Shown here: piece after piece, positions 1 to 64,000 of the stretch
Numbering within the stretch: the stretch's first letter is position 1
How the letters are laid out: every line of letters begins with the position of its first letter
Assembly (NCBI GenBank): GCA_041674545.1
Contig: JBAYVO010000001.1
Coordinates: 89,057 to 153,056 of the forward strand
DNA length: 64,000 nt
From: Candidatus Nanopelagicales bacterium
Lineage (GTDB): Bacteria > Actinomycetota > Actinomycetes > S36-B12 > UBA10799
Direction: 5' to 3'
Program-made: the position numbers and the translations under genes
The notes under the pieces: generated by a model
What the model saw: the letters and a program-made list of their open reading frames with translations, nothing else
Databases searched by the model: none
Told to the model about the DNA's origin: nothing

Positions 1-2628
1 CGGAGCCTCCAAAGAGAACCCGGCTGTGCGAGGGAGACGCTGCTCTGCAGGGGTGTGAGCGACTGGCTCGGTCTCCACGGACTCGGCCACCGGCTCCAGA
101 GCAGCTGCACGCTCAGACATGGAAAGCACACCCAGCGCTTCCCTCTGATCGCGAGAAAGGTAGTCAACTGCAAGGCGCTTGAAGACATAGTCGAGCACAG
201 AACTGGAAAGTCGGATATCGGGGTCCGACGTCATTCCACGCGGCTCGAACTGCATGCCTGTGAACTTATCTACGAACGATTCCAGCGGAATTCCGTACTG
301 CAATCCGATAGAAACGGCGATGGAGAATGCATCCATCACGCCAGCCAGCGTCGATCCCTGCTTACCAAGCTTCAGGAAGATCTCGCCAAGCTGACCATCT
401 TCGGTATCCGACGACGTCAGATACCCGCTCGCGCCTCCGACCTCAAACGATGTCGTGAGACCATTACGACGTGCAGGAAGACGGCGGCGCTGAGGCACGA
501 CCACCGGAGCGTCTTCCGCCTTCTTGTCCGCGCTGGTCGCCAGCGGCTGCGTGGCCTTGCAGCCATCGCGATAGACCGCAAGAGCCTTCAGGCCCAGCGA
601 CCACCCGGACATGTAGACGTTGGCGATGTCCTCGACTGAAGCGTCAGCGGGGAGGTTCACCGTCTTGGAGATCGCGCCAGACAGGAACGGCTGCACCGCA
701 GCCATCATGTTGACGTGCCCCATCGGAGAAATGAACCGCTCACCCGTAGCGCAATCGAACACTTCGTAATGCTTCTCGTCCAGACCGGGAGCGCCGACAA
801 CAGAGTTGTTGTCCTTGACGAACGCGACAATACCCTCGATCTGCGCAGATGAGTAGCCCAGGTTCCGCAGCGCCGACGGGACCGTCTGGTTGACGATCAC
901 CATAGAACCGCCACCGTGCATCTTCTTGTGCTTGACCAGGCTGAAGTCCGGCTCCACACCAGTGGTGTCACAGTCCATCATAAAGCTGATCGTGCCCGTC
1001 GGAGCGAGCAACGAAATCTGCGCGTTACGGAAACCGGTGACCGCGCCGATGTCCAGCGCGTCCGCCCACTCCTGCGTCGCGAAATCCCGGATACCGACGT
1101 CAGTACCCGGAGCCAGCCGCAGGTGCTCGTTGGCCGCAGCGTGCATCCCCACGACCTTGAGGTGCGCCTTGGCGTTGCGCGCGTGCCCCTGGTACGCGCC
1201 CTTGGCCCGAGCGATGACCGCCGACTGCCGGTAGCTCGTCGCGCTCATCAGCGAGGTGATCGACGCCGCGATTGCCCGGCCACCCTCAGAGTCGTACGCC
1301 AAGCCCATGGCCATGAGCAGCGCACCCAGGTTGCTGTAGCCGATGCCCAGCTGCCGGTACTCGCGGGTGACCTTCCCGATCTTCTCGGTCGGGAAGTCCG
1401 CAAACGACACCGAGATGTCCATCGACGAGATGACGATTTCAACGGCCTGCGAGAACTTCAGGTAATCGAAGCGCAGGTCCGGGGTCAGGAACTTGAGCAG
1501 GTTCAGCGATGCCAGATTACAGCTGGAGTTATCCAGATGCATGTACTCCGAGCACGGATTCGAAGTCGTGATCCGGCCCGACTCCGGACAGGTGTGCCAC
1601 TTGTTAATCGTGTCACCGTACTGAATGCCCGGGTCCGCACATTCCCACGCAGCCTTGGACAGCGCCTCGAAGATCCTGCGCGCGGGCAGCGTCTCCGCTA
1701 CCGAGCCGTCGGTGCGGTTGTGCAACGAAAACATCTTGTCATCACGCACCGCCGCCATGAACTCATCGGAGACACGAATCGAGTTGTTCGCATTCTGATA
1801 CTGAACCGAGTTGTAGTTCTCAGACGCCATGCCCATGTCGAACCCGGCGGCGGAGAGGGCGCGGATCTTGTCCTCTTCGCGAGCCTTGATCTCGATGAAC
1901 TTCATGACATCGGGATGGTCCACATCCAGGCAAACGAGCTTCGCCGCCCGACGATTCGCTCCGCCCGACTGGATCGTCCCAGCGGACGAATCCGCGCCCC
2001 GCATGAACGACACCGGACCGGACGCCTGACCACCCGATGAGAGCAACTCCTTGGAGCCCCGAAGACGAGACAGGTTCACACCCGCGCCGGAGCCGCCCTT
2101 GAAGATCATCCCCTCTTCTTTATACCAATCGAGAATCGCCTCCATGTCGTCCTCGACGGCCAGAAGGAAACACGCGCTGACCTGCTGCGGAGCCTTGGTG
2201 CCGACGTTGAACCACACCGGCGAGTTGTAAGCAAAGATCTGGTGCAGCAGCATGTAGGTCAGCTCAGCGCGGAACGCATCCGCCGACTCGGTGTCTGCAA
2301 AGTAGTTGTTGCGAATACCTTCATCAGCGTACTTATTCGCAACACGACCAATAACCTGCTTGAGCGACCACTCCCGATCGGGGGTGCCCATCTTGCCTCG
2401 AAAATACTTCGAAGCAACGATCTGGCGCGCATTCATCGACCACTCAGCGGGGAACTCGGTGCCCAGCTGCTCGAAGTTGATCTCGCCAGTGCGGTAGTCC
2501 TTCAAAACGATGTCGGTGCTCTCCCACGCCACCTCAGAGAACGGATCCACGCCTGGCTTTGTGTAGACCCGGGTTACGACGATTCCCGTCGGCCGAGTCG
2601 AAACTTCATCAGTGGTCTGCACAGACAC
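1..2628 (-). CDS. nrdJ: Class II (adenosylcobalamin-dependent) ribonucleotide reductase NrdJ; C-terminus runs off the window
   Basis: Minus-strand frame is open from GTG 2628 (GGAAAGG 8 nt upstream) to position 1. It is absent from the ORF track because no stop lies in the window. My own translation contains YNSPVWFNVG, FKGGSGAGVNLSRLRGS, TSNPCSEYMHLDNSSCNLASLNL, PTGTISFMMDCDTTGVEPDFSLVK and AISKTVNLP, which are RNR class II hallmarks. No intein-like insertion seen. Confidence 0.9.
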   Translation of the reverse strand, partial: MSVQTTDEVSTRPTGIVVTRVYTKPGVDPFSEVAWESTDIVLKDYRTGEINFEQLGTEFPAEWSMNARQIVASKYFRGKMGTPDREWSLKQVIGRVANKYADEGIRNNYFADTESADAFRAELTYMLLHQIFAYNSPVWFNVGTKAPQQVSACFLLAVEDDMEAILDWYKEEGMIFKGGSGAGVNLSRLRGSKELLSSGGQASGPVSFMRGADSSAGTIQSGGANRRAAKLVCLDVDHPDVMKFIEIKAREEDKIRALSAAGFDMGMASENYNSVQYQNANNSIRVSDEFMAAVRDDKMFSLHNRTDGSVAETLPARRIFEALSKAAWECADPGIQYGDTINKWHTCPESGRITTSNPCSEYMHLDNSSCNLASLNLLKFLTPDLRFDYLKFSQAVEIVISSMDISVSFADFPTEKIGKVTREYRQLGIGYSNLGALLMAMGLAYDSEGGRAIAASITSLMSATSYRQSAVIARAKGAYQGHARNAKAHLKVVGMHAAANEHLRLAPGTDVGIRDFATQEWADALDIGAVTGFRNAQISLLAPTGTISFMMDCDTTGVEPDFSLVKHKKMHGGGSMVIVNQTVPSALRNLGYSSAQIEGIVAFVKDNNSVVGAPGLDEKHYEVFDCATGERFISPMGHVNMMAAVQPFLSGAISKTVNLPADASVEDIANVYMSGWSLGLKALAVYRDGCKATQPLATSADKKAEDAPVVVPQRRRLPARRNGLTTSFEVGGASGYLTSSDTEDGQLGEIFLKLGKQGSTLAGVMDAFSIAVSIGLQYGIPLESFVDKFTGMQFEPRGMTSDPDIRLSSSVLDYVFKRLAVDYLSRDQREALGVLSMSERAAALEPVAESVETEPVAHTPAEQRLPRTAGFSLEAP

Positions 2629-2688
2629 GAGCAAGCCTTTCCTGCAGGTAATGCGCTCAAAGCGTCTTGATGTAAAGCGCCAGATACG

Positions 2689-4374
2689 TCACGCCACGCG
2701 GCGGTTGAGCGCCTGCGGTGCGATCAGCGCGGAGATTTCTGCCGGAGACAGCGTGCGGAACAGATCGGACTCCTCTTCCCACACGGCCGACGCCAATGCG
2801 GCCTCGGTCTCCAACATCGCCAACGCCCGCTCCTCGTGGGTATCTGTCGTAAGTAGATTGTGTACGTACACAGCCTGGAAACGAGAGCCCTGACGACGAA
2901 CCCGACCAGCAAGCTGCTGCATACGTGCTGGGTTCGGCAGCTGATCCACGTTCACCAGATGCCGAGCCACCTGCAAGTTCAGCGACTTCTCGATGGCCGA
3001 GGTCCCCAACAACACTCGACAGGACGGATCCTCACGAAACCGCTCCAGGGCGGCGTCACGAACAGCGCCACGGCGTTCCTCGCCCCAGATGACCTCGTAC
3101 CCAAGCCCTTCGGATTCCATCCGATGTGCGAGCGAACGAAGACCGTTCTTGTACTGGATGAAAACGACAACCTTCTCGCCCGCGTCGTCTTCAGATTCAC
3201 CAGCCCAGTCCCCGGTCAGACGGTCGAGCAGCCAATCGAACTTCACGGACTTACCCGGACCGTCGGGATCCCCGATTACCGACAGTCCTTCGCAAATCTG
3301 CTTCCCGTAGAGCAGCTTGTTCAACGCATTGATCCGCTGGTTCTCACCGTTGCGCACCATTTCGAGAACACCCTGCTGCAACTCGCGATACTTCTCGCGC
3401 TGCAACGGGTGCAACTCCAGAAAAATGTTCGAGGGCACGATCTCGGGAAGCTCGACATCATCGATTTGCGCCAGCGAACGGCGCAGCACCATCGGCGCGA
3501 TCTTCTCCCGAAACTCCGGAAGCCGACGAATACCGGTGGTCTCCATCTTCGTGCGCTTGACCGGACGTCCGCGCGGACCGTTGACCCAGTAGTCCACCGG
3601 CTCCTTGCGAATGTGTCGGCGCTCGAACTCGGTACGCGGACCGAGCCGGTGCAGCGCTGAACCACCGATCTGGCTCAGCGAGTCATACAGCTCCAGCAGC
3701 TTCTTATGCAAAGGCGTGGCGTTGAGCAGGATGATGCGGTCGCACGAATTGTTCTCGATGCCCAGCTTCTTGAGCGCGTGCGCCGTCTTCGTCTCGGAGT
3801 GCCGCAACGGATCCACGTCATCCATCACCAACGTGGAGATCCCCAGCTCCTGCAGCTGGTAGTAGTCCTGACGCGCCATCTGGTGACCGATGATCAGAAC
3901 ATCCCACGGCTCGGCATAGCGGTCCGCGCGCTTACGCTGCGAGCCCTCGGCCAACTCCGTGATCAGACCCGGGACCGCGCGGCGAATCTCGCGCTGCCAC
4001 TGCCTCATAGCCGTTGGCTCGCACACCACCAGAGCGCGGCCACCGCCCCGAGGTCGACTCAGCTCGCCGGTCTCGAACAACAGCGCGAACAAACCCGTGA
4101 TCACGTGAGTCTTGCCGGACCCGACAGGATCAGCGATCAGACCACGCTTGACCAGCCAAAGCCACATGACCGCAACCCGCTGGTGACGACGCAGCTTGAT
4201 GCCGCACGCCCGGCAATACGGGTTCGGATCTGGGTTTTCGGGGGCGTGCTCTGAGCACGGAGATGAGTTGAACAACGACATCTCTGGCATGCCAGGAATG
4301 TCGTAGGAATTGCGGACAATTTCGGCTGCCTCCGCCAGCGCAGCCGGATTGACCCTATCCAGAACTGAGGGCAC
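2689..4374 (-). CDS. SNF2-family DNA helicase/ATPase
   Basis: 561-aa ORF. Walker A DPVGSGKTH, motif II VMDDVD, SNF2-type LLNATPLHKKLLELY, motif VI QLAGRVRRQGS. GTG start with GAAGGA upstream. Confidence 0.8.
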   Translation of the reverse strand: MPSVLDRVNPAALAEAAEIVRNSYDIPGMPEMSLFNSSPCSEHAPENPDPNPYCRACGIKLRRHQRVAVMWLWLVKRGLIADPVGSGKTHVITGLFALLFETGELSRPRGGGRALVVCEPTAMRQWQREIRRAVPGLITELAEGSQRKRADRYAEPWDVLIIGHQMARQDYYQLQELGISTLVMDDVDPLRHSETKTAHALKKLGIENNSCDRIILLNATPLHKKLLELYDSLSQIGGSALHRLGPRTEFERRHIRKEPVDYWVNGPRGRPVKRTKMETTGIRRLPEFREKIAPMVLRRSLAQIDDVELPEIVPSNIFLELHPLQREKYRELQQGVLEMVRNGENQRINALNKLLYGKQICEGLSVIGDPDGPGKSVKFDWLLDRLTGDWAGESEDDAGEKVVVFIQYKNGLRSLAHRMESEGLGYEVIWGEERRGAVRDAALERFREDPSCRVLLGTSAIEKSLNLQVARHLVNVDQLPNPARMQQLAGRVRRQGSRFQAVYVHNLLTTDTHEERALAMLETEAALASAVWEEESDLFRTLSPAEISALIAPQALNRRVA

Positions 4375-4400
4375 GAAACGCGTCCTTCACTTGCGAGTGG

Positions 4401-4691
4401 TTACTGAATCGCTTGATCAGTCCTACCCGCCGAAGGCAGATCCCGGACGAACCGAGGGGGCGACCCCCACGTCACGAGAGGCGGTTGAGCTGCAGGTTTG
4501 CGGGGTGTCACCACCGCGACCGCATAATTCAAATCCCTAGAGAACGCCTGAATTGCCTCAGCAATCAAAGACGTGCGCCAGTCAGCCTTCATGGACATCT
4601 CCCCAGTGATGTCTGCCGACAGATCTACCAAGATAGGTGACCTGATGAAGGCGGTTAAGGCGACGTGCTCGGTGGCATCCCTGCACCACAC
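4401..4691 (-). CDS. Hypothetical protein (true start may be the internal MSMKADW...)
   Basis: ORF on the coding strand filling the gap between the nuclease and helicase genes. No recognisable motif. Confidence 0.35.
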   Translation of the reverse strand: MWCRDATEHVALTAFIRSPILVDLSADITGEMSMKADWRTSLIAEAIQAFSRDLNYAVAVVTPRKPAAQPPLVTWGSPPRFVRDLPSAGRTDQAIQ

Positions 4692-4728
4692 CGCTGCGGG
4701 ACAGATTAACCCCTCGGCACGCGAACTC

Positions 4729-5163
4729 CTACCTCAACCTCCGTTCCGGCCAAGGAACCGCGTGACCAGCAGAGATCATGAGCTGAGACATGTCTTCGCC
4801 GTCAATCCACACCTTTGACAGACGCTTATCGAAATTCCAGCCTCCAATGTCGACAACGAAATCTCCGCATCTATGCAGGCAGTCCACCGTCCACTGTTGA
4901 GCCACCGCGCCCTTGGGCGTCGACAGACCCGGAGCATCACAACCGGACAACCGCAACCACGGCCAGAAACCCACACCCTGCTCGTCATCGGCAATGAGCA
5001 CCACGCGGAACGTGTCCGCATCATGCACGTCGACCAGCGACAGCACTCCGCCGACGAACAGACCGTGGTAGCGAGAGATCTGCGGTGTCTCCGGATGCCG
5101 AGAGTTCCTGCGAAACGCGGGAAACCGGCGCGTGACATCTACAGCGGGAAGCGGCCAGGTCAC
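4729..5163 (-). CDS. Staphylococcal-nuclease-like (SNase/thermonuclease fold) protein
   Basis: VHDADTFRV and LRLSGCDAPGL resemble the SNase DGDT and RLxGIDAPE motifs, but the catalytic Glu position reads Gly. Start reassigned to GTG 5163, which overlaps the upstream TGA (GTGA). The track's longer version overlaps the NlpC/P60 gene. Confidence 0.5.
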   Translation of the reverse strand: MTWPLPAVDVTRRFPAFRRNSRHPETPQISRYHGLFVGGVLSLVDVHDADTFRVVLIADDEQGVGFWPWLRLSGCDAPGLSTPKGAVAQQWTVDCLHRCGDFVVDIGGWNFDKRLSKVWIDGEDMSQLMISAGHAVPWPERRLR

Positions 5164-5858
5164 GTCGGGATCCGACCGTACTCTGTCATTGTTGAATACA
5201 CCTTGTGAATCCCCACCGTTGTACCCGGCTGGGGGGCATCGATCATCACGCCGCCCCCCAGATAAATGCCGACGTGCCCAGGCCCGTACACCAGGTCTCC
5301 GGCACGAGCCGCCGAGCGCGAGATCGGTGTTGTCCAACTACGGAGGGTCAAAGATGTTCGGTATGTGTTTGTCAACCCCGCCTGCTTGAGCACGAGATAC
5401 ACCAGACCAGAGCAATCAACACCGGAACGCGCCTTGCCGCCCCAGCGGTACGGCACACCGATGTAGGTCTTCGCGATGGCAACAATCCCCGCCACGCCTG
5501 CAACCTGCTCGACCAGCCCACCCACCAGACCCGGATCAGCGGCTGTAGGCGGCGCTGTGGAGGTTCGCGGGGGAGCAGACGACGTAGCAGAAGCCGTCGG
5601 CGTGACGAACTTCTGAGGGATCTCAGCGGGCTCCGCTGGAATGACCACAGGAGTCAAAGATGTGGTGTCCGCCAACGATTGCGACGGCACGGCAGCAAGC
5701 CCGATCGGCACCGTGGTCGAAGTGTCAGCGGGAGAAGTGACAGCTCGAAATGCGCCGGAATCGGACACGACCAAGCCGCCAGCTGCAGCGATGGCAGCAG
5801 CGGTGGTCAAAAGCTTCTTGTTGGAGTGCGCGGGCGGTTTGCGGTGACGTCCAGCCAT
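5160..5858 (-). CDS. Secreted or membrane-anchored NlpC/P60 peptidoglycan endopeptidase
   Basis: N-terminal GRHRKP + KKLLTTAAAIAAAGGLVV signal/anchor, a Pro/Thr/Ala linker, and a C-terminal NlpC/P60 core (VPYRWGGKARSGVDCSGLV ... GDLVYGPGHVGIYLGGGVMIDAP). Confidence 0.85.
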   Translation of the reverse strand: MAGRHRKPPAHSNKKLLTTAAAIAAAGGLVVSDSGAFRAVTSPADTSTTVPIGLAAVPSQSLADTTSLTPVVIPAEPAEIPQKFVTPTASATSSAPPRTSTAPPTAADPGLVGGLVEQVAGVAGIVAIAKTYIGVPYRWGGKARSGVDCSGLVYLVLKQAGLTNTYRTSLTLRSWTTPISRSAARAGDLVYGPGHVGIYLGGGVMIDAPQPGTTVGIHKVYSTMTEYGRIPT

Positions 5859-5895
5859 GCGTGACTACCTCTAGTCATGGCCCGACGTCCAGCGC

Positions 5896-6624
5896 TCAGT
5901 TCGGCCTGTGGTCCTTCAAGCGGCGGGTGCGCGCCGCTTCACGGTCTTTCATCTTCATCAACCACTCTGGAGGGGGAGTAGCTCCAAAGTACGTGTTGAT
6001 CTTTCCGCCCTCATAGTTGAGGACGTAACCGCCCTTGGCGATCTGGAAAGGCTTCCGCAACTTTCCCATGTAGTCGAACTTGTCGCCTCGCGAAACAACC
6101 GGGGAGAAAAAGTCTGGCAGGACGAAGTTCGAGACCGACACACCATCAATTGTGTAAAAGTCGCTCTGCACGGGGTCACAGACCTCAGTAGCGACCAGCC
6201 ACCCCTTGCCTGAATCCGACCAGCCCGAGCAGGACGGATTCACCAGCATCTCGCACACCTCATGCGAGACGATCGTCGACACCGACAGCTTCCCTGTCAG
6301 AATCTTTGACCCGGCATCGAGCACCGTGCCGACACCTACAATACCAGTAATTACGTCGCCTTCAAGCTCCGTGTGATATCCCAGAGCATTAGACTCGTCA
6401 CTCACCGATACCAGACGGAGAACCCAGTCTCCCTTGCCCGGCTTCTGACCCGGGTTAAGCACCATGACTGGACTGGGCAGCAGACGGTATGCGGGCGCCA
6501 GATGAGCCTGCACCTGCGTATGACAGGCGCGGGCCATCCGAGCTACATCATTGTCCGTCACAAGATCTGTCTCACGAGACAGATACAGGACCGGACCTAC
6601 AGTCTGGTAGGAAAGGTTGCCCAC
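5896..6624 (-). CDS. Hypothetical protein (242 aa)
   Basis: Long ORF on the coding strand. GTG 6624 overlaps the upstream TAG (TAGTG). Contains SHEVCEML but no second His, so no protease call. Confidence 0.6.
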   Translation of the reverse strand: MGNLSYQTVGPVLYLSRETDLVTDNDVARMARACHTQVQAHLAPAYRLLPSPVMVLNPGQKPGKGDWVLRLVSVSDESNALGYHTELEGDVITGIVGVGTVLDAGSKILTGKLSVSTIVSHEVCEMLVNPSCSGWSDSGKGWLVATEVCDPVQSDFYTIDGVSVSNFVLPDFFSPVVSRGDKFDYMGKLRKPFQIAKGGYVLNYEGGKINTYFGATPPPEWLMKMKDREAARTRRLKDHRPN

Positions 6625-6878
6625 TACCCAGTCTTCGCCGGAACCTTGCCGTTGGTCTCCGGCTTGGCCTCAGCAACCTCGGCGGCCAACTCAGGTGCGA
6701 CTGCAGACTCCGCCTCATCAGTGCTCAGACCAAGCACGTCAGCCTTGGACTCCAGGTAAGCCACGAGCTGCTGGTATTGCGCTCGAACGATAGACAGGTT
6801 TTTAGCAGACTCAGCCAGCTGGTGCGCCAGGTCAGCAAGAGCAACATCAGCAATACTGGGCGCTTCATTCTCGGCCAC
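6624..6878 (-). CDS. Small acidic coiled-coil protein downstream of the tail fibre
   Basis: 84-aa Ala/Glu/Leu-rich ORF directly after the fibre gene. Function unknown. Confidence 0.5.
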   Translation of the reverse strand: MAENEAPSIADVALADLAHQLAESAKNLSIVRAQYQQLVAYLESKADVLGLSTDEAESAVAPELAAEVAEAKPETNGKVPAKTG

Positions 6879-6925
6879 GAAAGCTCCTCCAGGGAATCAG
6901 AACAACACGGCAATGTTCGGCAAGG

Positions 6926-9900
6926 CTACGCAGCAGGCTTCAAATCATTGACATCCCTGCGGAGCTTTCGAAGCTCCTGTTCCTGCTCTCGACACACCTG
7001 CCACAAAAATCCCACAAAGTCCCGGATGTCGATGCCGAGACCACCCTCAATAGCAGGAGCATCCCTCACCAACTCAGGAAGAACAGCCTGCACATCCTCG
7101 GCAATCGGGAAAAAGTGCGGCTTGTGAATTGGCTCATCTAAAGCGTCAGATTCTACAATTTCATATACAGGAGCCTTGGTCTCCACATCCAAGACAGGCA
7201 TTCCCTTTTGATCCCGCTTGGCAATACGCTGACGAACTTTACGTTTTGCGGGAACAGCTTCACCGGGAACACGCTCGTTCTTGTAATTCCACTGCTTAGA
7301 CTCAACCGCCATAAGACCCTCGCGGGCGCTGGCAACATTTTCAAAAGAAATCTTCTTCTCGTTCTTCTTGGAACCACGACCCGAAGGCGCATTCCAATAT
7401 GCAGCATATCCACCGCGCAAAACCGAGTAGTTTTCGTTTCCGTACAAAAACATCTCAGTGTTGGTAGAAAGAAGAATACCAACGTTACCCGAAATACCAT
7501 GTAAGAACGGGCCTGAAGTGGAAGGACGAACAATCAATGTTCCCTGGCTGACAACAGCACCGCCAGAGGTGCGTCGAGAAAAACCGATAGTGCCGTTACC
7601 CGACACCTGCTGGCCTTCGAGGTTAACCTCACCACCCCAAATGTTCATGTCATCACCGAACGCAGAACACGCAGTACGCGTAACACCGTTCAACTGATTA
7701 GCAATAAACGCCTCACCCGGGTAGCAACCCACAGCTCCCAGTCGACCACTAATGGTCTGCGAACGAATGATGCAAGACGCCCCGCTACCAATACCAGCAG
7801 GCTCAGCAGAAATAGTGCAGTAGTTTGTATTGTCCTGGTAAAAACGAATAGCGTCAGGAGCAGAGCTGCCAGGGTTAATAACAATACGAGTTCCTGTAGA
7901 AGCTGTTGTCAGCTCTCCCATAAAGAACGCGCTACCGTTAGTGGAGTTCAAAAAGAATGTACGAACACCAGCCGCAGTAAACGCCTGCAAGCCAGTACCC
8001 GCCGTCATTTCCACCCGAGCGCCGGTGGCAGCAGCACCCGCGATGATTCGAGACGACAACACCAGGTCAGCCTGAAGCTTGTCCGCCGTGATCAGACGAG
8101 CCGTAAGGTTTGTAGTAGTAATTGTATCAGCGGCAATATTTGTACCAGTAATAGTAGCAGCGGCGATTTCAGTAGCAGTCAGAGTCGCTGTCGCAATCTT
8201 ATCCGCAAGAATAGATCGCGCAGTAATTGCATTACCATTAATGGTGTTCGCCAGAATCTGATCACCATTGATTTGATTACCCTCAATGATGTTACCGACG
8301 ATCCGGCCACCTTGGATATACGTACCGAAGATGCGGCCTGCAAAGAACGATGCTGACGTCAGCGAACCGCCCACGATGGCACCCGACACCGCCGTACCTA
8401 ACGTGGGCGAGATGCGCGTGACGATGGTGTCCTGCGCACGCACAGACGCCGATTTGGCCTCCAGGCCCTCCCAAGAGCAGCCCGGCTCACCGCCCGCACA
8501 GAACGGCGTGGCGATCTCACGATCCGCCTCCACCTGCACACCGGACCACCAGATAGGTGACACCGTGATGCGATTCTGCCGAGCCTGATCTTTGGACGGG
8601 TTATGCAAGCGGACCTTGTCCATCACGCCGGTGCACTGCACCTGCACGCGGGTCCACTGATTCGGCACCACAGGCGTAGCCGACGATGTGCCGCGTCCGA
8701 GATTGAGCGTGGAGTCCCGGCCCTCGATCTGCACCCAGCACGCGACATCCGACCACACGTAGATCGACAGCAGGTTGTCGAGGGTGTCCGGGATCGGAAC
8801 CGGGATCAGCGACGACGTCGAGATGCCAGGAGAGCCATCCCACTGGTAGCCCTCGGAGTCGCCGTCGAAGAATGCGCGGATCGCGGATGTCTGCTCATAC
8901 AGCACATCCGAAACCTGCAACGTGTCAGTATTGTTGAGCGTCGGAGCATAAATCTCCAGCTTGGCCGTCACCGCATTCGAGGGTGCGACCTTCACCAGTC
9001 CGATCTGCATGACACGGTTGGCGAACAGCGAGAACAGCGACGACGAATCTGTCTGAATCACCTCGCTGGTGACGTCGAACCACACGATGCGCGCCTGAAC
9101 GTACTGCGCCACCGACGCGCGGACCGAACACGAGAACGCCCACTGCGACAGCCCTGACACCGCGAGCGACGTCGCACGCATCGCAGCCGGGCCGGTGCTG
9201 GTCGCCTGCAGCTGCGCGGCGTGAGACTTCACAAAGCCGAGAACGGACTCACGAGTGAAGTTCTGGTACGCCACGGGGGACTGCGGAGTGCTAATAGTAA
9301 ACGTGACATTGTCAATCCAGACAGTGTCAGATCCACCAGTAGTCGCAGCGTTCTTGATGTAAGTAAATGTAATGTTCTGACCCGGGACCACGGCGTACGC
9401 AGCGGACTGGGTCCACACCGCCGATGTACCGGACGCCTGCATCTGCTGTACACCATTGACGGCAAAACGGAAGAAGTCGTTGACCTCGGACGAGACGCGA
9501 TACCAGAACTGCACCTGCGTGGCGTTGGCGGGCACCACGAACGTCGCCACCGAGGACGCGCTGTTACCGATGGTCGACGCCTTGAAACACCACGACCCGG
9601 ACTGCGGAGTGGTGTTCACCCGCGTCCACGGACCGCTGATCGTGGTCACATATGTGGTGTCTTCAAAGTCCTCGGTCAGCGACGTGATAACCGGCGGAAC
9701 AGGGTACAGCGGGGACGACTGCTCCCACCCCGACAGCGTGGTGTCGAGACCTGGGTTCGTGCTCTTGTTGTAGCGAGTGGCCGCAGGAGAGGTGCCCGTG
9801 CCGACCGTGTTCTTGAACGGCACATCGACATACGACGGAGCCGCAGGGTTCGGGTTGGTGCCACGGAATTTGACCGCGTACTCACCCGCAAAAACATGGC

Positions 9901-11644
9901 GCTGATCGTCGTATGCCTCACCCGCAACCGCCGTCTCACACTCGGAGCTTCCGATGAAGCCCGGGTTGAACGCGAGGTTGCGGGTGGCGCCAGCGATGAA
10001 CTGAATGCCGTCCTGGGAATTCAAGCTCATGCGAGCGCCGTCGATGAGCGAGTCCAGCTGGAACTCACCGAGCGGGGACAAATAGCCGGTGCGCTCTCCG
10101 GTCAGTCCGAACAGCTCAATACCGTTCGCGGCATCGAACTCCAGGCGCTCACCCGTGTCACCGGTACGAAGGGTGAAGCCGCCAGGAGTGAACTCCGCCA
10201 ACGGCGTGTTGAACGCGTTGTAGGAACGGATACCCGACGAGTCGATCTGGATGCGCTCATCGAGAATCTCAGAGACGTCGGTCGGGCCGAGGTAGATGTG
10301 TCCAGACGGGCCCATGAAGACCTCGTCCGCATTGAGCGTGCCCGAGACCAGCTTGCCGACACCCAGCGATGCGACCACCCGGTCGATGACCGAGCCGTCG
10401 GCCAGCGCGACCTCACCGACCGCTCCCGCAGCGATAGCCGCAGCCACCACAGCACCCGGGCTCAGCTCGGTCGAGGTGATCGACGCGTTCTTGATGTTGT
10501 AGCCGTAGACGGTCTCCGCCGCGATGTTGCCCACGCCAGGACCGTTCCCGCCGGTGATCGTGTCATACGCGATCTGGGTGCCGATGAGACCGGACGCCGC
10601 CGAGGTCACCACGCGATCGGTGCCAATGTACATCCGGTCCGACTCTGCCAACGAGCCGCGCAACACCGGACCACCGGTACCGAGCTGCAGCTCCGCCTTG
10701 TTGACGTCGGAGACGCCCTCCAGGATCACCCGGTTGGGGTGCGCCGGAAGGTCGGTGCGGATGTGGGCGGCGCCGCCGAGCTTTGCTGTGTAGCTCGACG
10801 GGAACACCGGCTCCGCCGCGAACGTGGCGATACCCGAGACACCCAGCGCCGAGAGCAGGAACGAATCTCCGGCGACCTGAACGCCCGCCAGGAAGTTGCC
10901 CTGGTTCGTAACCGTGAGCGCACCCTGGATGGCCAGAGAGCCCGCTGTGCCAGAGTTACCAGCCAGGGACGAGATCGATCCGCCGAACGTAGCGTTGCCA
11001 GAGCCGTCGACGGAGAACAGCAGCTGACCGTTGGTCTTCTCCGCGAGGATCGCTCCACCGCCACCACGCAGACGCAGCACCGTGTCATTGCCAGCGGTCT
11101 GCATAGACACAGCGGAAGCCGCAAGATCCGTACCGATAGACACATGCGTGCTGTCCACCCGGAACCGCTGCACGCCGTCTCGGAGAACGCGGAAAACATC
11201 GCCCGCATGATCGAAATCGACATCAAGCGTCAGAGCGGGAGATGCGGGAGAAGCTCCGTAAAGCTTCATCGACGTGATGGCATCGATGAAGTCCGCGAAC
11301 TTCGACCCCGTCACCGCGCCAGCCGCCAGCTCCAGCTCGGTCACCGAATTCGACGCCAGCTCATCGGTGGTGACGGTGTTGAGCATGAGCTTCTCGCCGG
11401 GGATGGAGCGATCATCGATCGACCCGCCATCACCGCCACCGGTGGGCTCCGCCGACGCGACGAGCAGCGTGGTCTCTTCGTCGACCTTGATGTACGCCTT
11501 CTTCTCATCCGTGCGAATCCACAGCAGACCGAGATCCGGAGCTGCAGGGTCGGATGAGAACCGAGGATTCAACGGCGTGCGCTGCGCGCCGGACTTCGCC
11601 AGCGACATGAGCCGCTTGATGGACTCAGCCTGCGGATCAATCAT
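6926..11644 (-). CDS. Tail fibre/tail spike protein (1572 aa) with C-terminal intramolecular chaperone (peptidase S74-type) domain
   Basis: Last structural gene of the tail block. Contains Gly/Ala/Thr-rich beta-helix-like stretches and a jelly-roll-like segment (GSWCFKAS...VQFWYRVSSEVNDFFRFAVNG...DTVWIDNVTF). Also has ITxxxI fibre repeats and a C-terminus SGRGSKKNEKKISFENV...KQWNYK...FFPIAEDVQAVLPELV...coiled coil, typical of S74 auto-cleaving chaperones. Confidence 0.85.
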   Translation of the reverse strand: MIDPQAESIKRLMSLAKSGAQRTPLNPRFSSDPAAPDLGLLWIRTDEKKAYIKVDEETTLLVASAEPTGGGDGGSIDDRSIPGEKLMLNTVTTDELASNSVTELELAAGAVTGSKFADFIDAITSMKLYGASPASPALTLDVDFDHAGDVFRVLRDGVQRFRVDSTHVSIGTDLAASAVSMQTAGNDTVLRLRGGGGAILAEKTNGQLLFSVDGSGNATFGGSISSLAGNSGTAGSLAIQGALTVTNQGNFLAGVQVAGDSFLLSALGVSGIATFAAEPVFPSSYTAKLGGAAHIRTDLPAHPNRVILEGVSDVNKAELQLGTGGPVLRGSLAESDRMYIGTDRVVTSAASGLIGTQIAYDTITGGNGPGVGNIAAETVYGYNIKNASITSTELSPGAVVAAAIAAGAVGEVALADGSVIDRVVASLGVGKLVSGTLNADEVFMGPSGHIYLGPTDVSEILDERIQIDSSGIRSYNAFNTPLAEFTPGGFTLRTGDTGERLEFDAANGIELFGLTGERTGYLSPLGEFQLDSLIDGARMSLNSQDGIQFIAGATRNLAFNPGFIGSSECETAVAGEAYDDQRHVFAGEYAVKFRGTNPNPAAPSYVDVPFKNTVGTGTSPAATRYNKSTNPGLDTTLSGWEQSSPLYPVPPVITSLTEDFEDTTYVTTISGPWTRVNTTPQSGSWCFKASTIGNSASSVATFVVPANATQVQFWYRVSSEVNDFFRFAVNGVQQMQASGTSAVWTQSAAYAVVPGQNITFTYIKNAATTGGSDTVWIDNVTFTISTPQSPVAYQNFTRESVLGFVKSHAAQLQATSTGPAAMRATSLAVSGLSQWAFSCSVRASVAQYVQARIVWFDVTSEVIQTDSSSLFSLFANRVMQIGLVKVAPSNAVTAKLEIYAPTLNNTDTLQVSDVLYEQTSAIRAFFDGDSEGYQWDGSPGISTSSLIPVPIPDTLDNLLSIYVWSDVACWVQIEGRDSTLNLGRGTSSATPVVPNQWTRVQVQCTGVMDKVRLHNPSKDQARQNRITVSPIWWSGVQVEADREIATPFCAGGEPGCSWEGLEAKSASVRAQDTIVTRISPTLGTAVSGAIVGGSLTSASFFAGRIFGTYIQGGRIVGNIIEGNQINGDQILANTINGNAITARSILADKIATATLTATEIAAATITGTNIAADTITTTNLTARLITADKLQADLVLSSRIIAGAAATGARVEMTAGTGLQAFTAAGVRTFFLNSTNGSAFFMGELTTASTGTRIVINPGSSAPDAIRFYQDNTNYCTISAEPAGIGSGASCIIRSQTISGRLGAVGCYPGEAFIANQLNGVTRTACSAFGDDMNIWGGEVNLEGQQVSGNGTIGFSRRTSGGAVVSQGTLIVRPSTSGPFLHGISGNVGILLSTNTEMFLYGNENYSVLRGGYAAYWNAPSGRGSKKNEKKISFENVASAREGLMAVESKQWNYKNERVPGEAVPAKRKVRQRIAKRDQKGMPVLDVETKAPVYEIVESDALDEPIHKPHFFPIAEDVQAVLPELVRDAPAIEGGLGIDIRDFVGFLWQVCREQEQELRKLRRDVNDLKPAA

Positions 11645-12771
11645 GTTGTACTCACTGACGTGTCATCCAGCTTGGACTCGAAGTCAATCTTGACGGTCTC
11701 CGCGCCCGGCGAATCCGCCGAACCGTTGGGAACCGACACGGTGATCTTTTCAACGCTGAAGTCACCATCTACGTGCACATAGCCGTCGTCGATCGAAACG
11801 TGACACTGATGCCCGGGGCGGAGCACACCGAGCACGGGATCGCTTCCCGCCTGCATGGTCACCGACGGCTGCGACGGCGAACCCGACAGCCGCTTGAGCT
11901 GGTTCACCGCCAGGTTGAGCACTCCCTCGTCACCGAGCAGCTCGCGGTTCTCGATGGACGACTCGATGCGCGGCTGTCGGGCCAGTGCGTCATCATTTTG
12001 AGCGGTGCGGCGCAGCATGGCCTCGTTGTCGAAGCCGCCGAAACCATCGACGAAGTTCGGGGACGGAGACAGCGGAGTCCAGTCGTAGTCATCGACGTTG
12101 CCTCCATAAATGAGCCGATGCGGTGTCGGAATCGGGTGCACCGCGTCGATGACCAGCCGGAAGCCGAGAACGTTGCCCGGCTGCCACTCACCCTCGATGC
12201 GGAAAGAGAACGCCGGGTTCATCTTCAGCAGCGTCTCGGCGGTCTCCACCACGCCCTTGTTCTCCCACCACGGGACCTTGTAGGACTGTGGCGGGCCGCC
12301 GACGGTCTCAGAGCCGATGGACACGCCCAGATCCCCCGCCGGACCCATCTGCGCGTATGTCAAAAGATTGCGGAGCATGAAACCGCGATCCTGGTTGATC
12401 CAGTCGAGAGTCTGTCGCACCCGGCGATGCCCGAAGATCGACCAGACCTCCTGCGCTACGACATTCAGATTCTTGCCCGAACGCGTGGGCTGCCACAGGA
12501 ACCCGCACCAGAACGGCTTGCCCAGCCGCTCAACCACCAGGTAGGTCTCCTGCGCCTTGAGGTAGCGCGTATTCGGATCATAAAGATCTAAAGTAGCACC
12601 GAACTCGCCTGCGACATTGTTCTGAAACGTGTACCCAACGTCAGCAAACTTGAACTCATGTGTGATACGACGAGACGCAAAATCGACCGCGAGATACCGC
12701 GTTCCCCGGCTGCGGTTCTGCGCAGCCACACGTACGGCATACGGATCGTCAATAATCGTAGAATCTGGCAT
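11641..12771 (-). CDS. Minor tail protein (tail tip/hub, Tal-like by position)
   Basis: 376-aa ORF with a 4-nt overlap onto the fibre gene. Sits in the tail-tip block downstream of the TMP and Dit. Confidence 0.65.
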   Translation of the reverse strand: MPDSTIIDDPYAVRVAAQNRSRGTRYLAVDFASRRITHEFKFADVGYTFQNNVAGEFGATLDLYDPNTRYLKAQETYLVVERLGKPFWCGFLWQPTRSGKNLNVVAQEVWSIFGHRRVRQTLDWINQDRGFMLRNLLTYAQMGPAGDLGVSIGSETVGGPPQSYKVPWWENKGVVETAETLLKMNPAFSFRIEGEWQPGNVLGFRLVIDAVHPIPTPHRLIYGGNVDDYDWTPLSPSPNFVDGFGGFDNEAMLRRTAQNDDALARQPRIESSIENRELLGDEGVLNLAVNQLKRLSGSPSQPSVTMQAGSDPVLGVLRPGHQCHVSIDDGYVHVDGDFSVEKITVSVPNGSADSPGAETVKIDFESKLDDTSVSTT

Positions 12772-12790
12772 TAGATGCTCTCTACTCAGC

Positions 12791-13714
12791 TCAGGTGGGC
12801 TGCTCGTAAACTCGAATTTCGTGAGTCACTACACTCTGCTGGGTCTCAAAAGTCATTGCAGTAGTCTGAGAACCCACACGCTGCACCTGCAGCTGAGAGA
12901 ATGGCGTAGTCAATGCAGGAAGAACGTATTCTCCGCTGACCAAGTAGTTGAACATTCCTGCGCTGTAAAGCTTCTGCGGAAACGGAACAGTCTTGCACTG
13001 ATCGTCTCCCGACGAGTTGCCCAGAATGGCCCGCATCAACGCTTCACCGGCTGCGAGAATGCGCGCGGTCGAACTGATCTTGTGGTGGCAACGGTGACCA
13101 CCGTGACGCGCCCAGAACGGCCAGTTGGGAAGAAAGAACCCATTAATGTTGATGTAAGTGTTCTGATTTACAACAACAGTGGTGTTCTGAACAATAGTAA
13201 TCTGATTGACATACTCCCGAGGCTTTACCATCTCCCGACGATCCGTGATCTTCGAAGGAGAGGACGCGTTCGGATTGATCACAATGTCCGAGAGCAGCAT
13301 CGAGCGATCCGGAAGGGCGGGCAACGGTGGGTTGTTGCTGGCCGAGTTCGCTCCAGGGACAACCTCGATGTTGAAAGAATTATCGCCGTCGCCGGATACC
13401 AGGGACGCATCGCGAACCCGGGCGATGATTGCGTCACGTCGGTACTGAGTAGAAGACGCGGTACCGAGGTTGAGAACAGTGTCTTCATCCTGCGTACAGT
13501 GATAGCTGCCGTTGAAAGACACGTCCGAGTAGATGACGCCGCGACCAGGACCGATCGTCACACTCATCGGCGTAGCACCGCCGCCAGTAGTGGTCCGGAA
13601 CGAATCAGGCGTGACGATTCCGGTGGCCCCGGCGCCCCACTGATCCTCGATCTGCAGGCGATCGGTGACCGCGTCGACGCCCACGGCCTGGGCGTATGCA
13701 AAACGCGCAGTCAT
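12791..13714 (-). CDS. Minor tail protein
   Basis: 307-aa ORF inside the tail-tip block. Assigned by synteny only. Confidence 0.6.
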   Translation of the reverse strand: MTARFAYAQAVGVDAVTDRLQIEDQWGAGATGIVTPDSFRTTTGGGATPMSVTIGPGRGVIYSDVSFNGSYHCTQDEDTVLNLGTASSTQYRRDAIIARVRDASLVSGDGDNSFNIEVVPGANSASNNPPLPALPDRSMLLSDIVINPNASSPSKITDRREMVKPREYVNQITIVQNTTVVVNQNTYININGFFLPNWPFWARHGGHRCHHKISSTARILAAGEALMRAILGNSSGDDQCKTVPFPQKLYSAGMFNYLVSGEYVLPALTTPFSQLQVQRVGSQTTAMTFETQQSVVTHEIRVYEQPT

Positions 13715-13729
13715 GTCAAATCCTTCCGA

Positions 13730-16240
13730 TCACAGGTACGCAGGCTCCCAGCGCCACACGACATAGCCCGACTCCGAATAGCCTTCGTGCGAGAACTGCA
13801 GTCGCTGGTAACCCGGGCGGGCATGCAGCCAGTCCGTAGTGCGGTCCAACCACCAGTACCGAGAACCCGTGCCGACCAGCTCAACTGTTCGCTCAGTGAA
13901 ATCAATGCGGATAACGTCATCAGCAGACAAGTCAATATCGTTAATGAGACGGAAACGCTCATTGGTGTCCATGTTGAAAAGAACTGGATTCACCAGATCT
14001 CCATGAAGCTCCGCTACCAGCCGAGCCTCATGTGTTCCGTCATTGAAAAGCGTGAAGATTCCGGTCGAGCCGAAGTTTCCGTACTCCAGCCGATACGTAC
14101 GCGGGTAGCGCCGAAGCCCACCGGGGGTCCGCACGATCACCGGATCCGAATGCTGCTCTTCAGCACGCCAGAACGGATCGTTCATCATCAGATCGACGGT
14201 GAACGTCGCGCGCATAGGACCCGTAGGGTTCAGGTCCATCTGCGACATGGGCTCGACCCACGTCCGCATCTTCATGATTCCGTAGCGCGTCGGAACACGG
14301 CGGATCAACATGATCTGCCTGTCCCACACCGCAAAAAGCTGCTTCAGCTTGTTGTAGTGCTCCCAGAACTGAGTGCGCAAGTAAATGTCCTCGGGAATGT
14401 CTCCATTCACCGTGGTGCCCTGCACCCACATCGCCAGCGACAGCTGCTTCTGGTCCGGAGTCTTAGGGATCCAACGCCGACCCGGGCGCGACGAGATACG
14501 GATGTTCTCGGTGTCAGCCACCGGGATGCCCTCGCGACCTGCCAGCGTGGAGATGTTGAACGCCAGCGTGGCAAGCGAGACCGGAGAGTCGTAGACCCAC
14601 TCTCCACGGACCAGGCGGCCGGGATCGACTTCCCAATACTCCTTAGTGGTGTAAAGGAGATGGCCGTCATCGTCGTAGCCGAACTGCTCCGAGTCCTCGG
14701 AGTAGACCTGACGGTCCGAACCCGGAAGGGGCTCGGCAGGCAGCACAGACACGCCCGTGAACGCCGTGAGGCCCAGATCCGGCATGGTCGCGGTGATCGC
14801 CGCCGATCCCTCGCCCACGGCCGTCACGAGACCCGAGGAATTGACCGTCGCGACCGACGGATCCGAGGTCGACCAGATCACGCTCACCGGAGATGCCGTA
14901 GCACCGCTGGAGTACTGGATCGTCGCGTACATCTGCTGCGTGACGAGCGCGTGCTGGACCAGAGTCAGAACACCCTGGCGAGGCTCAACGTAGGTCGATG
15001 TGATGACCTCGCCGAACTCTTCATCCAGCGACATCCAGTGCTGATGAATCCGGCCGTCATCGAGGTCGCGCGGGTAGACCGCGACCTCATCGAGGGTGGC
15101 TGCTACGTCATTGTTGGGAGCGAATACCAGAGCGCCGGACCCGACACCATCATAGTTCGTGTCCGCAAAAGCAAGAATGTCCTCACCATCAACGTAAATG
15201 GTAAGAAGGCCATCGTTGTACGTAAAAGCGTAGTGATGCCACTGGTTATCCTGCCACGGCGCATTGACCTGAGCACCCGTGGAAGAACCGACCGGCATAA
15301 ACCCGATCTGCGTCGTCCCGACCGTCGCGATCTTCCACTTATCCGTGGCGAACAGCGTGCCGCCAGTATCGGTGTCAAAACGCGCGAGGAACTCAAAGGT
15401 CCACTGGCCGAGCCCTACGGTGCCCAAATCCCAGGCGCCGTTGCCACCAACCACCGTGGCCGACCCGGCGGCAGCGAACTGCGACGCACCATCCCCGTCT
15501 TCCGGCCGAGACGTCACATTGTAAGTAACACCCGACGCGGAATAGTCGCCTCGGTAGATACCGTTTTCATCGACCATGTAACGGCGAGTGAATGTAGTAT
15601 CCATACGAGACTGCGACTTGCCTACAGTTCCCAACCACACACAGTTGGCCGAGCCACCATCGAAATACGTCCCCAGCGTCGACGTCGCCTCGTAATGGAC
15701 TCCGTCAACCTCCAGGCGATCAGTATTGGTAAGTGACTCCACCACCGCGAGCGCGCGCAGCTTCACGCCGTTCGCCGGAACCGTGTGCACCTGCGAGACC
15801 CGGGTCCAGGTATTCGCGGGGATAGAGATCGGTGTGCCGACCACCAGGCCGACCACGGAATCGTTGGAGCGCAGCGACTCCACGTTCACCGAGACGGTCT
15901 GCGCGCGGTTGACCCGAACCCAGTAGGACACCACGTACGACGTGCCCGCTGTAGCAGCGGTTGTCGGCATCGTGATCCACGACTTGAAAGACCAGTTCGC
16001 AGTTGCTGTCGCACGGTAATACGACGAGCCCTGCTGACCGCCGCTGGTCTGCCTGGATCCAGCGAAAGCCGCGTTATTGAGCGAGCTGCCATACCGCTGC
16101 GTGCTGTAACCCGTGGTGTCAACCTCGACCGACGGGTTGGGACACAGGTTGAACCGCGAAATGACTTCGTCGAACGGTGCATCCGACATGCGCCAGTACG
16201 CCAGCGGGCCGTCCAGCAGGATCTCGGTGTAGAGGCTCAC
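13730..16240 (-). CDS. Distal tail protein (Dit)-like minor tail protein with CBM-like, LamG-like and Big_2-like insertions
   Basis: Immediately follows the TMP with a 4-nt overlap. N-terminal LDGPLAYWRMSD and QWHHYAFTYNDGLLTIYVDGEDI...LDEVAVYPRDL are LamG-type. NPSVEVDTTGY is CBM-like. VATVNSSGLVTAVGEGSAAITAT is Ig-like group 2. The C-terminal third is siphovirus-tail-like. Confidence 0.7.
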   Translation of the reverse strand: MSLYTEILLDGPLAYWRMSDAPFDEVISRFNLCPNPSVEVDTTGYSTQRYGSSLNNAAFAGSRQTSGGQQGSSYYRATATANWSFKSWITMPTTAATAGTSYVVSYWVRVNRAQTVSVNVESLRSNDSVVGLVVGTPISIPANTWTRVSQVHTVPANGVKLRALAVVESLTNTDRLEVDGVHYEATSTLGTYFDGGSANCVWLGTVGKSQSRMDTTFTRRYMVDENGIYRGDYSASGVTYNVTSRPEDGDGASQFAAAGSATVVGGNGAWDLGTVGLGQWTFEFLARFDTDTGGTLFATDKWKIATVGTTQIGFMPVGSSTGAQVNAPWQDNQWHHYAFTYNDGLLTIYVDGEDILAFADTNYDGVGSGALVFAPNNDVAATLDEVAVYPRDLDDGRIHQHWMSLDEEFGEVITSTYVEPRQGVLTLVQHALVTQQMYATIQYSSGATASPVSVIWSTSDPSVATVNSSGLVTAVGEGSAAITATMPDLGLTAFTGVSVLPAEPLPGSDRQVYSEDSEQFGYDDDGHLLYTTKEYWEVDPGRLVRGEWVYDSPVSLATLAFNISTLAGREGIPVADTENIRISSRPGRRWIPKTPDQKQLSLAMWVQGTTVNGDIPEDIYLRTQFWEHYNKLKQLFAVWDRQIMLIRRVPTRYGIMKMRTWVEPMSQMDLNPTGPMRATFTVDLMMNDPFWRAEEQHSDPVIVRTPGGLRRYPRTYRLEYGNFGSTGIFTLFNDGTHEARLVAELHGDLVNPVLFNMDTNERFRLINDIDLSADDVIRIDFTERTVELVGTGSRYWWLDRTTDWLHARPGYQRLQFSHEGYSESGYVVWRWEPAYL

Positions 16241-19200
16241 GAGAACACCCCTGCGAAGTTCAGCTTCTGCATTGTGCCCTCGAACGAATCAGTAGAACGT
16301 TGCGGGGCTGGGTTCGTGATCTGAACAGCGCCCTCGGAGAACACCACAGACTTACTATTCGTGTCGCCCGACGATGCCGAAGAAATAGCCTTGGCAAGCT
16401 TCTCCTGAACCGCACGCCCGATACGCGGACGCGACAGCGACGGAGAGCCGACAAAGCTGAACAGATCCGCTGCATCCAGCACCGGCCCGCCGTTGGCGAA
16501 GTGCTGCATCGGATTGTCGTTCAGCTCATGCAGAGCCTGCACGCCGATCTTGCGGACTGCGTCTTTGCGCAGCACAAACTCGCCCGGAGTAAGCATTGCC
16601 GGGACAGTGTCACCCACCCCGGTACCCGGGACACGGCCACCGCGAGCGAACGGAAGACCGCGCTTGTAGGCGTCCATGTTGGAGAGGAACTTGTCCTTGT
16701 TCGGCGACGGAAGCTGCGCGATCTGCGCCGCCACCTGAGCGTTCTCCATCATGGTGAAGATGTCCTTGGTATCGATCTTTGTCGCCGTCGATACCTCACG
16801 CACACCGAGCCCTGCAGTCTTGCGCAGCGCACCGATGACGGTCAGCGCGTTCTCCAAATTCGCGCCGATGACGTTCTTGGACTCTTCCAGGATCTTCTCG
16901 ACCTTGGCCGCGTTCCCCGGAGACTTGACCGCCTCGCGAGACAGCGCCAGGCCGCCACCGTCGGTGGTGCCCGTGCCGAGCCCCATCTTCGCGAGCGCGA
17001 TAGCCAGATCGTCGTAGCCCCAACCCGAAAGCTTCAGGAGGTTGGACTCGAACTCCTTGGTCTGCGCGGTGCTCTCAGCGATGCCCTTGGACCAGCTGTC
17101 CAGCGTCATCGGGGTGGTCGTGCCATCGCCGGTAGCCGGGGCGGTGGGATCCGGAGTCGGCGCAGGTGTGGTGGTGTCCGGTGTAGCACCCTTCTTCGGG
17201 TACGACAGCCAGGCGCCCGTGAAGATCTTGCCGGGGTCCTTGATGTTGTTGATTCGAGCCAGCTCCGAGACCGTGGTCTCAAACCGCCGCGCGAGCGACC
17301 AGAGCGTGTCTCCGCGCTGAATCTGATAACGACCCATGTCGCCGGTGGTCGACTTCGCAGCCGCAGCAGGCGTAGGCGTGCGCGGCATGTTCAACCACTG
17401 ACCGGTCAGAACCTTGTTGACGTTGGCGATCTTGTTAAGACGCTTCAGCTCATCAACAGTGGTTCCATACGCGCGAGCAATGCCCGACAGCGAGTCGCCG
17501 CGCTTGATCTGGTAGGCCAGGCCGTTGTTACGCTGCACGACGCCGCCGAGCGCCATGTACTGCGCCGCGTTGTCGGAGAACGCACCCGGGCGCATGGCGT
17601 TGAGGGCCGCGAGGTTCTGCGGGCCAAGCGACTCCGCCGCCGGGCGCGAGAGCACATACTCGCCAGGGGTGAGCATGGCAGGCTCGGTGTCGCCGTTGCC
17701 ACGTCCAGGGACGTAACCGCCCTTGGCATACCAGTGCGGGGAACGACTCGACCACATGCGGTACGCGGTGATCGGGTCGCCGTACTTGCCCTTGATGTAG
17801 TTCAGACCCCACTCGGCCTGACCCGCAGCTGTCGGCTCAACAGGTCCGTGGGTTCCGGTCAGCTTCTGGAACAGACCGCGCGCCGAGGACGTCGGGTTCG
17901 CCGCGTTCGGATTCCAGCTCGACTCACCCTGGACCAGAGCAGCCAGCGCATCCCACTGCGGGCCCTCGCCCCAGCCGTAGCGAGCCGCTACCGCCTTGAC
18001 CGCAGCGATGACATCCGGAGACCCGGAGACGGCGCCCGCCAGCGGTCCGGCCATAGCGGTGGCCGCCATGACCTTGGCGAGGGCGGCCTCCTTGACCTTG
18101 TCCGCGCCCTGCTGAGCGATATCCGCCAACTGCTGTCCGTGCGGGCTCGGGTTACCCGCACGGAAGTCAGAAATCATCTTGTTGGCTTTGTCAAACTCTG
18201 CATTGACAATTGGTGTCGGATCGAACGCTACGCCGCCAACACCGCCAGAAACGAACGTACCGCCCACCTGCGGCAGTGAGTACTGCGCGGAGAACATGCC
18301 ATCATTCGCGCCACGAGCACCTGGACCCATGATTACCGCAGGCGGCGTGGACTCAACATTGATTCCACCGAGCGTGCCCGCCATGTGCGAGCCCGGCAGA
18401 ACACCGATTGAGAACGCCGACGACAGTCCAGGAACAAATCCTGCCGTAGCTCCACCCGCGAACGATGACGTGGTGTAGCGACGAACGTAAGGGTTACCCG
18501 TGGTCAAAGCACCATGGATAGCGCTCATGAAGCCCGAACAGTCGTAGCTGCCCGGTCCGGTAGCACCCCAGACGTACGGCTTGCCTACCTGAGAACGTGC
18601 AAACGCCAGACCGGCCTCGACCGGGCCACCCTCGGCCATGTGTGCCCAGCCCGGACCACCCGGATCCCCGCCCTGATCCATCTCTTGCATCGAACGGGTG
18701 TCGCCGCGACGCACTGCCTTGTGCCACGCATCAACGGCGCCCTGGCCGCCGAGCCGGTTAACAGCACGCTTGGAGAGCATGTACTCACCAGGCATACCCA
18801 TAATCGGAATGCTGTCCTTGTTTGCTTCTCCGCCCTTCAGCGGACCACCCTTGGCAAACCCAGGAACAACATCCGGAACATGCTTGTTCAGCGTAAACTG
18901 CGTGTCAAGCGCATTCCACGCAGCAATAATACCCTTGTTGAATGGGCCCTCAATAACAGCCCTGACAGGAACCGAAGCCGATTCCTGCATAGTAGCCATC
19001 TGAGTCTTAAACCACGCAGCAGTGTTACCCACCGACGTGTCAGTTGCGGTCAATCCAGCGCGCACCGCAGTCAACGCGGTATCAGCGCGAGTCTTGAAGT
19101 CTTCCGTCGACACCGACATTGCGGTTGTCGATGCCGCAGTGTGGGTCTGCGTCGTAGTCAGGTCCGTACGCAGCGGGAGCAACCCGGCGGTACGCACAGC

Positions 19201-22200
19201 CAACGTGGCCGCGTTCGACAGATCGCGATGCAGATTCATCGCGTTGGTCATTGCGGTCGTAGTGGTCTGCTCATGCACCTGAGTGGTGGTCAGGTCCGTA
19301 CGAAGCGGGAGCAGCCCGGCAGTACGGATATTGAGCAGCGAAGTGTTCGCGGCAAGATCGTGCGTCTGCATCGCCAGCGTCATTGCCTGCGTCACAGCGT
19401 CTGTAGTGGTCTGCGTTGTAGTCAGGTCCGTACGCAGCGGGAGCAACCCGGTTGCCCGGAGATCCGCGAGCGCAGCGTTACCAGCGACGTGCGTCGCCTC
19501 GATCGCGGCAGAGATTGCCGTGCCCACCGTCTGCGACGTGAGCGAAGTCAGATCGAGGTCGGTACGCAGCGGCGCCAGGCCGCCGGTGGAGATCTGCTGC
19601 AGCGCCGGGAACGCCTTGGCTGTCAGCTCCGTAGCCATGGCGGTAGCCGCCACGGTGAAGGTGTTCAGCGCAGCGGCCGACTCCGCGATGGCAGCAGCAT
19701 CGATCGGGGCAGGAGCCTCTGGTGCGTTGGTAGCGCCTACACCTGTCGATGCAGAAGCCTGTGCGACCGGACGCCTGCGGCCAACGATGCCTCCGCCTGC
19801 GTAAGCACCCGCACCGGTGGAACTGTTCCGGTTGGGCGAACGTCCAGAAGCTTCTCGGTTGGCCCGGAGAATGTTCTTGGCGCCGATCTTCTTGACCAAC
19901 TCAGGAACGAGAACAGCTTCACCCGGAGAGAGAGTCGCCGGAACAGTATCCTTGCCTGGAGCGTATCCAGGGACAATACCTCCACCCGCAAAATCATTCT
20001 TCAGGCGCGAATAATCCTCGCTAGTTGCCTGACCTGCGTCGAACCGCATGCGAATCTCAGCAAGATCCTGAATCTTCTTAAGCTGAGACTCAACTTCACG
20101 AAGACGTGCGATTGTTTCTGGAGCGTTGTCAGAAAGCTTGATCTCTTTGCCACCAGGCAAAGTGATGACAGCGTGACCTGTCTCGTCAATACGGACCTTG
20201 GCGCCAGCAGCGGCGAACGCCGTACCGTCCATGCCCGTAATGATCTTCTGCAGAGCTTCCGGCAACGGACCCTTATACGTCCCCGCAAGCTCCAGCGCAG
20301 CCGTAGACTGACCACGCAGCGCAGCAGTGTCAAGATCTGTCTCACCGCGCAGCTTAGCCGCAGCAACTTCGGCGGTGCCAGCAGTTGTAATGTAGTTAAG
20401 AATGTCTTGCTGAAGTGCATTGCTGGCAGCTTGTGCTTCAGCACTTGCCGCACCATTAGCAGCTACAGCATCATTATACGCCTTTTGCGACTCTTTAACA
20501 CTGTCCAAAGACTGCTTTTTAGCAAGATCTCCGTTGAGAGAAGCCAAAAGCATATCATTATGATTGCGAGAAGCTTCAGTAGCCTTCTGCTGCTCAATAG
20601 TTACACCATTAAGAGCAGCTCGAACACCAAGCGCTTCGTACTGCTCACGAACGAATCCCTCACGAAGCTTATCAATCTCCGCAAGCAACTCACGAGCACC
20701 CTGCCCAGTAGCGTTATATTCTTTATTCCATGTCTCAATGTAGGTGCCTCCCTGAGCACCTCCCGAAACGTACCCACTCCTCGCCATGTAAGAGTTAGCT
20801 TCAGCGACATCGAGCAATCGCTGACGCAACGTATCCAGAGACTGCCCACCACTAGTGATAGCAGTAGTAACCTGCTCCTGACCAATCTTAAAGTCTTTAA
20901 GACCGTCAGTTACCAGTCGTCCAGAACGCGCCATAGTCTGATCAGAAACAGACTTAGCTACAGACTTACGAATTGATTCGTCAATGACGCCATTAGAAGA
21001 ATCAATAGCAGAACGATAATTAGCAATTGCTTGATTGTTCTGCTCAATAGCATTGCGAGAATTAGCCGTCGCCGACCGAAACAGCGCAAAAAGCCCAATA
21101 GCACCGAGCATGGCAACCATGAACGGGCCACCAAGAGCACCCGACAAGCCGCCTAACACCTTGCTGAAACCACCCGCAGCTGCACCAGCCGTGCCAGCAG
21201 CTCCCGCGAGCGCGCCTGCTCCACGAGCACCATTCGTTGCAGCCGTGGCGTACGACGTCATTCCGCCAGCCGCACCAGCCGCCAGCGTTCCCGAGCTACG
21301 CACCGCAGAACCCGCGCCAGTTGCTGCGGTGGCGTACGACGTCATACGACGCTCAGAATCCGCAGCCGCAGTCCCAACAGCACGAATGTTGGTAGCCGCT
21401 GCCGTAGCAGCAGCGCCCACCCCACCAGTCATTGCGCGACCGGTGTTGTTTGCCGCAGTAGTAGCGTTGTTCAGCGAACTCGACGCAGAAGCGGCACTTG
21501 TCTCAACCGGCTTGAATACGCCGGTGAGCTTCGATGTCATCGAGCCAAACGCCGAGGACACCTTGCCCGCTGCGTTCGATGCAGCTGTAGCCGCTCCACC
21601 GAACGCAGTAGTAGCAGTCTTGGCAACAGGCGCAAACGCGCCCGAGACCGCCGCTCCCACCTTCGAGAACGCGGAACCGATCTTCGAGCCGGACGACGTC
21701 GCGGTCGATGCTGCACTGCTTGTTGCTGCAGCGGCTGCCGATGCCGCAGAACCGACTCCACGCAGCCCGGCAGACGCCGAATTGGCTCCAGCGCCGATCT
21801 TAGAAGATGCGGAGGCGACACCTGCAGCAGACTGCGAGAGCCCGGATGCAGACTTCCCAGCGGCTTGCGCGGCCGAACTCAGGCCGGAGACCGACTTCGT
21901 GGAACCCGCAGCAGACGTTCCCACACGCGAGAGCGAACTGGACGCTCCCGTAGCGGTCTGTCCGAACGCGCCGGTAGCCCTCGCAGCCGCCTGCGTGGCC
22001 GCGCTGTAGCCCGCCATCGCCTTGGTGGCAGCCGACAGGTTCGACGTGTTGATCGGCTTCGGAGCAGCAGGAGCGGGAGCCGCCGTCGAACCGACACCGC
22101 GCGAGCCAGGAACATTGCCCGCTGGGCGTGTCTGGGCACCGCTCTGGTTGGTCACCTGACCGGCGTTGCGGCCCGTCAGAGCAACAGACTCGCCAGCCTT

Positions 22201-25200
22201 GAGGCGAATCGGAGCTGGCTTGGCGCCCGGTGCAGGGAGAGTCTGCGCGGGACGGCTTGGGTGGTTGAGATTGGTCTTGGCCGGGGTCGACGCCGACGGA
22301 GTGGCCGATCCGACCACCCGGACAGGCAAAGGCTTCGCCGGTGTAGCCAGCGGACGGGCACCAGCGGACGGACCCGGAGGCAAGGCCAACGGAGCACGAC
22401 GCGCCGCTGAAGCACCCGCTGCAGTCTGACGCGCGCCAGTCGTTCCCGGAGTGATCGGAGGAACCCGACCGCCCGGAGGCGTCGCCACCGGAGATGGGAC
22501 ACGAGAAACAACCCCACCAGGCCCCGCTACAAACGAAGCTCGCGTAGGCGGCACAACATTGCCCGCACCAGGACCAGCGGTGAACTTGTACGGGTTACCC
22601 GCAGGAAGGGCGCGCGTGGTGCCCGGAGGCAGGGCACGGACCGTGCTCGGCTGTGTAACCGTGGGGGAGAATCGAGAAGTAGGAACAGCGCTGCCCGCGC
22701 GGTTGACCACCGGTGTGCCGACCGCCGACGCGCCCGCACGGAACAGACCGCCCACAGCCTGACCAGCACGAGCGGTACCGGTCACCGGCTTGGTGTCCGC
22801 CGCCTTGCGTCCCGCCGTGAAACCACTGCCGAACGTCGATGCCGTCCTGGGCTGGTTGGCAGCAGCAGCCGCGCGGGCCGCCGATCCGCCCAGCGCCGCG
22901 TTGAGCTTGGAGGCACCCGGCAGGAACGCCATGACCTTGCCAAGCGCAGCGAACGCGATCGTCGCACCCTTGGCAGCCAGCATCATGCTGACCAGGAACG
23001 ACACGATCGGAATCGACGTCAGGAAGTCGAGCAGCTCGACTGCCTTGCCGATGATCGAGACAAACGCGCTCAGGCCACCGCCAGACCCATTCTCGGAGAG
23101 GTTCGAGAAGAAGTCCATGAGGTTCGAGAGCAGCTCGATGATCTGCGGACCGAGCTTGTCGAACGCCGCACCGATGGCTTTGAACATGCGCTCCAGCGCA
23201 GGCCCCATGGTGTCGCGAATGGACAGCAACATCTTCGTTACTGTCTCACTAGCGCCCATATCAATGAACGCCTTGGCAATATCGCCAAGAATGCCCATTG
23301 TCAACTCAAGGTTGGGCTTAACCTTCTTGAAGTACTCCGCCATGGCATTTTTGCCCTCGGCGGTGCCCATCCATTTCCGCGTCTCAGCGGTGAGCTTCTC
23401 GAAGTCCTCCAGGATCCCGGTACCCGTCGGATCACCGGCCTTGAAGACCTCCTTGATGATGCCGCCGACGTTGAAAATGATCTTGCCGAGAAGCTCCAGG
23501 CGCGCGCGGACCTTCTCGAAGTACTTGACCAGCGACTCATCGCCACGGCCGATCTCAGCTTCCTTCTTGTAATACTCAGAAAGCTGCAGTACAAGGTCGC
23601 CAATCCACTGCGCGAGCGGCTCGGCGGCAACACCGACGTCTTCCAGCGCGGAAGCAAAGTTGATGAACGCCTGACCGAACTTGTCGATCAGCGCCGGGCC
23701 GCCGCCGGTACCGAAGCGCTTAAGATCCTCTTCCCAGCTCTTGACCTCTTCAGCCAGCTTGAAGCCGAGGTTGCCGAGCACCTCGCCGAACGCCTTGACC
23801 GCCGGTGTGGCGACCGTGTCCAGCATCGGGATGAGAAGCTGCAGACCCTTGATCAGGCCCGGGAACATCGCGGTCTGCGCGGTGCGGCTCAGCTCGTCGA
23901 ACTTCGGGGTCAGATTGCGGAGGATCTCCACCATCTGACGGCCCTCAGGTGAGAGCTTCGCAAGCGCAGCCGCAAGCTTGTTCGCCGCAGCCGACGCTCC
24001 ACCCGACGACTTCGTCGCCTGATCTTGGGCCTCGGCGAGGCGCTGCATGGCGTCGGAGACACGCTCAGCCGCATCACGCTGACGCTTGGCCGAGTCTGTC
24101 TTCGCTTCCGCGAGATTGCGCTCCGCATCCGCAACCGACTGCGCAGAATCGCGCTGCTGCTTGGCCTGGGCCTGCTGGGCATCTCCGAGCGAGCGCGCCG
24201 CGCTCTGCTGGGCCTCCATCGCGGACTTGAGGGAATCCTGCGCCGAGACAACGCCCGGCATCCCCTCGACGCCGCCCTGCTGGGCCTCGTTGAGATCCGC
24301 CTGATCACGCGCAGCCTGGCGCGCTACATCGTTGATCCGGTCCTGGGCCTCAGCGACCCGCAACGCCGCTTCACGACGATCCAGCGACGACGCCGTGGCA
24401 TCAGCGTTGACCTCAGCCAAACGCTCCTGAGCCCGGAGCAGGCTGATCTCCGCGCCCTCCTGGGTGAGCGCGCTGTCGTGAACCCGATCGGAGAGATCCT
24501 CCAAGTCGCGAATCGCCTGACGGCGCGCGTCGTGAAGATCCTCTTCCGCCCGGAGAACGTCTTCGTTGGCCCGGATCAGATCGCGGTTGGCGTCCTCGAC
24601 ACGGCGCGCCGCCTGCACAGCACCCTCGGCTGCGTCCTCGCGCGCACGCTCCACCGCACGTTGGGCATCAGCGACCTGTCGAGCGCCAGCAACCTCAGCG
24701 TCCTGCTGACCCTGAACGGCATCACGGACACCACGCTGGGCCGCGCCGATCGCCTTCGCTGCCGCCACCCGCTGCGCCGCAGCAGACGTAGCACCCGAAG
24801 CAGCCTGCTGATCCACAGCCTTGTACGCCGCGAGCGCATCACCGACACCACGGAACGCCGATGCGATCGTGCCGACCGCTCCCGCCGCAGCGACGGCCAT
24901 GGGGCCCAGAGCGGCGATGGCGTTCACCGCAGGACCAGCAGCCCCGACGATCGCCACAAGCCCGGAGACAAGCGATGAGAGCGCTCCTACGAGCAGCTGC
25001 ACACCGGGGACCACGGCGGCGAAACCGAGCCCGAGCAGGATCGTCCGCAGACCGGCACCCGCAACACCCGTGCCGTTGAGCGTGGCCCGCAGCGGACTCA
25101 TCACGCTGGCGAGCTGGCGGGCTCCGTTGGAGGAATCCCGCGACGACGATCCGACACCGCGCAGCGACGAGGACAGCCGGTTCGCCGAGCTGTCACCCTC

Positions 25201-26115
25201 GCGCATCGCAGAGTTGCTGTCGCGCACCGAGCTGGCGTTTGACCGGTTGGCCGACGCCGCGCTCGATGCCGCCGGGCCGACCCGGAGCAGCGACGCGATC
25301 AACCCATCCTGATCGCTAGCTGCCGAGCGCGCCGCCGTGCCCGACTCACGGTAAGACGACGAAGACGCCGACACCGAGTTGCGCGCGTTCGCCGCAGACG
25401 GTGTCAGACGGTCGAGCGCAGCTTTGAGCGCGTCATGGTCTACCGCCGACTGCTTGGCAGCGGTTCCCGACTCGCCGTGCGCGGTCGCCAAGTTTCGATG
25501 CGAGCTGACAGATTGATCCGCCGCGTCGCGCGACCTGTCAAGGGAATCCGCGTGATCTTTGGCTGAAGCCGCAGCCTTGTCGTCGGCTTCAGCGACCTTG
25601 CGGATCGACTCGGTGAGCTTGTCGATGACCGACGACTTGTCGCGAGCCGCGTTGCGCTCATCCGAGAGCGACTTCGCATGCTGCTGCGCCGACTTGGTCG
25701 CGCGCTCTTCCTGATCGGCCAACCCGCGCATCGATGTCGCCAGCGAGCCGACCTCGCCCTTGGCCGCAGACGCGCGATCCCGGAGGCGATCCTGCTCCGT
25801 CGCCAGCGACCCGGCGGACTTGCGGGCCCGCTCCTGGGTATCCGCCAGCCGAGCCATGGACTTCTCCAGCTGCGACGTAGCAGCTGTGCCCTTACCCAGC
25901 TTGGACTGCGCCGCAGCCAGCGAGTTGGTCTCGGTACGAAGATTCTTCTGCGCGGTTGTTGTCTTTTCCAGCGCAGAATTAAACTTATCAAAATCGCCGG
26001 TCTTACCAGACTGACGCTGAAGCTTCTCAATCTCCGCGCGAGTCTTCTTGACCTCGCGGTTAAGGGAGGCGAAATCGGCGACCGCCCGGAATACCGCAGT
26101 ACTCGTAGGAGCCAC
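16237..26115 (-). CDS. Tape measure protein, 3292 aa, with embedded NlpC/P60, lytic transglycosylase (SLT) and two LysM domains
   Basis: Sits between the tail chaperones and Dit. Has an N-terminal coiled coil and hydrophobic segments. NlpC/P60 motif GKPYVWGATGPGSYDCSGF; SLT motif GESSWNPNAANPTSSARGLFQ. LysM motifs YQIKRGDSLSGIARAYG...LNMP and YQIQRGDTLWSLARRF...LSYP. Confidence 0.95.
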   Translation of the reverse strand: MAPTSTAVFRAVADFASLNREVKKTRAEIEKLQRQSGKTGDFDKFNSALEKTTTAQKNLRTETNSLAAAQSKLGKGTAATSQLEKSMARLADTQERARKSAGSLATEQDRLRDRASAAKGEVGSLATSMRGLADQEERATKSAQQHAKSLSDERNAARDKSSVIDKLTESIRKVAEADDKAAASAKDHADSLDRSRDAADQSVSSHRNLATAHGESGTAAKQSAVDHDALKAALDRLTPSAANARNSVSASSSSYRESGTAARSAASDQDGLIASLLRVGPAASSAASANRSNASSVRDSNSAMREGDSSANRLSSSLRGVGSSSRDSSNGARQLASVMSPLRATLNGTGVAGAGLRTILLGLGFAAVVPGVQLLVGALSSLVSGLVAIVGAAGPAVNAIAALGPMAVAAAGAVGTIASAFRGVGDALAAYKAVDQQAASGATSAAAQRVAAAKAIGAAQRGVRDAVQGQQDAEVAGARQVADAQRAVERAREDAAEGAVQAARRVEDANRDLIRANEDVLRAEEDLHDARRQAIRDLEDLSDRVHDSALTQEGAEISLLRAQERLAEVNADATASSLDRREAALRVAEAQDRINDVARQAARDQADLNEAQQGGVEGMPGVVSAQDSLKSAMEAQQSAARSLGDAQQAQAKQQRDSAQSVADAERNLAEAKTDSAKRQRDAAERVSDAMQRLAEAQDQATKSSGGASAAANKLAAALAKLSPEGRQMVEILRNLTPKFDELSRTAQTAMFPGLIKGLQLLIPMLDTVATPAVKAFGEVLGNLGFKLAEEVKSWEEDLKRFGTGGGPALIDKFGQAFINFASALEDVGVAAEPLAQWIGDLVLQLSEYYKKEAEIGRGDESLVKYFEKVRARLELLGKIIFNVGGIIKEVFKAGDPTGTGILEDFEKLTAETRKWMGTAEGKNAMAEYFKKVKPNLELTMGILGDIAKAFIDMGASETVTKMLLSIRDTMGPALERMFKAIGAAFDKLGPQIIELLSNLMDFFSNLSENGSGGGLSAFVSIIGKAVELLDFLTSIPIVSFLVSMMLAAKGATIAFAALGKVMAFLPGASKLNAALGGSAARAAAAANQPRTASTFGSGFTAGRKAADTKPVTGTARAGQAVGGLFRAGASAVGTPVVNRAGSAVPTSRFSPTVTQPSTVRALPPGTTRALPAGNPYKFTAGPGAGNVVPPTRASFVAGPGGVVSRVPSPVATPPGGRVPPITPGTTGARQTAAGASAARRAPLALPPGPSAGARPLATPAKPLPVRVVGSATPSASTPAKTNLNHPSRPAQTLPAPGAKPAPIRLKAGESVALTGRNAGQVTNQSGAQTRPAGNVPGSRGVGSTAAPAPAAPKPINTSNLSAATKAMAGYSAATQAAARATGAFGQTATGASSSLSRVGTSAAGSTKSVSGLSSAAQAAGKSASGLSQSAAGVASASSKIGAGANSASAGLRGVGSAASAAAAATSSAASTATSSGSKIGSAFSKVGAAVSGAFAPVAKTATTAFGGAATAASNAAGKVSSAFGSMTSKLTGVFKPVETSAASASSSLNNATTAANNTGRAMTGGVGAAATAAATNIRAVGTAAADSERRMTSYATAATGAGSAVRSSGTLAAGAAGGMTSYATAATNGARGAGALAGAAGTAGAAAGGFSKVLGGLSGALGGPFMVAMLGAIGLFALFRSATANSRNAIEQNNQAIANYRSAIDSSNGVIDESIRKSVAKSVSDQTMARSGRLVTDGLKDFKIGQEQVTTAITSGGQSLDTLRQRLLDVAEANSYMARSGYVSGGAQGGTYIETWNKEYNATGQGARELLAEIDKLREGFVREQYEALGVRAALNGVTIEQQKATEASRNHNDMLLASLNGDLAKKQSLDSVKESQKAYNDAVAANGAASAEAQAASNALQQDILNYITTAGTAEVAAAKLRGETDLDTAALRGQSTAALELAGTYKGPLPEALQKIITGMDGTAFAAAGAKVRIDETGHAVITLPGGKEIKLSDNAPETIARLREVESQLKKIQDLAEIRMRFDAGQATSEDYSRLKNDFAGGGIVPGYAPGKDTVPATLSPGEAVLVPELVKKIGAKNILRANREASGRSPNRNSSTGAGAYAGGGIVGRRRPVAQASASTGVGATNAPEAPAPIDAAAIAESAAALNTFTVAATAMATELTAKAFPALQQISTGGLAPLRTDLDLTSLTSQTVGTAISAAIEATHVAGNAALADLRATGLLPLRTDLTTTQTTTDAVTQAMTLAMQTHDLAANTSLLNIRTAGLLPLRTDLTTTQVHEQTTTTAMTNAMNLHRDLSNAATLAVRTAGLLPLRTDLTTTQTHTAASTTAMSVSTEDFKTRADTALTAVRAGLTATDTSVGNTAAWFKTQMATMQESASVPVRAVIEGPFNKGIIAAWNALDTQFTLNKHVPDVVPGFAKGGPLKGGEANKDSIPIMGMPGEYMLSKRAVNRLGGQGAVDAWHKAVRRGDTRSMQEMDQGGDPGGPGWAHMAEGGPVEAGLAFARSQVGKPYVWGATGPGSYDCSGFMSAIHGALTTGNPYVRRYTTSSFAGGATAGFVPGLSSAFSIGVLPGSHMAGTLGGINVESTPPAVIMGPGARGANDGMFSAQYSLPQVGGTFVSGGVGGVAFDPTPIVNAEFDKANKMISDFRAGNPSPHGQQLADIAQQGADKVKEAALAKVMAATAMAGPLAGAVSGSPDVIAAVKAVAARYGWGEGPQWDALAALVQGESSWNPNAANPTSSARGLFQKLTGTHGPVEPTAAGQAEWGLNYIKGKYGDPITAYRMWSSRSPHWYAKGGYVPGRGNGDTEPAMLTPGEYVLSRPAAESLGPQNLAALNAMRPGAFSDNAAQYMALGGVVQRNNGLAYQIKRGDSLSGIARAYGTTVDELKRLNKIANVNKVLTGQWLNMPRTPTPAAAAKSTTGDMGRYQIQRGDTLWSLARRFETTVSELARINNIKDPGKIFTGAWLSYPKKGATPDTTTPAPTPDPTAPATGDGTTTPMTLDSWSKGIAESTAQTKEFESNLLKLSGWGYDDLAIALAKMGLGTGTTDGGGLALSREAVKSPGNAAKVEKILEESKNVIGANLENALTVIGALRKTAGLGVREVSTATKIDTKDIFTMMENAQVAAQIAQLPSPNKDKFLSNMDAYKRGLPFARGGRVPGTGVGDTVPAMLTPGEFVLRKDAVRKIGVQALHELNDNPMQHFANGGPVLDAADLFSFVGSPSLSRPRIGRAVQEKLAKAISSASSGDTNSKSVVFSEGAVQITNPAPQRSTDSFEGTMQKLNFAGVFS
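19040..19590 (-). repeat. Four in-frame tandem repeats (~129-132 bp, ~43 aa) inside the tape measure gene
   Basis: The DNA string gtcaggtccgtacgcagcgggagcaacccgg recurs near 19157, 19288, 19420 and 19549. Protein repeat: GLLPLRTDLTTTQ(T/V)... Confidence 0.85.
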
Positions 26116-26130
26116 CGATTTCCCCGTTCC

Positions 26131-26685
26131 TTACTCTTTTGGCTTAGGAGGAAGAATCATCCGTCCACCAAAGATTGCAGTGAGCTTCTCGAAGCTCCCC
26201 GCCTTGGGATCCGCCGAACTACCGACAGATTCCTCGTACGGGGCGTTGCCATTCTGTTTTGCTTTCTCCTCGGCAATGAGGTGATCAGCAGTGGGCTCTT
26301 TCGATTTACGCTTGTTAGACATAATCGAAAGCTCTGCTGCCGCCTTGCTCAGCTCCTTAGCTCCATCACTAGACATCGAAAGATTCGCTAAAAAGAATGC
26401 CAGCATCTTGGTCTGCCACTCGATGTAGGTACGTTCTCGATAATCTGTAAGTGACTTTCGCTCGTTGATCGTCTCTACAATCTGCCTCAGTCGGCAGATT
26501 CGGAGGTCGAGGACTTCTTCGTCTTTCCAGCCGTACTCCGACGAGACGAGGTCTGCGGCTCGGGCGTAACTACCGACAATTCTGGGGTCGGCGAACCGGA
26601 CTCCGGCTGGGAGTTCGAAGTCTGCGAGTTTGTCAATTGGCCGGTCTTCGTCATCATCGTGAAGGCCGCGCTCAGTCGTTTTCCC
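26131..26685 (-). CDS. Tail assembly chaperone, -1 frameshift extension (T part of the G/GT pair)
   Basis: The -1 frame relative to 26487..27137 has a stop at 26698-26700, then stays open through 26134. The 91-aa ATG ORF in the track (26131..26406) is only the tail of this frame. Predicted fusion product is about 335 aa. Confidence 0.75.
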   Translation of the reverse strand, partial: GKTTERGLHDDDEDRPIDKLADFELPAGVRFADPRIVGSYARAADLVSSEYGWKDEEVLDLRICRLRQIVETINERKSLTDYRERTYIEWQTKMLAFFLANLSMSSDGAKELSKAAAELSIMSNKRKSKEPTADHLIAEEKAKQNGNAPYEESVGSSADPKAGSFEKLTAIFGGRMILPPKPKE

Positions 26686-27137
26686 AGGGCCGCCAGGTCA
26701 TTCTTCTCGCGCATGATGACGGCCTCGATGATCGAGATCGCGTCCTCAGGCTCGGGGTTGAACAGCTCCTCGGACAGCTTGCGACGCAGATCGTCGTTCG
26801 TCTCACGCTGCTTCTTGTCCGCACCCGGGGTCAGGCCATCGGGCTCGACCACCGACATGATGAACTCGACGGCCTCATCCTCTGCCTCGGGCAGCGCGAT
26901 GAGCGCGATGGCGAGCAGCTGCGTACCGAACGCCTCCGCCCGCTCCTCATCACCGGAGATCGACATGGCCTCGCGCAACATCGGGATGTACGCGGCACCA
27001 CCACGGGTGATGATGCGCAGCAGCCGGAACAGCTGGCGCAGCTTCAGCCGCTGAATCTCCACCTTGGAACCGGAGACAAGCTCAATCAGCTTGCCCTCCG
27101 GGTCCAGACGGTCGGTCTCAGAGTTCGGTAACGACAC
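26487..27137 (-). CDS. Tail assembly chaperone (G-like, 0-frame product)
   Basis: 216-aa ORF between the major tail protein and the TMP. AAGGAG RBS before GTG 27137. Contains the slippery site. Confidence 0.75.
   Translation of the reverse strand: MSLPNSETDRLDPEGKLIELVSGSKVEIQRLKLRQLFRLLRIITRGGAAYIPMLREAMSISGDEERAEAFGTQLLAIALIALPEAEDEAVEFIMSVVEPDGLTPGADKKQRETNDDLRRKLSEELFNPEPEDAISIIEAVIMREKNDLAALGKRLSAAFTMMTKTGQLTNSQTSNSQPESGSPTPELSVVTPEPQTSSRRSTAGKTKKSSTSESAD
26679..26685 (-). promoter_or_regulatory. Programmed -1 ribosomal frameshift slippery heptamer G_GGA_AAA
   Basis: Plus strand ttttccc equals minus strand GGGAAAA. In the 0 frame it reads CTG GGA AAA (codons 151-153 of the chaperone gene). 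The -1 frame opens 13 nt upstream. Confidence 0.75.
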
Positions 27138-27173
27138 AGGTGCTCCTTGGCATCAGAAAACGACTAACAGGGA

Positions 27174-27719
27174 TCAGGTGACCGGCGAGTTCACCAGACG
27201 ACCGATGGCCTTCTCGGGCAGAGGGTCGCCCTGCTCATCGACCGGGGACACAACCGCACGACCGGAGTAGTTCAGGACGAGACCGTCCTTGTAGGTCGGA
27301 CCGTCGAAGCTGATCGGCATGAACTGCACGCGGAACAGCACGATGTCCATCGTCCGCACCGCACCGGCCGAGTCCTTCGACGGAATGCGGATCAGAACCG
27401 GGCGCGGGGCCTGGTTCAGCGAGGACTGGGTCCACAGCGGCATGCTCCACTCGTCACCGGTGGAGGTGACAGGGGCTCCGGTCAGCAGCGAAATCACGTT
27501 GAACGGGACGTAGCCCGAGCTGATCGTGACCTCGGCGTAGTTGAACCAGAACCAGTTCGACAGCACCGCGTCATCACCGGTGTTGTCGTAGCTGTCAGAG
27601 TCAACCGACACAGAGCCTTCACGAACACCGTAGATGTCCGCAAGCTCCGCACCAGTCTGACCATTCAAAATTGCTGCATGGCTGACCGAAAATGCTTCAA
27701 AGATCCCGGTTGCGGGCAT
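27174..27719 (-). CDS. Major tail (tube) protein
   Basis: About 181 aa, directly upstream of the chaperone pair. ATG 27719 lies 9 nt after GAAGGGA; the track starts 3 nt earlier at TTG 27722. Assigned by position. Confidence 0.65.
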   Translation of the reverse strand: MPATGIFEAFSVSHAAILNGQTGAELADIYGVREGSVSVDSDSYDNTGDDAVLSNWFWFNYAEVTISSGYVPFNVISLLTGAPVTSTGDEWSMPLWTQSSLNQAPRPVLIRIPSKDSAGAVRTMDIVLFRVQFMPISFDGPTYKDGLVLNYSGRAVVSPVDEQGDPLPEKAIGRLVNSPVT

Positions 27720-27801
27720 CAAAGATTCCCTTCATAAAATCCCGGGGCATCTCCGTGCTTCGTGGGATCGCTTCACTGGCTACGGGAATCTTCGGCTGCC
27801 T

Positions 27802-28626
27802 CTACTCGGCAGAACCGCGCGCAGCCTTCCGGCGAGAAGCCGCGTAAAGACGGTTACACTCTCTGCAAGTGCCATTCTTAGACAAAGAGTTCTCTAAATC
27901 CAAAAAATGTCCGTCTTCGCATACAATTCTGTCCAAGCCCTGCTGATAGCAAATTTCAGCACGACGAACAAAAAAAGTATCACGAGACTTAATTACCTTG
28001 TCTCGCTCACACTGCTTGCACACAGCAGTGCCATTCTCATTAATTCGAATACCAACTTCCGCAAGCACGTGTCCATGATTACAAGTCTCACGCTTGGTCA
28101 GCGACAACTTCACCCGGCCACGCCGAGCACTCTCTTCAGACGTGGTCCCATCCAGGTGCGCGGGATTCACGCACCGACGAATACCGCAAATGTCATTGAG
28201 ATGGTCCACCACCTCACCCTCCTCAAGAGGGCGGTTGTAGAACTCGAAACTCCAGCGGTGCGCGCCGACCGTCTTGTACTTGCCGTCGACCTTGACCGAA
28301 AACCTGCCGTAACCCTGATGCGTCAGGTGACCGGTCCAATACCAATGGCCGTCGCGGTCCTTCTCCACCCGGCGAAGGAACTTGGTCTCCAGGTCTTCAT
28401 TACGCGGCCCGTACTCACGGCGGGGAACATGCTCGTACGCCACGGGCACCGCGTAGATGATCACCGAACCACGGGGAGTGCGGGCGACCTCCAGACGCGG
28501 AGACTTCAAGCCCGGCTCGGTGATCTGCTTGCGGCGCCCGTCCTCGTAGAAACGACGCGGCCTGGTCGGGATCCCCATCTGACGAATCAGAACGTCGCGC
28601 AGCGGGACGCCAGCGATCTCAATCAA
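27802..28626 (-). CDS. Free-standing HNH homing endonuclease
   Basis: HQGYGRFSV...VGAHRWSFE...VVDHLNDICGIRRCVNPAHLDGTT (HNH_3-type) plus C-terminal CxxC pairs. Locally low GC. Inserted next to the major tail gene. Confidence 0.85.
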   Translation of the reverse strand: MIEIAGVPLRDVLIRQMGIPTRPRRFYEDGRRKQITEPGLKSPRLEVARTPRGSVIIYAVPVAYEHVPRREYGPRNEDLETKFLRRVEKDRDGHWYWTGHLTHQGYGRFSVKVDGKYKTVGAHRWSFEFYNRPLEEGEVVDHLNDICGIRRCVNPAHLDGTTSEESARRGRVKLSLTKRETCNHGHVLAEVGIRINENGTAVCKQCERDKVIKSRDTFFVRRAEICYQQGLDRIVCEDGHFLDLENSLSKNGTCRECNRLYAASRRKAARGSAE

Positions 28627-28669
28627 CTTACACTCCTCTAGGTATGACTACTTTGTCGTACCCAAAAGA

Positions 28670-28939
28670 TCAGCTGTCGCGGTCGACTACCACAGATTCA
28701 ATGAGGTCACCGGAGATGTCGAAACGGTGCAACACGAGGGCAACGTCCTTGCCCTCGGAACGCATCCGGCGGCGGCAATCCTGGCACGCAAGCTCAATAA
28801 GATTGTCTGTGGTGACAGGAGCAGTCTGACCAGCAAGTCGGAGTTTGGCGAAAAGCTTCCGGGGGCCGGTGGGACACCGAAGCTCGACCTCGCGTGCGCT
28901 ATCCACCGACATGCCCCAGACTTCGACCGAAGCCGTCAT
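28670..28939 (-). CDS. Hypothetical protein (89 aa)
   Basis: ORF with a 4-nt overlap onto the glycosyltransferase gene. Only 3 Cys, so no firm Zn-finger call. Confidence 0.5.
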   Translation of the reverse strand: MTASVEVWGMSVDSAREVELRCPTGPRKLFAKLRLAGQTAPVTTDNLIELACQDCRRRMRSEGKDVALVLHRFDISGDLIESVVVDRDS

Positions 28940-30132
28940 GATGACAATCCGTCTAAGGCGCCGCGACGCAGCATATCCTGGAACTGCGCTGACTCAGGCT
29001 TCTCCGGTTTGCGGCACATCCGCATACGTGTAGCGACCTCGACTCCTCGACTGCCCGCAACAGTTTCCAAGCGATCACAGAACCGCTCCAGGACCCGGGT
29101 CCAGCTCACCATGTTCGGGAGCGTGCGAGCGGCAACCTCGCCGCGACGCGCCGCCTCAGAACGATTGTTGTAGATACCGAGCATGATCTCCGCGAGATGG
29201 TCCTCATCCGCGATAGCCGCTCGCGCCTTGAGACCGGAGAACGTTTCCTTCATCTCGAACCGCAGCGGATAGGCGTACTGATCGCTCATCCACTGCGCGT
29301 GCCCGCCCACGTTGGTCGCCACGACCGCACCACCGGTGGAGGCGAACTCGATGGCCGGTCGGTTCTTTCCCTCGCCCCAGGACGGCGCCAGCAGCACGTG
29401 CGACTCACGGTAGAGCGCGTGAACGGCCTCGACCGACCACATCTCCCCGATGATCTTCAGACCCGAACACCAGGACTCCATGGCCGGATGCAGACCGGGA
29501 TACGTGGTCTTGAGGACCAGCTGCGCATCTTGCAACTCGCCCGCGTCGCGCAGCTTCTTGAACGAATTGATCGACACCCACGGGTTCTTGCGTGACGACA
29601 GAGCGCCCAACATGAGAAAACGGAACGGGGACGCATTCCAGTCACGCTGATGCGGAGGAAGTGTCGTCACCCCACCCTGAAGTACAGAAACTTTGTCGTG
29701 GTACGGGCTCAGAGCTGACTTGGACACTTCGTCGTAGGCGAACACCGCGTCGAAGTGTGTCAAAGCCTTGCCCAGGTGATCGGTCACCCGAAACGCGTGC
29801 TCGCAGTTCGCCTGATTGACCTCATCGACGTTGTCGAGAGAATCCCACTCCCACATCGACCACGCCACCGACACCGTCGACACCGAGTACAACCCCGCCG
29901 ACTCAGGAGAGCGCGCCAGCTCCTGGGGGCAGCGATGCGAAATCAACAAATCCACATGCTCGGGAATGGGCTTGGTGATTAGGGCCGCGACATCCGCCGG
30001 GAGCGGGGGATGAACACCGGAAGGGTGCAGATACACATCCGCGCCCCACGCCATCAGCGCCTGAGCAAGTTCAATACCATCTGTGCCGTAACCTGTTTGA
30101 CTGTTCACCGGGCACGACAAAAGTACCTTCAA
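28936..30132 (-). CDS. GT-B fold (GT4-like) glycosyltransferase
   Basis: HVLLAPSWGEGKNRPAIEFASTGGAVVATNVGGHAQWM matches the GT4 EX7E region. Start moved to TTG 30132, which has AAGGAG 6 nt upstream and follows the upstream stop at 30146. The track's ATG 30210 would overlap the upstream gene by 65 nt. Confidence 0.8.
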   Translation of the reverse strand: MKVLLSCPVNSQTGYGTDGIELAQALMAWGADVYLHPSGVHPPLPADVAALITKPIPEHVDLLISHRCPQELARSPESAGLYSVSTVSVAWSMWEWDSLDNVDEVNQANCEHAFRVTDHLGKALTHFDAVFAYDEVSKSALSPYHDKVSVLQGGVTTLPPHQRDWNASPFRFLMLGALSSRKNPWVSINSFKKLRDAGELQDAQLVLKTTYPGLHPAMESWCSGLKIIGEMWSVEAVHALYRESHVLLAPSWGEGKNRPAIEFASTGGAVVATNVGGHAQWMSDQYAYPLRFEMKETFSGLKARAAIADEDHLAEIMLGIYNNRSEAARRGEVAARTLPNMVSWTRVLERFCDRLETVAGSRGVEVATRMRMCRKPEKPESAQFQDMLRRGALDGLSS

Positions 30133-30145
30133 GGTATCTCCTTGC

Positions 30146-30670
30146 TCAACCTGTATTAAGCCCGTAATGGCATTGAAGACGTACGCCTTCCGGCCAGTCC
30201 GAGACCTCATAGACGTCGGGGAGCGACATCAGTTGCGAGCCCCATACTCGCAATCCCGGATCTCCCGAAGCGCTGCCCCACACTTCGGAGAAACCATCAA
30301 CCCGATGCAACACTGTCTGGAAATGCTCCCAGACCATACGAGCCCTAGATTCCGCATCATCTCGCAGCGGGGGCCCATTCAAGGACTCGCGCGAGCAATC
30401 CGCGTAAATCTCCAGCGACAGCCGTGGAAACCGAGCTGTGTTGTGCTGATTAGGACGTGTCCACGCGCCCTCTTCACGTAAAACTGCAGCGGCTTTCCCC
30501 GTTCCCTCCACCACTGCCTGAAGCTTGCGAACGAACAGCCAGACTCCAACAGGCGCAGACCCCACGGGGGAGGCGAGCGCACTCACCACACCGGGAACGG
30601 TCGACAATTTGCGATGAGCGGCGACTGCGAGATCATTGCGCGCCAACAGAGGAAACAGCGAACTTGTCAC
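30146..30670 (-). CDS. Neck/tail terminator-like protein (by position)
   Basis: 174-aa ORF, last of four consecutive coupled neck genes (GTGA overlap at 30667-30670). Function from synteny only. Confidence 0.45.
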   Translation of the reverse strand: MTSSLFPLLARNDLAVAAHRKLSTVPGVVSALASPVGSAPVGVWLFVRKLQAVVEGTGKAAAVLREEGAWTRPNQHNTARFPRLSLEIYADCSRESLNGPPLRDDAESRARMVWEHFQTVLHRVDGFSEVWGSASGDPGLRVWGSQLMSLPDVYEVSDWPEGVRLQCHYGLNTG

Positions 30671-31041
30671 TGCAACCTCGCACGGACTGTCGCACCCATA
30701 GCGTGCAAAAAATCATCGCGGAGCAGATCGAGGTTGCTCATCGCGTCGTGCTCCTCGCCGCGCCCGAACTCCTCTTTGGCGTACCTGACGATGGGGTGCG
30801 CGTAACCCGGGGCAGGCCCGCCATACGAGATCTCTCCCGACCAGCTGCTCTCATCTCGACGGTTCGAGACGCGACCTGAGCCCTTCAACGAGCCGGTGAT
30901 GACGTGGACACGGGCCTGAGTCTCCTCAAAGCCCTTTGCCAGCACCTGCGACAGCTCCGCCAGCGTCTCCACGCCGGGACCTTCGTGGGCGTCGAGAGCG
31001 TCGAGCCACTCCGACACATCGACATAGAGATAGACCGACAT
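30667..31041 (-). CDS. HK97 gp10-like neck/tail completion protein
   Basis: 124 aa. VHVITGSLKGSGRV resembles the gp10-family TGxLrxS motif. TGATG coupling on both sides. Confidence 0.55.
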   Translation of the reverse strand: MSVYLYVDVSEWLDALDAHEGPGVETLAELSQVLAKGFEETQARVHVITGSLKGSGRVSNRRDESSWSGEISYGGPAPGYAHPIVRYAKEEFGRGEEHDAMSNLDLLRDDFLHAMGATVRARLQ

Positions 31042-31439
31042 CAGAGATTCACCGCCACAGCACCCTGGGCCACAGAAGGGGCCACCTCGATCGCTTGTCC
31101 CTCAAGGTGATGGAAATTCCGCATGTTGATAGCGCGATCGGGAGCGGTGCGGACCTCCCAGGTGCCCACCACCGGACCCGCCACGCACTCCATGCGATCA
31201 CCGGGACGCAGCTCGGTGCCCGGGGCACACCAGTATGTCGCCACCCGATCGGGGGCACGACCGGCTTGCGCGGGCATGGGGACGTCCTTGCCGGGACGGT
31301 AGAAGCCGACCTCGATCCGGCACTGCACCCGCTCCATGCCCGCCACCACGACCCAGCTGGTCGCGAGCACACCGTCGGTGAACACGCCCTGAGAACGTGT
31401 CACTCGCACGTATGTCGGCATAAGTCGATACGGGATCAC
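31041..31439 (-). CDS. Head closure/head-tail stopper-like protein
   Basis: 132-aa ORF in the neck block with overlaps to both neighbours. Assigned by synteny. Confidence 0.5.
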   Translation of the reverse strand: MIPYRLMPTYVRVTRSQGVFTDGVLATSWVVVAGMERVQCRIEVGFYRPGKDVPMPAQAGRAPDRVATYWCAPGTELRPGDRMECVAGPVVGTWEVRTAPDRAINMRNFHHLEGQAIEVAPSVAQGAVAVNL

Positions 31440-31975
31440 CGGTACATGCCTCCACCGGACTCCAGCGGAGGACCCTGCCGGAAGTTCTCCGTATCCGCCG
31501 GACCCGTCAAGATCGGACGGCCACCGGCCCAGCCGATGTCACCAGGACGATCGAAGGCCGAGATGGACGCGTTGGAGATCGTCGACGTGAACGCGTCCGC
31601 CGCTGCATCGAGCAGCTTGGACACCGCGACGTCGAACCACGACACACCCGACGGGATCCCGGCCAGCACATTCTGCTCAGCCAGGGTGTAGGAATACGAA
31701 CCGATGTTCTCCGTCTTGAACGGAGAGAACCTCATGTCGCGATGGTTGTTGCCTTCAAAGATGGCCTCCGCCATCGCCAACACGCCGCGACGAGCAGTGC
31801 GCCCGAGCAGCGTGTTGGCCGGTGGCAGCTCCGTGATGGAGACAGACGACAGCGCAAGCTCCAGCAGATCACCAGCCTGCGCCAGAGCCTCCATCACGAA
31901 CGGACGGTCGTAGTGCTCCGGGCTTTGACCGGTGAAGTTGGAAAGATCAATTTCCGTAAGCCCGGTATCCACCAC
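31436..31975 (-). CDS. Head-to-tail adaptor-like protein
   Basis: 179-aa ORF, first of the neck block, with a GGAGG RBS. Assigned by synteny. Confidence 0.5.
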   Translation of the reverse strand: MVDTGLTEIDLSNFTGQSPEHYDRPFVMEALAQAGDLLELALSSVSITELPPANTLLGRTARRGVLAMAEAIFEGNNHRDMRFSPFKTENIGSYSYTLAEQNVLAGIPSGVSWFDVAVSKLLDAAADAFTSTISNASISAFDRPGDIGWAGGRPILTGPADTENFRQGPPLESGGGMYR

Positions 31976-31984
31976 AACCTCCGA

Positions 31985-32743
31985 TTAGGTCAGCTTGGTC
32001 TTCAAGGTCGCCAGCTGCTGAATCGGACGTGCAACGCGGTTGCGATTACGCTCGCGATCCGCTGCAGCGCCGTCCTTCCACGGCAAACCCGGCCATGGTC
32101 CATGTCCGAACTTGACCTGACCCCAACGGCGAAGCTGCTCACCATCGGTCAGCAGCACCCACGACTTACCGGTGCGATCACAGGTGTCGCGCCACGCTGG
32201 AGTGCCCACCTCGAACTCGATCTCCTGGCCGACATACCAGACCTGACCGTTGGAAGTGAACCCGTCCTCGCGGACGTGAATGATCACCGTGTCGCCGGGA
32301 GCCGGGTCGATCGGAGGCGGGCCCACAGCCCACGACGCGACCTCCGCACCAGAGCCGGACAGAGCGGCCCGTGCTGCCGCCAGTTCGGCTTCCAGACGCA
32401 GCACCAGCTCGGTCTGGGCGGTGTTAGGGACCGGACCCGCCGGGAGGTTGTCCGAGCCAACGGTGTCGTTCGCCAAATTCTCCACATTGGTGTTGGAGAT
32501 GACCACAGACTCCGACACATTCGAAGTAGTGACCGGCGGGACGTTGATGCCCGGGGTCGCATCGATCACCGGCTCGGGGTCCGGCGGAACGATGTAGGCG
32601 GACAGATCATCATCGGGCTCAGCCGACGCCACCTCATCGGGGGCATCCGCAGGAGGGATCGCTCCCTTGGTCTTAGGAGTGCGCCCCGATGGGGGTGGCG
32701 GGCTGGACCGACGGATAGCAGGCTTCTCGTCTTCAGATGGCAT
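31985..32743 (-). CDS. Hypothetical protein with a Pro-rich N-terminus (252 aa)
   Basis: ORF on the coding strand with an AAGGAG RBS. No recognisable motif. Confidence 0.55.
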   Translation of the reverse strand: MPSEDEKPAIRRSSPPPPSGRTPKTKGAIPPADAPDEVASAEPDDDLSAYIVPPDPEPVIDATPGINVPPVTTSNVSESVVISNTNVENLANDTVGSDNLPAGPVPNTAQTELVLRLEAELAAARAALSGSGAEVASWAVGPPPIDPAPGDTVIIHVREDGFTSNGQVWYVGQEIEFEVGTPAWRDTCDRTGKSWVLLTDGEQLRRWGQVKFGHGPWPGLPWKDGAAADRERNRNRVARPIQQLATLKTKLT

Positions 32744-32763
32744 TGAATGCTCCTTGAGCTAAC

Positions 32764-33120
32764 TCAGACCTCAGCGATGTTGGTGTCGTCGTACGACACC
32801 GTCTGGCCACGGTTGGGGATGGCGTAGACGCCGACAGCACCGGCTGCAGCGATGAGCATCTGAATCAGCTCGACCGTCTGGATGCCGCCGACGATGGCCG
32901 ACGCCAGCACGGTCAAAATCGCCGCGAGTGCCGACACGATGAACTTGGTGTACTTCGCTCCCGGGATGTTCGGTGCGGTGAACACGGCAGCGGCACCGAC
33001 GCCGATGATGGCGACGTTGACCCACTCCACAGAGTCCACAACGTTGTCACCCGCAAGCGCCGCCACCAGAGCAGCGGCGATCGTGACAACCACCTGCATG
33101 ACGAGCTTTGCGTACTTCAT
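32764..33120 (-). CDS. Integral membrane protein (3-4 TM), holin-like
   Basis: 118 aa, almost entirely hydrophobic Ala/Val/Ile/Gly helices. GAGGAGGG RBS. Confidence 0.6.
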   Translation of the reverse strand: MKYAKLVMQVVVTIAAALVAALAGDNVVDSVEWVNVAIIGVGAAAVFTAPNIPGAKYTKFIVSALAAILTVLASAIVGGIQTVELIQMLIAAAGAVGVYAIPNRGQTVSYDDTNIAEV

Positions 33121-33186
33121 GACAACCCTCCTCAGGAAGCGCAGCAGGAAAGCCGTGCTTCTCCGAGGTCTTCGACCTGGTGTCGG

Positions 33187-33369
33187 TTAAACTCCTCGAC
33201 CCCGTACAAGTCCCAGGATCGCCAGAATGAACAGGACCACGGCGGCGATGTAGCCGATGATCATGACAATGGAGCCGCCCGGGGCAGGGATGTAGGGCGG
33301 AACGAAGATGGCGATGAGCAGGCAGATGACTGCGCCGATGAGGCAGCCGATCCAATTTGTACGCACCAT
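33187..33369 (-). CDS. Small membrane protein (2 TM)
   Basis: 60 aa: WIGCLIGAVICLLIAIFV...IVMIIGYIAAVVLFILAILGLV. First gene after the terminator at 33394-33421. Confidence 0.55.
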   Translation of the reverse strand: MVRTNWIGCLIGAVICLLIAIFVPPYIPAPGGSIVMIIGYIAAVVLFILAILGLVRGRGV

Positions 33370-33393
33370 GTAAGTGTCTTCGACCTAGAACGC

Positions 33394-33421
33394 AAAAAAG
33401 GGACCGGATTCGTCCGGTCCC
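33394..33421 (-). terminator. Rho-independent terminator
   Basis: Minus strand reads GGGACCGGA-CGAA-TCCGGTCCC followed by TTTTTTG: a perfect 9-bp GC-rich stem, a tetraloop and a T6 tract. Confidence 0.85.
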
Positions 33422-33424
33422 TTC

Positions 33425-33661
33425 TCAGCTGGCCTCCGCATCCGGGACCAACCCCGTCGCCTGCCAGTGCGCCAACTGACCCTCGGTCCAGCCGAGCCAC
33501 ACGTGCAGCGGCTCACCGATGGTCTTCTTACAACGACGCCATTCTCGTTCTAGAAGTCTGACTTCCTCCGCGTTCAACTGACGAACCGGATAATTCTTCT
33601 CATGAACGGAATTGAGTCTACGTGCTACTTCCTGCGGAGTTTCCGGGGGAAGAAAACTCAT
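33425..33661 (-). CDS. Hypothetical protein (78 aa)
   Basis: Last gene of the small-gene island. ATG 33661 forms an ATGA overlap with the upstream micro-ORF stop. Confidence 0.5.
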   Translation of the reverse strand: MSFLPPETPQEVARRLNSVHEKNYPVRQLNAEEVRLLEREWRRCKKTIGEPLHVWLGWTEGQLAHWQATGLVPDAEAS

Positions 33662-33741
33662 CCGCACTTACAAAAAAGGTAAGGACGTCCACACTTTGTG
33701 CAGTTACCGCGCTGAGGCGGACGGTAGAAATACCAGAACAT
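33658..33741 (-). CDS. 27-aa Cys-rich micro-protein MFWYFYRPPQRGNCTKCGRPYLFCKCG
   Basis: Below the track cutoff. AAGGAG lies 4 nt (AGTC) before ATG 33741, and its stop overlaps the next ATG (ATGA). Contains a CxxC...CxC pattern. Confidence 0.45.
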   Translation of the reverse strand: MFWYFYRPPQRGNCTKCGRPYLFCKCG

Positions 33742-33750
33742 GACTCTCCT

Positions 33751-34005
33751 TTAGTAGGGAGGATAGTAGCCACAATTCATACCAATGTTAAACATGCACT
33801 TACAGCAAAGATACCGCGTCAGTTCGTGAAAATGCCGAGGGCCTGATTGATCACCAATCTTGTGTGTAGCCGGGCCTCCGCACACGCAGATTTCTTCTAC
33901 CGCCGAGATCGAGATGGAATGGGGAGCGTAGTCCACATTGACCCGATCCGGTTCCGCCCACGGCTGGCCCAACGAAGCCAACAAATCATCCATCTCACCC
34001 GGCAC
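33751..34005 (-). CDS. Cys-rich hypothetical protein (84 aa)
   Basis: TAAAGGAG junction upstream of GTG 34005. Cys pattern CVCGG...CCKC...C. Confidence 0.5.
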   Translation of the reverse strand: MPGEMDDLLASLGQPWAEPDRVNVDYAPHSISISAVEEICVCGGPATHKIGDQSGPRHFHELTRYLCCKCMFNIGMNCGYYPPY

Positions 34006-34016
34006 GATGCGCTCCT

Positions 34017-34202
34017 TTAGTCTGTCCGACCATCAAGAGGCTGATGCACTTCCTGCCACTCGATGGATCCGTCAGGACTGACTTCGCCTTCAGAAACCGG
34101 ACCACACTGACAGTCATTCACAGGATCAACATCATGCTCTACAAGATCGTCCAACGGCACGATATGCACCCCGTGGATGGGATCATCTACTCGCGCCCAC
34201 AT
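34017..34202 (-). CDS. Hypothetical protein (61 aa)
   Basis: Start moved to ATG 34202, giving a TGATG overlap with the upstream stop. Confidence 0.45.
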   Translation of the reverse strand: MWARVDDPIHGVHIVPLDDLVEHDVDPVNDCQCGPVSEGEVSPDGSIEWQEVHQPLDGRTD

Positions 34203-34579
34203 CAGGACGGTCCCAGCAGAAGCGAGATCGCATCTCGAAGCTCCGGGCACCCGGTCATCTCAGAAGACGCGCTCAACTTCTTGCCGTCCGTGACCTCGAT
34301 ACCCCGACCATACTTGCAGTCGCAGGTACGGTTCCCGAACGACCGGTACGCGCACACCTCCCGACGTACCGCCTCCAGCGACGCCGCCAGTTCCACGCGC
34401 CTATCGTATTCCGGCGCGAGCACATGCTGGGCCATCAACGGAGCCCATTCGGGATGTCCAGCACGCTGCATCTCGTAGAGAGCGACGTTCAGCGCCCGCT
34501 TCGCGTCATCGACCTCAACGTTGGTCTTCAGATAGACCCGCTGCAGGTTGGCCCGCGCTTCCTCAACCGACATCGACAT
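34202..34579 (-). CDS. Hypothetical protein (125 aa)
   Basis: GGGAGGA RBS before ATG 34579. No motif recognised. Confidence 0.55.
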   Translation of the reverse strand: MSMSVEEARANLQRVYLKTNVEVDDAKRALNVALYEMQRAGHPEWAPLMAQHVLAPEYDRRVELAASLEAVRREVCAYRSFGNRTCDCKYGRGIEVTDGKKLSASSEMTGCPELRDAISLLLGPS

Positions 34580-34943
34580 TCGAATCCTCCCAACCCGGAG
34601 ACATGCACGTCGTCCACGACGCCTTGGTCAACGACCCGTCCTTAGAACGCCGGACCAGAGAATCCCGGCCGTTCCACGTCACGCACGGCTCGACTACCAC
34701 GCACCGATCACCAGAGCAGATGGTCACCACCTCGTTGCGCACCGGCATCCAGTACTCAGACTCGACGTCGCCCCGATGCAGCAACCACTGCAGGCGCCAC
34801 CAGTACTCCAACAGCGGGAGAACGATGCCTCGGCGCCAGAACAGATACACCAGCATGAACGGAACGCGAACGGCCCAGAACCGCGTCGACACCGAGCCGT
34901 CCGTAGGCTTCTTGATGTACAAACGAATCGTCGAAAGTTCCAT
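34563..34943 (-). CDS. Hypothetical protein with an N-terminal hydrophobic segment (126 aa)
   Basis: TGATG coupling with the DUF397 gene. Contains RFWAVRVPFMLVYLFW. Confidence 0.5.
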   Translation of the reverse strand: MELSTIRLYIKKPTDGSVSTRFWAVRVPFMLVYLFWRRGIVLPLLEYWWRLQWLLHRGDVESEYWMPVRNEVVTICSGDRCVVVEPCVTWNGRDSLVRRSKDGSLTKASWTTCMSPGWEDSNVDVG

Positions 34944-35140
34944 CAGATGACCGGATCAAACTCTTCCGGATCGAACTCACCCAGCTTCACGCCACGAATG
35001 AATGCGCTCCACTCGCTCCGGGTAAATCGCAACTTCGGGCCGTCCGACTCCTTGGTGTCGCTGATGAGGAACACAGCGTCCTCGCGCGAGAACTCGACGT
35101 CGACACAGTCACCGGACGGGTTCGAAAAGGACGACTTCAC
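34943..35140 (-). CDS. DUF397 (BldB-like) domain protein
   Basis: VKSSFSNPSGDCVDVEF...VFLISDTKESDGPKLRFTRSEWSAFIRGVKLGEFD matches the actinomycete DUF397 pattern W/xKSSxS..G.CVEV...RDSK.P.GP.L.F....W..F...VK.GEFD. Start is GTG 35140 with a GTGA overlap. Confidence 0.85.
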   Translation of the reverse strand: MKSSFSNPSGDCVDVEFSREDAVFLISDTKESDGPKLRFTRSEWSAFIRGVKLGEFDPEEFDPVI

Positions 35141-35349
35141 GGCTTGGTGCGCTCCTTCCATGCCTTCTTGAACAGATCCCAGTTCACCCGCTGCCGATCG
35201 ATCCATGGCGCCGCGTCCCAGGCGTCCACGATCTGCTCGTACAACTCTTCACACGAGTTCAGATCTTCAGCTCGCTCTGCGGCGTCGTACTTCTCATTCA
35301 ACTCCAGCCACTCCTGCAGAGACGGCGGGACTGCCAAATCAGCGCTCAT
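35137..35349 (-). CDS. Hypothetical protein (70 aa)
   Basis: Start is preceded by a junction motif copy (35347-35364). Confidence 0.55.
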   Translation of the reverse strand: MSADLAVPPSLQEWLELNEKYDAAERAEDLNSCEELYEQIVDAWDAAPWIDRQRVNWDLFKKAWKERTKP

Positions 35350-35364
35350 GCAGGTGTTCTACCC
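35347..35364 (-). repeat. Start-associated junction motif copy
   Basis: Minus strand GGGTAGAACACCTGCATG. The TAG is the stop of 35359..35565 and the ATG is the start of 35137..35349. Confidence 0.8.
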
Positions 35365-35565
35365 GCTAGTGAGCTGCCAGAGCCCCCACAAAGACAGGCC
35401 AAAGGCCACCACCGTGATCACCGGCAGCAAAACCCACGCCCACTGCCCCGCCTCATCCGAGATGCAGAACAGAATCACCCACAACATCCACACGAGGAAC
35501 GCCGCAGCGACCGCACCAAAAAAGACTCCGAGCAACTCCAAAAACGGAGGAAGCGTGATCGTCAC
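35359..35565 (-). CDS. Small membrane protein (2 TM)
   Basis: 68 aa: LGVFFGAVAAAFLVWMLWVILF...WAWVLLPVITVVAFGLSLWGLW. GTGA overlap at the start. Confidence 0.55.
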   Translation of the reverse strand: MTITLPPFLELLGVFFGAVAAAFLVWMLWVILFCISDEAGQWAWVLLPVITVVAFGLSLWGLWQLTSG

Positions 35566-36224
35566 GTCCGGATCACCACGGTATTGCGCACCTCAACACT
35601 GTTAGTGCGGCCACGTTGCGCGCGAGAATCCGCCTTGACCGACGACGACTGTGTCTGAGTCTCCGAAGGGAAACGACCGGACAGCAGATCCATCATTTTC
35701 TCGACATTGTTCTCAACAATGTGAGTGTAATCCACACCATCCAAAACCAGCAGAATGGCAAGCTTGCCGTCACGAAGTGCGTAGATCAGCTCTACAGAGT
35801 CGGTGAACAGACTCAGAGCCCAATAGCCGCGCTCGTGACCCACTTCAAGAGACTCGCCAAACCCGGCCGACAGATGCTCATACGCCTTCTGAATGAGCTT
35901 GGGGGCATCTTCGATATTTGCGCCAGTCGGAAAGTCGCGAGGAAGACTTTGACGGTAAGTAGGGTCGCGCCACAACTTACCGAAATCGTCATCCAGCCAC
36001 ACAGTAGGACGCTGCTTACCATCAACAGACAGCTTCACGTTCTTGAGGAACGTGCGTCCGCTCGGACTGACCTTGAAAAACGCCTCGTTGCGGACCCGGC
36101 CGTTATTGGCGATCAGCGTCCAGCCGCGCGTCACCTTAATGACCTCGGGGACCTCCCCCGTCTGTGCAACAACACGTTCGATGTATTCCTGCACAGACGG
36201 GGGATAGATCGAAACATCAGCCAC
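35562..36224 (-). CDS. Hypothetical protein (220 aa), abuts the nucleotidyltransferase gene
   Basis: GTG 36224 follows directly after the upstream TGA. No motif recognised. Confidence 0.6.
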   Translation of the reverse strand: MADVSIYPPSVQEYIERVVAQTGEVPEVIKVTRGWTLIANNGRVRNEAFFKVSPSGRTFLKNVKLSVDGKQRPTVWLDDDFGKLWRDPTYRQSLPRDFPTGANIEDAPKLIQKAYEHLSAGFGESLEVGHERGYWALSLFTDSVELIYALRDGKLAILLVLDGVDYTHIVENNVEKMMDLLSGRFPSETQTQSSSVKADSRAQRGRTNSVEVRNTVVIRT

Positions 36225-37037
36225 TCAGCACCAGCCCCAGTACTTCTTCAGCGTGTCGATGACCCACGCATCGATCTTCTGGTAGTCCGGCTTCTCCGGG
36301 AGCGGACCGGCACCGGACTTCATCAGATCAAAGATCTCCGCTTCCAGCGCTTCCGCGCGACCCAGAGCTTCCTGCTTGGTGTACTTACCCACACGAAGGT
36401 CCCGGATCCAGGTGAGATCCGGTTCCGGGATCGGAAGCGTGATCGAACCGGTCTTGAGCAGCTCCACGCCCTGCACGCCGAGACGCACCATGTGCCCCGC
36501 GAACTTCGTATCGAAACCGTACTGCTCCCTGATATCCGCACGGCCCTGGTTGCGAGTACCGCCCGAGCGCAGGCCCAGCAGACCCTCACGCTGCGAACGC
36601 AGATATCCCGCGTACTTGAACCCGTTGCTCCGCGAAAGAAAAAGATGCCGGTTCTCTCGCAGCGAGCGGCCCCACTGATTTGCAAACAGCACATGCTCCT
36701 GGGGGACAAACAGCGGAAGCTGCATTGTCGGATTCCCCTGTGCCACCAGATCGACATAATGCCGAAGATTGTAAGCAACAAAGTCCAGGTCACCCGGACC
36801 GGAGCACACACCCTCGGGCTTGGTGCGCCAGGTGTACGTCTTGGTGTTCACCGACCCCAGAACCTGACGAGGGTGCTCCAGCCACACACCCATCTCATCG
36901 CGGTCGTCGGTTCCCTCGATCGACGTGCCATGCACACCCGAGCCCGCCAGCACGCGCAGGATCATGCCCTCGCGTGCGACCTTCTGGCGCGGGCTGTCCG
37001 GAAGGATCGGAATAACTTCGTTGAATTTAGCGCTCAC
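36225..37037 (-). CDS. Pol-beta-superfamily nucleotidyltransferase (predicted)
   Basis: LAGSGVHGTSIEGTDDRDEMGV fits the G-S-x9-13-D-x-D NTase motif. 270 aa. Confidence 0.6.
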   Translation of the reverse strand: MSAKFNEVIPILPDSPRQKVAREGMILRVLAGSGVHGTSIEGTDDRDEMGVWLEHPRQVLGSVNTKTYTWRTKPEGVCSGPGDLDFVAYNLRHYVDLVAQGNPTMQLPLFVPQEHVLFANQWGRSLRENRHLFLSRSNGFKYAGYLRSQREGLLGLRSGGTRNQGRADIREQYGFDTKFAGHMVRLGVQGVELLKTGSITLPIPEPDLTWIRDLRVGKYTKQEALGRAEALEAEIFDLMKSGAGPLPEKPDYQKIDAWVIDTLKKYWGWC

Positions 37038-37052
37038 GTAAATCTTCTACTC
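37035..37052 (-). repeat. Start-associated junction motif copy (degenerate)
   Basis: Minus strand GAGTAGAAGATTTACGTG, with the same 9-nt TAG-to-start spacing. Precedes the nucleotidyltransferase gene. Confidence 0.5.
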
Positions 37053-37515
37053 ATTCCTTAGGAGGATCGCAGAACTCCGGAGGCGGGTCCGTCACCCACG
37101 CCGGAGTGATATCCCGGTCCTCGAACTGAGGATTGCGCGTCCACACGCCGCCGGGCTTACGCTCCCACGCCTGCTCGATGTAGCACCCGACCGACGACAT
37201 CGACTCGCCCGCACCACGACACTCATGCCACGGCGGATCACCGTAGCGGAAGTTCTCCGTCAGGTAATCGAGGTTCCACTCCGGCGGAAGCTCATCGCCT
37301 TCACGGAAGCTCCGGTACCGGTCATAGCGTGTCCAGCCCTCACCGACCGACATGCGCAGAGCACACGCCTGACACTCGATGCGAGCCAGCACGGCCCACG
37401 TGTCGTAGACGCCCAGCATCCGAGGATGGAAAGCCGCGTAACGCGGAACCCCGTAGCCATCGTGCCACAACGGGGTTCCGGCAATCTCGCGAATATCCTG
37501 ATAGTCAGGAAGCAT
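37051..37515 (-). CDS. Hypothetical protein (154 aa)
   Basis: Start is preceded by a junction motif copy (37513-37530). Confidence 0.6.
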   Translation of the reverse strand: MLPDYQDIREIAGTPLWHDGYGVPRYAAFHPRMLGVYDTWAVLARIECQACALRMSVGEGWTRYDRYRSFREGDELPPEWNLDYLTENFRYGDPPWHECRGAGESMSSVGCYIEQAWERKPGGVWTRNPQFEDRDITPAWVTDPPPEFCDPPKE

Positions 37516-37530
37516 GTCAGAGTCCTACCC
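37513..37530 (-). repeat. Start-associated junction motif copy
   Basis: Minus strand GGGTAGGACTCTGACATG. Confidence 0.8.
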
Positions 37531-37965
37531 CGGGAGAAGACGCCTTGAGAACAAGTCCTTCAGCTCAAGGCGCGCCTGCGCTTTCCACTGCTCCTCGGTG
37601 CACGGGGAATACTCACCCCACACCTTCTGACCGAGCAGCCGACAATCGTAGTCCGCCTCGGTGGGATCGTTGTCGATCGAATAGCCCTCCCGCTCCTGAT
37701 AGCTCGGAGCGGGATCCCGGAACGGGCAGTCAGGACAGAACGAACCCGGACCGTAGTCCGGGGACATCGTCGAACCGTTGAGCAGCCACTGCAAAGCCGG
37801 ATAGAAATGCTCGTCAGCAGAGTCCGCCATCTCAGCGAGAGTATCGCCGTAGAGAGACAGCGTGCACTCAGAGCACGACAGTCCCCAAAACACCTGACCG
37901 GTGTAACGGCGGTAGGAACGCAGCTTCGAGCGGTGCACCAACGGCATCGCCCCGCGCTCAGACAT
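37525..37965 (-). CDS. Cys-rich hypothetical protein (146 aa)
   Basis: ORF on the coding strand. Its TAG stop lies inside a junction motif. Confidence 0.55.
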   Translation of the reverse strand: MSERGAMPLVHRSKLRSYRRYTGQVFWGLSCSECTLSLYGDTLAEMADSADEHFYPALQWLLNGSTMSPDYGPGSFCPDCPFRDPAPSYQEREGYSIDNDPTEADYDCRLLGQKVWGEYSPCTEEQWKAQARLELKDLFSRRLLPG

Positions 37966-38158
37966 CAGAAAGTCCCGGAACCTTTACGCCCCAGCACCTA
38001 GCTACCTTGCGAAGCACCGTCGTCGCATAAATGACGGACTCCTGCGTGTTGTACCCCGCCTGCGAGTAAATACGAATCAGATGATGAACTGCCTCGTGGA
38101 GAGCGTCTTCATCCACCGAAACCGGCAGACACACCATGACATCCTCGACGTTCTCCAC
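37958..38158 (-). CDS. Hypothetical protein (66 aa)
   Basis: Start moved to GTG 38158, with GGAGG 8 nt upstream, just after the upstream TAG. Confidence 0.45.
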   Translation of the reverse strand: MENVEDVMVCLPVSVDEDALHEAVHHLIRIYSQAGYNTQESVIYATTVLRKVARCWGVKVPGLSDV

Positions 38159-38160
38159 GA

Positions 38161-38364
38161 CTACACCTCCGGAGGGAACGCCACGTCCCAACACGACGGG
38201 CAGATACCTGACATCAGCTGCTCACGACGGTCCACACTCAGATCACTCAGAGCTTCCTGAATATGTGCACCGTGCTTCCACCGGTTGTACCCGATCTGAT
38301 CGACCTCGAACTCGTCGACCTTGTGACACGTCGGGCACTCGGAACTTACCAACAATACGGACAT
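38161..38364 (-). CDS. Zn-ribbon protein (CPTC...CPSC)
   Basis: 67 aa with two CxxC pairs. TGACATG junction. Confidence 0.55.
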   Translation of the reverse strand: MSVLLVSSECPTCHKVDEFEVDQIGYNRWKHGAHIQEALSDLSVDRREQLMSGICPSCWDVAFPPEV

Positions 38365-38365
38365 G

Positions 38366-38695
38366 TCACTTACCCACCGGACGCTTGCCTCCGCAAAACT
38401 GATCCCACTCGGTCATCCGCAGCAGCGGCGTCGCGCCACCACCGCTGTCGCTACGGCCCGACGACGGCGTGGCGAAACCCAGGCCATCGACACACACCTT
38501 GGCGATGTTCGGGTACAGGTCTGCGTTGCGATACACCTCGATGTAGTCCACGTCGCTAACCACATCGACCGGAGAGCCCTCGTGGCCGCCCCGGTCACCG
38601 AGCTGCTCCGCACACCCGGTCAGCAGCGCGAGCGACAGCCCAGCGCCGACCAGAACACCCACAACACGCTTAGTCCTCACGGGGATCCCTTTCAC
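38366..38695 (-). CDS. Lipoprotein
   Basis: Signal peptide with lipobox: VLVGAGLSLALLTGC. GTG 38695 is preceded by a variant junction motif. Confidence 0.7.
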   Translation of the reverse strand: MKGIPVRTKRVVGVLVGAGLSLALLTGCAEQLGDRGGHEGSPVDVVSDVDYIEVYRNADLYPNIAKVCVDGLGFATPSSGRSDSGGGATPLLRMTEWDQFCGGKRPVGK

Positions 38696-38710
38696 AACGA
38701 AGTTCTACCG
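38693..38710 (-). repeat. Start-associated junction motif copy (variant, GTG start)
   Basis: Minus strand CGGTAGAACTTCGTTGTG. Precedes the lipoprotein gene. Confidence 0.6.
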
Positions 38711-38860
38711 GGGACGACGCTTCTTGCGGTCGACCACAACAGGCTTAGCAATGCTCAAAATATGCTCAGAAAACTCGCACCCGGGACGGGCGCAGTACCG
38801 CATGCTGCGCTGGGTCAGAAACTTGCCGTGACCACACTCAGGGCATTTCCATGCGCTCAC
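38705..38860 (-). CDS. Zn-ribbon mini-protein (51 aa)
   Basis: GAGGAG RBS, then GTG 38860. Contains KCPECGHGKF...YCARPGCEF. The track's 139-aa version overlaps the exonuclease gene. Confidence 0.5.
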   Translation of the reverse strand: MSAWKCPECGHGKFLTQRSMRYCARPGCEFSEHILSIAKPVVVDRKKRRPR

Positions 38861-38870
38861 GGCACACTCC

Positions 38871-39374
38871 TCAGCGGTCGCCTTCGAGCAGCCGCTCGAA
38901 CGCCTCGACGTTGCCCTTCGCATCGTTGACCGGGTTATGGTCATGCGGGGTCCGACGGTACTTCTTCCATCCCTGCGTGTTCGGGAAGTTGTCCTTGAGC
39001 CCGGCGTAGTAGTCCGAGATCCGACGGCCCGAGTGCCCGAACGGGTTGTCCCGATCAGCACGGTCGAACATGCCCGCGATCCACATGAAGTCGTAGGCAG
39101 GGTTGTCCGACACCAGCACCGCACGCGAACCCTCGGGAAGCACGTTCAGCAGCCACAAGCCGAGATCGATCGACACCTCCTCGTCGGAGGCGACGCGCTC
39201 ACCCACCACGGGAATCGCCGGATTCTCCGGATCCGGGTACGACTCGAACAGCCGACCGTGGAAAGTCTCTCGCGAGGTGAAGTGCACACACCCGAACTCG
39301 GTCAGCGTGCCGTTCACCGGAGACCGGCCCCGCGCTTCGCAGTCTACGAAAATCAGCTTGTCCAGGTATGCCAT
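38871..39374 (-). CDS. DEDDh (DnaQ-like) 3'-5' exonuclease
   Basis: Exo I FVDCEA, Exo II LVSDNPAYDFMW, Exo III HDHNPVNDAKG (H-x4-D). Confidence 0.7.
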   Translation of the reverse strand: MAYLDKLIFVDCEARGRSPVNGTLTEFGCVHFTSRETFHGRLFESYPDPENPAIPVVGERVASDEEVSIDLGLWLLNVLPEGSRAVLVSDNPAYDFMWIAGMFDRADRDNPFGHSGRRISDYYAGLKDNFPNTQGWKKYRRTPHDHNPVNDAKGNVEAFERLLEGDR

Positions 39375-39389
39375 GTCAGTGTTCTACCC
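39372..39389 (-). repeat. Start-associated junction motif copy
   Basis: Minus strand GGGTAGAACACTGACATG. The upstream gene stops at TGA 39391-39393, so this TAG is not a used stop. Confidence 0.8.
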
Positions 39390-39390
39390 G

Positions 39391-39663
39391 TCAGAAAAGA
39401 ACTTTGATGATCCGGGCCAGACACACACCCGGAGGCGGCGAGGGGTTCAGCACGACCACGCGGGCCTCAGACGGGTTGTGCCGGAACGAATTCGCGGGCA
39501 CCAGCACCCAATTGCCCACTCGCGTCGACGTGGGCGCCAGGTAGGTGTAAACCCGGCCCAGCGGGTCGAACTGCACACCGACGGTGAAGTCTTCCTCCGC
39601 CGACGCCATGAACGACACGATCTCCGTATCAGAGATCGTCAGCTCTTCAACGTTGGTAACCAT
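39391..39663 (-). CDS. Hypothetical protein (90 aa)
   Basis: Start is preceded by a junction motif copy (39661-39678). Confidence 0.55.
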   Translation of the reverse strand: MVTNVEELTISDTEIVSFMASAEEDFTVGVQFDPLGRVYTYLAPTSTRVGNWVLVPANSFRHNPSEARVVVLNPSPPPGVCLARIIKVLF

Positions 39664-39678
39664 GTAGGTGTCCTACCC
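39661..39678 (-). repeat. Start-associated junction motif copy
   Basis: Minus strand GGGTAGGACACCTACATG. The upstream gene stops at TGA 39681-39683. Confidence 0.8.
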
Positions 39679-39680
39679 GG

Positions 39681-39914
39681 TCAGTACGCAGTGCCCTGGA
39701 TGTCCAGCCGATGGTCCTCCAGCAGCCGCACACGCTCGCGGAACGAATCGATCGCCGCCTCCACGGTCAGCTCCACCTCGTCAGCGACCAGGGCGTCCGC
39801 AATCTCCTGCAGCTCCCAGCACTCGACGATGATGTCCCACCCATCCTCGTGGTAGCGATGCTCGGCGTAGGCGTAGACAAACTTCGCCAGCTCCATGGGG
39901 GTGTGCTCAGCCAC
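39681..39914 (-). CDS. Hypothetical acidic protein (77 aa)
   Basis: ORF on the coding strand with an 8-nt overlap onto the upstream gene. Confidence 0.5.
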   Translation of the reverse strand: MAEHTPMELAKFVYAYAEHRYHEDGWDIIVECWELQEIADALVADEVELTVEAAIDSFRERVRLLEDHRLDIQGTAY

Positions 39915-40161
39915 GATTCCTCTTCACCCTGTGCGAATCCAACATTTCGCGGTGCTGCTCAGTCCACCAAGCGCGGAACTCACGTGACACCCGCAGAGTC
40001 TCGCCGGTAAAGGCGAAATACCTAGCCTGCTCCCACGTCGGAAAAGCCCAGCCCCGAGACGAACCAACCGGCCGCACGTGCCAAGGCCACGCAGCCGCCT
40101 CCGGAGTGCCGTAACCCTTCTGACCCGGGCGAATCTTGAAAACCTCACACCGCCTAGTCAC
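39907..40161 (-). CDS. Hypothetical basic Trp-rich protein (84 aa)
   Basis: ORF on the coding strand with 8-nt overlaps on both sides. Confidence 0.5.
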   Translation of the reverse strand: MTRRCEVFKIRPGQKGYGTPEAAAWPWHVRPVGSSRGWAFPTWEQARYFAFTGETLRVSREFRAWWTEQHREMLDSHRVKRNRG

Positions 40162-40630
40162 GACGATCCACCTTGTACGTGAAACGCTGCGTCGTACGGA
40201 AATACGCCACAGCCTTCATCATCTCCAGCGCCTGATCCAGATCAACGTGAGCACCCTCCCAGAACGGAGTGCCCATCTGCTCCAGGAGCATCTCGTCCTC
40301 CCCCTCGGGCAGCGGCCACACCCGGAACCGGCCCTCGCGGTCCACGAGCATCATTGCCGCCGCAGGAACAGGAAACGACTGCTCCGCCATCACGCACTCT
40401 CCCGAGAGGTGCGCACCAGATCCCGCGTCGCCAACTTGCCCACGCCCAGCGCCAGCAACAGCCCACCCAGAAACACCGAAACCACCCAGAACGTCAGCCC
40501 GAAGTCCAGCAACGCCCCCGATGAGCGCCACCGCGAACAGCCCCACCCGGATCACCAGACGCAGCACCAGCGTGACCAGCTCATCGAGCGAACGCAGCAG
40601 CGCCTCTTCGCCACTCACCTCAGGCATCAT
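40154..40630 (-). CDS. Hypothetical protein with an N-terminal TM segment (158 aa)
   Basis: Start moved to ATG 40630 (ATGA overlap). Contains LVTLVLRLVIRVGLFAVALIGGVAGL. Confidence 0.5.
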   Translation of the reverse strand: MMPEVSGEEALLRSLDELVTLVLRLVIRVGLFAVALIGGVAGLRADVLGGFGVSGWAVAGAGRGQVGDAGSGAHLSGECVMAEQSFPVPAAAMMLVDREGRFRVWPLPEGEDEMLLEQMGTPFWEGAHVDLDQALEMMKAVAYFRTTQRFTYKVDRRD

Positions 40631-40833
40631 GCACTCCCGAACTGGAACGAAATGAAGCACTCGTCCTCACCGGGAATGAATCCCAGCTCATCGAGCCGAG
40701 CCAACTCCTCAGAAGAGAACAGGCCCGGATCCACGCACACGGTCAGCACGTCATGCTCGCAATGCGTAGGCGACGAAGGGTTAGCGCGCGTACGCATCAG
40801 CAGCAGGATCCCAAGAAGCGCAAGATCGATCAT
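40627..40833 (-). CDS. Hypothetical protein (68 aa)
   Basis: ORF on the coding strand. No motif recognised. Confidence 0.45.
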   Translation of the reverse strand: MIDLALLGILLLMRTRANPSSPTHCEHDVLTVCVDPGLFSSEELARLDELGFIPGEDECFISFQFGSA

Positions 40834-40839
40834 CCATCA

Positions 40840-41055
40840 CTACACCCCAAAGATCATGGTCGTCGCCGGAACACCGGTCAGACCCGTCACGACCAGCGCA
40901 ACCGCGACCGAGCCGATCAACAGCAGCCCGACCGCAGGAAGACACCCGATCTCGCCACCGGAGTCGCGGCGGGCCAGCAGGAAAATCACCGCCACTTCGG
41001 CCAGCGCGAGCACTACACCGCAGATCAGCGCGGTCAACTGGATAGCAGGACTCAT
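40840..41055 (-). CDS. Small membrane protein (3 TM)
   Basis: 71 aa, hydrophobic throughout. Start is preceded by a junction motif copy (41053-41070). Confidence 0.55.
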   Translation of the reverse strand: MSPAIQLTALICGVVLALAEVAVIFLLARRDSGGEIGCLPAVGLLLIGSVAVALVVTGLTGVPATTMIFGV

Positions 41056-41070
41056 GTAGCACTCCTACCC
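41053..41070 (-). repeat. Start-associated junction motif copy
   Basis: Minus strand GGGTAGGAGTGCTACATG. Confidence 0.75.
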
Positions 41071-41223
41071 GAGCAACTTGATCAGTCCCTGCTCAATCAA
41101 CTCATCGAGCAGTGCATCCGCAGACTGCAGGCGCAGATCCGCAGTCAGGTAATCCGGCGGGAAGTAGCTCTCGATCAACGCCACCGCGCATTCACGAACC
41201 GTAAAACCCGAGTAATCAGACAT
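41065..41223 (-). CDS. Hypothetical protein (52 aa) MSDYSGFTVRECAVALIESYF...
   Basis: Below the track cutoff. Bracketed by two junction motif copies; its TAG stop lies inside the downstream copy. Confidence 0.5.
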   Translation of the reverse strand: MSDYSGFTVRECAVALIESYFPPDYLTADLRLQSADALLDELIEQGLIKLLG

Positions 41224-41404
41224 GTCGGTGTCCTACCCGGTAAAGGTCGGGAACGGCCTGATGGAACCCGCGCCACTTCCGGCACCGCGCCGGGAGATGC
41301 TCCACCCAGATACCCGGACCAAAAAACTCCCAAAGAACTCCATCCAGCACGAACACCAGACGGGTGCAGTTCTCGCACGGATCGCAATCATCGAAGTTGC
41401 TCAC
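41216..41404 (-). CDS. Hypothetical Cys-containing protein (62 aa)
   Basis: GTGA overlap at its start. Its 3' end reads through a motif copy. Confidence 0.45.
   Translation of the reverse strand: MSNFDDCDPCENCTRLVFVLDGVLWEFFGPGIWVEHLPARCRKWRGFHQAVPDLYRVGHRHV
41221..41238 (-). repeat. Start-associated junction motif copy
   Basis: Minus strand GGGTAGGACACCGACATG. Confidence 0.8.
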
Positions 41405-41601
41405 TTGCCGAACACCTTTCGATACAACCGCGCCGCCATGTCAGAGACATTGACGTAAATCAACGCCTGGGCGTAGTCGGTATTCTGCGACGCCGGGCGG
41501 GTGAGCAGATCCTCCGGGATGGGCTGATCCGACAGCTCCTGCGCGTACACCTCGTGGATGTCAGACTCATCGACCAGCTGCAGCAGCCACTTGTATCCCA
41601 T
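41401..41601 (-). CDS. Hypothetical protein (66 aa)
   Basis: Start is preceded by a junction motif copy (41599-41616). Confidence 0.5.
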   Translation of the reverse strand: MGYKWLLQLVDESDIHEVYAQELSDQPIPEDLLTRPASQNTDYAQALIYVNVSDMAARLYRKVFGK

Positions 41602-41616
41602 GTCAGGGTTCTACCC
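41599..41616 (-). repeat. Start-associated junction motif copy
   Basis: Minus strand GGGTAGAACCCTGACATG. Confidence 0.8.
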
Positions 41617-41793
41617 CTCCGACGCCTCTTCCCACTCTGCGTAGGAATCGAACAGCGACGGACCCTCACCCGGGAAATCCAGGCCGATGACCGGACCCTC
41701 CACCGAACCATCCGGGCGGATGATGCGCACAATCGTGTACCAGCGATGCACGTCGAACTCGACACGGTCAATCGGACCCTCAATAATCTTCAT
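41611..41793 (-). CDS. Hypothetical protein (60 aa)
   Basis: Start is preceded by a junction motif copy (41791-41808). Confidence 0.5.
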   Translation of the reverse strand: MKIIEGPIDRVEFDVHRWYTIVRIIRPDGSVEGPVIGLDFPGEGPSLFDSYAEWEEASEG

Positions 41794-41808
41794 GTCAGAG
41801 TTCTACCC
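41791..41808 (-). repeat. Start-associated junction motif copy
   Basis: Minus strand GGGTAGAACTCTGACATG. The upstream gene stops at TGA 41795-41797 in another frame. Confidence 0.8.
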
Positions 41809-42130
41809 TAGAGGTGTAGCGATACGCCTGACGCATACGAACTTCCACATTCAGTCGAATGTCAATACGCTGCTGCATAGACGGATAAGAATACTTACCG
41901 CTCATGCCTCTAAAAGTAGTCATCGCAACAGACTGCACCGGAGAGGGGCCCGGAGTAGCGGCCTCCAAATAATTTCCCTTGCGGCTCACGACAGCGTCGA
42001 GCTTCTTACTCCTAGTGACGGCCCAGTCCAAGGCGTCCGCAGCCTCATCAACGCTGACCTGCCACAACACCGCAGCCGCGACCAGTAGGTCACAGGTGCG
42101 GGCAACACGCTCATCTCCCCAACGAGTCAT
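41795..42130 (-). CDS. Hypothetical protein (111 aa)
   Basis: Start is preceded by a junction motif copy (42128-42145). Confidence 0.55.
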   Translation of the reverse strand: MTRWGDERVARTCDLLVAAAVLWQVSVDEAADALDWAVTRSKKLDAVVSRKGNYLEAATPGPSPVQSVAMTTFRGMSGKYSYPSMQQRIDIRLNVEVRMRQAYRYTSRVEL

Positions 42131-42145
42131 GTCAGGGTCCTACCC
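42128..42145 (-). repeat. Start-associated junction motif copy
   Basis: Minus strand GGGTAGGACCCTGACATG. The TAG is the stop of the EndoVII gene. Confidence 0.8.
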
Positions 42146-42973
42146 GTCCAGCGAGGACCGCGCGTGGCGGAGGATGTACTCGTCGAACGCCGCTCCGGAA
42201 ATGTTCATAGTCTCCAACCGACCTAATGTGGTGTTACAGCTGAAACACAGCAGCTGACGAAGACACAAACCGCAGGACTGCCGACCCGGACAACACGCGT
42301 GGTCGTGATCCACAGCCAACCGACGATCACCCGGCGAAGCCCCACAAATGGCACAAACCCACCCCTGAGCATCCGCCATACGTTCATAATCTTCAACAGT
42401 AAGTTTATACAAAAACCAAATTCTACTTACCCAAACCTGATCTAAATAAAGCTCACGCTGATCGTCAGTCATAGAGTCATAACGAACTTTACGTTCAATT
42501 TTACGACAAACTCGGCATACGACCTGATATCCAGATTCGACCGTCTGGTCTTCATAAAAACTAAGCACAGGCTTGCTCTCACCACAGGTAAGACACACCC
42601 GGACGCCATCGACAACCGGGTTTTCCTGATCCTTGATCGAAGGAAGTACATAGTCCGGACCACGCCACTTCTCCGCCTGCTTGGCGTTGGCCTTGCGCTG
42701 CAGCGCGCGGGCACACGGGAGACAGCGTCCGGTAAGACGCCTACCCTCACCGCGATTCTTCTTCACCAGCTGCGCCAGCTCCATCGGAAGCTTCTCCCGG
42801 CACTGCGTGCAGGTGAACTCCGGATCCTCAGGCGTGAGGCCACGGTTGGGCTGACGCTCAGACGGCGTCTGCTTCATGCCAGGGCGGGGGATACCCGGGC
42901 GCCCGGACCCGGGACGAGGAACTCCCTTCCCACCCTTAGACGGCGGACTGCCAACAAAAACTGCGTCTTCCAC
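42140..42973 (-). CDS. Recombination endonuclease VII-family homing-type endonuclease with N-terminal Zn ribbons
   Basis: LAVDHDHACCPGRQSCGLCLRQLLCFSCNTTLG is the EndoVII signature. Several upstream CxxC pairs. First gene after the capsid terminator, with a low-GC patch. Confidence 0.8.
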   Translation of the reverse strand: MEDAVFVGSPPSKGGKGVPRPGSGRPGIPRPGMKQTPSERQPNRGLTPEDPEFTCTQCREKLPMELAQLVKKNRGEGRRLTGRCLPCARALQRKANAKQAEKWRGPDYVLPSIKDQENPVVDGVRVCLTCGESKPVLSFYEDQTVESGYQVVCRVCRKIERKVRYDSMTDDQRELYLDQVWVSRIWFLYKLTVEDYERMADAQGWVCAICGASPGDRRLAVDHDHACCPGRQSCGLCLRQLLCFSCNTTLGRLETMNISGAAFDEYILRHARSSLDG

Positions 42974-42984
42974 AAAACCTCCAG

Positions 42985-43033
42985 AAACGACTGAGAGGGC
43001 AGAACCCCTTTCACAGGAGTCCTACCCTCTCAG
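42985..43033 (-). terminator. Stem-loop terminator downstream of the major capsid gene
   Basis: Minus strand reads CTGAGAGGGTAGGAC-(13 nt loop)-GTTCTGCCCTCTCAG, a 15-bp stem with two G-U pairs, followed by TCGTTTCTGG. The 5' arm contains a GGGTAGGAC motif copy. Confidence 0.7.
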
Positions 43034-43102
43034 AGGCTAGAAGATTTTGCCAGTGTTTTATTTTGGCCTTCTAGATGACCTTCAGATCAACGTTTCCGCA
43101 GG

Positions 43103-44125
43103 TCAGTTGGCGACGCGGGCGACGAGCACCTGCTCGGGGCGATAGATCACCGGGAGGAAGTGTTGTTCGATGAGATACTGGCGACTGGAAGGGTCTTTCT
43201 CCTTCCAGGTCTTAGCAAATCGACCTGTAAAGCCACGAGGGGCCTCATCGTCGGCAGTCGGGCCAAGCATGAACTCCATGGGACGGTTGTCCGAGAGGTT
43301 GGCAAAAATAATCTTGCCGTCACCCAGGAACATCGTCTCATTACCAGCCGCGTCCTCGTAGACCGACTCGGTGGTCGTCCAGTTGAGGCCCATGAAGCCC
43401 GGCATGGTGCCCGACGAGTAGTACTCGTCCTTCATGCGGTCCGACATCAGGCCAGCGGCGTTACCGTCGGTGGCGAAGGCGTCGAAGATCAGCGACAGCG
43501 TCTGCTCGGTGCAGAACGCCTCGCGGACCGGGACCTGACCATCACGCTGGATCAGGCGCTTCCACGCCCGGATGTCAGCGATGATCTGCGAAGCCGATGC
43601 GCTGGCCCAGAGGGTCGACGCGGTGGGCTTGTGCGAAGCCGAGAACTTGTAGTCGATCGACGCCTGAACGTCGTCGTAGTCGAACACCAGCTGACCCTGG
43701 AGAGCCTGCCACGCGCAGTACTCCATGAAGTTGTCAAAGCGGGTGTTCAGGTCGTTGATCTCACGGAGAACAGCGGCCTCGGCGTTCTTGGCGGCAAGCG
43801 ACCCTGGCTCACGGATCCAGTGGATCGTGGTCGGCTCGAATACCTTCTTCTCGCGAAGGTAGACGAACGCGGCGCTTTCCTGGCTCCGACCGAGCCGAGG
43901 CACGATGTGCGCCTCGGAGTTCGGAACGTTGGGCTTCGCCACGCTCCGGGAACCCTTGATCACGTCCCACTTCGCCACCGGGTAAGGCCACGGCTGCTTG
44001 GAGAGACGGTTGACCAGGATCAGGTTCTCCGGAGCCTTCATCTTCTCGACCACGCCCATAAGCACGGTCGGCTCCAGCAAACTGATGTCCGGCAACTCTG
44101 TCACCTTTCTCGCTGACGCAGTCAC
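43103..44125 (-). CDS. Major capsid protein, lambda gpE-like
   Basis: 340 aa. C-terminus GRFAKTWKEKDPSSRQYLIEQHFLPVIYRPEQVLVARV parallels lambda gpE RYPKNWVTTGDPAREFTMIQSAPLMLLADPDEFVSVQL. Paired with a gpD-like gene upstream. Confidence 0.85.
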   Translation of the reverse strand: MTASARKVTELPDISLLEPTVLMGVVEKMKAPENLILVNRLSKQPWPYPVAKWDVIKGSRSVAKPNVPNSEAHIVPRLGRSQESAAFVYLREKKVFEPTTIHWIREPGSLAAKNAEAAVLREINDLNTRFDNFMEYCAWQALQGQLVFDYDDVQASIDYKFSASHKPTASTLWASASASQIIADIRAWKRLIQRDGQVPVREAFCTEQTLSLIFDAFATDGNAAGLMSDRMKDEYYSSGTMPGFMGLNWTTTESVYEDAAGNETMFLGDGKIIFANLSDNRPMEFMLGPTADDEAPRGFTGRFAKTWKEKDPSSRQYLIEQHFLPVIYRPEQVLVARVAN

Positions 44126-44247
44126 CGGAATTATGCTGGGACTGCTATGTACATCTGATTCGTCAGCGAGTCCGATATTTAAATCGAACCCCGGCCTGCG
44201 CCACGCTGGTTAAAGCGTCATCCGGCTGGCCTACGTGCTAATGCTTA

Positions 44248-44652
44248 TCAGAAGGTAAGCGTGTCGAAACTGTCATCGAGACGAGCGTTGAGGTCAGCGA
44301 TGGCGGCGGAGTCGAGTCCGACGACCAGCTGGCTCTTCAAGATGCCCGAGATGACGATGTTGCCCTGGTAGGTGTGACCCTGGGCGTCCGTACCGGTGTC
44401 AACGCCACGACGCAGGACACCGCGAGCAACACCCGCGCCATCCGAGCCGCCGTTGTCGTACTTGACCCACTTCTTATCCGTGGTGCGCTGCGCAAGCACA
44501 GTGCCCAGCGGGAGAATGCCCTGGCCAGCCGCGAGGGTGACACCCTTCTGGGTGAACCGCGCGTAGCTGTAGAGCAGCTCGGGGTCGTAAGAGGTGTTGC
44601 CCTTCCAAAAGCCCGGGGAAGGGATGATGTTGCCGACGTACTCCACTGCCAT
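44248..44652 (-). CDS. Head decoration protein, lambda gpD-like
   Basis: 134 aa. KKWVKYDNGGSDGAGVARGVLRRGVD...GNIVISGILK resembles the gpD core. Lies immediately upstream of the gpE-like capsid gene. Confidence 0.65.
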   Translation of the reverse strand: MAVEYVGNIIPSPGFWKGNTSYDPELLYSYARFTQKGVTLAAGQGILPLGTVLAQRTTDKKWVKYDNGGSDGAGVARGVLRRGVDTGTDAQGHTYQGNIVISGILKSQLVVGLDSAAIADLNARLDDSFDTLTF

Positions 44653-44698
44653 GTCTAATGCTCCTCAGGAAAAGTCGCTGCCGCCGCGATCAGCCGAA

Positions 44699-45898
44699 TC
44701 AGGAAGTCAGGTACTGCGCGGCAGGACCGTCAGACGCGGTGAGACGAGCAAGCTCGGCCTCGACGTCGATCTCCTGCTTCTGGTGAGCCTCAGCGTCAGG
44801 AGCGACACCCTTCTCGACCGACAGAGCCACGATCGGCTCCTCGGGGAGCAGGGCGTCGAAGGTCTCCCGGTTCGACAGGGCCAGGTTCAGGTACGTCTCA
44901 CGCTTGGCCGGGACGATGAAGCCCCGGTCGATGAGACCGTCGATCTCGGTCTCGACGTTGCGCTTCTCCAGAGCGAGAATCCGCTCACCGGCAGCGTCGA
45001 AGTTGCTCGACAACTTGACGTTCTGCTGAGCAAGCTCAGACACAGCGTCAACGAGCGTGTCGGTGTCGATTTCGCCATCCTTGTTCGAGAGAGCGACCTC
45101 GGCGTCGGTACCGGTCAGAGCAGCCTTGACCTTGGCGGCCAGCTCCTCGACGTCCGGCTTCGCGGCCAGCTCCTCCTGGGCGGCAGACAGCGCAGTCTCG
45201 GCAGTCTCCGTCTTGGTCTTGAAGGTCGCCAGCTGCTCCTGCAGCGCGGTGACATCCAGCTCGTGCTCGGCCTTCAACTCGGCCAGAATCTCATCCAGCG
45301 TGCGGGGCACCGCAGCCTCCCTCTGATCGCTTGTCGCACTCATCTCAAGGAGCGCGGGGCTGCCTTCGTATTCGGACGACGCCGCAACGATCTCCTCATA
45401 GGGATCCAGCTGGGTCACGTATGGACGGTTCGTGACAGCTACGTGTAAAAGCGTCGGACCAACCTTCTGGTTGGTAGTTGTGTCGGTGTAGTTCAAATGC
45501 ATGAACGCCGACGCACCCAAAAGGGTCTTACCGAAATCATCGGCACTCTTACGCGCATCTACGTGTGCGTAGATCTTGCCGTTCTTATCATCGACCTCGA
45601 TGTCGAGAACTTCACCGAGATTTGCACCAGGATTCTCGACATGCTCATTCTGGTCATTGGCAAGAGGGACCTGAACAATGGGACAGACATTGGCGTCAAA
45701 GTTGCCCTTAAGAGCATCGCCAAATGCCTTGTCAATCTTAATCTTGGTCTTGGTGACCGGATGAATCAACTCTCCATAGGAGAGGATGTGCTTCCGGAAC
45801 ACCCGTCCCTGCTTCTGGCGGGACAGAGCGACAGAGTCGTTCATCTCTGTCCAGTCCGCATCCGGTGACGGCGCAATTACCGTATACAGATCGCCCAT
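44699..45898 (-). CDS. Capsid scaffolding protein (possible protease-scaffold fusion, Mu gpI-like layout)
   Basis: 399 aa: an ~190-aa globular N-terminus followed by a long Glu/Ala/Leu coiled coil. Positioned between MuF and the decoration/capsid genes. Confidence 0.6.
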   Translation of the reverse strand: MGDLYTVIAPSPDADWTEMNDSVALSRQKQGRVFRKHILSYGELIHPVTKTKIKIDKAFGDALKGNFDANVCPIVQVPLANDQNEHVENPGANLGEVLDIEVDDKNGKIYAHVDARKSADDFGKTLLGASAFMHLNYTDTTTNQKVGPTLLHVAVTNRPYVTQLDPYEEIVAASSEYEGSPALLEMSATSDQREAAVPRTLDEILAELKAEHELDVTALQEQLATFKTKTETAETALSAAQEELAAKPDVEELAAKVKAALTGTDAEVALSNKDGEIDTDTLVDAVSELAQQNVKLSSNFDAAGERILALEKRNVETEIDGLIDRGFIVPAKRETYLNLALSNRETFDALLPEEPIVALSVEKGVAPDAEAHQKQEIDVEAELARLTASDGPAAQYLTS

Positions 45899-45934
45899 GT
45901 CCGAGGTCTTCGGCAGCTACCAGATTCCAAACAT

Positions 45935-45972
45935 GAAAAAGCGCCCGGGATCGTCATGAACCCGGGCGCTTT
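45935..45972 (-). terminator. Rho-independent terminator
   Basis: Minus strand reads AAAGCGCCCGGG-TTCATGACGAT-CCCGGGCGCTTT followed by TTC: a 12-bp perfect stem running into a T-rich tract. Confidence 0.85.
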
Positions 45973-45984
45973 GACAACGCTGCA

Positions 45985-46293
45985 CTACTGAGGTGACCGC
46001 TTGCGGTTCTCCACCGCCTCCAGCGCTACCGCGCGGGCGAGAACGTGCCGTGGCTCTTCACCTGTCTTACGTGGGATGGCTCGCCACAACGCCACCGTGG
46101 GAGTGCGCTGGGCAAGATGGCGCGCCCACTCGTCCCATGTCGGAGCTGAACCTCGGGACTCCATGATGGACGCCCCGAGTGTCCGAGCCTCGCCTCCGTC
46201 CTTGGTGCGAAGGTATGCCGACGATGTCGGGGACAGCCACACACCGAGAACCTTGTTCGAATCTGGGTGCACATGCACCAGCGCTAGAGGCAT
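45985..46293 (-). CDS. Hypothetical protein (102 aa)
   Basis: AAGGAG RBS. Last gene before the terminator at 45935-45972. Confidence 0.55.
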   Translation of the reverse strand: MPLALVHVHPDSNKVLGVWLSPTSSAYLRTKDGGEARTLGASIMESRGSAPTWDEWARHLAQRTPTVALWRAIPRKTGEEPRHVLARAVALEAVENRKRSPQ

Positions 46294-46303
46294 CCCGAAC
46301 TCC

Positions 46304-46873
46304 TTACGAAGACCGGGTCAAGGATACAACCTCGGGCACCGTTCCCGACGGCGCACTCAAGGCCACACCGCCCACATGCGGATTAACGTATGCCAGCTCC
46401 ATCGACTCGGTATCGATGTCCGAAGAACTCTGCACGACCAGCTCACCAGCCGGGCCCGCAAACTGCGCCTGATCCATGAGAACCCGACGCAGCTTTTCCC
46501 TGTGCGGGGCCAGGAACTCCGCCAAACCCTCGGAGAACCACGAGTTCAGCTCCCACAACCCGGAGCGAGCACTGTCCAAGGGCAACAGCTGCGTGCGAAC
46601 CACGTAGTGCCCGTCTCGGTCGATTTCCTCCCAGGAGTTGATGTACATCAGCACATCCTGGTCGCCATCGAACGACATCAGCACCGGCCACTCGCCGCGC
46701 ATCTGCATCACGACCAGCACCGGGAAGTTGAACCGGCCATCCGGGTCGAGACGGCCGTCCGCCATCACCTGCGAGAACGTGGCCCCCTGAGGGAAGCTCT
46801 CATCGAGAAACACCTGCCACGCTGCCGCCGCTTCGACAGCAGAACTGAACTGCTGCTCCGTCGGGTTGTTCAC
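46304..46873 (-). CDS. Hypothetical acidic protein (189 aa) directly after the MuF giant
   Basis: GTG 46873 lies 2 nt after the giant's TGA. No motif recognised. Confidence 0.6.
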   Translation of the reverse strand: MNNPTEQQFSSAVEAAAAWQVFLDESFPQGATFSQVMADGRLDPDGRFNFPVLVVMQMRGEWPVLMSFDGDQDVLMYINSWEEIDRDGHYVVRTQLLPLDSARSGLWELNSWFSEGLAEFLAPHREKLRRVLMDQAQFAGPAGELVVQSSSDIDTESMELAYVNPHVGGVALSAPSGTVPEVVSLTRSS

Positions 46874-46875
46874 GA

Positions 46876-49800
46876 TCAGTCATCCTCCTCATCAGGGTTC
46901 CACGCGAGCGCTGCCGCCTTGACCTTAGCCAAAGCTTCCGCCTTGCCCGCAGCTACCACGAACCTATCTTCAATCGTCAAACCACGGATGTTTGTTACAC
47001 CCTTGCTCTTCAGGTAGTCGATGAACGCCTGACGTTCCGACTGACTGTTAAACACAGCAAGTTCGATGTCATCCAACACCGAGATTCCATGCTTAATCAT
47101 GGTCTCGTTATGGTCTTGAATGCTGGTAGCTTTCTCTAAGCTAAAATCAGACTTAATTTTACGATTGTCAATTTTACCCCAACCATCGCCCTTAAAGGAA
47201 TAGTTGGTAGTTTTTGCCAACACACGCGGGTTTACATAAATTTGAGAGTAATCAAAGTTATTGCCGGTCTGATTAGTGCGAACAAAGTTAAAATGTCCAG
47301 CGCCGTTAGTAATGTCCGGCGGAGAAGACTGACCTTCAATAACCTTGCCCATCATACGAGGACGCGCTTCGTTCGACCACAGACCGCCCGTACGAAGAAT
47401 CGTACGCATATCACCCATACCGATGGAGTGCGTAGCAAAAGGCTTGTTCTTGAGGTACTCCCAGTCCGCATCAAAACGATCCCAGTACGGGTTGCCGCCG
47501 ACTACCTCAGGACGCGCCACGTTCGGATGCGAGAACTTCGGCATGTACTTCTGCTTATCTACAAACTCTTTAACTTGCTCTTTGCTGGTCAATCGAGACC
47601 ACGCCTCGCGCCAACGCTCCAGCTCTTCTTTAGCCTGAAGCGCAGGAGTGCCCTCCGTGCCGCCCGGCAAATTGTCCCGGACGTAATCCACCACGTCTTT
47701 GTGCTTACCCTGCCCCTGGTCCCTGCGATCCGTGAGCACGCCGTACAGGTGGCGCCAGTAGAACAGCTCCATGTCGGTATCCTCCGCAGCAGACAGGTCC
47801 AATCCCATCTGCTGCAGCGCAGTCATAGCTGCCTCGGTTCCCGTATGCGTGCCGTCGTAGTTGCGCACCTTGATCTTCAGACCGCCCTGCTGAGACCGCC
47901 GCACGCCATCTTCGTCGTGCCACGACCGGTACTCGATTTCTGTACCGTCAGGGAGTTCCACAACATACGTTGTACCCGACTGAAGAATTTGGCTATTCCA
48001 GCCCGATGGCTTAGATCCATTCAGAACCATATTGCCGTCATCGTCGATCGAGCCCTGCTCGTAGTAGGACACAACCTTCTTGACCTTGAAACCGTCCGAC
48101 GGAGCTGCAATCTCCGGCGTGATAGCTGGCCTCTTCGGAGGCTCGAACGGGAACGGGTCAAAATCACCGTGCTTAGACTGACCGCCAAAATCGATTAAAC
48201 GCTGTACGTCTTTGATTTTGCCATCGTAGTACGACAGCAAATTCTTGTACGTTTCCTTGGCTTCTGTCCAGTCAGCAAACTGTGATGGATAAATACCCGA
48301 TTCGACCTCAGCAAGCTTCTTCTCAACATCCGCTTTCATGGTATTAAAATTAGCCATGTGCGACGAGTTGAAGTTTTGATCTCCTAACCCGTTGTGATGA
48401 GAAACAGTCTTAGCAGCAGCAAGCGAGAACTGCGAATAGCTAGTAGCTCCCGCGTTACTCAAAAACTCAGTCTTTTGATAACTGTCTGAAACATCTCCTA
48501 CTGTAACCGTATTGCCAGCGCGAGCCACAAGCCACTTGCGCAACTCCTTGTCCGCCTGCTTACGGACCAGCGCAGTCATATGCAGCTCGGTACCACCCTG
48601 CGACGTCTTCACCTCTTGCGCCAGAACGTAGTTCTCCTCCAGCGCATTGCCGCCAAAGAAAGTAGAAGCTCCCGCATGTCCGGCTTCCTTCACCCGGGTG
48701 AGATGGTCCTCCGAAAACCCGGAGAACACATGCTTGCCGAGGCTCTGGCTCTTGGCTGGCTTCTCGCGACCCAGCTGCGAGTAAATACCGTCCCAGAACT
48801 TCTCAAAATCCTCGGACAATGCGTTCTTACGCGCCAGCGCCTGCGACACCAGGTCAGGCAGATCCTTGGCAGACGTCCATCCAAAGTTGGTGCGGTTCTG
48901 TAATCCCTCAGTGATTGTCGAACCCCAGGACGCATCCGATACCGACGACGTCTTCCGTGCCTGCGCCATAGATGCGAGGTACAACGAGTCCACATCCGCG
49001 TCGGAATACTTTCCTGACAACGCAGCCTTGTAGACCTTGTCGTAGTAAGGGGTGGTCCAGTCGGACAACTGCCCGACCTTCAGCTGCATAGAGCCCGGCT
49101 TGCCGAAACGCACGAAGGAACGGGCGATGTCGATCGGCATCACGCGCTTGCCATCGGGCATCAACAGGAAGTTGTTGCCGTGAGCGTCATCGTTTGCTGT
49201 GGCCCAGTCCTGCACGTGCGCGGCCATCAGATCCTTGAGTGCCGAGATGGGCAGGTCAACAGGATCAGTGTTCATCAAGGTTCCCTGGCTGGGGACCTTG
49301 GCCTGGAACTGGCCGAACTTGCCATTAAACGTTCCCAGCTCCGACGCGGCAACCCGGAATCCCGCAAGCTCCGCCAACTTGTGGCTGGCGTGCTCGATCT
49401 CAGCGCGGAACTTCTCAGGAGCGACCTTGAACAGGAACGGGTTGCCCTGCTCATCGGTCAGCTGCCAGATCTCCGAAGACGAGCCACCACCGAGCGGAGG
49501 CTGCTCCGCATTCATGGTGTAAGTCTTCTTCTCAAGCTTCAACGCATCATGCACAAAGCCCAGCAGTGCAGGAACGTTGTAGTGTGAATCCTCGTAAATC
49601 TTGCCCAGCAAATCCTGCATCTGCTGCTTGGCAAAAGCCGGGCTCTTGAACGTGGCAGAACCTTCAGGGGCCGCAGCTACCGCGTGCAGCGCGACCAGCT
49701 GTGCCTTTACCTCGGGCGTCTGACTAGTCAAGAACTCAACAGACTTGTCACTGACACCAACATGGTTCAAATAAGTATCAAGCTGACTGTTGTTCCATCC

Positions 49801-52800
49801 CTGCACCGCAACCTTGGAATAATCCATTTCAGGAAAACCTTCGGGCAACGGGACTGCATAGCCGGGAGCGTACTTCTCCACTGACGGAAGAATAGGCGAA
49901 GAATGAATGTCGCCCTCGTTGACATTTTTCTGTCCAAGATACGAGAGAGAATCAGTTCCCAGCTTGTTCCCTGAAGCGTGTGCGATTGCCCAAGAACGCT
50001 TTTGGCTACTGCTTAACCCTGTAGGATGCTGCATGTTTGCGGCAAGCAAATACGCATCTACAGTCTCACTCTGCCAAAGATGCCAAGAGTCAGTGTTGGG
50101 CCACGATCCGTCAACTTTGATTCCAGCAGGAATCTCGCCTGAGACTAACGGCGGCATCTTCTTCTTGACGAAGCCGGACGCGTTCACCGGGTTTTCAGGA
50201 GAACCCGGGTGCACCTTGCGCTTACCGTGCTGCTGAACCTTCTTGGACTCGATCTCGTAAGCCTTGTCCCACTCACCGTTGGCCCACGCGTACATCCACG
50301 CGACCAAGTCTTCCTTCTTGGTCGAGCTGTTCAGATGCTTGGCTGCAATGTTCTCGAACCCGGAATCCTTGGCCCACTTCTTCGCAGACGCCAACAGCAC
50401 CGGCTTCTCGACCCAGTCCGGCCTGATGTGCCCCGCCACCATGAACGGCTGCAACACCGGGGCGTCCGCATCGAACATGTGCGACGGCGTAGACGCGACC
50501 GGAGAGTTCTGCGGTGGCACCCAGAACATGTCACCGGACTCCACGGCGTTCATGAACTCATCGATGTCCATGTTTGGGCCACTGGCGTCCAGCGTGACGT
50601 GCATTCCCTCGCCGTCGGTCCAGGTGCCCAGCTGCACCCCATTCCAATAACCGTCCGGCGAGACCTCATCGGGCGCGTCCGGGGTGTTGGGGACCGGGTC
50701 GACCGCAGGAGCCACCGATGGGCCGTCGTAGACGCTGTCGAGCTTGGAGACCAGCTCTTCCGGGCTGTAGACCTTCAGCACCGAGCCATCGGCATCGATC
50801 TTCTGGACGAGACCGTCAGGATCGAACTTGTAGTGCGCCACCTGCGGGGCAGCACCCGTAGACAGCAGGTTCCCCTGGCCCAGGCCAGTCAGATACACAA
50901 ATTGGTTATTCTTCGCAGCAGTCTGGAAAGCCTGCGAGAACGGCGTGGTAGTCGGCGCCCACGCGTCCTGCATAGAAGCGTTGCCTGCTTTGGCTACCAG
51001 GTCGCCCAGGTACGGAGACTGCAACGCAGCGCCCGCCTGATCCTCCAAAGACGGGGGCCCGGAATCCTCCAGATCTCCCTGGAACACCGCCGTATGCGTC
51101 TGGAATGACAGAGTGTCATCCATCAGGTTCATGGCAAAAAACGATGGTGAAATGCCCTCAGGCCCGTTCTCGCCTACCTTGAAAACGTTTCCGTTGTACT
51201 GATGCTTGTAATCGCCGATCAGGAACCCGTTAGGGTCCTTGAGCGCCTCGGTCATCCAAGAGTCCGGACTCACCTGCAACGCCGTGGGAGCAATACCCTC
51301 GCTGGTGAGATAGGGCTTCACCACATCAATATGCGCCATTGACTCACCGGATGGCGTCGCAATGAGCACCGAGCCGTCCGGGTACACGCTGTAAGTAGAA
51401 GTCCCTGAAGCGTAGTGACCGACCTGCACTCGATTCACGTAGACAGCATTAGGATCCGTCGGAAGATCCGACAGCTTATCCCAAGTACCTAACTCAAGCA
51501 TACTCTTGACAAGATCAGAATCTGTCATATGAACAGTCTGACCAGAAGACGTGTTAATGCTGTGCGCTGTTCCGTCCGGGTAGACCTTGAGCGCCATACC
51601 ACCCGGAGAGGTGTAGAACCCGACCTCAGGCAACTCCGAACCCGCAAGATCCGTGCCTAATCCGGAGGTCTGGAACTTGTCACCAATCTTGTCGGCGATC
51701 TGTGCAGAACTCAAATTCTTGAAATCTCCATCGTTGATTTCAACAACAGAGTTCTCTTCAGGATTGATCTCGAAGTAAGTTCCGCCCTCGAAATAACCAT
51801 CATCGGTGTCGATGTACCCGGAAGAACTCCAGAAATGGGTTTCACCAGTCTTGTGCGCCTGCTGGAACGCGTCCGCAAAAGAATTGTCAAAAATGCCATC
51901 CGTGTCCTTGGCATTTTTGACCAATTCCTGCAGCGAAAGAGAACCGCCCGACACGTTGGTGGTCGGCGGACCACTGAAGAAATCTTCCACCGGGTCCGGC
52001 GCGCCCACATCTACAGGAGTGACATCCGGATCCGAATCAGGTCCAGTCACAGGCGTCGGGTTGGACGCCATGTTGTCGGCCTTGCCCTGCAGGACAGCGA
52101 TAACCGCTTCCTTGAGCTTGCCGTAGTGAACCTTGCCGTTACCGCCCTTAAACGGAGCAGACAGCGGGTCCGCCTCGATGAAGGTCTTGAGATCCGCCTT
52201 GGCGAGCGGAGAGTCAATCGCCTTGAGCGGCGCCTTCACGCTAGTAGAGCTGGAATTCTTCACCGCATCGATAGCGTCGAGAATTTCCTGCTTGGTAACG
52301 CTCTTCCCTGCAACGGACACCGTAGACGGAGCAGTCGGCGCTTCCGGCGGATTGTTGAGCTGCAGAACAGCATCGTCCATGTGCTTCTGCAGCGCATCCG
52401 ACACGGCCTGCTTCCACGGCGCCGAGTCCAAATGCGAATCGACACCGAGGCTTGCTCCGAACCCGTTCTGGCCCATTCCCTTGAACGGATGTCCCGCAGG
52501 GAGATGGCCCATCAACGTGTAGAACTGACCATCCGGGTCCAATCCCAGCGGCGGGCCATCCCACAAGCTCTTGAGCAACTGCAGCTCGTTGACGCTGGCC
52601 TCGACAGTACCCAGCTGCACCTTGGGAGAATCATCCGGACCGGGCGTCTCGACAGGACCATTCTGACCTGGACGTGTCTTCACATTCAGATAGTCATTCA
52701 ACCCATCGAACAGCACCTTGTTCATCTCATGAGCCGGAGTACGGCCCACGAACTCGCTCCAGTCCACGCCATACGCGAGCGGGTTATGCCCTACTTGCGC

Positions 52801-55800
52801 CAGCTTGCCGGACATCGTTTCACCCTGATCAAAATCGATGTCGGCAAAAAAGTCCTGCATCTCCTTGATCTGCGCCTGCGACGCCAGCACACCCTGGATA
52901 CCCGGGCTGGCGTGCGGAACCTCGGGCAGATCCGCAGCCGGGTTCGGAACAGGAGGGTGATCTGTCTGGTGCTTATCCAGAGCATCCTGCAGCAGCGCGA
53001 TCACAGCAGGCTTGAGCTTGCCGTAATGAACCTTGCCGTTGCCTCCCTTGAAAGAATCAGTCAACGGAGACGTGTTGGCGTGTCCCTGCAGGTCGACACC
53101 CGACAGCGGGGAACCAATAGCCTTGAGCGGCTTCTTCACACCGGTCTCAGACTTAGGCGACTTCTGCAGCGCGTCAAGCGCTTCCGCCACCGCCTGCGGG
53201 GTGACCGGAACACCGCCGAACGAAATGAAACCCGGAGACGCAGGCGCGTGCGTGTGTCCAGAGCCCTGCGGATCCACCGCGTGCAGCGCAGCGTGGATCG
53301 CTTCATGATCAGAAAGCCCGAGCGAGGACTGATGCTCTTCGAGACCGTGCGACTCCTGCAGGTGCGCCACGGCGGGAGCGGCATCCAACGGCGTAGCACC
53401 GGTCTGCTGATGCGCCTTCTGCAACGCGGCAATCAGAGCAGGCTTGGTCTTGTTGTTGTAGTACGCCTTGTACGGCGCGGCTACCTCGTGGAACTTGCCT
53501 GCCGCCAGCGGGGATCCCACGCGCTTGAGGTCCGCCGCGACGTTGCCCGACGGGTTCGCAGACAGAGCGTTGATCGCCTGCTCCAGCTGCGTCGACGTCA
53601 TCTCGAACCCACCGACCAACGCCTTCCCCGAACCCGGGAGAGGCTGGGTGTTCTGGATCGACACGCCCTCGTCAGTGACGTTGTTGAGGCCCGAAAGCAG
53701 CTGCGCGCGAGCAGCCGGATTGTCCGCGCCGCCGACCTTCTTCGCCTGCACACCCGCGCCCTGCGGGTTGTACTTGATCAGATCACCATCGGGCTGCAGG
53801 ACGTAGAGCGTGTCCTTGGACTTGCCCGACTTGTAGACCTGCGAGCCCTCCTCCATCTGCACGGAGTGCGCGCCGACCGAAAACAACGACGGACCGTTCT
53901 TGACCACACCGCCAGGACCGCCCTCGGGCGCTTCAGGCTGGCTGAACTTCGGACGCACCGGAGCGGACATATCCTCGACGACATCACCGGTCTCAGGGTC
54001 CGTCACCGGCTCGGCATCCGCCGGGACAGCAGGCGCGCGACCGTCGAGACCGAACTCCTTGATGTCTTTTAGAATTCGCTTGTCACGGTTGACATTCAGG
54101 AGACTCTCGGCTTCCTCCACAGAGACCTTCTTGACCGAAGCAGTCTCCGAGCCTCCCGGCTCGTACGGAGAAGCGTCATCGGGCAGCGGCTGACCGCCGG
54201 TCCGCTTTCCGACGTACATGCGGACCTTGCCGCCGCCGGAGCGCTTGAAGTCGCCAAGATATCCGGTGATGTCTCCTTCGAGACCGGTCTCTTCCCACAG
54301 CTCCTTATGTGCGTTCTGCTGCGGAGAAAGATTGGCTTCGATACCGCCCTTGGGAAACGTGTGCTCGTAACCTGCGTAGTGATCCTTGGGCTCGTAAATC
54401 CAGATGTAACCGTCAGGCTCGATCAGCGCGATGCCCGTAGCCATCCGGCCCTCGGTGTCCGGCAACGCAGGCTCACCCGGGATCGCGACATCCGGCTTGG
54501 CCGTGAAGTCCGGCATCTTCTGACCGTTGGCGTTCTTCTTGGACTGCGGACGATCGCCAGGCTCGGAAGTGTTCTGCGATCCCGAGGATCCCGAAGCGTT
54601 CTGCTGTCCAAGGACATTCTGCTGCTCTGGGGCCGGGATTCCCTTGGGGACAGCCTTGCCACGATCGCCGGGCTCGGCCTGATTTGGAATCGACGGAGCT
54701 TCAGGAGCAGAGCCCCCGCCCGCCTTAGACGCGTTGAACTTGCGCTGCCAATCCTCATTGAAATCGTCGTCTTCAACTTCGTCGACATCACCGAGGCTGC
54801 CGTTTGCAATCTGCTTTACCGCCACCTGTTGCAGCGGAAAACTCTTCTTAAAGTCAGACTTGTAAATTTCACCAGTTCCGTCTGGATTAACCTTTACTCC
54901 ACCCCAGTTGGAATTATCAGTGAAAACGTAAGAACCCTCTGGGAGCGTTCCATTCTTCTTCAGATCCTCATTCATTTCCATGAGCGGACCCGGACCATCG
55001 GGATCCGGAACATCAGGATCGTCAGAAATTTTTGTTACTGTTCCGTACTGCTTGTGCAGAGAAAGGAACTGAGCTGTCTTAGCTTTATCGCTATCGACAG
55101 TCTCACCCTTGTGAATAGAAGTAGAAGAACCATCCTGGTGAACAATAACCTGAGTATCTTCATCACCAGGCATGTCAACTTTATAAGTGCCTGGCTTCCA
55201 GTTCAGGTCGATAGAACCGCCCTTGGGCGTGGCCTTATCCGCCGCCTTCTGAGCCTTGTTGATGGCCTTAGCCTGCTTAGCAGAAACCTGCTTCACATTT
55301 GGCGAAGGCAGTGCTCCACCAACATCCGGAATCTTCATTCCAGTCTTAGTGTCGTAGTAATAGCCCGACACGTGCTGAAGATGACCGTTGACCATTCGCG
55401 TGTACGCCTTCACGTGCACGATCGTGGCCGCAATATAGTCGTCTCGATCTTCAGGAGACACAGTCATCGCCCACTTGGCGTACGCCTGCATTCCCTGCGC
55501 GGTCAGTCCGACCGTCGGCGCGCTAGCCGGGAAGTAGATCACCAGCGAGCAGCGACAGTTTGGGTGACGCGGAGGCGTACTCAACACCTTGGTGTAGGGA
55601 ACCGGCTCAGAATCAGGAACCTCGAACGGCTCTCCGAGCGGCACGTGCTGACCGTGCAAACGAGTACACATGGGGCACGGAGGGTTCACCAAATCGAAGC
55701 GAGCCACCCACAGCTTGTGTGCTGTCTCAGAAAGCAGCTCCGCCAACGCTTGCAGGAACTGCTCGGTAGCCGCACCACGACCCGCCTGCACCGCCGAGAC

Positions 55801-56241
55801 AACCGCCAGCTCCGCGCGGCGCAGCATCTCCGCGAGCGCCTTAGCCTTGTCCTTGGCACCCTTGGCTACCGCAACCTGGCCAGCCAGGAAATCCGTGACC
55901 AGCTGCGTGCCCAGCTCCTCGCTGGAGAACACCACCGTGTCCATGAGCGCGGTCGGCAGATCCAACGCCTCCGCCTGCGCCCGGCCGAACCGAGCACCCT
56001 CATCGACACCCGCCGACAGCGCACGACGGATGAGCGCCACCGAACCCGCGAGCAACGCAGTGGTGACCAGCGGAGAGCCATCTTCCTCTGACTGCGCGTC
56101 GGTCAACCGCTGGCCGTAGAGCACCCGCATGTCCGCCACAAACTGCTGCTCCGCCGCAGCCGCGAACGTGCGCGAGGTATCCACCAGACCCAGCAGCTCT
56201 ACGAGATCCTGCTCGATCGGCGTCAAAGCCGGGGTGGTCAC
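46876..56241 (-). CDS. Giant MuF-like minor head protein fusion (3121 aa) with Nudix-like, kinase-like and PARP-like ART-like modules
   Basis: Uninterrupted 9366-nt ORF coupled to the portal gene (TAGTG). MuF/SPP1 gp7 motif PPCPMCTRLHG...PPRHPNCRC at aa 187-231. Nudix-like FPKGGIE...KELWEETGL at aa 629-654. Kinase-like GGGSS...FKV...DDAHGNNFLL...IDIARSF at aa 2250-2376. H-Y-E ART-like motifs at aa 2935-3050. Confidence 0.9.
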   Translation of the reverse strand: MTTPALTPIEQDLVELLGLVDTSRTFAAAAEQQFVADMRVLYGQRLTDAQSEEDGSPLVTTALLAGSVALIRRALSAGVDEGARFGRAQAEALDLPTALMDTVVFSSEELGTQLVTDFLAGQVAVAKGAKDKAKALAEMLRRAELAVVSAVQAGRGAATEQFLQALAELLSETAHKLWVARFDLVNPPCPMCTRLHGQHVPLGEPFEVPDSEPVPYTKVLSTPPRHPNCRCSLVIYFPASAPTVGLTAQGMQAYAKWAMTVSPEDRDDYIAATIVHVKAYTRMVNGHLQHVSGYYYDTKTGMKIPDVGGALPSPNVKQVSAKQAKAINKAQKAADKATPKGGSIDLNWKPGTYKVDMPGDEDTQVIVHQDGSSTSIHKGETVDSDKAKTAQFLSLHKQYGTVTKISDDPDVPDPDGPGPLMEMNEDLKKNGTLPEGSYVFTDNSNWGGVKVNPDGTGEIYKSDFKKSFPLQQVAVKQIANGSLGDVDEVEDDDFNEDWQRKFNASKAGGGSAPEAPSIPNQAEPGDRGKAVPKGIPAPEQQNVLGQQNASGSSGSQNTSEPGDRPQSKKNANGQKMPDFTAKPDVAIPGEPALPDTEGRMATGIALIEPDGYIWIYEPKDHYAGYEHTFPKGGIEANLSPQQNAHKELWEETGLEGDITGYLGDFKRSGGGKVRMYVGKRTGGQPLPDDASPYEPGGSETASVKKVSVEEAESLLNVNRDKRILKDIKEFGLDGRAPAVPADAEPVTDPETGDVVEDMSAPVRPKFSQPEAPEGGPGGVVKNGPSLFSVGAHSVQMEEGSQVYKSGKSKDTLYVLQPDGDLIKYNPQGAGVQAKKVGGADNPAARAQLLSGLNNVTDEGVSIQNTQPLPGSGKALVGGFEMTSTQLEQAINALSANPSGNVAADLKRVGSPLAAGKFHEVAAPYKAYYNNKTKPALIAALQKAHQQTGATPLDAAPAVAHLQESHGLEEHQSSLGLSDHEAIHAALHAVDPQGSGHTHAPASPGFISFGGVPVTPQAVAEALDALQKSPKSETGVKKPLKAIGSPLSGVDLQGHANTSPLTDSFKGGNGKVHYGKLKPAVIALLQDALDKHQTDHPPVPNPAADLPEVPHASPGIQGVLASQAQIKEMQDFFADIDFDQGETMSGKLAQVGHNPLAYGVDWSEFVGRTPAHEMNKVLFDGLNDYLNVKTRPGQNGPVETPGPDDSPKVQLGTVEASVNELQLLKSLWDGPPLGLDPDGQFYTLMGHLPAGHPFKGMGQNGFGASLGVDSHLDSAPWKQAVSDALQKHMDDAVLQLNNPPEAPTAPSTVSVAGKSVTKQEILDAIDAVKNSSSTSVKAPLKAIDSPLAKADLKTFIEADPLSAPFKGGNGKVHYGKLKEAVIAVLQGKADNMASNPTPVTGPDSDPDVTPVDVGAPDPVEDFFSGPPTTNVSGGSLSLQELVKNAKDTDGIFDNSFADAFQQAHKTGETHFWSSSGYIDTDDGYFEGGTYFEINPEENSVVEINDGDFKNLSSAQIADKIGDKFQTSGLGTDLAGSELPEVGFYTSPGGMALKVYPDGTAHSINTSSGQTVHMTDSDLVKSMLELGTWDKLSDLPTDPNAVYVNRVQVGHYASGTSTYSVYPDGSVLIATPSGESMAHIDVVKPYLTSEGIAPTALQVSPDSWMTEALKDPNGFLIGDYKHQYNGNVFKVGENGPEGISPSFFAMNLMDDTLSFQTHTAVFQGDLEDSGPPSLEDQAGAALQSPYLGDLVAKAGNASMQDAWAPTTTPFSQAFQTAAKNNQFVYLTGLGQGNLLSTGAAPQVAHYKFDPDGLVQKIDADGSVLKVYSPEELVSKLDSVYDGPSVAPAVDPVPNTPDAPDEVSPDGYWNGVQLGTWTDGEGMHVTLDASGPNMDIDEFMNAVESGDMFWVPPQNSPVASTPSHMFDADAPVLQPFMVAGHIRPDWVEKPVLLASAKKWAKDSGFENIAAKHLNSSTKKEDLVAWMYAWANGEWDKAYEIESKKVQQHGKRKVHPGSPENPVNASGFVKKKMPPLVSGEIPAGIKVDGSWPNTDSWHLWQSETVDAYLLAANMQHPTGLSSSQKRSWAIAHASGNKLGTDSLSYLGQKNVNEGDIHSSPILPSVEKYAPGYAVPLPEGFPEMDYSKVAVQGWNNSQLDTYLNHVGVSDKSVEFLTSQTPEVKAQLVALHAVAAAPEGSATFKSPAFAKQQMQDLLGKIYEDSHYNVPALLGFVHDALKLEKKTYTMNAEQPPLGGGSSSEIWQLTDEQGNPFLFKVAPEKFRAEIEHASHKLAELAGFRVAASELGTFNGKFGQFQAKVPSQGTLMNTDPVDLPISALKDLMAAHVQDWATANDDAHGNNFLLMPDGKRVMPIDIARSFVRFGKPGSMQLKVGQLSDWTTPYYDKVYKAALSGKYSDADVDSLYLASMAQARKTSSVSDASWGSTITEGLQNRTNFGWTSAKDLPDLVSQALARKNALSEDFEKFWDGIYSQLGREKPAKSQSLGKHVFSGFSEDHLTRVKEAGHAGASTFFGGNALEENYVLAQEVKTSQGGTELHMTALVRKQADKELRKWLVARAGNTVTVGDVSDSYQKTEFLSNAGATSYSQFSLAAAKTVSHHNGLGDQNFNSSHMANFNTMKADVEKKLAEVESGIYPSQFADWTEAKETYKNLLSYYDGKIKDVQRLIDFGGQSKHGDFDPFPFEPPKRPAITPEIAAPSDGFKVKKVVSYYEQGSIDDDGNMVLNGSKPSGWNSQILQSGTTYVVELPDGTEIEYRSWHDEDGVRRSQQGGLKIKVRNYDGTHTGTEAAMTALQQMGLDLSAAEDTDMELFYWRHLYGVLTDRRDQGQGKHKDVVDYVRDNLPGGTEGTPALQAKEELERWREAWSRLTSKEQVKEFVDKQKYMPKFSHPNVARPEVVGGNPYWDRFDADWEYLKNKPFATHSIGMGDMRTILRTGGLWSNEARPRMMGKVIEGQSSPPDITNGAGHFNFVRTNQTGNNFDYSQIYVNPRVLAKTTNYSFKGDGWGKIDNRKIKSDFSLEKATSIQDHNETMIKHGISVLDDIELAVFNSQSERQAFIDYLKSKGVTNIRGLTIEDRFVVAAGKAEALAKVKAAALAWNPDEEDD
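52072..53604 (-). repeat. Three diverged copies of a ~65-85 aa module inside the MuF giant
   Basis: Protein copies are (E/Q)xIxAL...(K/R)xxGSPLA...FKGGNGKVHYGKLK(P/E)AVIA(L/V)LQ at aa ~880-945, 1010-1092 and 1310-1390. DNA identity is visible between cttgagcttgccgtagtgaaccttgccgtt (~52111) and cttgagcttgccgtaatgaaccttgccgtt (~53011). Confidence 0.8.
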
Positions 56242-57866
56242 TACGCACCTGCCATCGCGCTCAAGGCGCTGTCGATCGCGTCACGGTCAGTGTTGTCGAG
56301 AGCGACGAACTCGGGAGCGAGATACGTCGAAGCCGACGGAAGGCCCTCAGAAGACAGCTGAGAGGGCAATGCGGGCAGCTGAGGCGTAGGCGCGGGAGCA
56401 CCCCCCGGAAGCGCAGCCTGACCCGGCATTCCCATGGGCTGGTTACCCGGGATGAACTGCTGCTGCGGGGCCACACCCGGCTGCTGATCTGCAGGCACCG
56501 TAGGGATGGGCTGGAACGGCGGCTCCATCGGAGGGGCTCCGACACCGGCCATGAAGTGCTTCACGGTCTCATCGGTCTGCTTCTTCAGCAGCTCATCGAG
56601 CTTCTCGTACTCGATGTCAAGGCCCATCTCACCCGCCATGTACTTCTCCAGCTCCAGCATGAACCGGCGAGTCACGTTGGCGCCCTGGCCAGCAGAAGAA
56701 AGCTTGTCAAACGTGTTCTTGATGGCCTCTTTTTGCTCTTCAGAAAACGGGCCAAACTTCAGCTTTGGATACTTGTCGTTCTTAAAGTTCCAGTCAATGA
56801 ATCGCGGAGTGAGCCAATCGTTAAAAATAGTTTCTAACTCGTTAATAATGACATTGACCAGCACCAAATACATCGAGTCGTTAGGGCCGCCGAACGACAC
56901 CAACGGAGAACCGCCACCCTGCTGATCGTCCAGGAACGGCGCCAACACCGACTTACTCATCTGGCTGTTGTGGTGATTGATGAAATCCATGAACGGGAAC
57001 TCACCCGGGGAACGGCCGAGATCCTCCACCGACCAGCCAATATCCGGAACCGTCACCGACTGCGCAAGGCCGAAGTCCTGCAACGCCATGCGGAACTGGC
57101 TGATCTCCTTGGGAGAGGCCGACGTCGGGTACTTGCCCAGACGCGACCCCACCGCACGGTGCTGCGCCGCGAGGTGCGCCAAGTAGTACAGCTTGATCTT
57201 CTTATCGTAGTGATAAAAAGCAGCGTTAAAGTAAGAAACTCCGTAGAACGGATTCTCTTCCTCGGAGCACGCGTAATAGATCGAGTTCTTGGCTTCGATC
57301 TTCTCGTCGATGACTCGGCCATTCGGAGTCACGGTGCGCTGACGGAACCCGTCGTACTCACCCTGCTCATCGACCGCGAACGACACAGTATCCGAAGGAC
57401 GATACGCGATCTTGTCGAGCGTGTACTTACCCTCCAGCGGACCCTTGCGCGGGCGCGTGTAGACCAGCTCGAAAGGCGCAAACCCGTCCACCGTCGCCAG
57501 CAGCATCTGCGAGACAACTCGATTGAACGGCGTACGCATACCGCCATTCACCGCAGGCAAGGTGTAGAGATTCGTGATGAACTCCGCCTCCTTGTCCCCG
57601 CCATCCGCCGGAACCCAGGACGCACGCTTCGCCGCCGCGCGGGCGGGCATGGTGAGCAGCCGGTACAGCGCACGCGCCTGGCCATCTTGGCGACGCATCT
57701 CTGTCAGCTGCTTCACCGTGGGAACGTCGTTGCGCCCCAGCAGGTACGAACCCTTGGAGTCGAAGCCCTCGGCGAACGGCATACCCGCCAGCCGAATACC
57801 CATCTCCTCATTAAGCTCAGAGTTTTTGGGCTTGACCATTTCGGTGACATTGTCGGGCTTTGCCAC
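56241..57866 (-). CDS. Portal protein
   Basis: 541 aa between the terminase large subunit and MuF. GGAGG RBS and a Pro/Gln-rich C-terminus. Assigned by synteny and size. Confidence 0.75.
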   Translation of the reverse strand: MAKPDNVTEMVKPKNSELNEEMGIRLAGMPFAEGFDSKGSYLLGRNDVPTVKQLTEMRRQDGQARALYRLLTMPARAAAKRASWVPADGGDKEAEFITNLYTLPAVNGGMRTPFNRVVSQMLLATVDGFAPFELVYTRPRKGPLEGKYTLDKIAYRPSDTVSFAVDEQGEYDGFRQRTVTPNGRVIDEKIEAKNSIYYACSEEENPFYGVSYFNAAFYHYDKKIKLYYLAHLAAQHRAVGSRLGKYPTSASPKEISQFRMALQDFGLAQSVTVPDIGWSVEDLGRSPGEFPFMDFINHHNSQMSKSVLAPFLDDQQGGGSPLVSFGGPNDSMYLVLVNVIINELETIFNDWLTPRFIDWNFKNDKYPKLKFGPFSEEQKEAIKNTFDKLSSAGQGANVTRRFMLELEKYMAGEMGLDIEYEKLDELLKKQTDETVKHFMAGVGAPPMEPPFQPIPTVPADQQPGVAPQQQFIPGNQPMGMPGQAALPGGAPAPTPQLPALPSQLSSEGLPSASTYLAPEFVALDNTDRDAIDSALSAMAGA

Positions 57867-57882
57867 CGACTACCTCCAAAGA

Positions 57883-59778
57883 TTACAGTCCGGGCAACTT
57901 AAAGCTGTTGCCTGTCTGCATGCCGCGCCACACATCCTCCGCTCCAACAGGAGCATCACCGGCCGCGCTCGACACCCAAAACAGGTCTTGGGGGTCTTCG
58001 TCTGGATCCGTCGTCTCCTCGGCCCCGCCCGTCGTCACGGCGGTGATGACCGCGCCGCAGACAGCATCGGATAAATCCTTAGACCCGCCCGGAGGATGAT
58101 CGATCTTGCGCTTCTTGGGATCCTGCTGAAGATGCAGCAGCTCATTGCGCAGCAGACGGCTGTAGGGAATCTCAACCCGACCCTCTTCGACCAGGCTGCG
58201 GAACTGCCGGTACGGCTCATCGGTGCGGTCCATCGACAACAGCGGAGCCTCAATGCCGCCGACCTGAAGGATCTGTCGGTTGTCGACGCTCTGCCATCCG
58301 TCCATCGACGCCGCGCGGATCGGGAAGCCTCGCTGCTGCAGCTCGAACACCAACTGTCGATAGAAGCGAAGCTGGATCTCGCGGGGAGGATCCGATTCCA
58401 GGTCCGCCTCCAGAGCAATTGCGGTGTCCACCTTCACCACCGGGCGCTCATCCCAGACGAGCTGACCGTTGTACTCCGGATCCTTGCGTGCGAACTTGTC
58501 CCAGCTCACGACGTGCGCCATGGCGAACCCGGCACGATCACCGTTAAGCGCAAGGTCGCAGTGAGTGGCATACGTAGCGCCGGGGATAGGCTTCAGCGAC
58601 TGCGGAATGACAAAGCGAGGGTGCCATCCACCCTGCGCGAACTCCCAGTGGACCTCGATCTCGGGAGTGTCGACCATCGCCGAGTCGACCGAATTCTCGG
58701 AACGGAAATACGGCGGGAGCATGGTGCGCTCGGGCATGCACAGATACGCCGCGCGAGCCCATTCCGGTTCCGCCTCGAAGTCCGCCACCAGCTCTTCAGG
58801 AACCGGGACCGGAGAGATCTCCTTCTCCAGCTCCACGAATGTCGTGCGCGCCAGCAGCGGATTGAACTCCCACGACGGCATAGGGCCGACGATGAAGTGC
58901 TTAGAATCCGCACCCTTGCGCTCGATGTCTTGCTTAGACTCAGCATGCAGCTGCAGAATCGGCGATCCGTGATACCGGGGATACGAAATGCGAACGTTCT
59001 TGAATGTTCGTGGAAAACGAGTCACCGCCGAGGAACGCAGCATCTTGATGATGCCCTCCGCAGAACGCATCGGGGTGCGGGTACCGCCGCTTCCCGTGCG
59101 GGCGATGTCATCAGCAGTGCGGAACGCATCGATCTCGTCCGCCACACCGAGAATCAGGTTCAGACCCTCCTGGGTCTCTGCATCCGAGGATCCAGACACC
59201 GACTCCAGGCCACGCGCCCACTCGATCGTATTCTTCTTAGGATCACACTTGTCCGCAAACCACCCCTTGCGGACAATTCGAGTCATAGGCTCGAAATACG
59301 CACGGCGTGCCTGATCCTTGGTAGAAGCCACGTTGAGCATGTGGATCGACTCCGAGGACGGCATGCCGAAGTAATCACGCGGGTCCTTGAGACACAGCAG
59401 CAGATACGAGATGCGCAACGCCATCAGGCGAGCAATCAAGTCCTTGCCGCCACCCTTGCCGACCAGCAACGTCAGGAAGTTCGCCATCGGAATCGGCGCC
59501 CAGTAATCACCGAACTCCGCCTGCATGTGCGGGTACAGCTCCGGGTAATAGACCCGTTCCGCAGCCCGGAGCGCCGTAGCCTGCGGGACAGACAACGGAG
59601 ACATGCCGATGTAATGCTTGTCCGAGATGAAGACGTCCAGCGGGACAGGCTCTTCCGCGAACAAATCATCGCAGACGCCCCGCGCCGTCGACAGACGCTC
59701 TTCCGAACCGAGCTGGCGCAGCCATTGAGCCGGAGTCAGAGCGTCATTCTGCTCAACGGCACGTAGACGAGGGGGCAT
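57883..59778 (-). CDS. Terminase large subunit
   Basis: 631 aa. Walker A LLVGKGGGKD, Walker B-like LILGVADEID, and a C-terminal nuclease-type region. Lies upstream of the portal gene. Confidence 0.85.
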   Translation of the reverse strand: MPPRLRAVEQNDALTPAQWLRQLGSEERLSTARGVCDDLFAEEPVPLDVFISDKHYIGMSPLSVPQATALRAAERVYYPELYPHMQAEFGDYWAPIPMANFLTLLVGKGGGKDLIARLMALRISYLLLCLKDPRDYFGMPSSESIHMLNVASTKDQARRAYFEPMTRIVRKGWFADKCDPKKNTIEWARGLESVSGSSDAETQEGLNLILGVADEIDAFRTADDIARTGSGGTRTPMRSAEGIIKMLRSSAVTRFPRTFKNVRISYPRYHGSPILQLHAESKQDIERKGADSKHFIVGPMPSWEFNPLLARTTFVELEKEISPVPVPEELVADFEAEPEWARAAYLCMPERTMLPPYFRSENSVDSAMVDTPEIEVHWEFAQGGWHPRFVIPQSLKPIPGATYATHCDLALNGDRAGFAMAHVVSWDKFARKDPEYNGQLVWDERPVVKVDTAIALEADLESDPPREIQLRFYRQLVFELQQRGFPIRAASMDGWQSVDNRQILQVGGIEAPLLSMDRTDEPYRQFRSLVEEGRVEIPYSRLLRNELLHLQQDPKKRKIDHPPGGSKDLSDAVCGAVITAVTTGGAEETTDPDEDPQDLFWVSSAAGDAPVGAEDVWRGMQTGNSFKLPGL

Positions 59779-59802
59779 ATCCCAGTCTTCGTGCAGTCCG
59801 TG

Positions 59803-60462
59803 CTAAGCGGTCATCGCGTAGTAGTCCAGAGGACCCGGAATCCACAGCTCCGATGCCAGCCGGTACAACTCACGGCTGAACGAATCCGACGCAGCTCCGT
59901 ACTTCTCGCAAAACACAAACCCCTCGGCCAACAGCTCCGGGATGCTCATCGAAGCACGCTGCGAGTACTTCCGAGCAGCCGCAGCGCCCGAGATCCCCGA
60001 CGCCTTCTCCAAGCGTCGCAACACCGCCTGATACCCCGCCTCCAGCGAACTCGGGTACCGACGATGGATGGGCACCTGGAACAGCAGGTGCCCCCACTCG
60101 TGCGTAAGAATGTCTTCCCAACAATCTCCTACGAGAGCGTTGGTTTCACGCAGTCCTAGAAGCTCGACCTCAGACAACGGGTTCAGCAGTTTGCGCTTGT
60201 TGATCTGCAAAACTCCCTCAACGGTAGTCATGCAGAAGGTAGAAGCATGCGCGTAGTCGTCGCCTAGATCTTTAGCGTGAACCTTCTTAATGCCTGCGGC
60301 CAAGTACGGCCACGCTTCACTCAAGTCGTACAGGTGCTGACGAAGCTGAGGAAGACGCGAGTACTTCCGCAACTGCCAGCTAAACGGGATGAGCAACTCA
60401 TGCCCGGGAGGACGCGCCGCGCTCGCAATCGGCTTCACCGACGGAAGCAACGACATAGACAT
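59803..60462 (-). CDS. Putative zinc metallopeptidase (HExxH)
   Basis: 219 aa with ILTHEWGHLLF. Occupies the slot where a small terminase subunit is usually found. Confidence 0.5.
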   Translation of the reverse strand: MSMSLLPSVKPIASAARPPGHELLIPFSWQLRKYSRLPQLRQHLYDLSEAWPYLAAGIKKVHAKDLGDDYAHASTFCMTTVEGVLQINKRKLLNPLSEVELLGLRETNALVGDCWEDILTHEWGHLLFQVPIHRRYPSSLEAGYQAVLRRLEKASGISGAAAARKYSQRASMSIPELLAEGFVFCEKYGAASDSFSRELYRLASELWIPGPLDYYAMTA

Positions 60463-60485
60463 GCGCCCGTTATACCGTACCTACC

Positions 60486-61079
60486 TCATTGTTGTGCAAG
60501 TTTCGCCCATACAATTACGTTCGAGAGGTAACGATGGGCTGCGCGATCCAGCGTTCCGCCGCACGTGATCAAGCGCAGCTCGGCACCAGAAGTGTTCTGG
60601 TACACATCAGCTGTGGGAAATTCATTCTTGTCAATAGTTGACGTTCGGTACACCTCGAACGCCGCGACAGTCCCATCCTCGCGCTGAACCTCAATGCGAT
60701 CACCCTCGACCACGCTCTTGAGGTTGGCGAAGATTCCCTGCTCACCGCCACCGTTGACGTGCCCCAAGATGACGGCCGGTCCCTTAGCGCCCGGACGAGG
60801 GCCAAGGTTGTACCAGGACGCCAGCATGGGCTGCTCGACCGGAGGCTCCAAATGTCCGCCCCGAGCATCGAGTCCCAGCCCGTCAACCATGACAGGACCA
60901 TCGATGTTGCGCGCGAACACCGATACATTCACCGGACGCGGCTGCACACCAGGCAGAACATCAGCAGGCGCAGACTGCGCGGGCGTGCTCGGCGCGTCCG
61001 GAGCCGCTGCAGTCCCACACCCAGCCAGGACTGCAGCGAACACCAGAACAGAGGCCAAAAGCCCCGCTACACGACTCAC
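60486..61079 (-). CDS. Class F-type sortase, lipoprotein
   Basis: Lipobox AAVLAGCG. ASWYNLGPRPGAKGPAVILGHVNGGG (His), FANLKSVVEGDRIEV, AELRLITCGG (Cys) and RYLSNVIVWAKL (Arg) give the actinobacterial class F sortase layout. Confidence 0.8.
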   Translation of the reverse strand: MSRVAGLLASVLVFAAVLAGCGTAAAPDAPSTPAQSAPADVLPGVQPRPVNVSVFARNIDGPVMVDGLGLDARGGHLEPPVEQPMLASWYNLGPRPGAKGPAVILGHVNGGGEQGIFANLKSVVEGDRIEVQREDGTVAAFEVYRTSTIDKNEFPTADVYQNTSGAELRLITCGGTLDRAAHRYLSNVIVWAKLAQQ

Positions 61080-61681
61080 TCCGTCGAACCGTCCCCGGTC
61101 TCAGGCGCATCGTTGGGAACCACGACAACATCCGAGCCGCCTGGAACCACCGTGACCGTAGTCAGAGGCGGAGCTGTGGTGGTCGGGGTGACAGTCACAG
61201 TGGTCGGCGGAGCCGGAGCGCACGCCTTCAACTTGTCATCGATCAGTAGATTGAGCTTGGCCTGCGCGTCTGCCAGAACCTTCTTCAGCTCCGTCAAAGG
61301 CGTGGTGCTTGCAGCATTGATAAACGCCGTCACCGCAGCAACGAAATCACCCTGAGCCTTGGTCAGCTTGGTCTGCAGGTCCAACAGAACCGCAACCGAC
61401 GCCTTCGCTGCAACCGCCGAAGCGTACGCATCTCCAGCCTTCGCAAGCACATCCTGCTTCAAAAGAACCTGCGTCTGCAAACCCGCGAGCGCGGTATCCG
61501 CGTCAGCCAACTTGTCGGAAGCGTCGACTACCACCTGAGCCTGAGCCACCACACGAACTGTCGCGGTCACACACCCAGCAGAGTCCGGGCCAACGGCAGG
61601 TGCTGCTGCCGCCAGCGGAGCAAACACTGACAGCGAAGCGGCTACCAAGCCGCTCACCACCAGCAAACGGAACTGCTTCAT
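61076..61681 (-). CDS. Secreted Ala-rich helical protein ending in a sortase-like APETG motif
   Basis: Signal peptide MKQFRLLVVSGLVAASLSVFAPLAAAAP, a helical Ala-rich middle, a Pro/Thr-rich tail and the C-terminus ...VVVPNDAPETGDGSTE. GTGA overlap with the sortase start. Confidence 0.7.
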   Translation of the reverse strand: MKQFRLLVVSGLVAASLSVFAPLAAAAPAVGPDSAGCVTATVRVVAQAQVVVDASDKLADADTALAGLQTQVLLKQDVLAKAGDAYASAVAAKASVAVLLDLQTKLTKAQGDFVAAVTAFINAASTTPLTELKKVLADAQAKLNLLIDDKLKACAPAPPTTVTVTPTTTAPPLTTVTVVPGGSDVVVVPNDAPETGDGSTE

Positions 61682-61729
61682 CTCACGGTCTCCTTGATCG
61701 GGGATGAGACCTTACGGGTAGCTATTCGG

Positions 61730-62413
61730 CTATGCAGTCTCACTTACACAAGTGTAAGTAGGAAAGCTGTCGTCCGCGTTTGATCGTGTGCAGCGGATGT
61801 TTTCCAACGGGCTAGAACTAGGAAAAATGAACTCCGCTGGCGGCTGACCCGGAGCACCCGCAGGTCCCTGCGCCCCAGGCGGACCCGTGTCGCCCTGCGC
61901 CCCCTGCACGCCCTGAGGACCCTGCACGCCCTGGATACCCTGCGCGCCAGCGGTGCCCGGCTCACCCGGAGTACCGGCCGTACCTGGCTCACCAGGCGTA
62001 CCCGCGATACCCGGCTCACCAGGAACACCCTGCGGGCCCGTAGCACCGGGGATGCCCGGAATGGGGGCGATCTTGACCCGCTCAGCCTGCGAACACAGAC
62101 CGGACGGCAGAGAACTCTTGGCATCGGAGTCCGCGCACGCTTCAGAGATTTGGCTCGCCAGCGTCTTAGCCTGCCCAGCGGTGGCATCGCGCTGCTGCAC
62201 CACCAAATCCTTCTGGGTGGTGACATTTTCGACCTGGCGGTTGCTGGTCTTCACGGACAACACCAACGCCGTAGCCGCAACGATGAGAGCAACCCCGACC
62301 AGCACCGGCCACAGACGCTTGAGCAGCGAAAGAAAATCCGGACGGTTATGTCGAGAACGATTTTTGGGACGGTTCGCGGGTACGCCCGCAGGCATCGGGA
62401 ACGCTCGGGTCAT
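61730..62413 (-). CDS. TM-anchored collagen-like protein
   Basis: Basic N-terminus, a TM segment ([20 protein letters not shown]), a short coiled coil, 24 uninterrupted G-X-Y triplets and a ~35-aa Cys-containing C-terminal knob. Confidence 0.8.
61842..62057 (-). repeat. Collagen-like G-X-Y repeat tract (24 triplets)
   Basis: [72 protein letters not shown]. Confidence 0.9.
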
Positions 62414-62859
62414 GTCAAGTCACCACAGTTCGGAGGCGGTGGCAGAGGTGCGGCTGCCCGAACCCTCTCCAATTCACGGATTGCAGAAATATACTTCTGA
62501 GTCTCACGAGCAGCCGCTTCACGATCACCAGCCAGCGTGGCGGTCAACAGCTCCACCTGAGCCTGCGTCTCCACGCGCTGAGCTTCACTGCGATCAGTCA
62601 GCGCCTGAGAAACAGCTTTATTGTATGTAATCTGGCAGGAAGTAGTTCGATAGTAACTAATTCCGGAAAGAACAACTAAGATGAGGATGGCTAATCCAAC
62701 AAACGAACGGAAAAGCTCAAACTTGGTAGCCCTCACCCTCTTACCTCCGGTCGTTGTTGCATCAGCCTGGGCAGACCGAATGGCCAGCCAACATGTAGCC
62801 CAACCCAGCACAAAGCCGCCACCAGACCACAGCAGTGCGGAGTACAGGGAAGGAGCCAT
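62410..62859 (-). CDS. Membrane protein (2 TM) with a C-terminal coiled coil
   Basis: 149 aa with 4-nt overlaps to its neighbours. Confidence 0.6.
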
Positions 62860-63095
62860 TAGTCGACCTTTGCCGGTTCCGGATCTTCCTCTTCTTTATC
62901 CTCTTCAGGATTGCCGTTCTTGTCCTTGTTGGACCTACGCGACAGGGCTAACGCTCCACCAACAATAGCCATAAAAATACCATTGATAGCAACGTCCGGA
63001 CTGTAGTCCTCAACAATGAACTGCGCCGCAAAATTAATGGCCCAGACCACAGTGACGACAACAATGATCGCCGTCGCCAGTGGCTTAGGGATCAC
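62859..63095 (-). CDS. Small 2-TM protein with a highly charged C-terminus (holin-like topology)
   Basis: 78 aa: two hydrophobic helices followed by SRRSNKDKNGNPEEDKEEEDPEPAKVD. Confidence 0.55.
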   Translation of the reverse strand: MIPKPLATAIIVVVTVVWAINFAAQFIVEDYSPDVAINGIFMAIVGGALALSRRSNKDKNGNPEEDKEEEDPEPAKVD

Positions 63096-63469
63096 TCTTT
63101 CGTCCTATGCTCAGGCCGATTAACCGGCGGAACCTCATACCGAAGTCGCCACGCTCCCCACAGCATCAGACTGACGCCGATCAAGCTGAGAGCAAGGCGA
63201 TAATGAGCATGATCGCCAATGTGGTCAACTTCAGTACCGATCACGATCATGGCAAACAAACACTGAGCAGTCAGTCGAGCCTGCTGTCCTGAAGCTCGGG
63301 CATTCAGCACTAACCGTGGTGTCCACACGATTAACGCAAGTCCCAACAACATCGTGATTACTCGTACAATGTCGACCCAAAAAACAAGAGGCCAGGCAAA
63401 CGGGGTGCCAGGTCCATCAGGAGCACAGAGTGCGTAGCAATCCCTTGCGTATAAGATTGTCGGTAACAC
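63092..63469 (-). CDS. Membrane protein (3-4 TM)
   Basis: 125-aa hydrophobic ORF with a 4-nt overlap downstream. Confidence 0.55.
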   Translation of the reverse strand: MLPTILYARDCYALCAPDGPGTPFAWPLVFWVDIVRVITMLLGLALIVWTPRLVLNARASGQQARLTAQCLFAMIVIGTEVDHIGDHAHYRLALSLIGVSLMLWGAWRLRYEVPPVNRPEHRTKE

Positions 63470-63501
63470 AGCTTGAACCCCCGCTCAAGCGGAAGCTCAA
63501 A

Positions 63502-63765
63502 TTAGGATTTATTGAGCTTCTTGGACATGCCAAACTGCTTTAAAGCTGCCTGAGGCGAATCAAACTTCTGCTTGTAATTGTCCCAGGATCCAGACCACTT
63601 GTCGCCAATACGCTTCACCACGGCCACCTTCGCGCCCTTGGCATCCACGATCTGGCGCTGGCCCGGAGGAAGCGTCGGGTTGGACGCAAACCGATAGCCA
63701 CTCGACGTTGTGGAATCCGCCGAGCTGTCCTTCTTCTTGTTCACCCACGGAGGTGCGGCGCCCAT
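63502..63765 (-). CDS. Hypothetical basic protein (87 aa)
   Basis: ORF on the coding strand with a TGATG overlap onto the upstream gene. Confidence 0.5.
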   Translation of the reverse strand: MGAAPPWVNKKKDSSADSTTSSGYRFASNPTLPPGQRQIVDAKGAKVAVVKRIGDKWSGSWDNYKQKFDSPQAALKQFGMSKKLNKS

Positions 63766-64000
63766 CAGCCGTTGCCCTTCGATTTGGGCGCCTTGGCCGG
63801 GTTCTTGATCGGCCCCTGCGCGATGTACTGCCGATAGAGACGCTTCACAGAGGCGGGAACCATCGCCGTAAGCCCGAGAGCCTGCGCCGCCTTCACCACC
63901 TCAGCTGCAGCAGCCCCACGCTTGCCATCCGGCAACCGCTCAATCTGTCCGAGAGCGCTTTTCAGCTTTCCCTCATTGCCGATGTCCCCAAAAACCTTGC
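63765..64000 (-). CDS. Hypothetical protein, N-terminus outside the window
   Basis: Open minus-strand frame from the window edge to TGA 63765-63767. My translation ends ...LPDGKRGAAAAEVVKAAQALGLTAMVPASVKRLYRQYIAQGPIKNPAKAPKSKGNG. Confidence 0.5.
   Translation of the reverse strand, partial: KVFGDIGNEGKLKSALGQIERLPDGKRGAAAAEVVKAAQALGLTAMVPASVKRLYRQYIAQGPIKNPAKAPKSKGNG

Follow-up and report, generated by a model that had tools for sequence, protein, structure and literature searches.

Classical morons have a base composition unlike that of their neighbours. For the hyperplastic regions of T4-type phages, shuffling mediated by promoter-early stem-loops (PeSLs) has been documented (PMC2839356, PMC4122927). 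The locus analysed here lies in the 186-kb genome of an uncultured actinobacterial phage, in a window (the whole stretch of DNA analysed, 64,000 nt) with all genes on the minus strand. Between the capsid gene and the neck genes, the latter preceded by two membrane-protein genes, about 29 ORFs were counted from 42973 down to 33425 on that strand, 18 of them under 100 aa (Table 1), in line with the first-pass annotation, which had described some 30 mostly small genes after the capsid gene. The intergenic gaps were 17 nt or less, with one exception of 83 nt; no paralogues were found, and the G+C content was 59.5% for the island versus 59.9% for the remaining window. An independent gene call from a Logan contig of the same phage, covering the island portion from 40627 onwards, agreed with the ORF set there, except that one Zn-ribbon ORF was uncalled and 3-4 starts were shorter. 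We consider it fairly probable (about 0.65) that the block is a lineage-specific, fast-changing array, in which about 29 small accessory genes of non-structural type have accumulated at an insertion hotspot between the capsid 3′ hairpin and the first neck gene.

Comparison with related phages supported the earlier view that the block is an insertion splitting head genes from neck genes. Synteny with Microbacterium phage Magritte, in which the capsid-to-neck gap is 818 bp with one reverse-strand gene, confirmed the split, and the ancestral arrangement has the capsid gene adjoining the neck genes. In 57 related metagenomic phage loci the median size of this gap was 540 bp (19 bp to 8.4 kb), compared with 10.36 kb in the window, and the site was empty or nearly so in most relatives. 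The closest relatives (L069, L082, L004 and L083; capsid protein 86-92% identical) carried similar-sized arrays at the same site with almost no genes in common, and the shared genes occupied differing positions in different arrays. The block is polymorphic among relatives. With L069 (capsid 86% identical), nucleotide homology ended at 43131, the capsid 3′ end, and returned at 33360, just past the terminator, in the 60-aa membrane-protein gene; with L082 (capsid 92% identical), the exonuclease gene alone was common at the DNA level. No homologue was found for 21 of the 29 island ORFs in 160 related loci, each comprising about 10 kb on either side of the capsid gene. Other cargo at the site included 1) collagen/CBM5_12 and WD40-propeller genes (L020), 2) a UDP-glucose dehydrogenase gene (L073), and 3) two glycosyltransferase genes (L029). 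In 20 of about 90 distinct relatives, spread over the whole identity range, the gene immediately 3′ of the capsid gene encodes an EndoVII homologue, and in several of them the gap contains no other gene. Judging from this position and patchy distribution, the nuclease gene may have founded the site as a homing-type element, or may be what keeps it prone to recombination.

Table 1. Features of the island and its flanks, listed in the direction of transcription (coordinates of the window)
Feature	Position	Strand	Evidence or remark
Major capsid protein gene (upstream flank)	43103..44125	-	58% aa identity to Magritte gp21, annotated major capsid protein
A+T-rich 69-nt spacer, capsid stop codon to hairpin	43034..43102	-	sequence reading
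Hairpin, 19-bp stem	42991..43033	-	-43.1 kcal/mol, z = -6.8; also flagged by terminator scan
Island gene 1, EndoVII / HNH-type nuclease, 277 aa, N-terminal CxxC repeats	42140..42973	-	PF02945 E = 1e-16; PHROG_2633 endonuclease VII E = 6e-29
Junction motif GGGTAGGACCCTGACATG	42128..42145	-	its TAG is the EndoVII stop codon
ORF, 111 aa, motif before start	41795..42130	-	no Pfam, PHROG or related-locus match
Junction motif copy	41791..41808	-	
ORF, 60 aa, motif before start	41611..41793	-	no matches
Junction motif copy	41599..41616	-	
ORF, 66 aa, motif before start	41401..41601	-	no matches
ORF, 62 aa, CxxC present	41216..41404	-	
Junction motif copy	41221..41238	-	
ORF, 52 aa, motif before start	41065..41223	-	
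Junction motif copy, degenerate GGGTAGGAG	41053..41070	-	
Membrane protein ORF, 71 aa, degenerate motif before start	40840..41055	-	hydropathy; motif context
ORF, 68 aa	40627..40833	-	
ORF, 168 aa (157 aa in independent call), one predicted transmembrane segment	40154..40660	-	
ORF, 84 aa	39907..40161	-	L069 island homologue, 40% identical
ORF, 77 aa	39681..39914	-	homologues in L082 island and Brevundimonas jumbo phages
Junction motif copy	39661..39678	-	
ORF, 90 aa, motif before start	39391..39663	-	
Junction motif copy	39372..39389	-	
DEDDh-type 3′-5′ exonuclease, 167 aa, motif before start	38871..39374	-	weak profile matches; L082 homologue 68% identical
Possible Zn-ribbon ORF, ~60-69 aa, start uncertain	38705..38914	-	uncalled by independent gene caller
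Junction motif copy, GTG start	38693..38710	-	
Lipoprotein, 109 aa (104 aa in independent call), lipobox LLTGC, motif before GTG start	38366..38695	-	sequence inspection; hydropathy
ORF, 67 aa, two CxxC	38161..38364	-	PHROG_20898 E = 2e-8; weak match to Actinomycetia phage DSL-LC01
ORF, 78 aa	37958..38194	-	
ORF, 146 aa, two CxxC motifs	37525..37965	-	
Junction motif copy	37513..37530	-	
ORF, 154 aa, motif before start, small family of unknown fold	37051..37515	-	PHROG_27600; 15 homologues
RlaP-type nucleotidyltransferase, 270 aa	36225..37037	-	PF10127 E = 6e-19; PHROG_388 E = 4e-53
ORF, 220 aa, singleton	35562..36224	-	self the only match among 5.8 billion proteins
Membrane protein ORF, 68 aa	35359..35565	-	hydropathy
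Junction motif copy	35347..35364	-	
ORF, 70 aa, motif before start	35137..35349	-	L069 homologue, 52% identical
DUF397 protein, 87 aa (65 aa in independent call)	34943..35206	-	PF04149 E = 1e-14
ORF, 126 aa	34563..34943	-	
ORF, 125 aa	34202..34579	-	
ORF, 77 aa (61 aa in independent call)	34017..34250	-	PHROG_2864 E = 4e-10
Cys-rich ORF, 84 aa	33751..34005	-	
Final island ORF, 80 aa	33425..33667	-	L069 homologue, equal position, 39% identical
Intrinsic terminator closing array	33394..33421	-	GC-rich stem + U6, z = -5.05
Membrane-protein gene, 60 aa	33187..33369	-	ATG 24 nt past terminator, preceded by CGAAGAC-N6
Membrane-protein gene, 118 aa, four predicted transmembrane segments	32764..33120	-	hydropathy; 79% identical in L069
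Magritte gp23 homologue	31985..32743	-	first clade-conserved gene past capsid; hotspot's downstream edge

The hairpin downstream of the capsid gene begins 70 nt past the stop codon. It had been given as a 15-bp stem at 42985-43033; the structure itself stands, with 19 stem pairs (G-U pairs included) and the limits 42991-43033. Its 5′ arm bears GGGTAGGAC and its 3′ arm the inverted copy; next come UCGUUUCU and the Shine-Dalgarno sequence for island gene 1. Equivalent post-capsid hairpins are near-universal across the clade, relatives devoid of any island included; as judged from these sequences, the upstream hairpin is an ancestral, clade-wide feature of the capsid gene and not the island boundary that had been proposed. 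Therefore, the block is not bracketed by a terminator pair of its own. At the other end, the textbook terminator reported earlier was confirmed; it reads GGGACCGGA-CGAA-TCCGGTCCC followed by TTTTTT, and the L069 island ends with an equivalent one. The consensus terminator scan did not flag it, we think because the stem is extended into the T run via A-T and G-T pairs.

The first island start codon lies only 17 nt past the hairpin, and the next gene 24 nt past the terminator. Neither boundary therefore has room for an independent promoter, and the 69-nt spacer is the sole place able to hold an island promoter. A scan for sigma-70-like promoters found none, the spacer included; the phage may use other promoter types. 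Lack of promoter room past the terminator also means that the essential neck genes can be transcribed only by read-through, unless the terminator is overlapped by a very compact promoter. We propose that the array forms a single, tightly packed polycistronic unit on the late strand, which transcription would either enter via the capsid hairpin acting as an attenuator or start at a promoter in the spacer; the closing terminator would be leaky, or overlapped by a compact promoter, because the neck genes begin so close beyond it. The first-pass annotation had instead regarded the block as a separately regulated cassette. Such an autonomous, separately timed transcription unit, with its own promoter and terminator insulation at both ends, would amount to a giant moron in the late operon. 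Although the block ends in a strong intrinsic terminator and has a very stable hairpin, preceded by an A+T-rich spacer, at its 5′ end, and although a cis motif is common to non-structural genes and absent from structural ones, we consider this unlikely in view of the clade-wide occurrence of the hairpin, the short boundaries, the negative promoter scan and an island G+C content equal to that of the genome.

The cis motif is an 18-nt start-associated sequence, G-GGTAGRAC-N6-ATG, that joins many island genes. Its core, GGTAGRAC, occurred 11 times in the window, always on the minus strand, versus 2.05 expected (no shuffle reached 11), and ten of the copies lie within 35356-43026, nine inside the island and one in the capsid hairpin. 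With four genomes pooled, 27 of 35 copies were exactly 6 nt upstream of a start codon, which was ATG in 24 of the 27. The junction motif that had been ascribed to the block is real and absent from the neighbouring structural genes, but it is not private to the island, as it recurs in the non-structural arm, both on the same contig (L191) and in the L069 phage (L162). Structural genes contained no copies, and neither did L190, which covers 10 kb upstream of the window. In 6 of 10 copies the upstream gene ends with the TAG of the motif as its stop codon, which fits translational coupling. The motif would govern initiation at individual genes, and may work as a translation signal similar to start-associated sequences (SAS).

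A less likely role for the motif is that of a -10-like promoter element that yields leaderless mRNAs; the array would then consist of single-gene mini-units in a row, with the related CGAAGAC-N6-ATG marking the late ones. The TAGRAC hexamer occupies -12 to -7 from the A of ATG, its first two bases (T at -12, A at -11) being invariant, and G stands at -14 and -13; a pyrimidine at -1 and a purine at +1 were found in 27 of 27 copies, and ATG predominates as start codon. Among 98 gene starts, 15 had ARRAC at -11 to -7, whereas no other offset had more than two. In addition, CGAAGAC-N6 or -N7-ATG follows both intrinsic terminators, where a leadered promoter has no space, and this arrangement is kept in L069. 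However, position -7 is invariably C, whereas in sigma-70-type -10 elements housekeeping sigma factors require T at this position. No -35 region is conserved, the motif genes keep moderate anti-Shine-Dalgarno pairing (median -6.5 kcal/mol versus -7.9 for genes outside the island), and the double use of the TAG fits translational coupling; these points make a promoter role improbable.

An 18-nt junction flanking unrelated genes in four genomes, together with the variable positions of shared genes, might also suggest that the motif serves chiefly as a recombination joint, like a PeSL in minimal form, and that swapping of single-gene cassettes explains the turnover. The L082 exonuclease homology fits this, starting 6 nt into the gene, just past the motif, and ending at the stop codon. 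We find this role quite doubtful, as 18 nt with about 12 conserved is very short for homologous recombination, and the same gene can start with the motif in one genome but with a normal Shine-Dalgarno sequence in another, hence motif and cassette do not move together; moreover, the divergence (about 75% nucleotide identity in conserved genes) is too high to resolve breakpoints.

The accessory character assigned to the gene content was borne out. EndoVII, the nucleotidyltransferase and DUF397 had significant Pfam matches, the lipoprotein was evident from its lipobox, and CxxC was present in 7 proteins. For the DEDDh exonuclease, three matches were weak but consistent: Pfam Rv2179c-like (E = 3e-4, below cutoff), a PADLOC exonuclease model (E = 2e-6) and PDB 7t2s, a 3′-5′ exonuclease (E = 3e-4). 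Transmembrane mini-proteins, put at five or more, number three inside the block plus the lipoprotein signal peptide, five being reached only with the two post-terminator genes. The AlphaFold2 model of the 154-aa protein (pLDDT 87) had no PDB match; another phage has a homologue in a small-gene arm of typical non-structural kind. That the block is a dedicated counter-defence (anti-immunity) island, a role for which we found no positive evidence, is improbable: it has a nuclease, a nucleotidyltransferase and an exonuclease, many of its genes are small, fast-evolving and without homologues, and the EndoVII N-terminus weakly matches a Lar-like restriction-alleviation PHROG family (E = 2e-5), but no island protein matched a characterised anti-defence family in the PHROG and PADLOC searches, 22 of the 29 ORFs had no PHROG match, the only PADLOC match was to the generic exonuclease model, and small genes without homologues are just as typical of any non-structural phage arm.

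As a fast-changing array of accessory genes at an insertion hotspot, the island can be likened to a hyperplastic region, here placed within the structural module, and its junction motif resembles the SAS of Cluster K mycobacteriophages.

The best description of the block of 29 minus-strand ORFs between the capsid gene and the neck genes is a hyperplastic region of accessory genes, grown up at a site within the structural module of a phage that is a hotspot for insertions. The window corresponded to positions 15497–79496 of a 186,198-bp metagenomic contig (ENA ERZ27247358, k141_2474284), the proteins of which carry the label 'MAG: Candidatus Nanopelagicales bacterium' at NCBI. With genes for terminase, Mu-type portal, capsid protein and a 3292-aa tape-measure protein, the contig (186 kb) clearly represents the genome of a phage, and the bacterial label is probably a binning artefact; the length of the tape-measure protein implies a very long tail. 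All recognisable genes of the window were on the minus strand (see the table of features), and past the island their order was two membrane-protein genes, neck genes, a glycosyltransferase gene, the genes for the major tail protein, the tape-measure protein and further tail proteins, and a helicase gene. The nearest cultured relative was Microbacterium phage Magritte (133 kb), with a capsid protein 58% identical, and none of 50,697 GenBank phage records was matched by the region in a megablast search. In the ~81 kb examined, which took in 10 kb past one edge of the window and 7.3 kb past the other, no integrase, repressor or other lysogeny genes were seen, and searches of the window for tRNA genes and Rfam families gave nothing. 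Two further genes were noticed just upstream of the terminase gene, one with a sortase domain and one with collagen repeats.

Features of the window, with positions in window coordinates
Feature	Position	Strand	Remarks
Sortase-domain and collagen-repeat genes	60486–61079 and 61730–62413	-	just upstream of terminase gene
Terminase	57883–59778	-	before Mu-type portal
Mu-type portal	56241–57866	-	after terminase
3121-aa ORF	46876–56241	-	NUDIX match; between portal and scaffold; similarity to Magritte patchy only
Second intrinsic terminator	~45925–45960	-	12-bp GC-rich stem, U5; in head-gene block, just upstream of scaffold gene
Scaffold	44699–45898	-	before major capsid protein
Major capsid protein	43103–44125	-	followed by the island
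Capsid hairpin	42991–43033		19-pair stem
Island	42973 down to 33425	-	29 ORFs
154-aa Cys-containing protein	37051–37515	-	16-member family
Closing terminator	33394–33421		9-bp GC-rich stem, U6
Magritte gp23 homologue	31985–32743		
HNH_3-type gene	27802–28626	-	274 aa; between glycosyltransferase/89-aa genes and major tail gene
Tape-measure gene	16237–26115	-	3292 aa
CGAAGAC before start codons	59785–59791, 45906–45912, 33376–33382, 6631–6637	-	6–7 nt spacing
GGTAGRAC upstream of helicase start	4420–4427	-	~53 nt from the start

The first-pass annotation had the block separating head genes from neck genes, and both synteny with Magritte and the related loci showed it to be an insertion at a point where relatives have the two flanking genes side by side; in Magritte, the gp23 gene begins 818 bp past the capsid gene. 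The related loci, 160 in number, were drawn from IMG/VR and metagenomes. Among the 57 IMG/VR loci holding both genes, the capsid-to-neck gap ranged from 19 bp to 8.4 kb (median, 540 bp), the 10.36-kb gap of the window being the largest seen, and the flanks of the island were conserved in at least 57 relatives. Three of the related loci carried other cargo at this site, 1) a collagen/CBM5_12 protein and two WD40 propellers in L020 (4016–12900), 2) EndoVII and a UDP-glucose dehydrogenase in L073 (10475–17200), and 3) EndoVII and two GNT-I-like glycosyltransferases in L029 (9107–13800). The unrelated nature of this cargo, together with the spread of gap sizes, makes the capsid-to-neck junction a recurrent insertion hotspot in the clade. 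Elsewhere in the structural module, the HNH_3-type gene, which had no homologue in any related IMG/VR locus, looks like another mobile insertion.

Content of the site was compared with that of two close relatives, L069 and L082, with capsid proteins 86% and 92% identical, respectively. Both had arrays at the same site, of 8.1 kb and ~21 ORFs in L069 and of more than 10 kb and at least 29 ORFs in L082. At the nucleotide level, the window and L069 ceased to be homologous at position 43131, at the capsid gene's 3′ terminus, and were homologous again from 33360, just past the terminator; a terminator equivalent to this one closed the L069 array, and the same membrane-protein gene came after it. 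Few of the 29 island genes were shared, 5 with L069 and 3 with L082. EndoVII had protein homologues in both arrays, the ORFs at 39907, 35137 and 33425 in that of L069, and the exonuclease and the ORF at 39681 in that of L082. The DUF397 gene matched distant loci elsewhere only, and 21 of the 29 ORFs had no match in any related locus. Genes common to the arrays occupied different positions from array to array. Presence/absence polymorphism, which had been suggested for a check against related phages, was thus evident, as the island content differed in L069 and L082 and the gaps of most relatives were far smaller. In phages of the siphovirus type, the structural operon usually counts as a backbone of stable synteny. 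One of its junctions here holds from 0 to ~30 genes depending on the lineage, with sets that are almost wholly different between near relatives, so that accessory genes have a natural 'landing pad' in the capsid-to-neck site.

The 29 ORFs were arranged head-to-tail with intergenic gaps of at most 17 nt, except for a single gap of 83 nt, and 18 of them were shorter than 100 aa, in agreement with the ~30 mostly small genes counted at first. Genes called independently on a Logan contig from this phage, which covers the island from 40627 onwards, made up the same ORF set, except that one Zn-ribbon ORF was uncalled and three or four starts were shorter. As regards the predicted products, profile matches confirmed EndoVII, the RlaP nucleotidyltransferase and DUF397, a lipobox was visible by inspection in the lipoprotein, and seven CxxC proteins were present within the block. 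Support for the DEDDh exonuclease was consistent but weak, and membrane proteins were found, but as three plus the signal peptide of the lipoprotein rather than the five or more claimed. The EndoVII match was to PF02945 (60.9 bits versus a cutoff of 23.6), and its sequence contained AVDHDHACC...CNTTLG, representing the DHDH...N catalytic region. PHROG matches were obtained for 7 of the 29 ORFs, of which only EndoVII and the nucleotidyltransferase had a named function; the other 22 had no PHROG match. Tblastn with 27 concatenated island proteins against the 50,697 GenBank phage records returned only 11 weak matches covering 4 proteins, and a 220-aa ORF was unique, without relatives among 5.8 billion proteins. 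For the 154-aa Cys-containing protein, AlphaFold2 gave a confident model (pLDDT 87, pTM 0.81) for which Foldseek found no significant fold match in PDB (best E = 0.49); distant homologues occur in Thermus phages P23-45 and P74-26, and in another phage a homologue sits in an ordinary non-structural small-gene arm. No paralogues of island genes were detected within the island or the rest of the ~81 kb examined, and the G+C content was 59.5% in the island versus 59.9% in the rest of the window. Of the screening against defence systems that had been proposed, PADLOC gave a single match, to a generic exonuclease model, and searches of Pfam, PHROGs and PADLOC gave no specific match to characterised anti-defence families. 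A counter-defence role was neither supported nor excluded by anything found; the ~22 ORFs without a family match constitute a compact candidate set for host-takeover and anti-defence screens.

A long GC-rich hairpin immediately after the capsid stop codon was nearly universal in the clade, including Magritte and relatives with a gap of less than 110 bp. In the window, this hairpin was present as first described, but with a stem of 19 pairs, not 15 (-43.1 kcal/mol, z = -6.8). Its tail, UCGUUUCU, was only moderately U-rich, and most equivalents in the clade had no U tract. In the window and four related loci (L083, L069, L004 and L084), but not in L082, the hairpin was made up of a copy of the junction motif and an inverted partner. 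Being nearly universal, even where the gap is below 110 bp, the hairpin is an ancestral feature of the capsid gene, putatively either an mRNA 3′ end or an attenuator, downstream of which the island grew; its assignment as the upstream boundary of the island was therefore abandoned. The closing terminator was indeed of textbook form, GGGACCGGA-CGAA-TCCGGTCCC followed by U6 (z = -5.05), with a stem of 9 bp that can be extended to 14 bp and a loop of 4 nt. The second textbook terminator, within the head-gene block, indicates that such terminators are not peculiar to the island and that the late region is split into several units.

Space for a promoter was very limited at both edges of the island: EndoVII has its GTG start only 17 nt after the hairpin, and the U tract of the closing terminator is followed by the next ATG after only 24 nt. 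A promoter scan, with output at background level, detected no sigma-70-type promoter. Island expression would be accounted for most simply if transcription entered through the capsid hairpin, individual genes were initiated in a motif-dependent manner and the closing terminator were leaky.

The motif GGTAGRAC occurred 11 times in the window versus 2.05 expected, a count that no shuffle reached, with all copies on the minus (coding) strand and 10 of them between 35356 and 43026. The full junction was GGGTAGRACNCYGACATG, and the consensus of the motif was GGGTAGRACNCYGAC. In 6 of 10 copies, the embedded TAG was the stop codon of the upstream gene, and the spacing at motif junctions varied from an 8-nt overlap to a 17-nt gap. 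When copies from the window, its own contig extension, L069, L162 (the non-structural arm of the L069 phage), L082 and L004 were pooled, 27 of the 35 on the coding strand were positioned exactly 6 nt before a start codon (ATG in 24, GTG in 3); these 27 all had a pyrimidine at -1, and 23 had a G at -15. No reverse-strand copies were present in L069, L082 or L162. One copy, upstream of the helicase start, departed from the usual 6 nt, and the L069 phage had the same arrangement (L162, 9945). The exact 18-mer was found in IMG/VR four times only, each as a single match.

The motif had been taken as a property of the block itself, a view that did not hold, since it recurs in the non-structural arm of the same contig, with three to four copies in a 7.3-kb stretch past the ribonucleotide reductase gene, and in that of the L069 phage, with three copies after the helicase gene; no copies were found in structural genes over ~45 kb. 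(Viral loci for the helicase were retrieved with an alignment query, a single-protein query having given none.) Island genes bear the start-linked signature of the phage's non-structural genes. Presence of the motif is not fixed for a given gene, which in another genome can have a plain Shine-Dalgarno sequence instead. Median anti-Shine-Dalgarno pairing was slightly weaker for motif genes (-6.5 kcal/mol) than outside the island (-7.9 kcal/mol), and ATG was used by 9 of 10 motif genes versus 24 of 51 other genes.

A related element was noticed at other gene starts. A broader pattern, ARRAC, was present at -11 to -7 in 15 of 98 gene starts versus at most 2 at any other offset. This pattern takes in CGAAGAC-N6-ATG or -GTG, which was seen at the terminase gene, at the gene that follows the island terminator and at the one with its start at 6624, with an N7 variant before the scaffold gene. 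CGAAGAC thus shares the geometry of GGTAGRAC-N6-ATG. CGAAGAC followed both intrinsic terminators and was conserved in L069 (~18410). It was not enriched overall in the window (20 copies versus 14.4 expected), and only its position before starts is notable.

Alternatives to a translation signal may be considered for the motif. It could be a -10-like element for leaderless mRNAs, and the 27 of 35 copies placed exactly 6 nt before a start offer a clean test between a translation signal and a leaderless promoter; no conserved -35 region was found upstream of it. It could also be a recombination joint resembling PeSL, the promoter-stem-loop element of T4-type phages; no stem-loop was found in it. 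A mini-hairpin within the motif (GGGU-AGG-ACCC) was rejected on inspection because variant copies break the pairing.

As to how the site came to be receptive, an EndoVII homologue was located immediately 3′ of the capsid gene in 20 of ~90 distinct relatives, patchily over a range of 53–92% capsid identity, and such a sporadic distribution at one conserved intergenic site is the pattern expected of a homing-type nuclease gene. EndoVII is proposed to have seeded the insertion site or to keep it recombination-prone. The exonuclease gene common with L082 provided one case compatible with a breakpoint at the motif, in relatives too diverged for mapping. A more elaborate proposal is a phage gene-cassette system, in which the 18-nt junction (G-GGTAGRAC-N6-ATG) would be both an expression signal and a joint for swapping single-gene cassettes between co-infecting relatives, with EndoVII acting on the adjacent 19-bp palindrome, itself composed of two inverted copies of the motif, to keep the site recombination-prone. 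We regard this proposal as unlikely; if true, it would make the island a counterpart, in minimal form and within a structural operon, of PeSL- or integron-type cassette arrays.

Comparison with known systems placed the island close to several of them. Morons of lambdoid phages, described by Hendrix and colleagues, have their own promoter and terminator and a composition unlike that of their neighbours. Like a moron, the island is extra DNA between genes adjacent in relatives, co-oriented with the late operon and ended by a terminator, but it has 29 genes rather than one, a composition like that of its neighbours and no detected promoter of its own. Stoperators are bound by the lysogeny repressor, and their distance to the start codon is not fixed. 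They share with the motif the form of many short asymmetric sites in one orientation relative to transcription, at gene junctions and overlapping stop codons, whereas the motif has a fixed distance to the start codon and no known repressor. Stoperators are known from Cluster A mycobacteriophages (mentioned in PMC3203893).

T4-type phages have hyperplastic regions (HPRs) that contain PeSL cassettes (Arbiol et al. 2010, PMC2839356; Comeau et al. 2014, PMC4122927). These regions resemble the island in that small genes, seemingly non-essential and for the most part lacking homologues, lie between blocks of conserved core genes, in a content that differs sharply among close relatives, and in a repeated short intergenic element that punctuates the region. 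However, the T4 PeSL consists of a sigma-70 early promoter and a terminator stem-loop, whereas the island element is a motif of 18 nt at a fixed distance of 6 nt upstream of the start, and the island, unlike the T4 HPR, is located at the capsid-neck junction of a siphovirus-type actinobacterial phage.

The start-associated sequences (SAS) of Cluster K mycobacteriophages, GGGATAGGAGCCC (Pope et al. 2011, PMC3203893), have had an open function since 2011 (PMC3203893), and still had in 2025 (PMC12699233). Both SAS and the motif are asymmetric, in a single orientation and immediately upstream of start codons, with a strong preference for ATG (24/27 for the motif and 80/93 for SAS), are associated with non-structural genes only, are conserved beyond what pairing with 16S rRNA explains, and contain a TAG that can be the stop codon of the upstream gene. 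Their cores are similar, GGG(A)TAGGA(G)CC, and the layout of the motif consensus is like that of SAS, yet the sequences differ (GGGTAGRAC in the motif) and the consensus falls outside 2 or fewer mismatches. In addition, the spacing to the start is a rigid 6 nt for the motif versus 3–7 nt for SAS; motif junctions are tight, with gaps of at most 17 nt, whereas SAS lie in gaps larger than 50 bp; and extended SAS often have upstream 17-bp inverted repeats, whereas for the motif none was seen, the only inverted copy being that in the capsid hairpin. The phage bearing the motif, of ~186 kb, is unrelated to Cluster K. With no promoter-plus-stem-loop element, a different consensus and tight junctions, the island lacks a defining feature of each class and is therefore a member of neither T4 HPR/PeSL nor Cluster K SAS, although its behaviour resembles both. 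The motif provides a second, independent example of a start-associated sequence in phages unrelated to Cluster K, one that is more strictly positioned and has a related element where late-gene units start.

Follow-up and report, generated by a model that had tools for sequence, protein, structure and literature searches.

The window analyzed here is a stretch of 64,000 nucleotides (64 kb) from an uncultivated, actinobacterial-type phage with a genome of 186 kb. Its late genes are interrupted by an island of small genes headed by an endonuclease VII-like gene. Two of the enzymes encoded in the island are tied to RNA: an RlaP-like nucleotidyltransferase and the product of gene 39374..38871, weakly matching an Rv2179c-like exoribonuclease. 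The island and the hairpins at its ends are as follows:

33425..42973, minus strand: small-gene island, an insertion of about 30 genes that separates the major capsid gene (44125..43103) from the head-tail genes
42991..43033, minus strand: terminator hairpin of the capsid gene, 19-bp stem, -38 kcal/mol, with GGGTAGGAC in its 5' arm (43019-43027)
33392..33424, minus strand: island-closing hairpin, like an intrinsic terminator with a U-tract, -27 kcal/mol, z = -5.4

On the 3' side of the capsid terminator come a GGAGG Shine-Dalgarno (SD) sequence and then the first island gene, which starts with GTG. Since two strong hairpins bracket the island, it fits a separate transcription unit, nested in the late operon and served by promoters of its own. 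The core of a repeated motif, GGGTAGRAC, had been noticed in the capsid terminator stem by the initial annotation and is indeed there; GGGTAG also occurs in the 5' arm of the equivalent capsid hairpins of the relatives L005 and L070.

Taking the A of the ATG as +1, the motif core spans -15 to -7 (GGG at -15 to -13, T at -12, A at -11, G at -10, R at -9, A at -8, C or G at -7) and is separated from the start by a 6-nt spacer (-6 to -1) that typically ends in a pyrimidine at -1. The copies in the window are:

42128..42145, minus strand: GGGTAGGAC-cctgac-ATG; the endonuclease VII-like gene 42973..42140 ends at the TAG, ATG opens gene 42130..41795
41791..41808, minus strand: GGGTAGAAC-tctgac-ATG; the upstream stop is the TGA within CTGAC, ATG opens gene 41793..41611
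41599..41616, minus strand: GGGTAGAAC-cctgac-ATG; the upstream gene ends at the TAG, ATG opens gene 41601..41401
41221..41238, minus strand: GGGTAGGAC-accgac-ATG; the likeliest upstream ORF (41404..41216) continues across the motif and the start codon, ATG opens 41223..41065
41053..41070, minus strand: GGGTAGGAG-tgctac-ATG; G at -7 (frequent in relatives), the upstream gene ends at the TAG, ATG opens 41055..40840
39661..39678, minus strand: GGGTAGGAC-acctac-ATG; the upstream stop is a TGA 2 nt 5' of the motif, ATG opens gene 39663..39391
39372..39389, minus strand: GGGTAGAAC-actgac-ATG; the upstream stop is a TGA 1 nt 5' of the motif, ATG opens gene 39374..38871
38693..38710, minus strand: CGGTAGAAC-ttcgtt-GTG; CGG variant, TAG is the upstream stop, GTG opens ORF 38695..38366
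37513..37530, minus strand: GGGTAGGAC-tctgac-ATG; TAG is the upstream stop, ATG opens gene 37515..37051
37035..37052, minus strand: GAGTAGAAG-atttac-GTG; doubtful copy before the RlaP-like nucleotidyltransferase gene, with an AAGGAA SD-like stretch upstream
35347..35364, minus strand: GGGTAGAAC-acctgc-ATG; TAG is the upstream stop, ATG opens gene 35349..35137
33894..33902, minus strand: weak variant CGGTAGAAG without a start codon at +1, possibly a chance match
4420..4428, minus strand: "leadered" copy, no ATG at +1; the GTG of an SNF2-helicase gene (4374..2689) with its own GAAGGA SD follows 53 nt downstream

GGGTAGRAC matches the window exactly 10 times, always on the coding (minus) strand. 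The expected number is 0.46, and none of 100 shuffled controls reached 10. The initial annotation had described eleven copies of an oriented, start-adjoining element between 35.3 and 42.2 kb. The element is real, and the set comprises eight perfect 18-mers of the form GGGTAGRAC-N6-ATG (35347, 37513, 39372, 39661, 41221, 41599, 41791 and 42128), one copy with a single mismatch (41053) and the CGG variant at 38693, which is credible as the same variant precedes gene starts in L070 and L084. The remaining copy, at 37035, is doubtful because it breaks the G at -14, invariant in 62 of 62 strict copies. As claimed, TAG lies 9 nt from the start codon in all strong copies, the core ending six bases before the start, and every strong copy directly adjoins the start of an ORF with coding potential. 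All 9 strong motif genes start with ATG, versus 28 of the 55 other genes. The motif carries TAG and often TGA, in two reading frames. The rows above agree with the annotation both in the copies whose TAG ends the upstream gene and in those (41791, 41221, 39661, 39372) where the stop lies elsewhere, and it was right that a stop codon plus a ribosome-binding site does not explain the motif.

These properties recall the 13-bp start-associated sequence (SAS) of Cluster K mycobacteriophages, with which the motif shares a single orientation, a position just 5' of starts, a strong ATG bias and an association with non-homologous genes. The positional analogy, drawn in the initial annotation, is a fair one; the sequences are unlike, and the tight junctions at GGGTAGRAC differ from the gaps of more than 50 bp that separate Cluster K SAS genes from their upstream neighbours. 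When GGGATAGGAGCCC was searched in the window, no match was found at up to 2 mismatches, and matches with 3 mismatches were at chance level. By this analogy, GGGUAGRAC could be an RNA-level signal for ribosome binding or termination-reinitiation, read by the 3' end of the 16S rRNA or an RNA-binding factor of phage or host origin and serving SD-less cistrons in a polycistronic mRNA. We regard this as unlikely, though it is the main rival to the reading preferred below. The motif occupies the SD site, with an AGGA core 7 nt from the ATG, and GGGTAGGAG variants include AGGAG. It had been called a poor SD sequence, which the anti-SD duplex energies do not confirm: their mean is -7.1 kcal/mol for motif genes vs -7.6 for others, a difference that is not significant. 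Moreover, the upstream gene ends at the TAG in 20 of 38 copies where random frames predict one-third, an excess that suggests coupling to translation termination. Finally, SD and motif are alternatives: gene 40161..39907 has AAGGTGGA and GTG in the window, its L070 homologue the motif and ATG.

The distribution of the motif in relatives is harder to reconcile with a translational signal. Seven related phage genomes (~191 kb) contain 62 strict copies, almost all on the coding strand and before non-homologous genes, and a first census beyond the window gave 57 forward and 4 reverse copies in ~158 kb. An ATG or GTG lies exactly 6 nt past the core in 39 of 57 copies of that first census, and at loci with independent gene calls the called start matched exactly for 24 of 46. 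About one-third of the copies sit instead at gene junctions or between genes, 20-120 nt ahead of genes having their own SD (next start 21-121 nt on), as at L087 11242, 13023 and 18866 and at L082 17672 and 20625, the last before DnaB. Two such leadered copies are positionally conserved across 4-6 phages amid less conserved flanks. One precedes the SNF2-RNR-sigma operon in 6 genomes, the copy at 4420-4428 having counterparts at the same position in L082, L083, L084, L087 and L088; the other lies over the stop codon of the sigma gene in 5 of 6 genomes sampled (L088 excepted), and just 2 of the first 4 copies examined there had a purine at +1. Two further copies (L079 20375, L005 4037) open, at their ATG, a frame of just 8-10 codons, and the real, SD-led gene comes after it. 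Hence, neither the confinement of the motif to the island nor a purely start-associated reading survives the census and the copy at 4420-4428, and the earlier interpretation is partly supported overall; it was correct to leave the function open. Other details also fit translation poorly: A at -9, found in 29% of strict copies, disrupts AGGA pairing; the motif spacing is fixed at 6 nt, whereas SD-to-start spacing, like that of the SAS (3-9 bp), tolerates variation; and the -1 pyrimidine has, to our knowledge, no translational role.

The leadered copies, the geometry resembling a -10 element and its transcription start site (TSS), and an adjoining sigma gene point to transcription rather than translation initiation. 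The best reading, which we consider somewhat more probable than all others together, is that GGGTAGRAC is a phage promoter yielding leaderless mRNAs. It would form the -10-type core of a lineage-specific phage promoter that lacks a -35 box, and transcription would begin on the +1 purine after a 6-nt discriminator ending in the -1 pyrimidine. Where this purine is the A of the ATG, the mRNA would be leaderless and would not require an SD; where it falls outside an ATG, a leader of 20-120 nt would result and the gene would retain its normal SD. Termination of the upstream gene by the TAG or TGA of the motif would be a by-product. That transcription initiates at the motif and starts at the ATG, and which sigma reads it, are points we infer from the sequence.

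Leaderless translation is well documented in Actinobacteria. Among strict copies, -1 is a pyrimidine in 55 of 62, +1 a purine in 54 and +2 a T in 44, and no -35 box is detectable upstream of the motif. This context resembles that of Mycobacterium tuberculosis promoters, which have SRN-TANNNT at -12 to -7 without a -35 consensus and favour C at -1, a purine at +1 and T at +2; there, leaderless genes make up 26% of those with a primary TSS (PMC3898074). GGGTAG itself is a mapped -10 hexamer of Streptomyces SigB-homologue promoters (SCO1566p, SCO7446p); across that promoter set, GGG and the position-5 A hardly vary, and the listing gives 8-11 nt from the hexamer up to and including the TSS column (PMC8346170). 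The -10 motif of mycobacterial SigF is GGGTA, and in Deinococcus an ORF-adjoining -10 element drives leaderless genes with strict spacing. The enrichment on one strand, the exact spacing, the ATG bias and the exchange of SD for motif between gene 40161..39907 and its L070 homologue speak for a promoter as well. Several features count against it. Primary-sigma -10 elements have a near-universal T at -7, unlike the C or G of the motif; SigB/F-type promoters normally carry a GTTT/GNNT -35 box, which the motif lacks; and a promoter ahead of nearly each small gene would be unusually dense. The excess of TAG stops, a pairing with the 16S 3' end about as good as that of average SD regions, and the scarcity of +1 purines in the copies over the sigma stop codon also weigh against it.

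The sigma-70-family gene (L079:14480-15277) begins ~100 nt past the left edge of the window. Its protein matches FliA/WhiG (E = 6e-17) and SigB/F/G (1.5e-7), a full-length match links the family profile to the sigma-28 structure 1rp3 (4e-25), and homologues with 50-78% identity are found in motif-carrying relatives. The motif is most likely read by a group-3 sigma, which could be the phage's own divergent sigma-28/SigB-F-G-like protein or a SigB/SigF-type sigma of the host. The phage sigma is paired with the motif by adjacency and co-occurrence, and might act at late promoters instead.

A phage or host endoribonuclease that cut the RNA ~6 nt downstream of GGGUAGRAC, between GA and CAU, and turned polycistronic RNA into monocistronic, near-leaderless mRNAs would account equally well for the constant spacing, the -1 C and the presence of copies in 5' leaders. 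Mycobacterial RNA cleavage prefers C at +1, which the context of such a cut resembles, and the RNA-related enzymes of the island would suit this mechanism. We nevertheless find it distinctly improbable: we know of no nuclease with a 9-nt linear recognition site in these systems, we found no conserved RNA structure or Rfam match for the motif, and the cut would leave a 5'-monophosphate C before the AUG rather than a true leaderless end. It would also make coincidences of both the -10/TSS architecture and the adjoining sigma gene. Very improbable, in our view, is an asymmetric operator like the Cluster A stoperator, at which a phage protein bound to the 9-mers would modulate or block small-gene transcription. 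In its favour, the motif is a short asymmetric site with many copies in one orientation to transcription, at stop/start junctions and in short intergenic gaps, and Pope et al. set the SAS against the 13-bp, transcription-regulating stoperators of L5. An operator has no need of the exact 6-nt distance to the ATG or of the -1/+1 pyrimidine/purine pair, and no repressor or integrase was seen in the ~81 kb examined of this 186-kb phage genome. Structural operons have no copies, though a global repressor must silence those too. The phage looks lytic and large.

The preferred promoter reading leaves room for a role of the motif in cassette exchange. The island is missing from relatives with a capsid identity of at most 72%, and in L070 and L005 its position is filled by largely non-homologous genes using the same motif. 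The islands of the window, L070 and L005 have the motif in common and few genes, the shared ones being reordered; homology between L005 and L070 starts exactly at one motif copy and extends to the next, while the DNA upstream is unrelated. The motif might then be mainly a recombination junction, the 18-mer being kept as short homology for cassette swaps with no expression role, as in lambdoid boundary sequences or the PeSLs of T4, which are documented exchange points. The endonuclease VII-like gene at the island head would be in keeping with this. As a sole explanation it is extremely unlikely: nine conserved bases offer very little length for homologous exchange, and strand specificity, the exact ATG distance, the -1/+1 preference and the conserved copies before unshuffled core operons (SNF2-RNR-sigma, DnaB) are left unexplained. 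PeSLs are themselves promoters, so that recombination adds to the promoter model and is no competitor of it. Shuffling of small-gene cassettes at the motif would be a second by-product of the promoter, as the motif is the sole sequence common to unrelated neighbouring genes. The L070 homologue of gene 35349..35137 likewise has the motif.

The window comes from a 186,198-bp contig (ENA ERZ27247358 k141_2474284; contig positions are window positions plus 15,496) that carries phage structural genes, namely a major capsid gene (44125..43103), a Mu-type portal gene and two giant ORFs of 3,121 and 3,292 residues.

46876-56241, minus strand: ORF of 3,121 residues after the portal gene, with a weak Mu-F-like N-terminal match and a NUDIX domain
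16237-26115, minus strand: ORF of 3,292 residues with LysM repeats

The latter probably encodes a tape-measure protein or a tail-associated lysin. The idea of a virion RNA polymerase in these two ORFs was abandoned, as Pfam gave Mu-F/NUDIX and LysM alone. NCBI labels the proteins of the contig "MAG: Candidatus Nanopelagicales bacterium" despite the capsid, portal and tail genes, and the contig appears to be a phage genome that was binned with a bacterial MAG. Its sole relative among deposited phages is Microbacterium phage Magritte (58% capsid identity), and related capsid genes occur at 74 loci in IMG/VR. Two further features are a 456-nt segment of the head-tail block (30211-30666) with no convincing ORF on the coding strand, and sortase-domain and collagen-repeat proteins whose genes stand amid the virion module in the region of 60486-61079 and 61730-62413, both on the minus strand.

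In relatives with at most 72% capsid identity, the head-tail genes directly follow the capsid gene. In the window, an island of ~9.5 kb and ~30 small genes (42973..33425), bracketed by two strong hairpins, is inserted behind the capsid gene. It opens with an endonuclease VII-like gene and also encodes an RlaP-like nucleotidyltransferase; megablast of the island against the phage collection gave no match. At the same place, the two closest relatives by capsid, L005 (89% identity) and L070 (86%), carry islands whose gene content is almost wholly different. The few genes common to the window and L070 islands stand in different order.

The initial annotation described a repeated element before the starts of island genes, and this element is strongly non-random. 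GGGTAGRAC has ten matches in the 64-kb window, all on the minus strand, as are all the genes of the window, while dinucleotide-preserving shuffles of the window gave a mean of 0.46 and a maximum of 2. Exact GGGTAGRAC-N6-ATG 18-mers lie at 35347, 37513, 39372, 39661, 41221, 41599, 41791 and 42128, and the 18-mer at 41053 (GGGTAGGAG) has one mismatch. According to a gene map based on codon usage, the ATG of each of these strong copies starts an ORF with coding potential. All nine genes start with ATG, compared with 28 of the 55 other genes. The two weak copies initially listed fared differently: CGGTAGAAC followed by GTG (38693) is credible, as relatives too have the CGG variant at gene starts, whereas GAGTAGAAG followed by GTG (37035) is doubtful because it breaks an otherwise invariant position.

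The observation that upstream stop codons do not fully account for the motif also held. The TAG of the motif is the upstream stop at six copies. At 41791 the stop is instead the TGA inside CTGAC, at 39661 and 39372 it is a TGA just 5' of the motif, and at 41221 the upstream ORF overlaps the start. Most copies have the upstream stop within the motif or no more than 20 nt away from it. The 18-mer closes two of the three frames, with TAG at -12 and TGA at -4 (in CTGAC; the A of ATG is +1), and therefore frequently serves as upstream stop. The copy reported in the stem of the capsid terminator is equally real: GGGTAG lies in the 5' arm of the post-capsid terminator in all three close relatives (window, L005 and L070), with the L005 and L070 versions deviating at -8 or -9. 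This structure might act at once as a terminator and as a promoter of the first island gene.

The motif is a property of the phage lineage and not of the window island alone. L070 and L005 carry (G/C)GGTAGRAC-N6-ATG/GTG before island genes of their own that are non-homologous. Left of the window, where the same contig holds replication genes (locus L079), copies precede two gene starts, a further one precedes an 8-codon mini-ORF and another lacks any ATG. Five related phages found via homologues of a sigma factor of the phage (L082, L083, L084, L087 and L088) all carry the motif. Overall, there are 62 strict copies, defined as GGGTAG[AG]A[CGT], in ~191 kb from seven genomes. An earlier census gave 57 forward and 4 reverse copies, the latter number being close to chance, and found ATG or GTG exactly 6 nt after the core in 39 of the 57. 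Compared with the independent gene calls of the source databases (46 copies), 24 copies end exactly 6 nt short of a called start, 15 fall into junctions or intergenic DNA and 7 are "inside" a gene; most of these 7 represent one conserved site, within the 3'-terminal 30 nt of a small ORF that lies upstream of SNF2. A scan of IMG/VR with the 18-mer GGGTAGRACNCTGACATG returned just four single-copy stretches. The N6 consensus is particular to the window genome, and relatives were found only through proteins. Naive 8-mer frequency tables revealed no lineage-specific motif in distant relatives, the searchable literature had no phage context for the motif string, and an Rfam search gave no matches. 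A 25-nt intergenic gap holds a single perfect GGGTAGGAC in reverse orientation (L079 15913-15921, locus minus strand); it could be an antisense promoter or chance, since ~4 reverse copies are expected in the data set.

Aligned on the start codon, the element has the following conserved block.

-15 to -7: G at -15 (C in a variant), GG at -14/-13, TA at -12/-11, G at -10, R at -9, A at -8

There is hardly any variation from -15 to -8 (about 14 bits), the invariance of GGGTAG among the 62 copies following from their selection by the strict pattern. Position -9 is G in 44 copies and A in 18, and position -7 is C in 43, G in 14 and T in 5, so the core reads AGGAC or AGAAC in most copies. The six spacer bases are variable across the clade, with a preference for nCTGAC in the window genome. 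A pyrimidine stands at -1 in 55 of the 62 copies (89%), a purine at +1 in 54 (87%) and a T at +2 in 44; at other genes of the window, -1 is a pyrimidine in 31 of 55. No -35 element was found in the 62 copies: GTTT, GNNT, TTGAC, TAAA and GGAAC are all absent at plausible offsets, column information content and k-mer counts were negative, and GTTT, GTT and G..T are not enriched at the SigB/F -35 offset relative to flanking windows.

This element is a real, lineage-conserved regulatory element, and it is laid out like actinobacterial promoters. The M. tuberculosis -10 hexamer TANNNT lies at -12 to -7, is often preceded by S-R-N and has no -35 consensus; promoters of this species favour C at -1, a purine at +1 and T at +2, and 26% of its genes with a primary TSS are leaderless (PMC3898074). 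M. smegmatis likewise has -10-only, ORF-adjacent promoters giving leaderless mRNAs (PMC6448022), and experiments in Deinococcus showed that leaderless genes are driven, at strict spacing, by an ORF-adjacent element, the "-10-motif" of Deinococcus-Thermus (PMC12340547). The motif resembles these promoters in having TA at -12/-11 and a hexamer end at -7, an upstream S/R/N triplet, no -35 box, no Shine-Dalgarno (SD) sequence, strict spacing to the ORF and, as far as sequence context alone can tell, a pyrimidine at -1 and a purine at +1 that is the A of ATG. The spacing of exactly 6 nt, rather than a range, fits the requirement of a leaderless start. Two differences stand out: housekeeping TANNNT has T at -7, where the motif mostly has C or G, and the motif occurs on consecutive genes, unlike known leaderless -10 promoters.

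A second line of comparison concerns the first six bases. GGGTAG is a mapped -10 hexamer of Streptomyces SigB homologues (SCO1566p, SCO7446p), in a set that hardly varies at GGG and at the A of position 5 and that gives 8-11 nt from the hexamer up to and including the TSS column (PMC8346170); the mycobacterial SigF -10 motif is GGGTA (PMC6448022). Compared with SigB/SigF-type promoters (-10 GGGTAT, GGGTAG or GGGTAC), the motif has an identical GGGTA(G) hexamer, follows the GGGNAN pattern, has a compatible distance from hexamer to start (~9-10 nt) and occurs in a phage that encodes a group-3-like sigma. It differs by the lack of a GTTT/GNNT -35 box at 12-16 bp and by three more conserved bases (RAC) after the hexamer, and the sigma of the phage is nearer to FliA/WhiG than to SigB/F, with a diverged region 4.2.

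The geometry and the hexamer both point to a promoter, and near-invariance from -15 to -8 together with C/G at -7 implies a dedicated sigma or other factor. We thus lean, by a small measure, towards the motif being a phage-specific promoter that gives leaderless expression. Several observations speak against this: -7 is not T, the -35 box that SigB/F-type promoters normally have is missing, promoter density would be high, with consecutive genes each having a copy, and the motif TAG serves as upstream stop in 20 of 38 copies when one-third is expected. The motif may instead have a dual or purely translational role. Here, the initial argument that it is a poor SD sequence had to be given up, as pairing with the 16S 3' tail is about equally strong for the motif region (anti-SD duplex of -7.1 kcal/mol) and for average SD regions (-7.6, a non-significant difference), which is also what a translational role would have in its favour. 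AGGAG (G at -7) was considered as a sign of SD use in copies abutting a start, and set aside because the shares were about equal in a hand count (~23% vs 21%). A likeness to promoters of the SP6/K11 single-subunit RNA polymerases was considered and dropped since the register fails.

The key discriminator between the promoter and the translational signal is provided by copies without ATG, since a promoter is expected at such sites and a translation signal is not. About a third of the copies are far from any start, and those without ATG lie 21-121 nt upstream of genes with an ordinary SD, as in these examples.

L087 13023: copy followed by ..GAGGAG..GTG
L087 11242: copy followed by ..GAAAGGA..GTG
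L082 20625: copy upstream of DnaB

Two such copies are conserved in position. One precedes the operon of SNF2 helicase, ribonucleotide reductase and sigma genes (4420-4428 in the window, same position in five relatives), and the other lies over the stop codon of the sigma gene in five of the six genomes sampled, the exception being L088. The flanks of both are less conserved than the copies themselves, in genomes where the sigma proteins are 50-78% identical to that of the window phage. On balance, the evidence favours transcription initiation over translation initiation. The motif and SD are also interchangeable: the window gene 40161..39907 has AAGGTGGA and GTG, and its L070 homologue has the motif and ATG. 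At two places (L079 20390-20418 and L005 4052-4084), motif and ATG open mini-ORFs of only 8-10 codons, which may be leaderless upstream mini-ORFs; the stop of the former overlaps the start of a real SD-led gene (TGATG).

A candidate reader of the motif is encoded just outside the window.

L079 14480-15277: sigma-70-family gene, beginning ~105 nt past the left edge of the window, downstream of the genes for the SNF2 helicase and for ribonucleotide reductase

Its protein matches FliA/WhiG (E = 6e-17) and SigB/F/G (E = 1.5e-7), all below curated cut-offs, and a profile built from 16 homologues hits the sigma-28 structure 1rp3, with a match that spans regions 2-4 (E = 4e-25). It is closer to FliA/WhiG than to SigB/F. 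In region 4.2, which is diverged, the clade has PEISxDPxMSxxAxxWV in place of the canonical recognition helix, where more distant homologues have ITESRASQLH; this replacement would fit a loss of -35 reading. A single-sequence search for the sigma gene in IMG/VR gave nothing, and homologues were taken from the protein database; those 50-78% identical occur in motif-carrying relatives, and sigma and motif are found together in seven genomes. The case for this factor as reader of the motif rests on adjacency and co-occurrence, and it might serve another class of promoters. The 65-120-nt intergenic region after the sigma gene holds a conserved block downstream of the motif (~CTACACA-R-TAG-Y-T / TAGTAG), which may be another regulatory site.

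L079 15300-15330: conserved post-sigma block
L083 10720-10750: conserved post-sigma block
L082 10830-10860: conserved post-sigma block

Magritte also has a sigma-like gene next to a helicase gene, 27% identical to the phage sigma. It has neither GGGTAGRAC nor an equivalent start-adjacent 9-mer, and was dropped as a cultured model because the motif is absent. Two Magritte sites of another kind are GATATCCCTGACATG before the scaffolding gene (OR553905.1 ~18355-18373; start at 3375 in locus L085) and GATATCCCTGATGACC upstream of gene 23 (~21967-21982; start at 6998 in L085). Their CCTGACATG part is identical to the spacer and start of several window copies, and the GGGTAGRAC core is absent.

Put together, the 18-bp junction of this clade of large, uncultivated, actinobacterial-type phages would join an upstream stop codon, a -10-only promoter and the start codon of a leaderless mRNA, with the phage's own sigma-28-like factor as the reader. 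Each small accessory gene would thereby be a self-contained, SD-free expression cassette, insertable anywhere, even in the middle of a capsid-tail late operon, and shuffled by recombination at the junction. This full picture of a stop-promoter-start cassette read by the phage sigma is a tentative one, and we think it less likely than not in its entirety.

The motif also marks mosaic boundaries, as seen in a single example: L005 and L070 are unrelated upstream of one copy, become homologous (mostly identical) from exactly GGGTAGAAC, and remain so to the next copy. An L005 island gene upstream of a motif (4093-4831) is markedly AT-rich relative to its surroundings, which suggests a recent foreign origin. 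In L070 (~15380-15425), a tRNA T-arm-like sequence, GGTTCGAGTCC, lies directly upstream of a motif copy and suggests a tRNA gene inside the island. In T4-like phages, promoter-early stem-loop (PeSL) cassettes mediate modular shuffling (PMC2839356, PMC4122927). Both PeSL and motif are repeated elements that flank small variable ORFs in hyperplastic regions amid core genes and act as exchange points between otherwise unrelated sequences. However, PeSL are longer, combining a terminator with a sigma-70 promoter, whereas the motif has a hairpin at the capsid-terminator copy only and otherwise abuts start codons with no stem-loop. If the promoter reading is true, the motif would be an actinophage counterpart of PeSL shuffling.

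Phages have other repeats of this kind. The T4 late promoters, TATAAATA, are read by the phage sigma gp55 in the absence of a -35 element and give leadered transcripts. Like the motif, they are phage-specific, ~8-9 bp long and -10-only, plausibly with a divergent phage-encoded sigma as reader in both cases. They differ in sequence, host phylum and temporal class, and the motif precedes replication and accessory genes rather than virion genes. Stoperators, the L5 gp71 sites of Cluster A mycobacteriophages, are mentioned in PMC3203893. They share with the motif many short asymmetric copies, a single orientation to transcription and a location at stop/start junctions. In temperate phages, however, stoperators serve to bind a repressor, and their register to the start codon is not fixed; neither a repressor nor an integrase was seen in the ~81 kb of the motif phage examined.

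The closest precedent proposed initially was the start-associated sequence (SAS) of Cluster K mycobacteriophages, GGGATAGGAGCCC, described by Pope et al. 2011 (PMC3203893), whose function was still called unresolved in 2024-2025 (PMC11373665, PMC12699233). The analogy is good for position, orientation, ATG bias and attachment to unrelated genes, and fails for sequence, spacing and junction tightness. SAS and motif alike are short, asymmetric, uniformly oriented repeats that stand a few bases before starts and number 10-20 per genome. They strongly prefer ATG, accompany non-homologous genes, are kept across related phages and sometimes contain the upstream stop. The likeness between GGG(A)TAGGAG of SAS and GGGTAGRAC is loose, and the AGGAG core of SAS is missing from most motif copies. 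In the window, GGGATAGGAGCCC has no match within 2 mismatches, and with 3 mismatches it has 14 (17.7 expected), none at motif sites. Unlike SAS, which lies 3-9 bp from starts of genes more than 50 bp from the upstream gene, the motif has a fixed 6-nt spacing and tight junctions; it has no ESAS-like inverted repeat, and a third of its copies are far from any start. The lineage also differs, being a ~186-kb uncultivated phage with a sigma-28-like factor. By its sequence, then, the motif is not a Cluster K SAS.

If the promoter reading is true, nine bases and a fixed spacer replace promoter, 5' UTR and ribosome-binding site and also provide the upstream stop codon, and early-type accessory genes would be expressed independently inside a late structural operon. 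It would define a promoter/sigma pair for an uncultivated phage clade, possibly an orthogonal expression part in Actinobacteria, and a second, independent case of start-associated repeats to compare with SAS; the cassette picture, if true, would offer a concrete, testable hypothesis for the long-unexplained SAS. Should the signal act at the RNA level instead, a phage clade would have conserved a new element for translation or processing that does not depend on an SD.

A search of the intergenic gaps of the window for a distinct late-promoter motif gave nothing convincing beyond a second, weaker start-adjacent pattern, GAAGAC-N6/7-ATG/GTG, with 5 matches (1.4 expected), which precedes four structural-module genes.

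6622-6636, minus strand: GAAGAC pattern
33367-33381, minus strand: GAAGAC pattern
59776-59790, minus strand: GAAGAC pattern
start at 45898: GAAGAC pattern with a 7-nt spacer

This pattern and the main motif have the "RAC-N6-start" register in common.

Follow-up and report, generated by a model that had tools for sequence, protein, structure and literature searches.

A predicted protein-kinase-like domain with conserved catalytic residues in a giant multi-domain phage head protein

An initial annotation of the 64,000-nucleotide stretch of DNA analysed here (the whole of which we call the window) noted that part of a putative virion protein resembles the catalytic elements of PI3K/PI4K-type kinases and of HipA, and suggested that it phosphorylates a host target on entry. 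Is there a genuine kinase-like domain at this locus, to which kinases is it related, and what might such a domain do in a phage head protein?

Results and discussion

The giant gene and its neighbourhood

The interval that had been flagged, 49042-49494, corresponds to amino acids (AAs) 2250-2400 of a minus-strand open reading frame, 46876..56241, whose 3121-AA product supplies the residue numbers used throughout. The initial annotation named no strand. Plus-strand open reading frames that overlap the interval were set aside; homologues conserve the frame on the minus strand. The main features of the protein are as follows.

46876..56241, minus strand: multi-domain ("polyvalent") head protein, 3121 AAs (GTG start, stop codon 46876-46878; from the list of open reading frames and the translation)
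55543..55845, minus strand: MuF-like head-morphogenesis domain, AAs 133-233 (Pfam Phage_Mu_F, E 6.9e-4; PHROG matches; adjacency to the portal gene)
54067..54444, minus strand: NUDIX hydrolase domain, AAs 600-725 (Pfam NUDIX, E 1.5e-10, 41.6 bits with a cut-off of 21.1)
49525..50394, minus strand: conserved pre-kinase region, AAs ~1950-2239 (common to about 40-89 of 150 homologues)
48757..49524, minus strand: predicted protein-kinase-like domain (HipA / PI3K-PI4K type), AAs ~2240-2495 (homologues, AlphaFold2, Foldseek, hhalign)
46879..48756, minus strand: conserved C-terminal module, AAs 2496-3121 (directly after the kinase-like domain in about 140 of 150 homologues)
46915..47547, minus strand, approximate: tentative DarT-like ADP-ribosyltransferase-like fold, about AAs 2899-3109 (Foldseek comparison with DarT structures)

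The giant gene lies directly downstream of, and abuts, a Portal_Mu gene (56241..57866), and the order in the window is Portal_Mu, giant gene, HDPD decoration protein and Phage_cap_E capsid protein. Portal, giant, decoration and capsid genes have the same order around two homologues (P0003 and P0069), and one homologue of 3121 AAs, whose kinase region is 56% identical, retains the synteny terminase-portal-giant-...-protease-decoration-capsid. The gene therefore has the position in the head-morphogenesis block, beside the portal gene, that is expected of a MuF-anchored head cargo protein.

The MuF-like domain falls below the Pfam threshold (20.8 bits, threshold 29.6), and PHROG families of head-morphogenesis, minor-head and portal-fusion proteins match more strongly (E 3e-9 to 2e-5 across AAs 107-408). 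Together with the place of the gene between those for Portal_Mu and the decoration and capsid proteins, these matches fit the previous reading of the product as a MuF-type virion protein, and the domain is presumed to be a capsid-targeting anchor. In one homologue (P0039) a separate 262-AA MuF gene lies immediately upstream of a 1053-AA protein made up of the kinase-like domain and the C-terminal module, which ties this module to MuF. MuF has thus been fused to or split from the kinase protein among the homologues, by fission or fusion, and is found in the same polypeptide or in a neighbouring gene, as in polyvalent head cargo.

A kinase-like domain with an intact active site

All four strings quoted in the initial annotation are encoded on the minus strand: the Gly-rich loop, FKVAPEK (AAs 2271-2277), the helix C-like stretch AEIEHASHKLAE (AAs 2280-2291), and ANDDAHGNNFLLMPDGKRVMPIDIARSF (AAs 2349-2376), which holds the catalytic loop and the Mg-binding Asp. 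Its residue numbers for D2352, H2354, N2357 and D2371 agree exactly with the translation. The interval does hold the motifs, but the Gly-rich loop begins 3 nucleotides outside it and the domain extends beyond it. The elements of the putative active site are these.

49465..49497, minus strand: Gly-rich loop PLGGGSSSEIW, AAs 2249-2259 (a loop before model strand 29-34)
49393..49428, minus strand: beta3 Lys K2272 (nucleotides 49426-49428) and helix-C Glu E2283 (nucleotides 49393-49395), from alignment and model
49171..49218, minus strand: H2342-x2-D2345-W and the catalytic loop D2352-A-H2354-G-N-N2357 (alignment, including HipA and PI4KB)
49129..49131, minus strand: D2371, the Mg-binding Asp that corresponds to the Asp of DFG (151/151 domains; aligned with D332 of HipA and with IDFG of PI4KB)

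In an alignment of 151 domains D2345, D2352 and D2371 are invariant, and several other positions are nearly so: K2272 is kept in 149, H2342 in 146, Q2313 in 144, N2357 in 143 and E2283 in 139, and the Lys, catalytic Asp, Asn and Mg-binding Asp are retained jointly in 141. Members with as little as about 26% identity still have the three invariant Asp residues. H2354 is less conserved (103/151, with Lys or Arg as alternatives). G2252 of the Gly-rich loop is conserved in 113/151. The family consensus of this loop is GGxHxK, and the window protein belongs to a clade with Ser at the His position; around D2371 most of the family has IDKG, but the Lys-Gly after the Asp has been lost from the window protein (IDIA) and from those most closely related to it.

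An AlphaFold2 model of the domain (pLDDT 92.2, pTM 0.80) is bilobal, with a beta-rich N-lobe that includes helix C, and a helical C-lobe (helices 170-261 in model numbering, pLDDT 94-98). K2272 lies in model strand 39-44, the equivalent of beta3, and E2283 in model helix 48-63, the equivalent of helix C, so the labels given to these stretches by the initial annotation agree with the predicted secondary structure. At E<=1e-3 Foldseek finds 1315 matches to the model in the PDB. Each of the 50 listed is a protein-kinase-like enzyme; the best superpositions among the listed matches are with HipA (4pu5, TMq 0.43) and CtkA (3akk, TMq 0.42, TMt 0.47). Matches in BFVD include phage proteins annotated as PI3K/PI4K and as ADP-ribosyltransferase (ART). 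When the family profile is aligned to E. coli HipA with hhalign, D2352/H2354/N2357/D2371 fall on D309/H311/N314/D332, at a probability of only 41% and over 47 columns, and the loop also aligns with that of PI4KB. The kinase reading had been made to depend on a bilobal fold being predicted and on the D/H/N positions aligning with catalytic ones, and it survives on both counts. Judged from conservation and the model, AAs ~2240-2495 are a protein-kinase-like domain that keeps all of its catalytic residues, having the predicted bilobal fold, the beta3 Lys and helix-C Glu, the catalytic D...N and the Mg-binding Asp that mark the superfamily.

Other parts of the protein

PHROG nudix hydrolase families, like that of Pfam, match the window protein. 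The pre-kinase region has no Pfam family above noise and no match to the HipA N-terminal domain in sequence-profile searches. The AlphaFold2 model of the C-terminal module (pLDDT 85) has a small alpha/beta subdomain, a helical bundle, a part rich in beta strands and, at its end, an alpha/beta domain. No Pfam family was found in this module in any of the 17 members scanned, it has no sequence match in the PDB, and it is not shared with the related mycobacteriophage proteins McProf gp54 and Phrappuccino gp195 (below). Foldseek comparison of its model with the PDB gives DarT structures (7omy, 7omx, 7omw and 7omv) at a probability of 0.97-0.99 (TMt 0.47-0.52, about 205 columns aligned) but an E of only 0.045-0.08, and N3045-E3046 is invariant in this part of the homologue alignment. 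The assignment of a DarT-like ART-like fold to the C-terminal end is tentative because it has no sequence-level support. Matches of the same model to DnaK substrate-binding domains were weak (probability about 0.1) and were dismissed. The polypeptide thus appears to carry several unrelated enzyme domains (NUDIX, kinase-like and, tentatively, ART-like), as polyvalent proteins do, and about 2000 of its residues belong to no recognisable family.

Distribution of the family

An exhaustive HMMER search with AAs 2150-2560 found 550 representative proteins at E<=1e-3 (255 at E<=1e-10). With clustering at 50% identity, the family comprises 550 or more clusters; almost all of the proteins are 1000-4100 AAs long, and the ten that we looked up are all unnamed or "hypothetical protein". 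Such a search was needed: a word-index homologue search with the kinase domain found nothing, and one with the profile gave a single match, a 290-AA hypothetical protein. NCBIfam has no match over the kinase region. The tblastn search of 50,697 phage records with the window domain had no match, and it took a query from nearer the centre of the family to bring out the relatives in cultured phages; only 12 of these records have the domain. The window protein itself has no entry in the contig collection searched. With regard to related loci, a single-domain search gave one marginal IMG/VR locus, an alignment of the subfamily found nine IMG/VR contigs of 34-143 kb, and there was no prophage copy among the GTDB species genomes scanned.

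The cultured hosts of the relatives are Mycobacterium and Gordonia, and BFVD has further relatives in haloarchaeal viruses and many uncultured phages. McProf gp54, annotated in its record as "minor capsid and ADP-ribosyltransferase fusion", has VG15, a kinase-like domain at AAs 481-731 and ADPrib_exo_Tox; Onyinye gp16 likewise has the kinase-like domain and ADPrib_exo_Tox. Phrappuccino gp195, in which no ART was detected, has the kinase-like domain and adjoins a gene for a "virion structural protein". Profile comparison joins McProf gp54 and Phrappuccino gp195 to the window family with an hhalign probability of 99.6% (E 6e-25 and 1e-24, respectively), and Onyinye is the top BFVD match of the kinase model (E 1.3e-14, TMq 0.62). 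The domain occurs in several architectures, with ARTs, in portal fusions and as a stand-alone protein, and some relatives carry NUDIX and WGR domains.

What might the domain do?

The most likely explanation in our view is that the kinase-like protein is a phosphotransferase that would be packaged in the capsid and injected; its packaging, ejection and substrate are all inferred. The MuF domain would direct the protein into the procapsid beside the portal, and the protein would leave the capsid with the DNA, possibly after cleavage by the prohead protease, which we assume. In the newly infected cell the kinase, using host ATP, might modify Ser/Thr residues of host proteins by phosphorylation ahead of all phage gene expression. 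As HipA and the T7 kinase suggest by analogy, this would block translation or defence systems. Taken jointly, that the domain is a catalytically intact phosphotransferase, that it is an effector module of a polyvalent head protein and that it is injected seems to us somewhat more probable than its opposite. An intact protein of ~340 kDa would be hard to pass through the tail, which speaks against injection of the whole molecule, and the constant C-terminal module and recurrent pairing with ARTs may mean that the domain has some other role than acting on host proteins by itself.

The substrate could instead be a lipid or small molecule, with an enzyme of the PI3K/PI4K type, or one resembling aminoglycoside or sugar kinases, acting for example on inositol lipids or on another envelope component or metabolite at entry. 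The family profile does align the loop and Asp with PI4KB, Vps34 and DNA-PKcs, 11 of 35 members match PI3_PI4_kinase, BFVD relatives bear automatic PI3K/PI4K names and giant-virus PI3Ks superpose on the model; moreover, Mycobacterium and Gordonia, the cultured hosts, have phosphatidylinositol lipids. We nevertheless consider it unlikely, as the N-lobe is HipA_C-like in 23 of the 35 members, the best superpositions among the listed PDB matches are with the protein kinases HipA and CtkA, and no lipid-binding element was identified; the relatives in haloarchaeal viruses and in phages of unknown host, furthermore, leave no clear tie to hosts with inositol lipids. The more particular proposal of a virion-delivered PI3K/PI4K-type lipid kinase that modifies envelope lipids (those of inositol or others) where the DNA enters, perhaps with the ART-like and NUDIX domains, is less probable again; if true, prokaryotic viruses would have their first example of an injected lipid kinase. 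There is also a small chance that the enzyme acts in the producing cell or procapsid, not in the next host, and regulates head assembly or cargo by modifying phage proteins (itself, scaffold, portal or cargo). Its gene always has that for the portal on one side and those for protease, decoration and capsid proteins on the other, this late structural-gene context would make it present during assembly, and its Gly-rich loop is rich in Ser (GGGSSSE), which is of interest since HipA-family kinases autophosphorylate. However, these serines are not conserved across the family, most tailed phages build heads without such a domain, it is rare in the phage records (12 of 50,697), and its shuffling among architectures is more like that of an effector than of a core morphogenetic protein.

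Kinase folds can also serve other chemistries, namely AMPylation or glutamylation (as in SelO and SidJ), or the domain might act in cis with the ART-like domain, silencing it until delivery or sharing its target. SidJ, a glutamylase with a kinase fold, has the SidE ARTs as its targets, and here kinase-like and ART domains are combined in three architectures (DarT-like in the window, ADPrib_exo_Tox in McProf gp54 and Onyinye gp16), the C-terminal module follows in about 140 of 150 homologues, and NUDIX and WGR domains in some relatives suggest an NAD/ADP-ribose theme. On the other side, the canonical phosphotransfer residues (K, E, D-x-H-x-x-N and D) are all kept, the DarT-like assignment has a Foldseek E of about 0.05, and the ART partners come from different families, with none detectable in Phrappuccino gp195, which fits co-delivery of independent effectors; we give this possibility a slim chance. 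That the domain is an inactive pseudokinase, retained in the head protein for structure or binding, is very improbable: the window clade does depart from the consensus at the Gly-rich-loop His and at IDKG, and H2354 varies across the family, but the Asp/Lys pattern that persists down to about 26% identity indicates an active site under selection. Finally, a chance resemblance of short motifs in a long, low-information open reading frame might have been suspected, since the Pfam match of the window sequence is weak and its search of the PDB insignificant, but the 550 homologues, invariant active-site pattern, confident bilobal model and 1315 PDB matches exclude it for practical purposes, and we accord it next to no probability.

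If the protein is indeed a packaged and injected phosphotransferase, a ready-made enzyme would act before phage transcription, at the time when the fate of the infection depends on host defences, and a NUDIX domain and a probable ADP-ribosyltransferase would arrive with it. The family is large and unannotated, and its proteins have ~2000 other residues that are unexplained. The domain is present in cultured phages of Mycobacterium smegmatis (Onyinye and Phrappuccino) and in prophages of M. chelonae/abscessus (McProf type), so the hypothesis is directly testable, and these phages and their hosts are of relevance for phage therapy.

Comparison with known systems

The window domain has the bilobal fold of HipA and CtkA, its catalytic loop also aligns with that of HipT, and positions 3-62 of the HipA_C profile (PF07804), which include the Gly-rich loop and beta3 Lys, match the N-lobe in the 23 members mentioned above. 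These matches are all below threshold: the best member has E 6e-8, and a 301-AA piece of the window protein has E 2.5e-5 and 24.5 bits, under the gathering score of 30.5. The PDB search with the window sequence alone had no significant match. HipA differs in being encoded in a toxin-antitoxin operon with HipB or HipS, neither of which is seen beside the giant gene or in the homologue loci, where the neighbours are genes of the phage head module. It also has an N-terminal domain, for which the window protein has no Pfam match, and it is not embedded in proteins of 1000-4100 AAs.

The likeness to PI3K/PI4K-type kinases is in the catalytic loop and Asp, where WLLDNDDSHGENFLLSPDGRVVGIDKG of the window family aligns with DRHNGN...IDFG of PI4KB; the window protein has DAHGNN and IDI, and the family DDxHxxN and IDKG, at these places. 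In the PDB profile search the loop aligns with PI4KB, Vps34 and DNA-PKcs at E 0.5-1. Matches of relatives to PI3_PI4_kinase (PF00454; best E 3.5e-5) are below threshold, and the window protein itself has no match to PF00454 and lacks the helical and C2 accessory domains of these enzymes. In BFVD, lipid kinases of this type superpose about as well as HipA (giant-virus PI3Ks, TMq 0.45, rmsd 6.5), and "PI3K/PI4K catalytic domain-containing protein" is the automatic name of phage relatives (UniProt/BFVD). Fam20C and ABC1 are also matched by members in Pfam, again below threshold. Since no Pfam threshold is reached, for HipA_C or for PI3_PI4_kinase, the window domain is, by sequence, a separate family within the kinase superfamily, and a substrate class is not transferable to it by homology.

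The initial annotation called a kinase-like fold in a MuF protein unusual. This was an overstatement, because kinase domains, expected to be delivered and to modify host proteins, have been predicted in polyvalent phage and plasmid proteins by Iyer, Burroughs, Anand, de Souza and Aravind in 2017 (PMC5512222), and because the same domain is present in cultured mycobacteriophages; the window domain is not a new category. The 2017 clade, mainly from (pro)phages of Verrucomicrobia-Chlamydia and Bacteroidetes, is described from sequence analysis as having lost the whole C-terminal subdomain (PMC5512222). Two of its hallmarks have parallels in the window family: the final strand of the N-lobe holds a conserved Gln (Q2313), and an insert separates the catalytic Asp from a conserved His (H2342...D2352). 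Unlike that clade, with which we compared it by description only, the window domain has a confidently predicted helical C-lobe, and the cultured relatives of its family infect Actinobacteria and haloarchaea. The McProf, Onyinye and Phrappuccino proteins belong to the same kinase-like family and are large proteins encoded in or beside the structural gene block; they differ in being no more than about 25% identical to the window family, in a kinase part that is unannotated, and in the C-terminal partner, which is ADPrib_exo_Tox or of no known type in the mycobacteriophages and a 600-AA module in the window protein. The kinase toxin of the 2012 polymorphic-toxin survey is lantibiotic-synthetase-like and thus different, and our literature searches for HipA with MuF, PI3K/PI4K in phage capsids or a virion HipA-like kinase returned nothing relevant.

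Enzymes fused to MuF are regarded as cargo that is packaged and then injected (PMC9503650, PMC5512222). Like T4 Alt-type, MuF-ART and MuF-Nudix fusions, the window protein has an N-terminal MuF-like domain and C-terminal enzymes; it differs from such cargo in its length of 3121 AAs, its number of domains, the kinase and the uncharacterised C-terminal module. The T7 kinase gp0.7 (T7K) is a Ser/Thr kinase that phosphorylates host proteins in the first minutes of infection and disables many defence systems; it carries the motif DPV and is found largely in Autographiviridae (PMC13645617). T7K is an early product made after entry and belongs to a different kinase family, with no sequence relationship to the window domain seen, whereas the window protein is part of the head module. 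A pre-made, structurally unrelated kinase would extend the T7K principle to other phages, which form a much larger set.

The giant protein carries a kinase-like domain

The interval 49042-49494 falls within a single open reading frame (46876..56241, minus strand, GTG start) that encodes a 3121-residue protein; residue i of this giant protein begins at nucleotide 56241-3(i-1), so the interval is residues 2250-2400. The initial annotation had proposed PI3K/PI4K- or HipA-like catalytic motifs here. All four motif strings that it quoted are found in this frame, and its numbering of D2352, H2354, N2357 and D2371 is exact when checked on the translation (the glycine-rich loop begins 3 nucleotides beyond the interval). 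The window sequence by itself is weak evidence for a kinase: Pfam HipA_C matches only the N-lobe and falls below its cut-off (E 2.5e-5; 24.5 bits vs 30.5), and the PDB sequence match to HipT (7ab5) is insignificant, yet it aligns WATANDDAHGNNF with WLLGNNDMHLRNF. A word-index search with the domain found no homologs. When 1.84 billion representatives were searched exhaustively with HMMER, 550 proteins matched at E≤1e-3 (255 of them at E≤1e-10, 28 at E≤1e-30), nearly all 1000-4100 residues long; the resemblance therefore goes beyond chance, and an accidental likeness of motifs can be dismissed.

The best 150 homolog domains were aligned with the query (n=151).

Conservation of residues of the kinase-like domain in the 151 aligned sequences
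K2272: 149/151
E2283: 139/151
H2342: 146/151
D2345: 151/151
D2352: 151/151
H2354: 103/151 (K or R elsewhere)
N2357: 143/151
D2371: 151/151

The K, D, N and D residues are kept jointly in 141 of the 151 sequences, many of which are just 26-35% identical to the query; such a pattern marks an active site that selection maintains.

An AlphaFold2 model of residues 2230-2560, built from a 35-sequence alignment, has a mean pLDDT of 92.2 and a pTM of 0.80. In model numbering, its N-lobe has strands 12-14, 29-34, 39-44, 71-76 and 79-85 with helix 48-63 in between; strand 39-44 carries K2272 and helix 48-63 carries E2283, helix 103-119 runs into the catalytic loop, the Mg-binding Asp is flanked by two short strands, and the C-lobe is helical (helices 170-261). 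Foldseek gave 1315 matches in the PDB at E≤1e-3, and all 50 listed are protein-kinase-like enzymes; the best superpositions among these 50 are HipA (4pu5; TMq 0.43, rmsd 7.8) and CtkA, a HipA-like secreted kinase (3akk; TMq 0.42, TMt 0.47). Against PDB sequences the family profile aligns the loop and Asp with those of PI4KB, Vps34, DNA-PKcs, Fam20 kinases and HipT at marginal E-values, and hhalign with E. coli HipA (E 2.8e-4, probability 41%) pairs D2352 with D309, H2354 with H311, N2357 with N314 and D2371 with D332. The predicted fold (AlphaFold2 and Foldseek) is thus that of a bilobal kinase, with the D/H/N/D residues aligned to catalytic residues of known kinases, and neither outcome that the initial annotation had named as refuting it was seen: its motif finding was real and its structural interpretation is right.

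When the 35 members were compared individually with Pfam, all matches were below threshold (HipA_C in 23, PI3_PI4_kinase in 11, Fam20C in 5 and ABC1 in 3). The N-lobe of the family is HipA-like and its catalytic loop resembles those of both HipA and PI3K/PI4K; the domain belongs to no curated family and is its own branch of the kinase superfamily.

Other parts of the giant protein

Two further domains of the giant protein are recognized in its sequence:

N-terminus: MuF-like domain (Pfam E 6.9e-4; PHROG head-morphogenesis, minor-head and portal-fusion families, E 3e-9 to 2e-5, residues 107-408)
54067-54444, minus strand: NUDIX hydrolase domain (residues 600-725; Pfam E 1.5e-10)

The Nudix box is K-E-L-W-E-E-T-G-L, in which Lys replaces the usual Arg. 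A unit of about 80 residues ("...GSPL...GKVHYGKLKxAVIAxLQ...") occurs three times (residues 877-946, 1009-1091 and 1310-1390; 52072-53613, minus strand), and the region of the third copy is common to about 25 other family members. There are also at least four short "V/L-x-PDG" units resembling β-hairpins (near residues 451, 815, 1553 and 1619). Many giant relatives (P0008-P0138, alignment A4) keep an N-terminal motif, "R-x-V-x-T-P-E-G-A-K...P-I-G", that is absent from the window protein.

The first ~1900 residues are common to only 5-10 homologs. Among 150 homologs the kinase-like domain is covered in all, residues 1950-2150 in 60-89 and residues 2550-3100 in about 120-140, which puts the kinase-like domain at the heart of a C-terminal super-module that is conserved. 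The model of residues 2495-3121 (pLDDT 85) comprises a small α/β subdomain, a helical bundle, a β-rich part and a terminal α/β domain (residues ~2899-3109; 46915-47547, minus strand). Foldseek matches the last of these to the DNA ADP-ribosyltransferase (ART) DarT, with probability 0.97-0.99 and TMt ~0.5 but an E-value of only ~0.05; N3045-E3046 is invariant and an R/Y pattern is conserved. Pfam and PDB sequence searches found no support for a DarT-like domain, so we assign the extreme C-terminus to the ART fold only tentatively. This region has, in addition, a weak match in Pseudanabaena phage Pan1, to its "head morphogenesis protein".

Genomic surroundings and uncultured relatives

The whole 64-kb window is transcribed from the minus strand and has a GC content of about 60%. 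The Portal_Mu gene (56241..57866) abuts the giant gene, and further upstream lies a terminase-like frame similar in DNA to the terminase annotated in Microbacterium phage Magritte (the terminase-portal DNA is ~72% identical to that phage). Downstream are an HDPD decoration protein, a Phage_cap_E major capsid protein and siphovirus tail genes. Other features of the window are as follows:

13730-16240, minus strand: Dit-type tail protein bearing Laminin_G_3, Big_2 and carbohydrate-binding domains
16237-26115, minus strand: second giant frame, 3292 residues, located in the tail region; two LysM domains lie near residue 2930
28936-30210, minus strand: group-1 glycosyltransferase gene, further along the structural region
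42140-42973, minus strand: Endonuclease VII domain protein, inside the head gene block
60486-61079, minus strand: protein with a sortase domain (Pfam Sortase E 5e-20), encoded by the phage near the terminase gene
61730-62413, minus strand: protein with collagen triple-helix repeats (Pfam Collagen E 1e-15), upstream of the packaging genes

Presumably the 3292-residue protein is a tape-measure protein of great length, and the tail would then be unusually long. The sortase points to a Gram-positive host, and perhaps to a virion or surface protein being attached covalently.

The homolog P0003 (3121 residues, on a 107-kb contig) has terminase, Portal_Mu, giant, Mu-like protease, HDPD and Phage_cap_E genes in the same order as the window, likewise with a sortase gene beside the terminase; P0069 (2785 residues, 120-kb contig) lies between the portal gene and the protease and capsid genes. 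At P0039 a separate 262-residue MuF gene is directly upstream of a 1053-residue protein that consists of the kinase-like domain and C-terminal module, and this fission indicates that the module is functionally tied to MuF. In related contigs (L002 and L004) the head genes are interspersed with genes for Endonuclease_7, RNA ligase, 2',5' RNA ligase (2H) and zeta-toxin/AAA_33 kinase. The IMG/VR relatives are on contigs of 34-143 kb, and none were found in GTDB species genomes. Ten relatives were checked for annotation, and each is either unnamed or a "hypothetical protein"; in 15 full-length relatives there was very little that Pfam recognized (NUDIX in two and, in one giant relative, WGR, which is otherwise typical of PARPs).

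Relatives in cultured phages

Among 50,697 phage records, tblastn found no match to the window domain itself; with a central family member as query it did find relatives in cultured phages, and only 12 of the 50,697 records carry the kinase-like domain. By hhalign, residues 481-731 of McProf gp54 (probability 99.6%, E 6e-25) and 31-274 of Phrappuccino gp195 (99.6%, E 1e-24) are homologous to it, and Onyinye gp16 (equivalent residues ~170-440) is the top structural match in BFVD (E 1.3e-14, TMq 0.62); the kinase part is unannotated in the records of all three of these Mycobacterium phage proteins. The next BFVD matches are from haloarchaeal virus HSTV-2 and uncultured phages (automatically named "PI3K/PI4K catalytic domain-containing protein"). 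The BFVD matches also include proteins of Gordonia phages, a portal fusion and, from an uncultured phage, an "ADP ribosyltransferase". McProf gp54 (L005:4564-8118) consists of VG15, kinase and ADPrib_exo_Tox domains, and Onyinye gp16 (L018:4485-8504), encoded just upstream of the terminase, of kinase and ADPrib_exo_Tox domains. Together with the window's 46879-49524, where the partner is the putative ART, this makes three architectures and two ART families in which the kinase-like domain has such a C-terminal partner. The window family's C-terminal module was not found in these cultured-phage proteins, so the kinase is a mobile domain that recurs beside ARTs of different families.

Possible action

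The giant protein has an intact kinase-type active site in a confidently predicted kinase fold, and is a product of the head-morphogenesis block linked to MuF. The domain is very probably an active kinase-fold phosphotransferase; a pseudokinase is highly improbable given its invariant catalytic residues. MuF would direct the giant protein to the procapsid, a route already proposed for ARTs, Nudix and other enzymes fused to MuF (PMC9503650; PMC5512222). Probably cut into pieces by the prohead protease, it would leave with the DNA at ejection, and the kinase would then use host ATP on host proteins, ahead of phage transcription. Packaging and delivery are reasonably likely; a role in assembly, or in phosphorylating phage proteins, is quite unlikely.

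The nature of the substrate is harder to judge. We favour a protein, since HipA and CtkA, whose structures are closest, are Ser/Thr protein kinases and T7 kinase, whose phosphorylation disarms defences (PMC13645617), is a functional precedent; that it is a host protein has slightly less than an even chance. The PI3K/PI4K-like catalytic loop and the actinobacterial hosts of the cultured relatives fit a lipid or small-molecule kinase, which we nevertheless consider unlikely, and the recurrent pairing with ARTs would suit non-kinase chemistry or a SidJ-like regulation in cis of the linked ART, which seems very unlikely. The entire sequence of events, in which an active kinase is packaged, delivered and phosphorylates a host protein, we rate at somewhat better than even.

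Comparison with known systems

In the literature searched we found no account of phage heads that carry a HipA- or PI3K-like kinase. Iyer et al. 2017 (PMC5512222) predicted kinase domains in polyvalent phage proteins; their clade is said to lack the C-lobe and to occur in phages of Verrucomicrobia and Bacteroidetes. Some of its hallmarks, a Gln conserved in the final N-lobe strand and an insertion separating His from Asp, are similar to what the window family shows; judged from the description, the two could be one family. The window domain represents a large and distinct family of kinases that has no annotation and falls under a known theme, that of polyvalent cargo proteins anchored by MuF. 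The concept is already known, but the family is large and has a constant partner module, and it is testable through the cultured mycobacteriophages.
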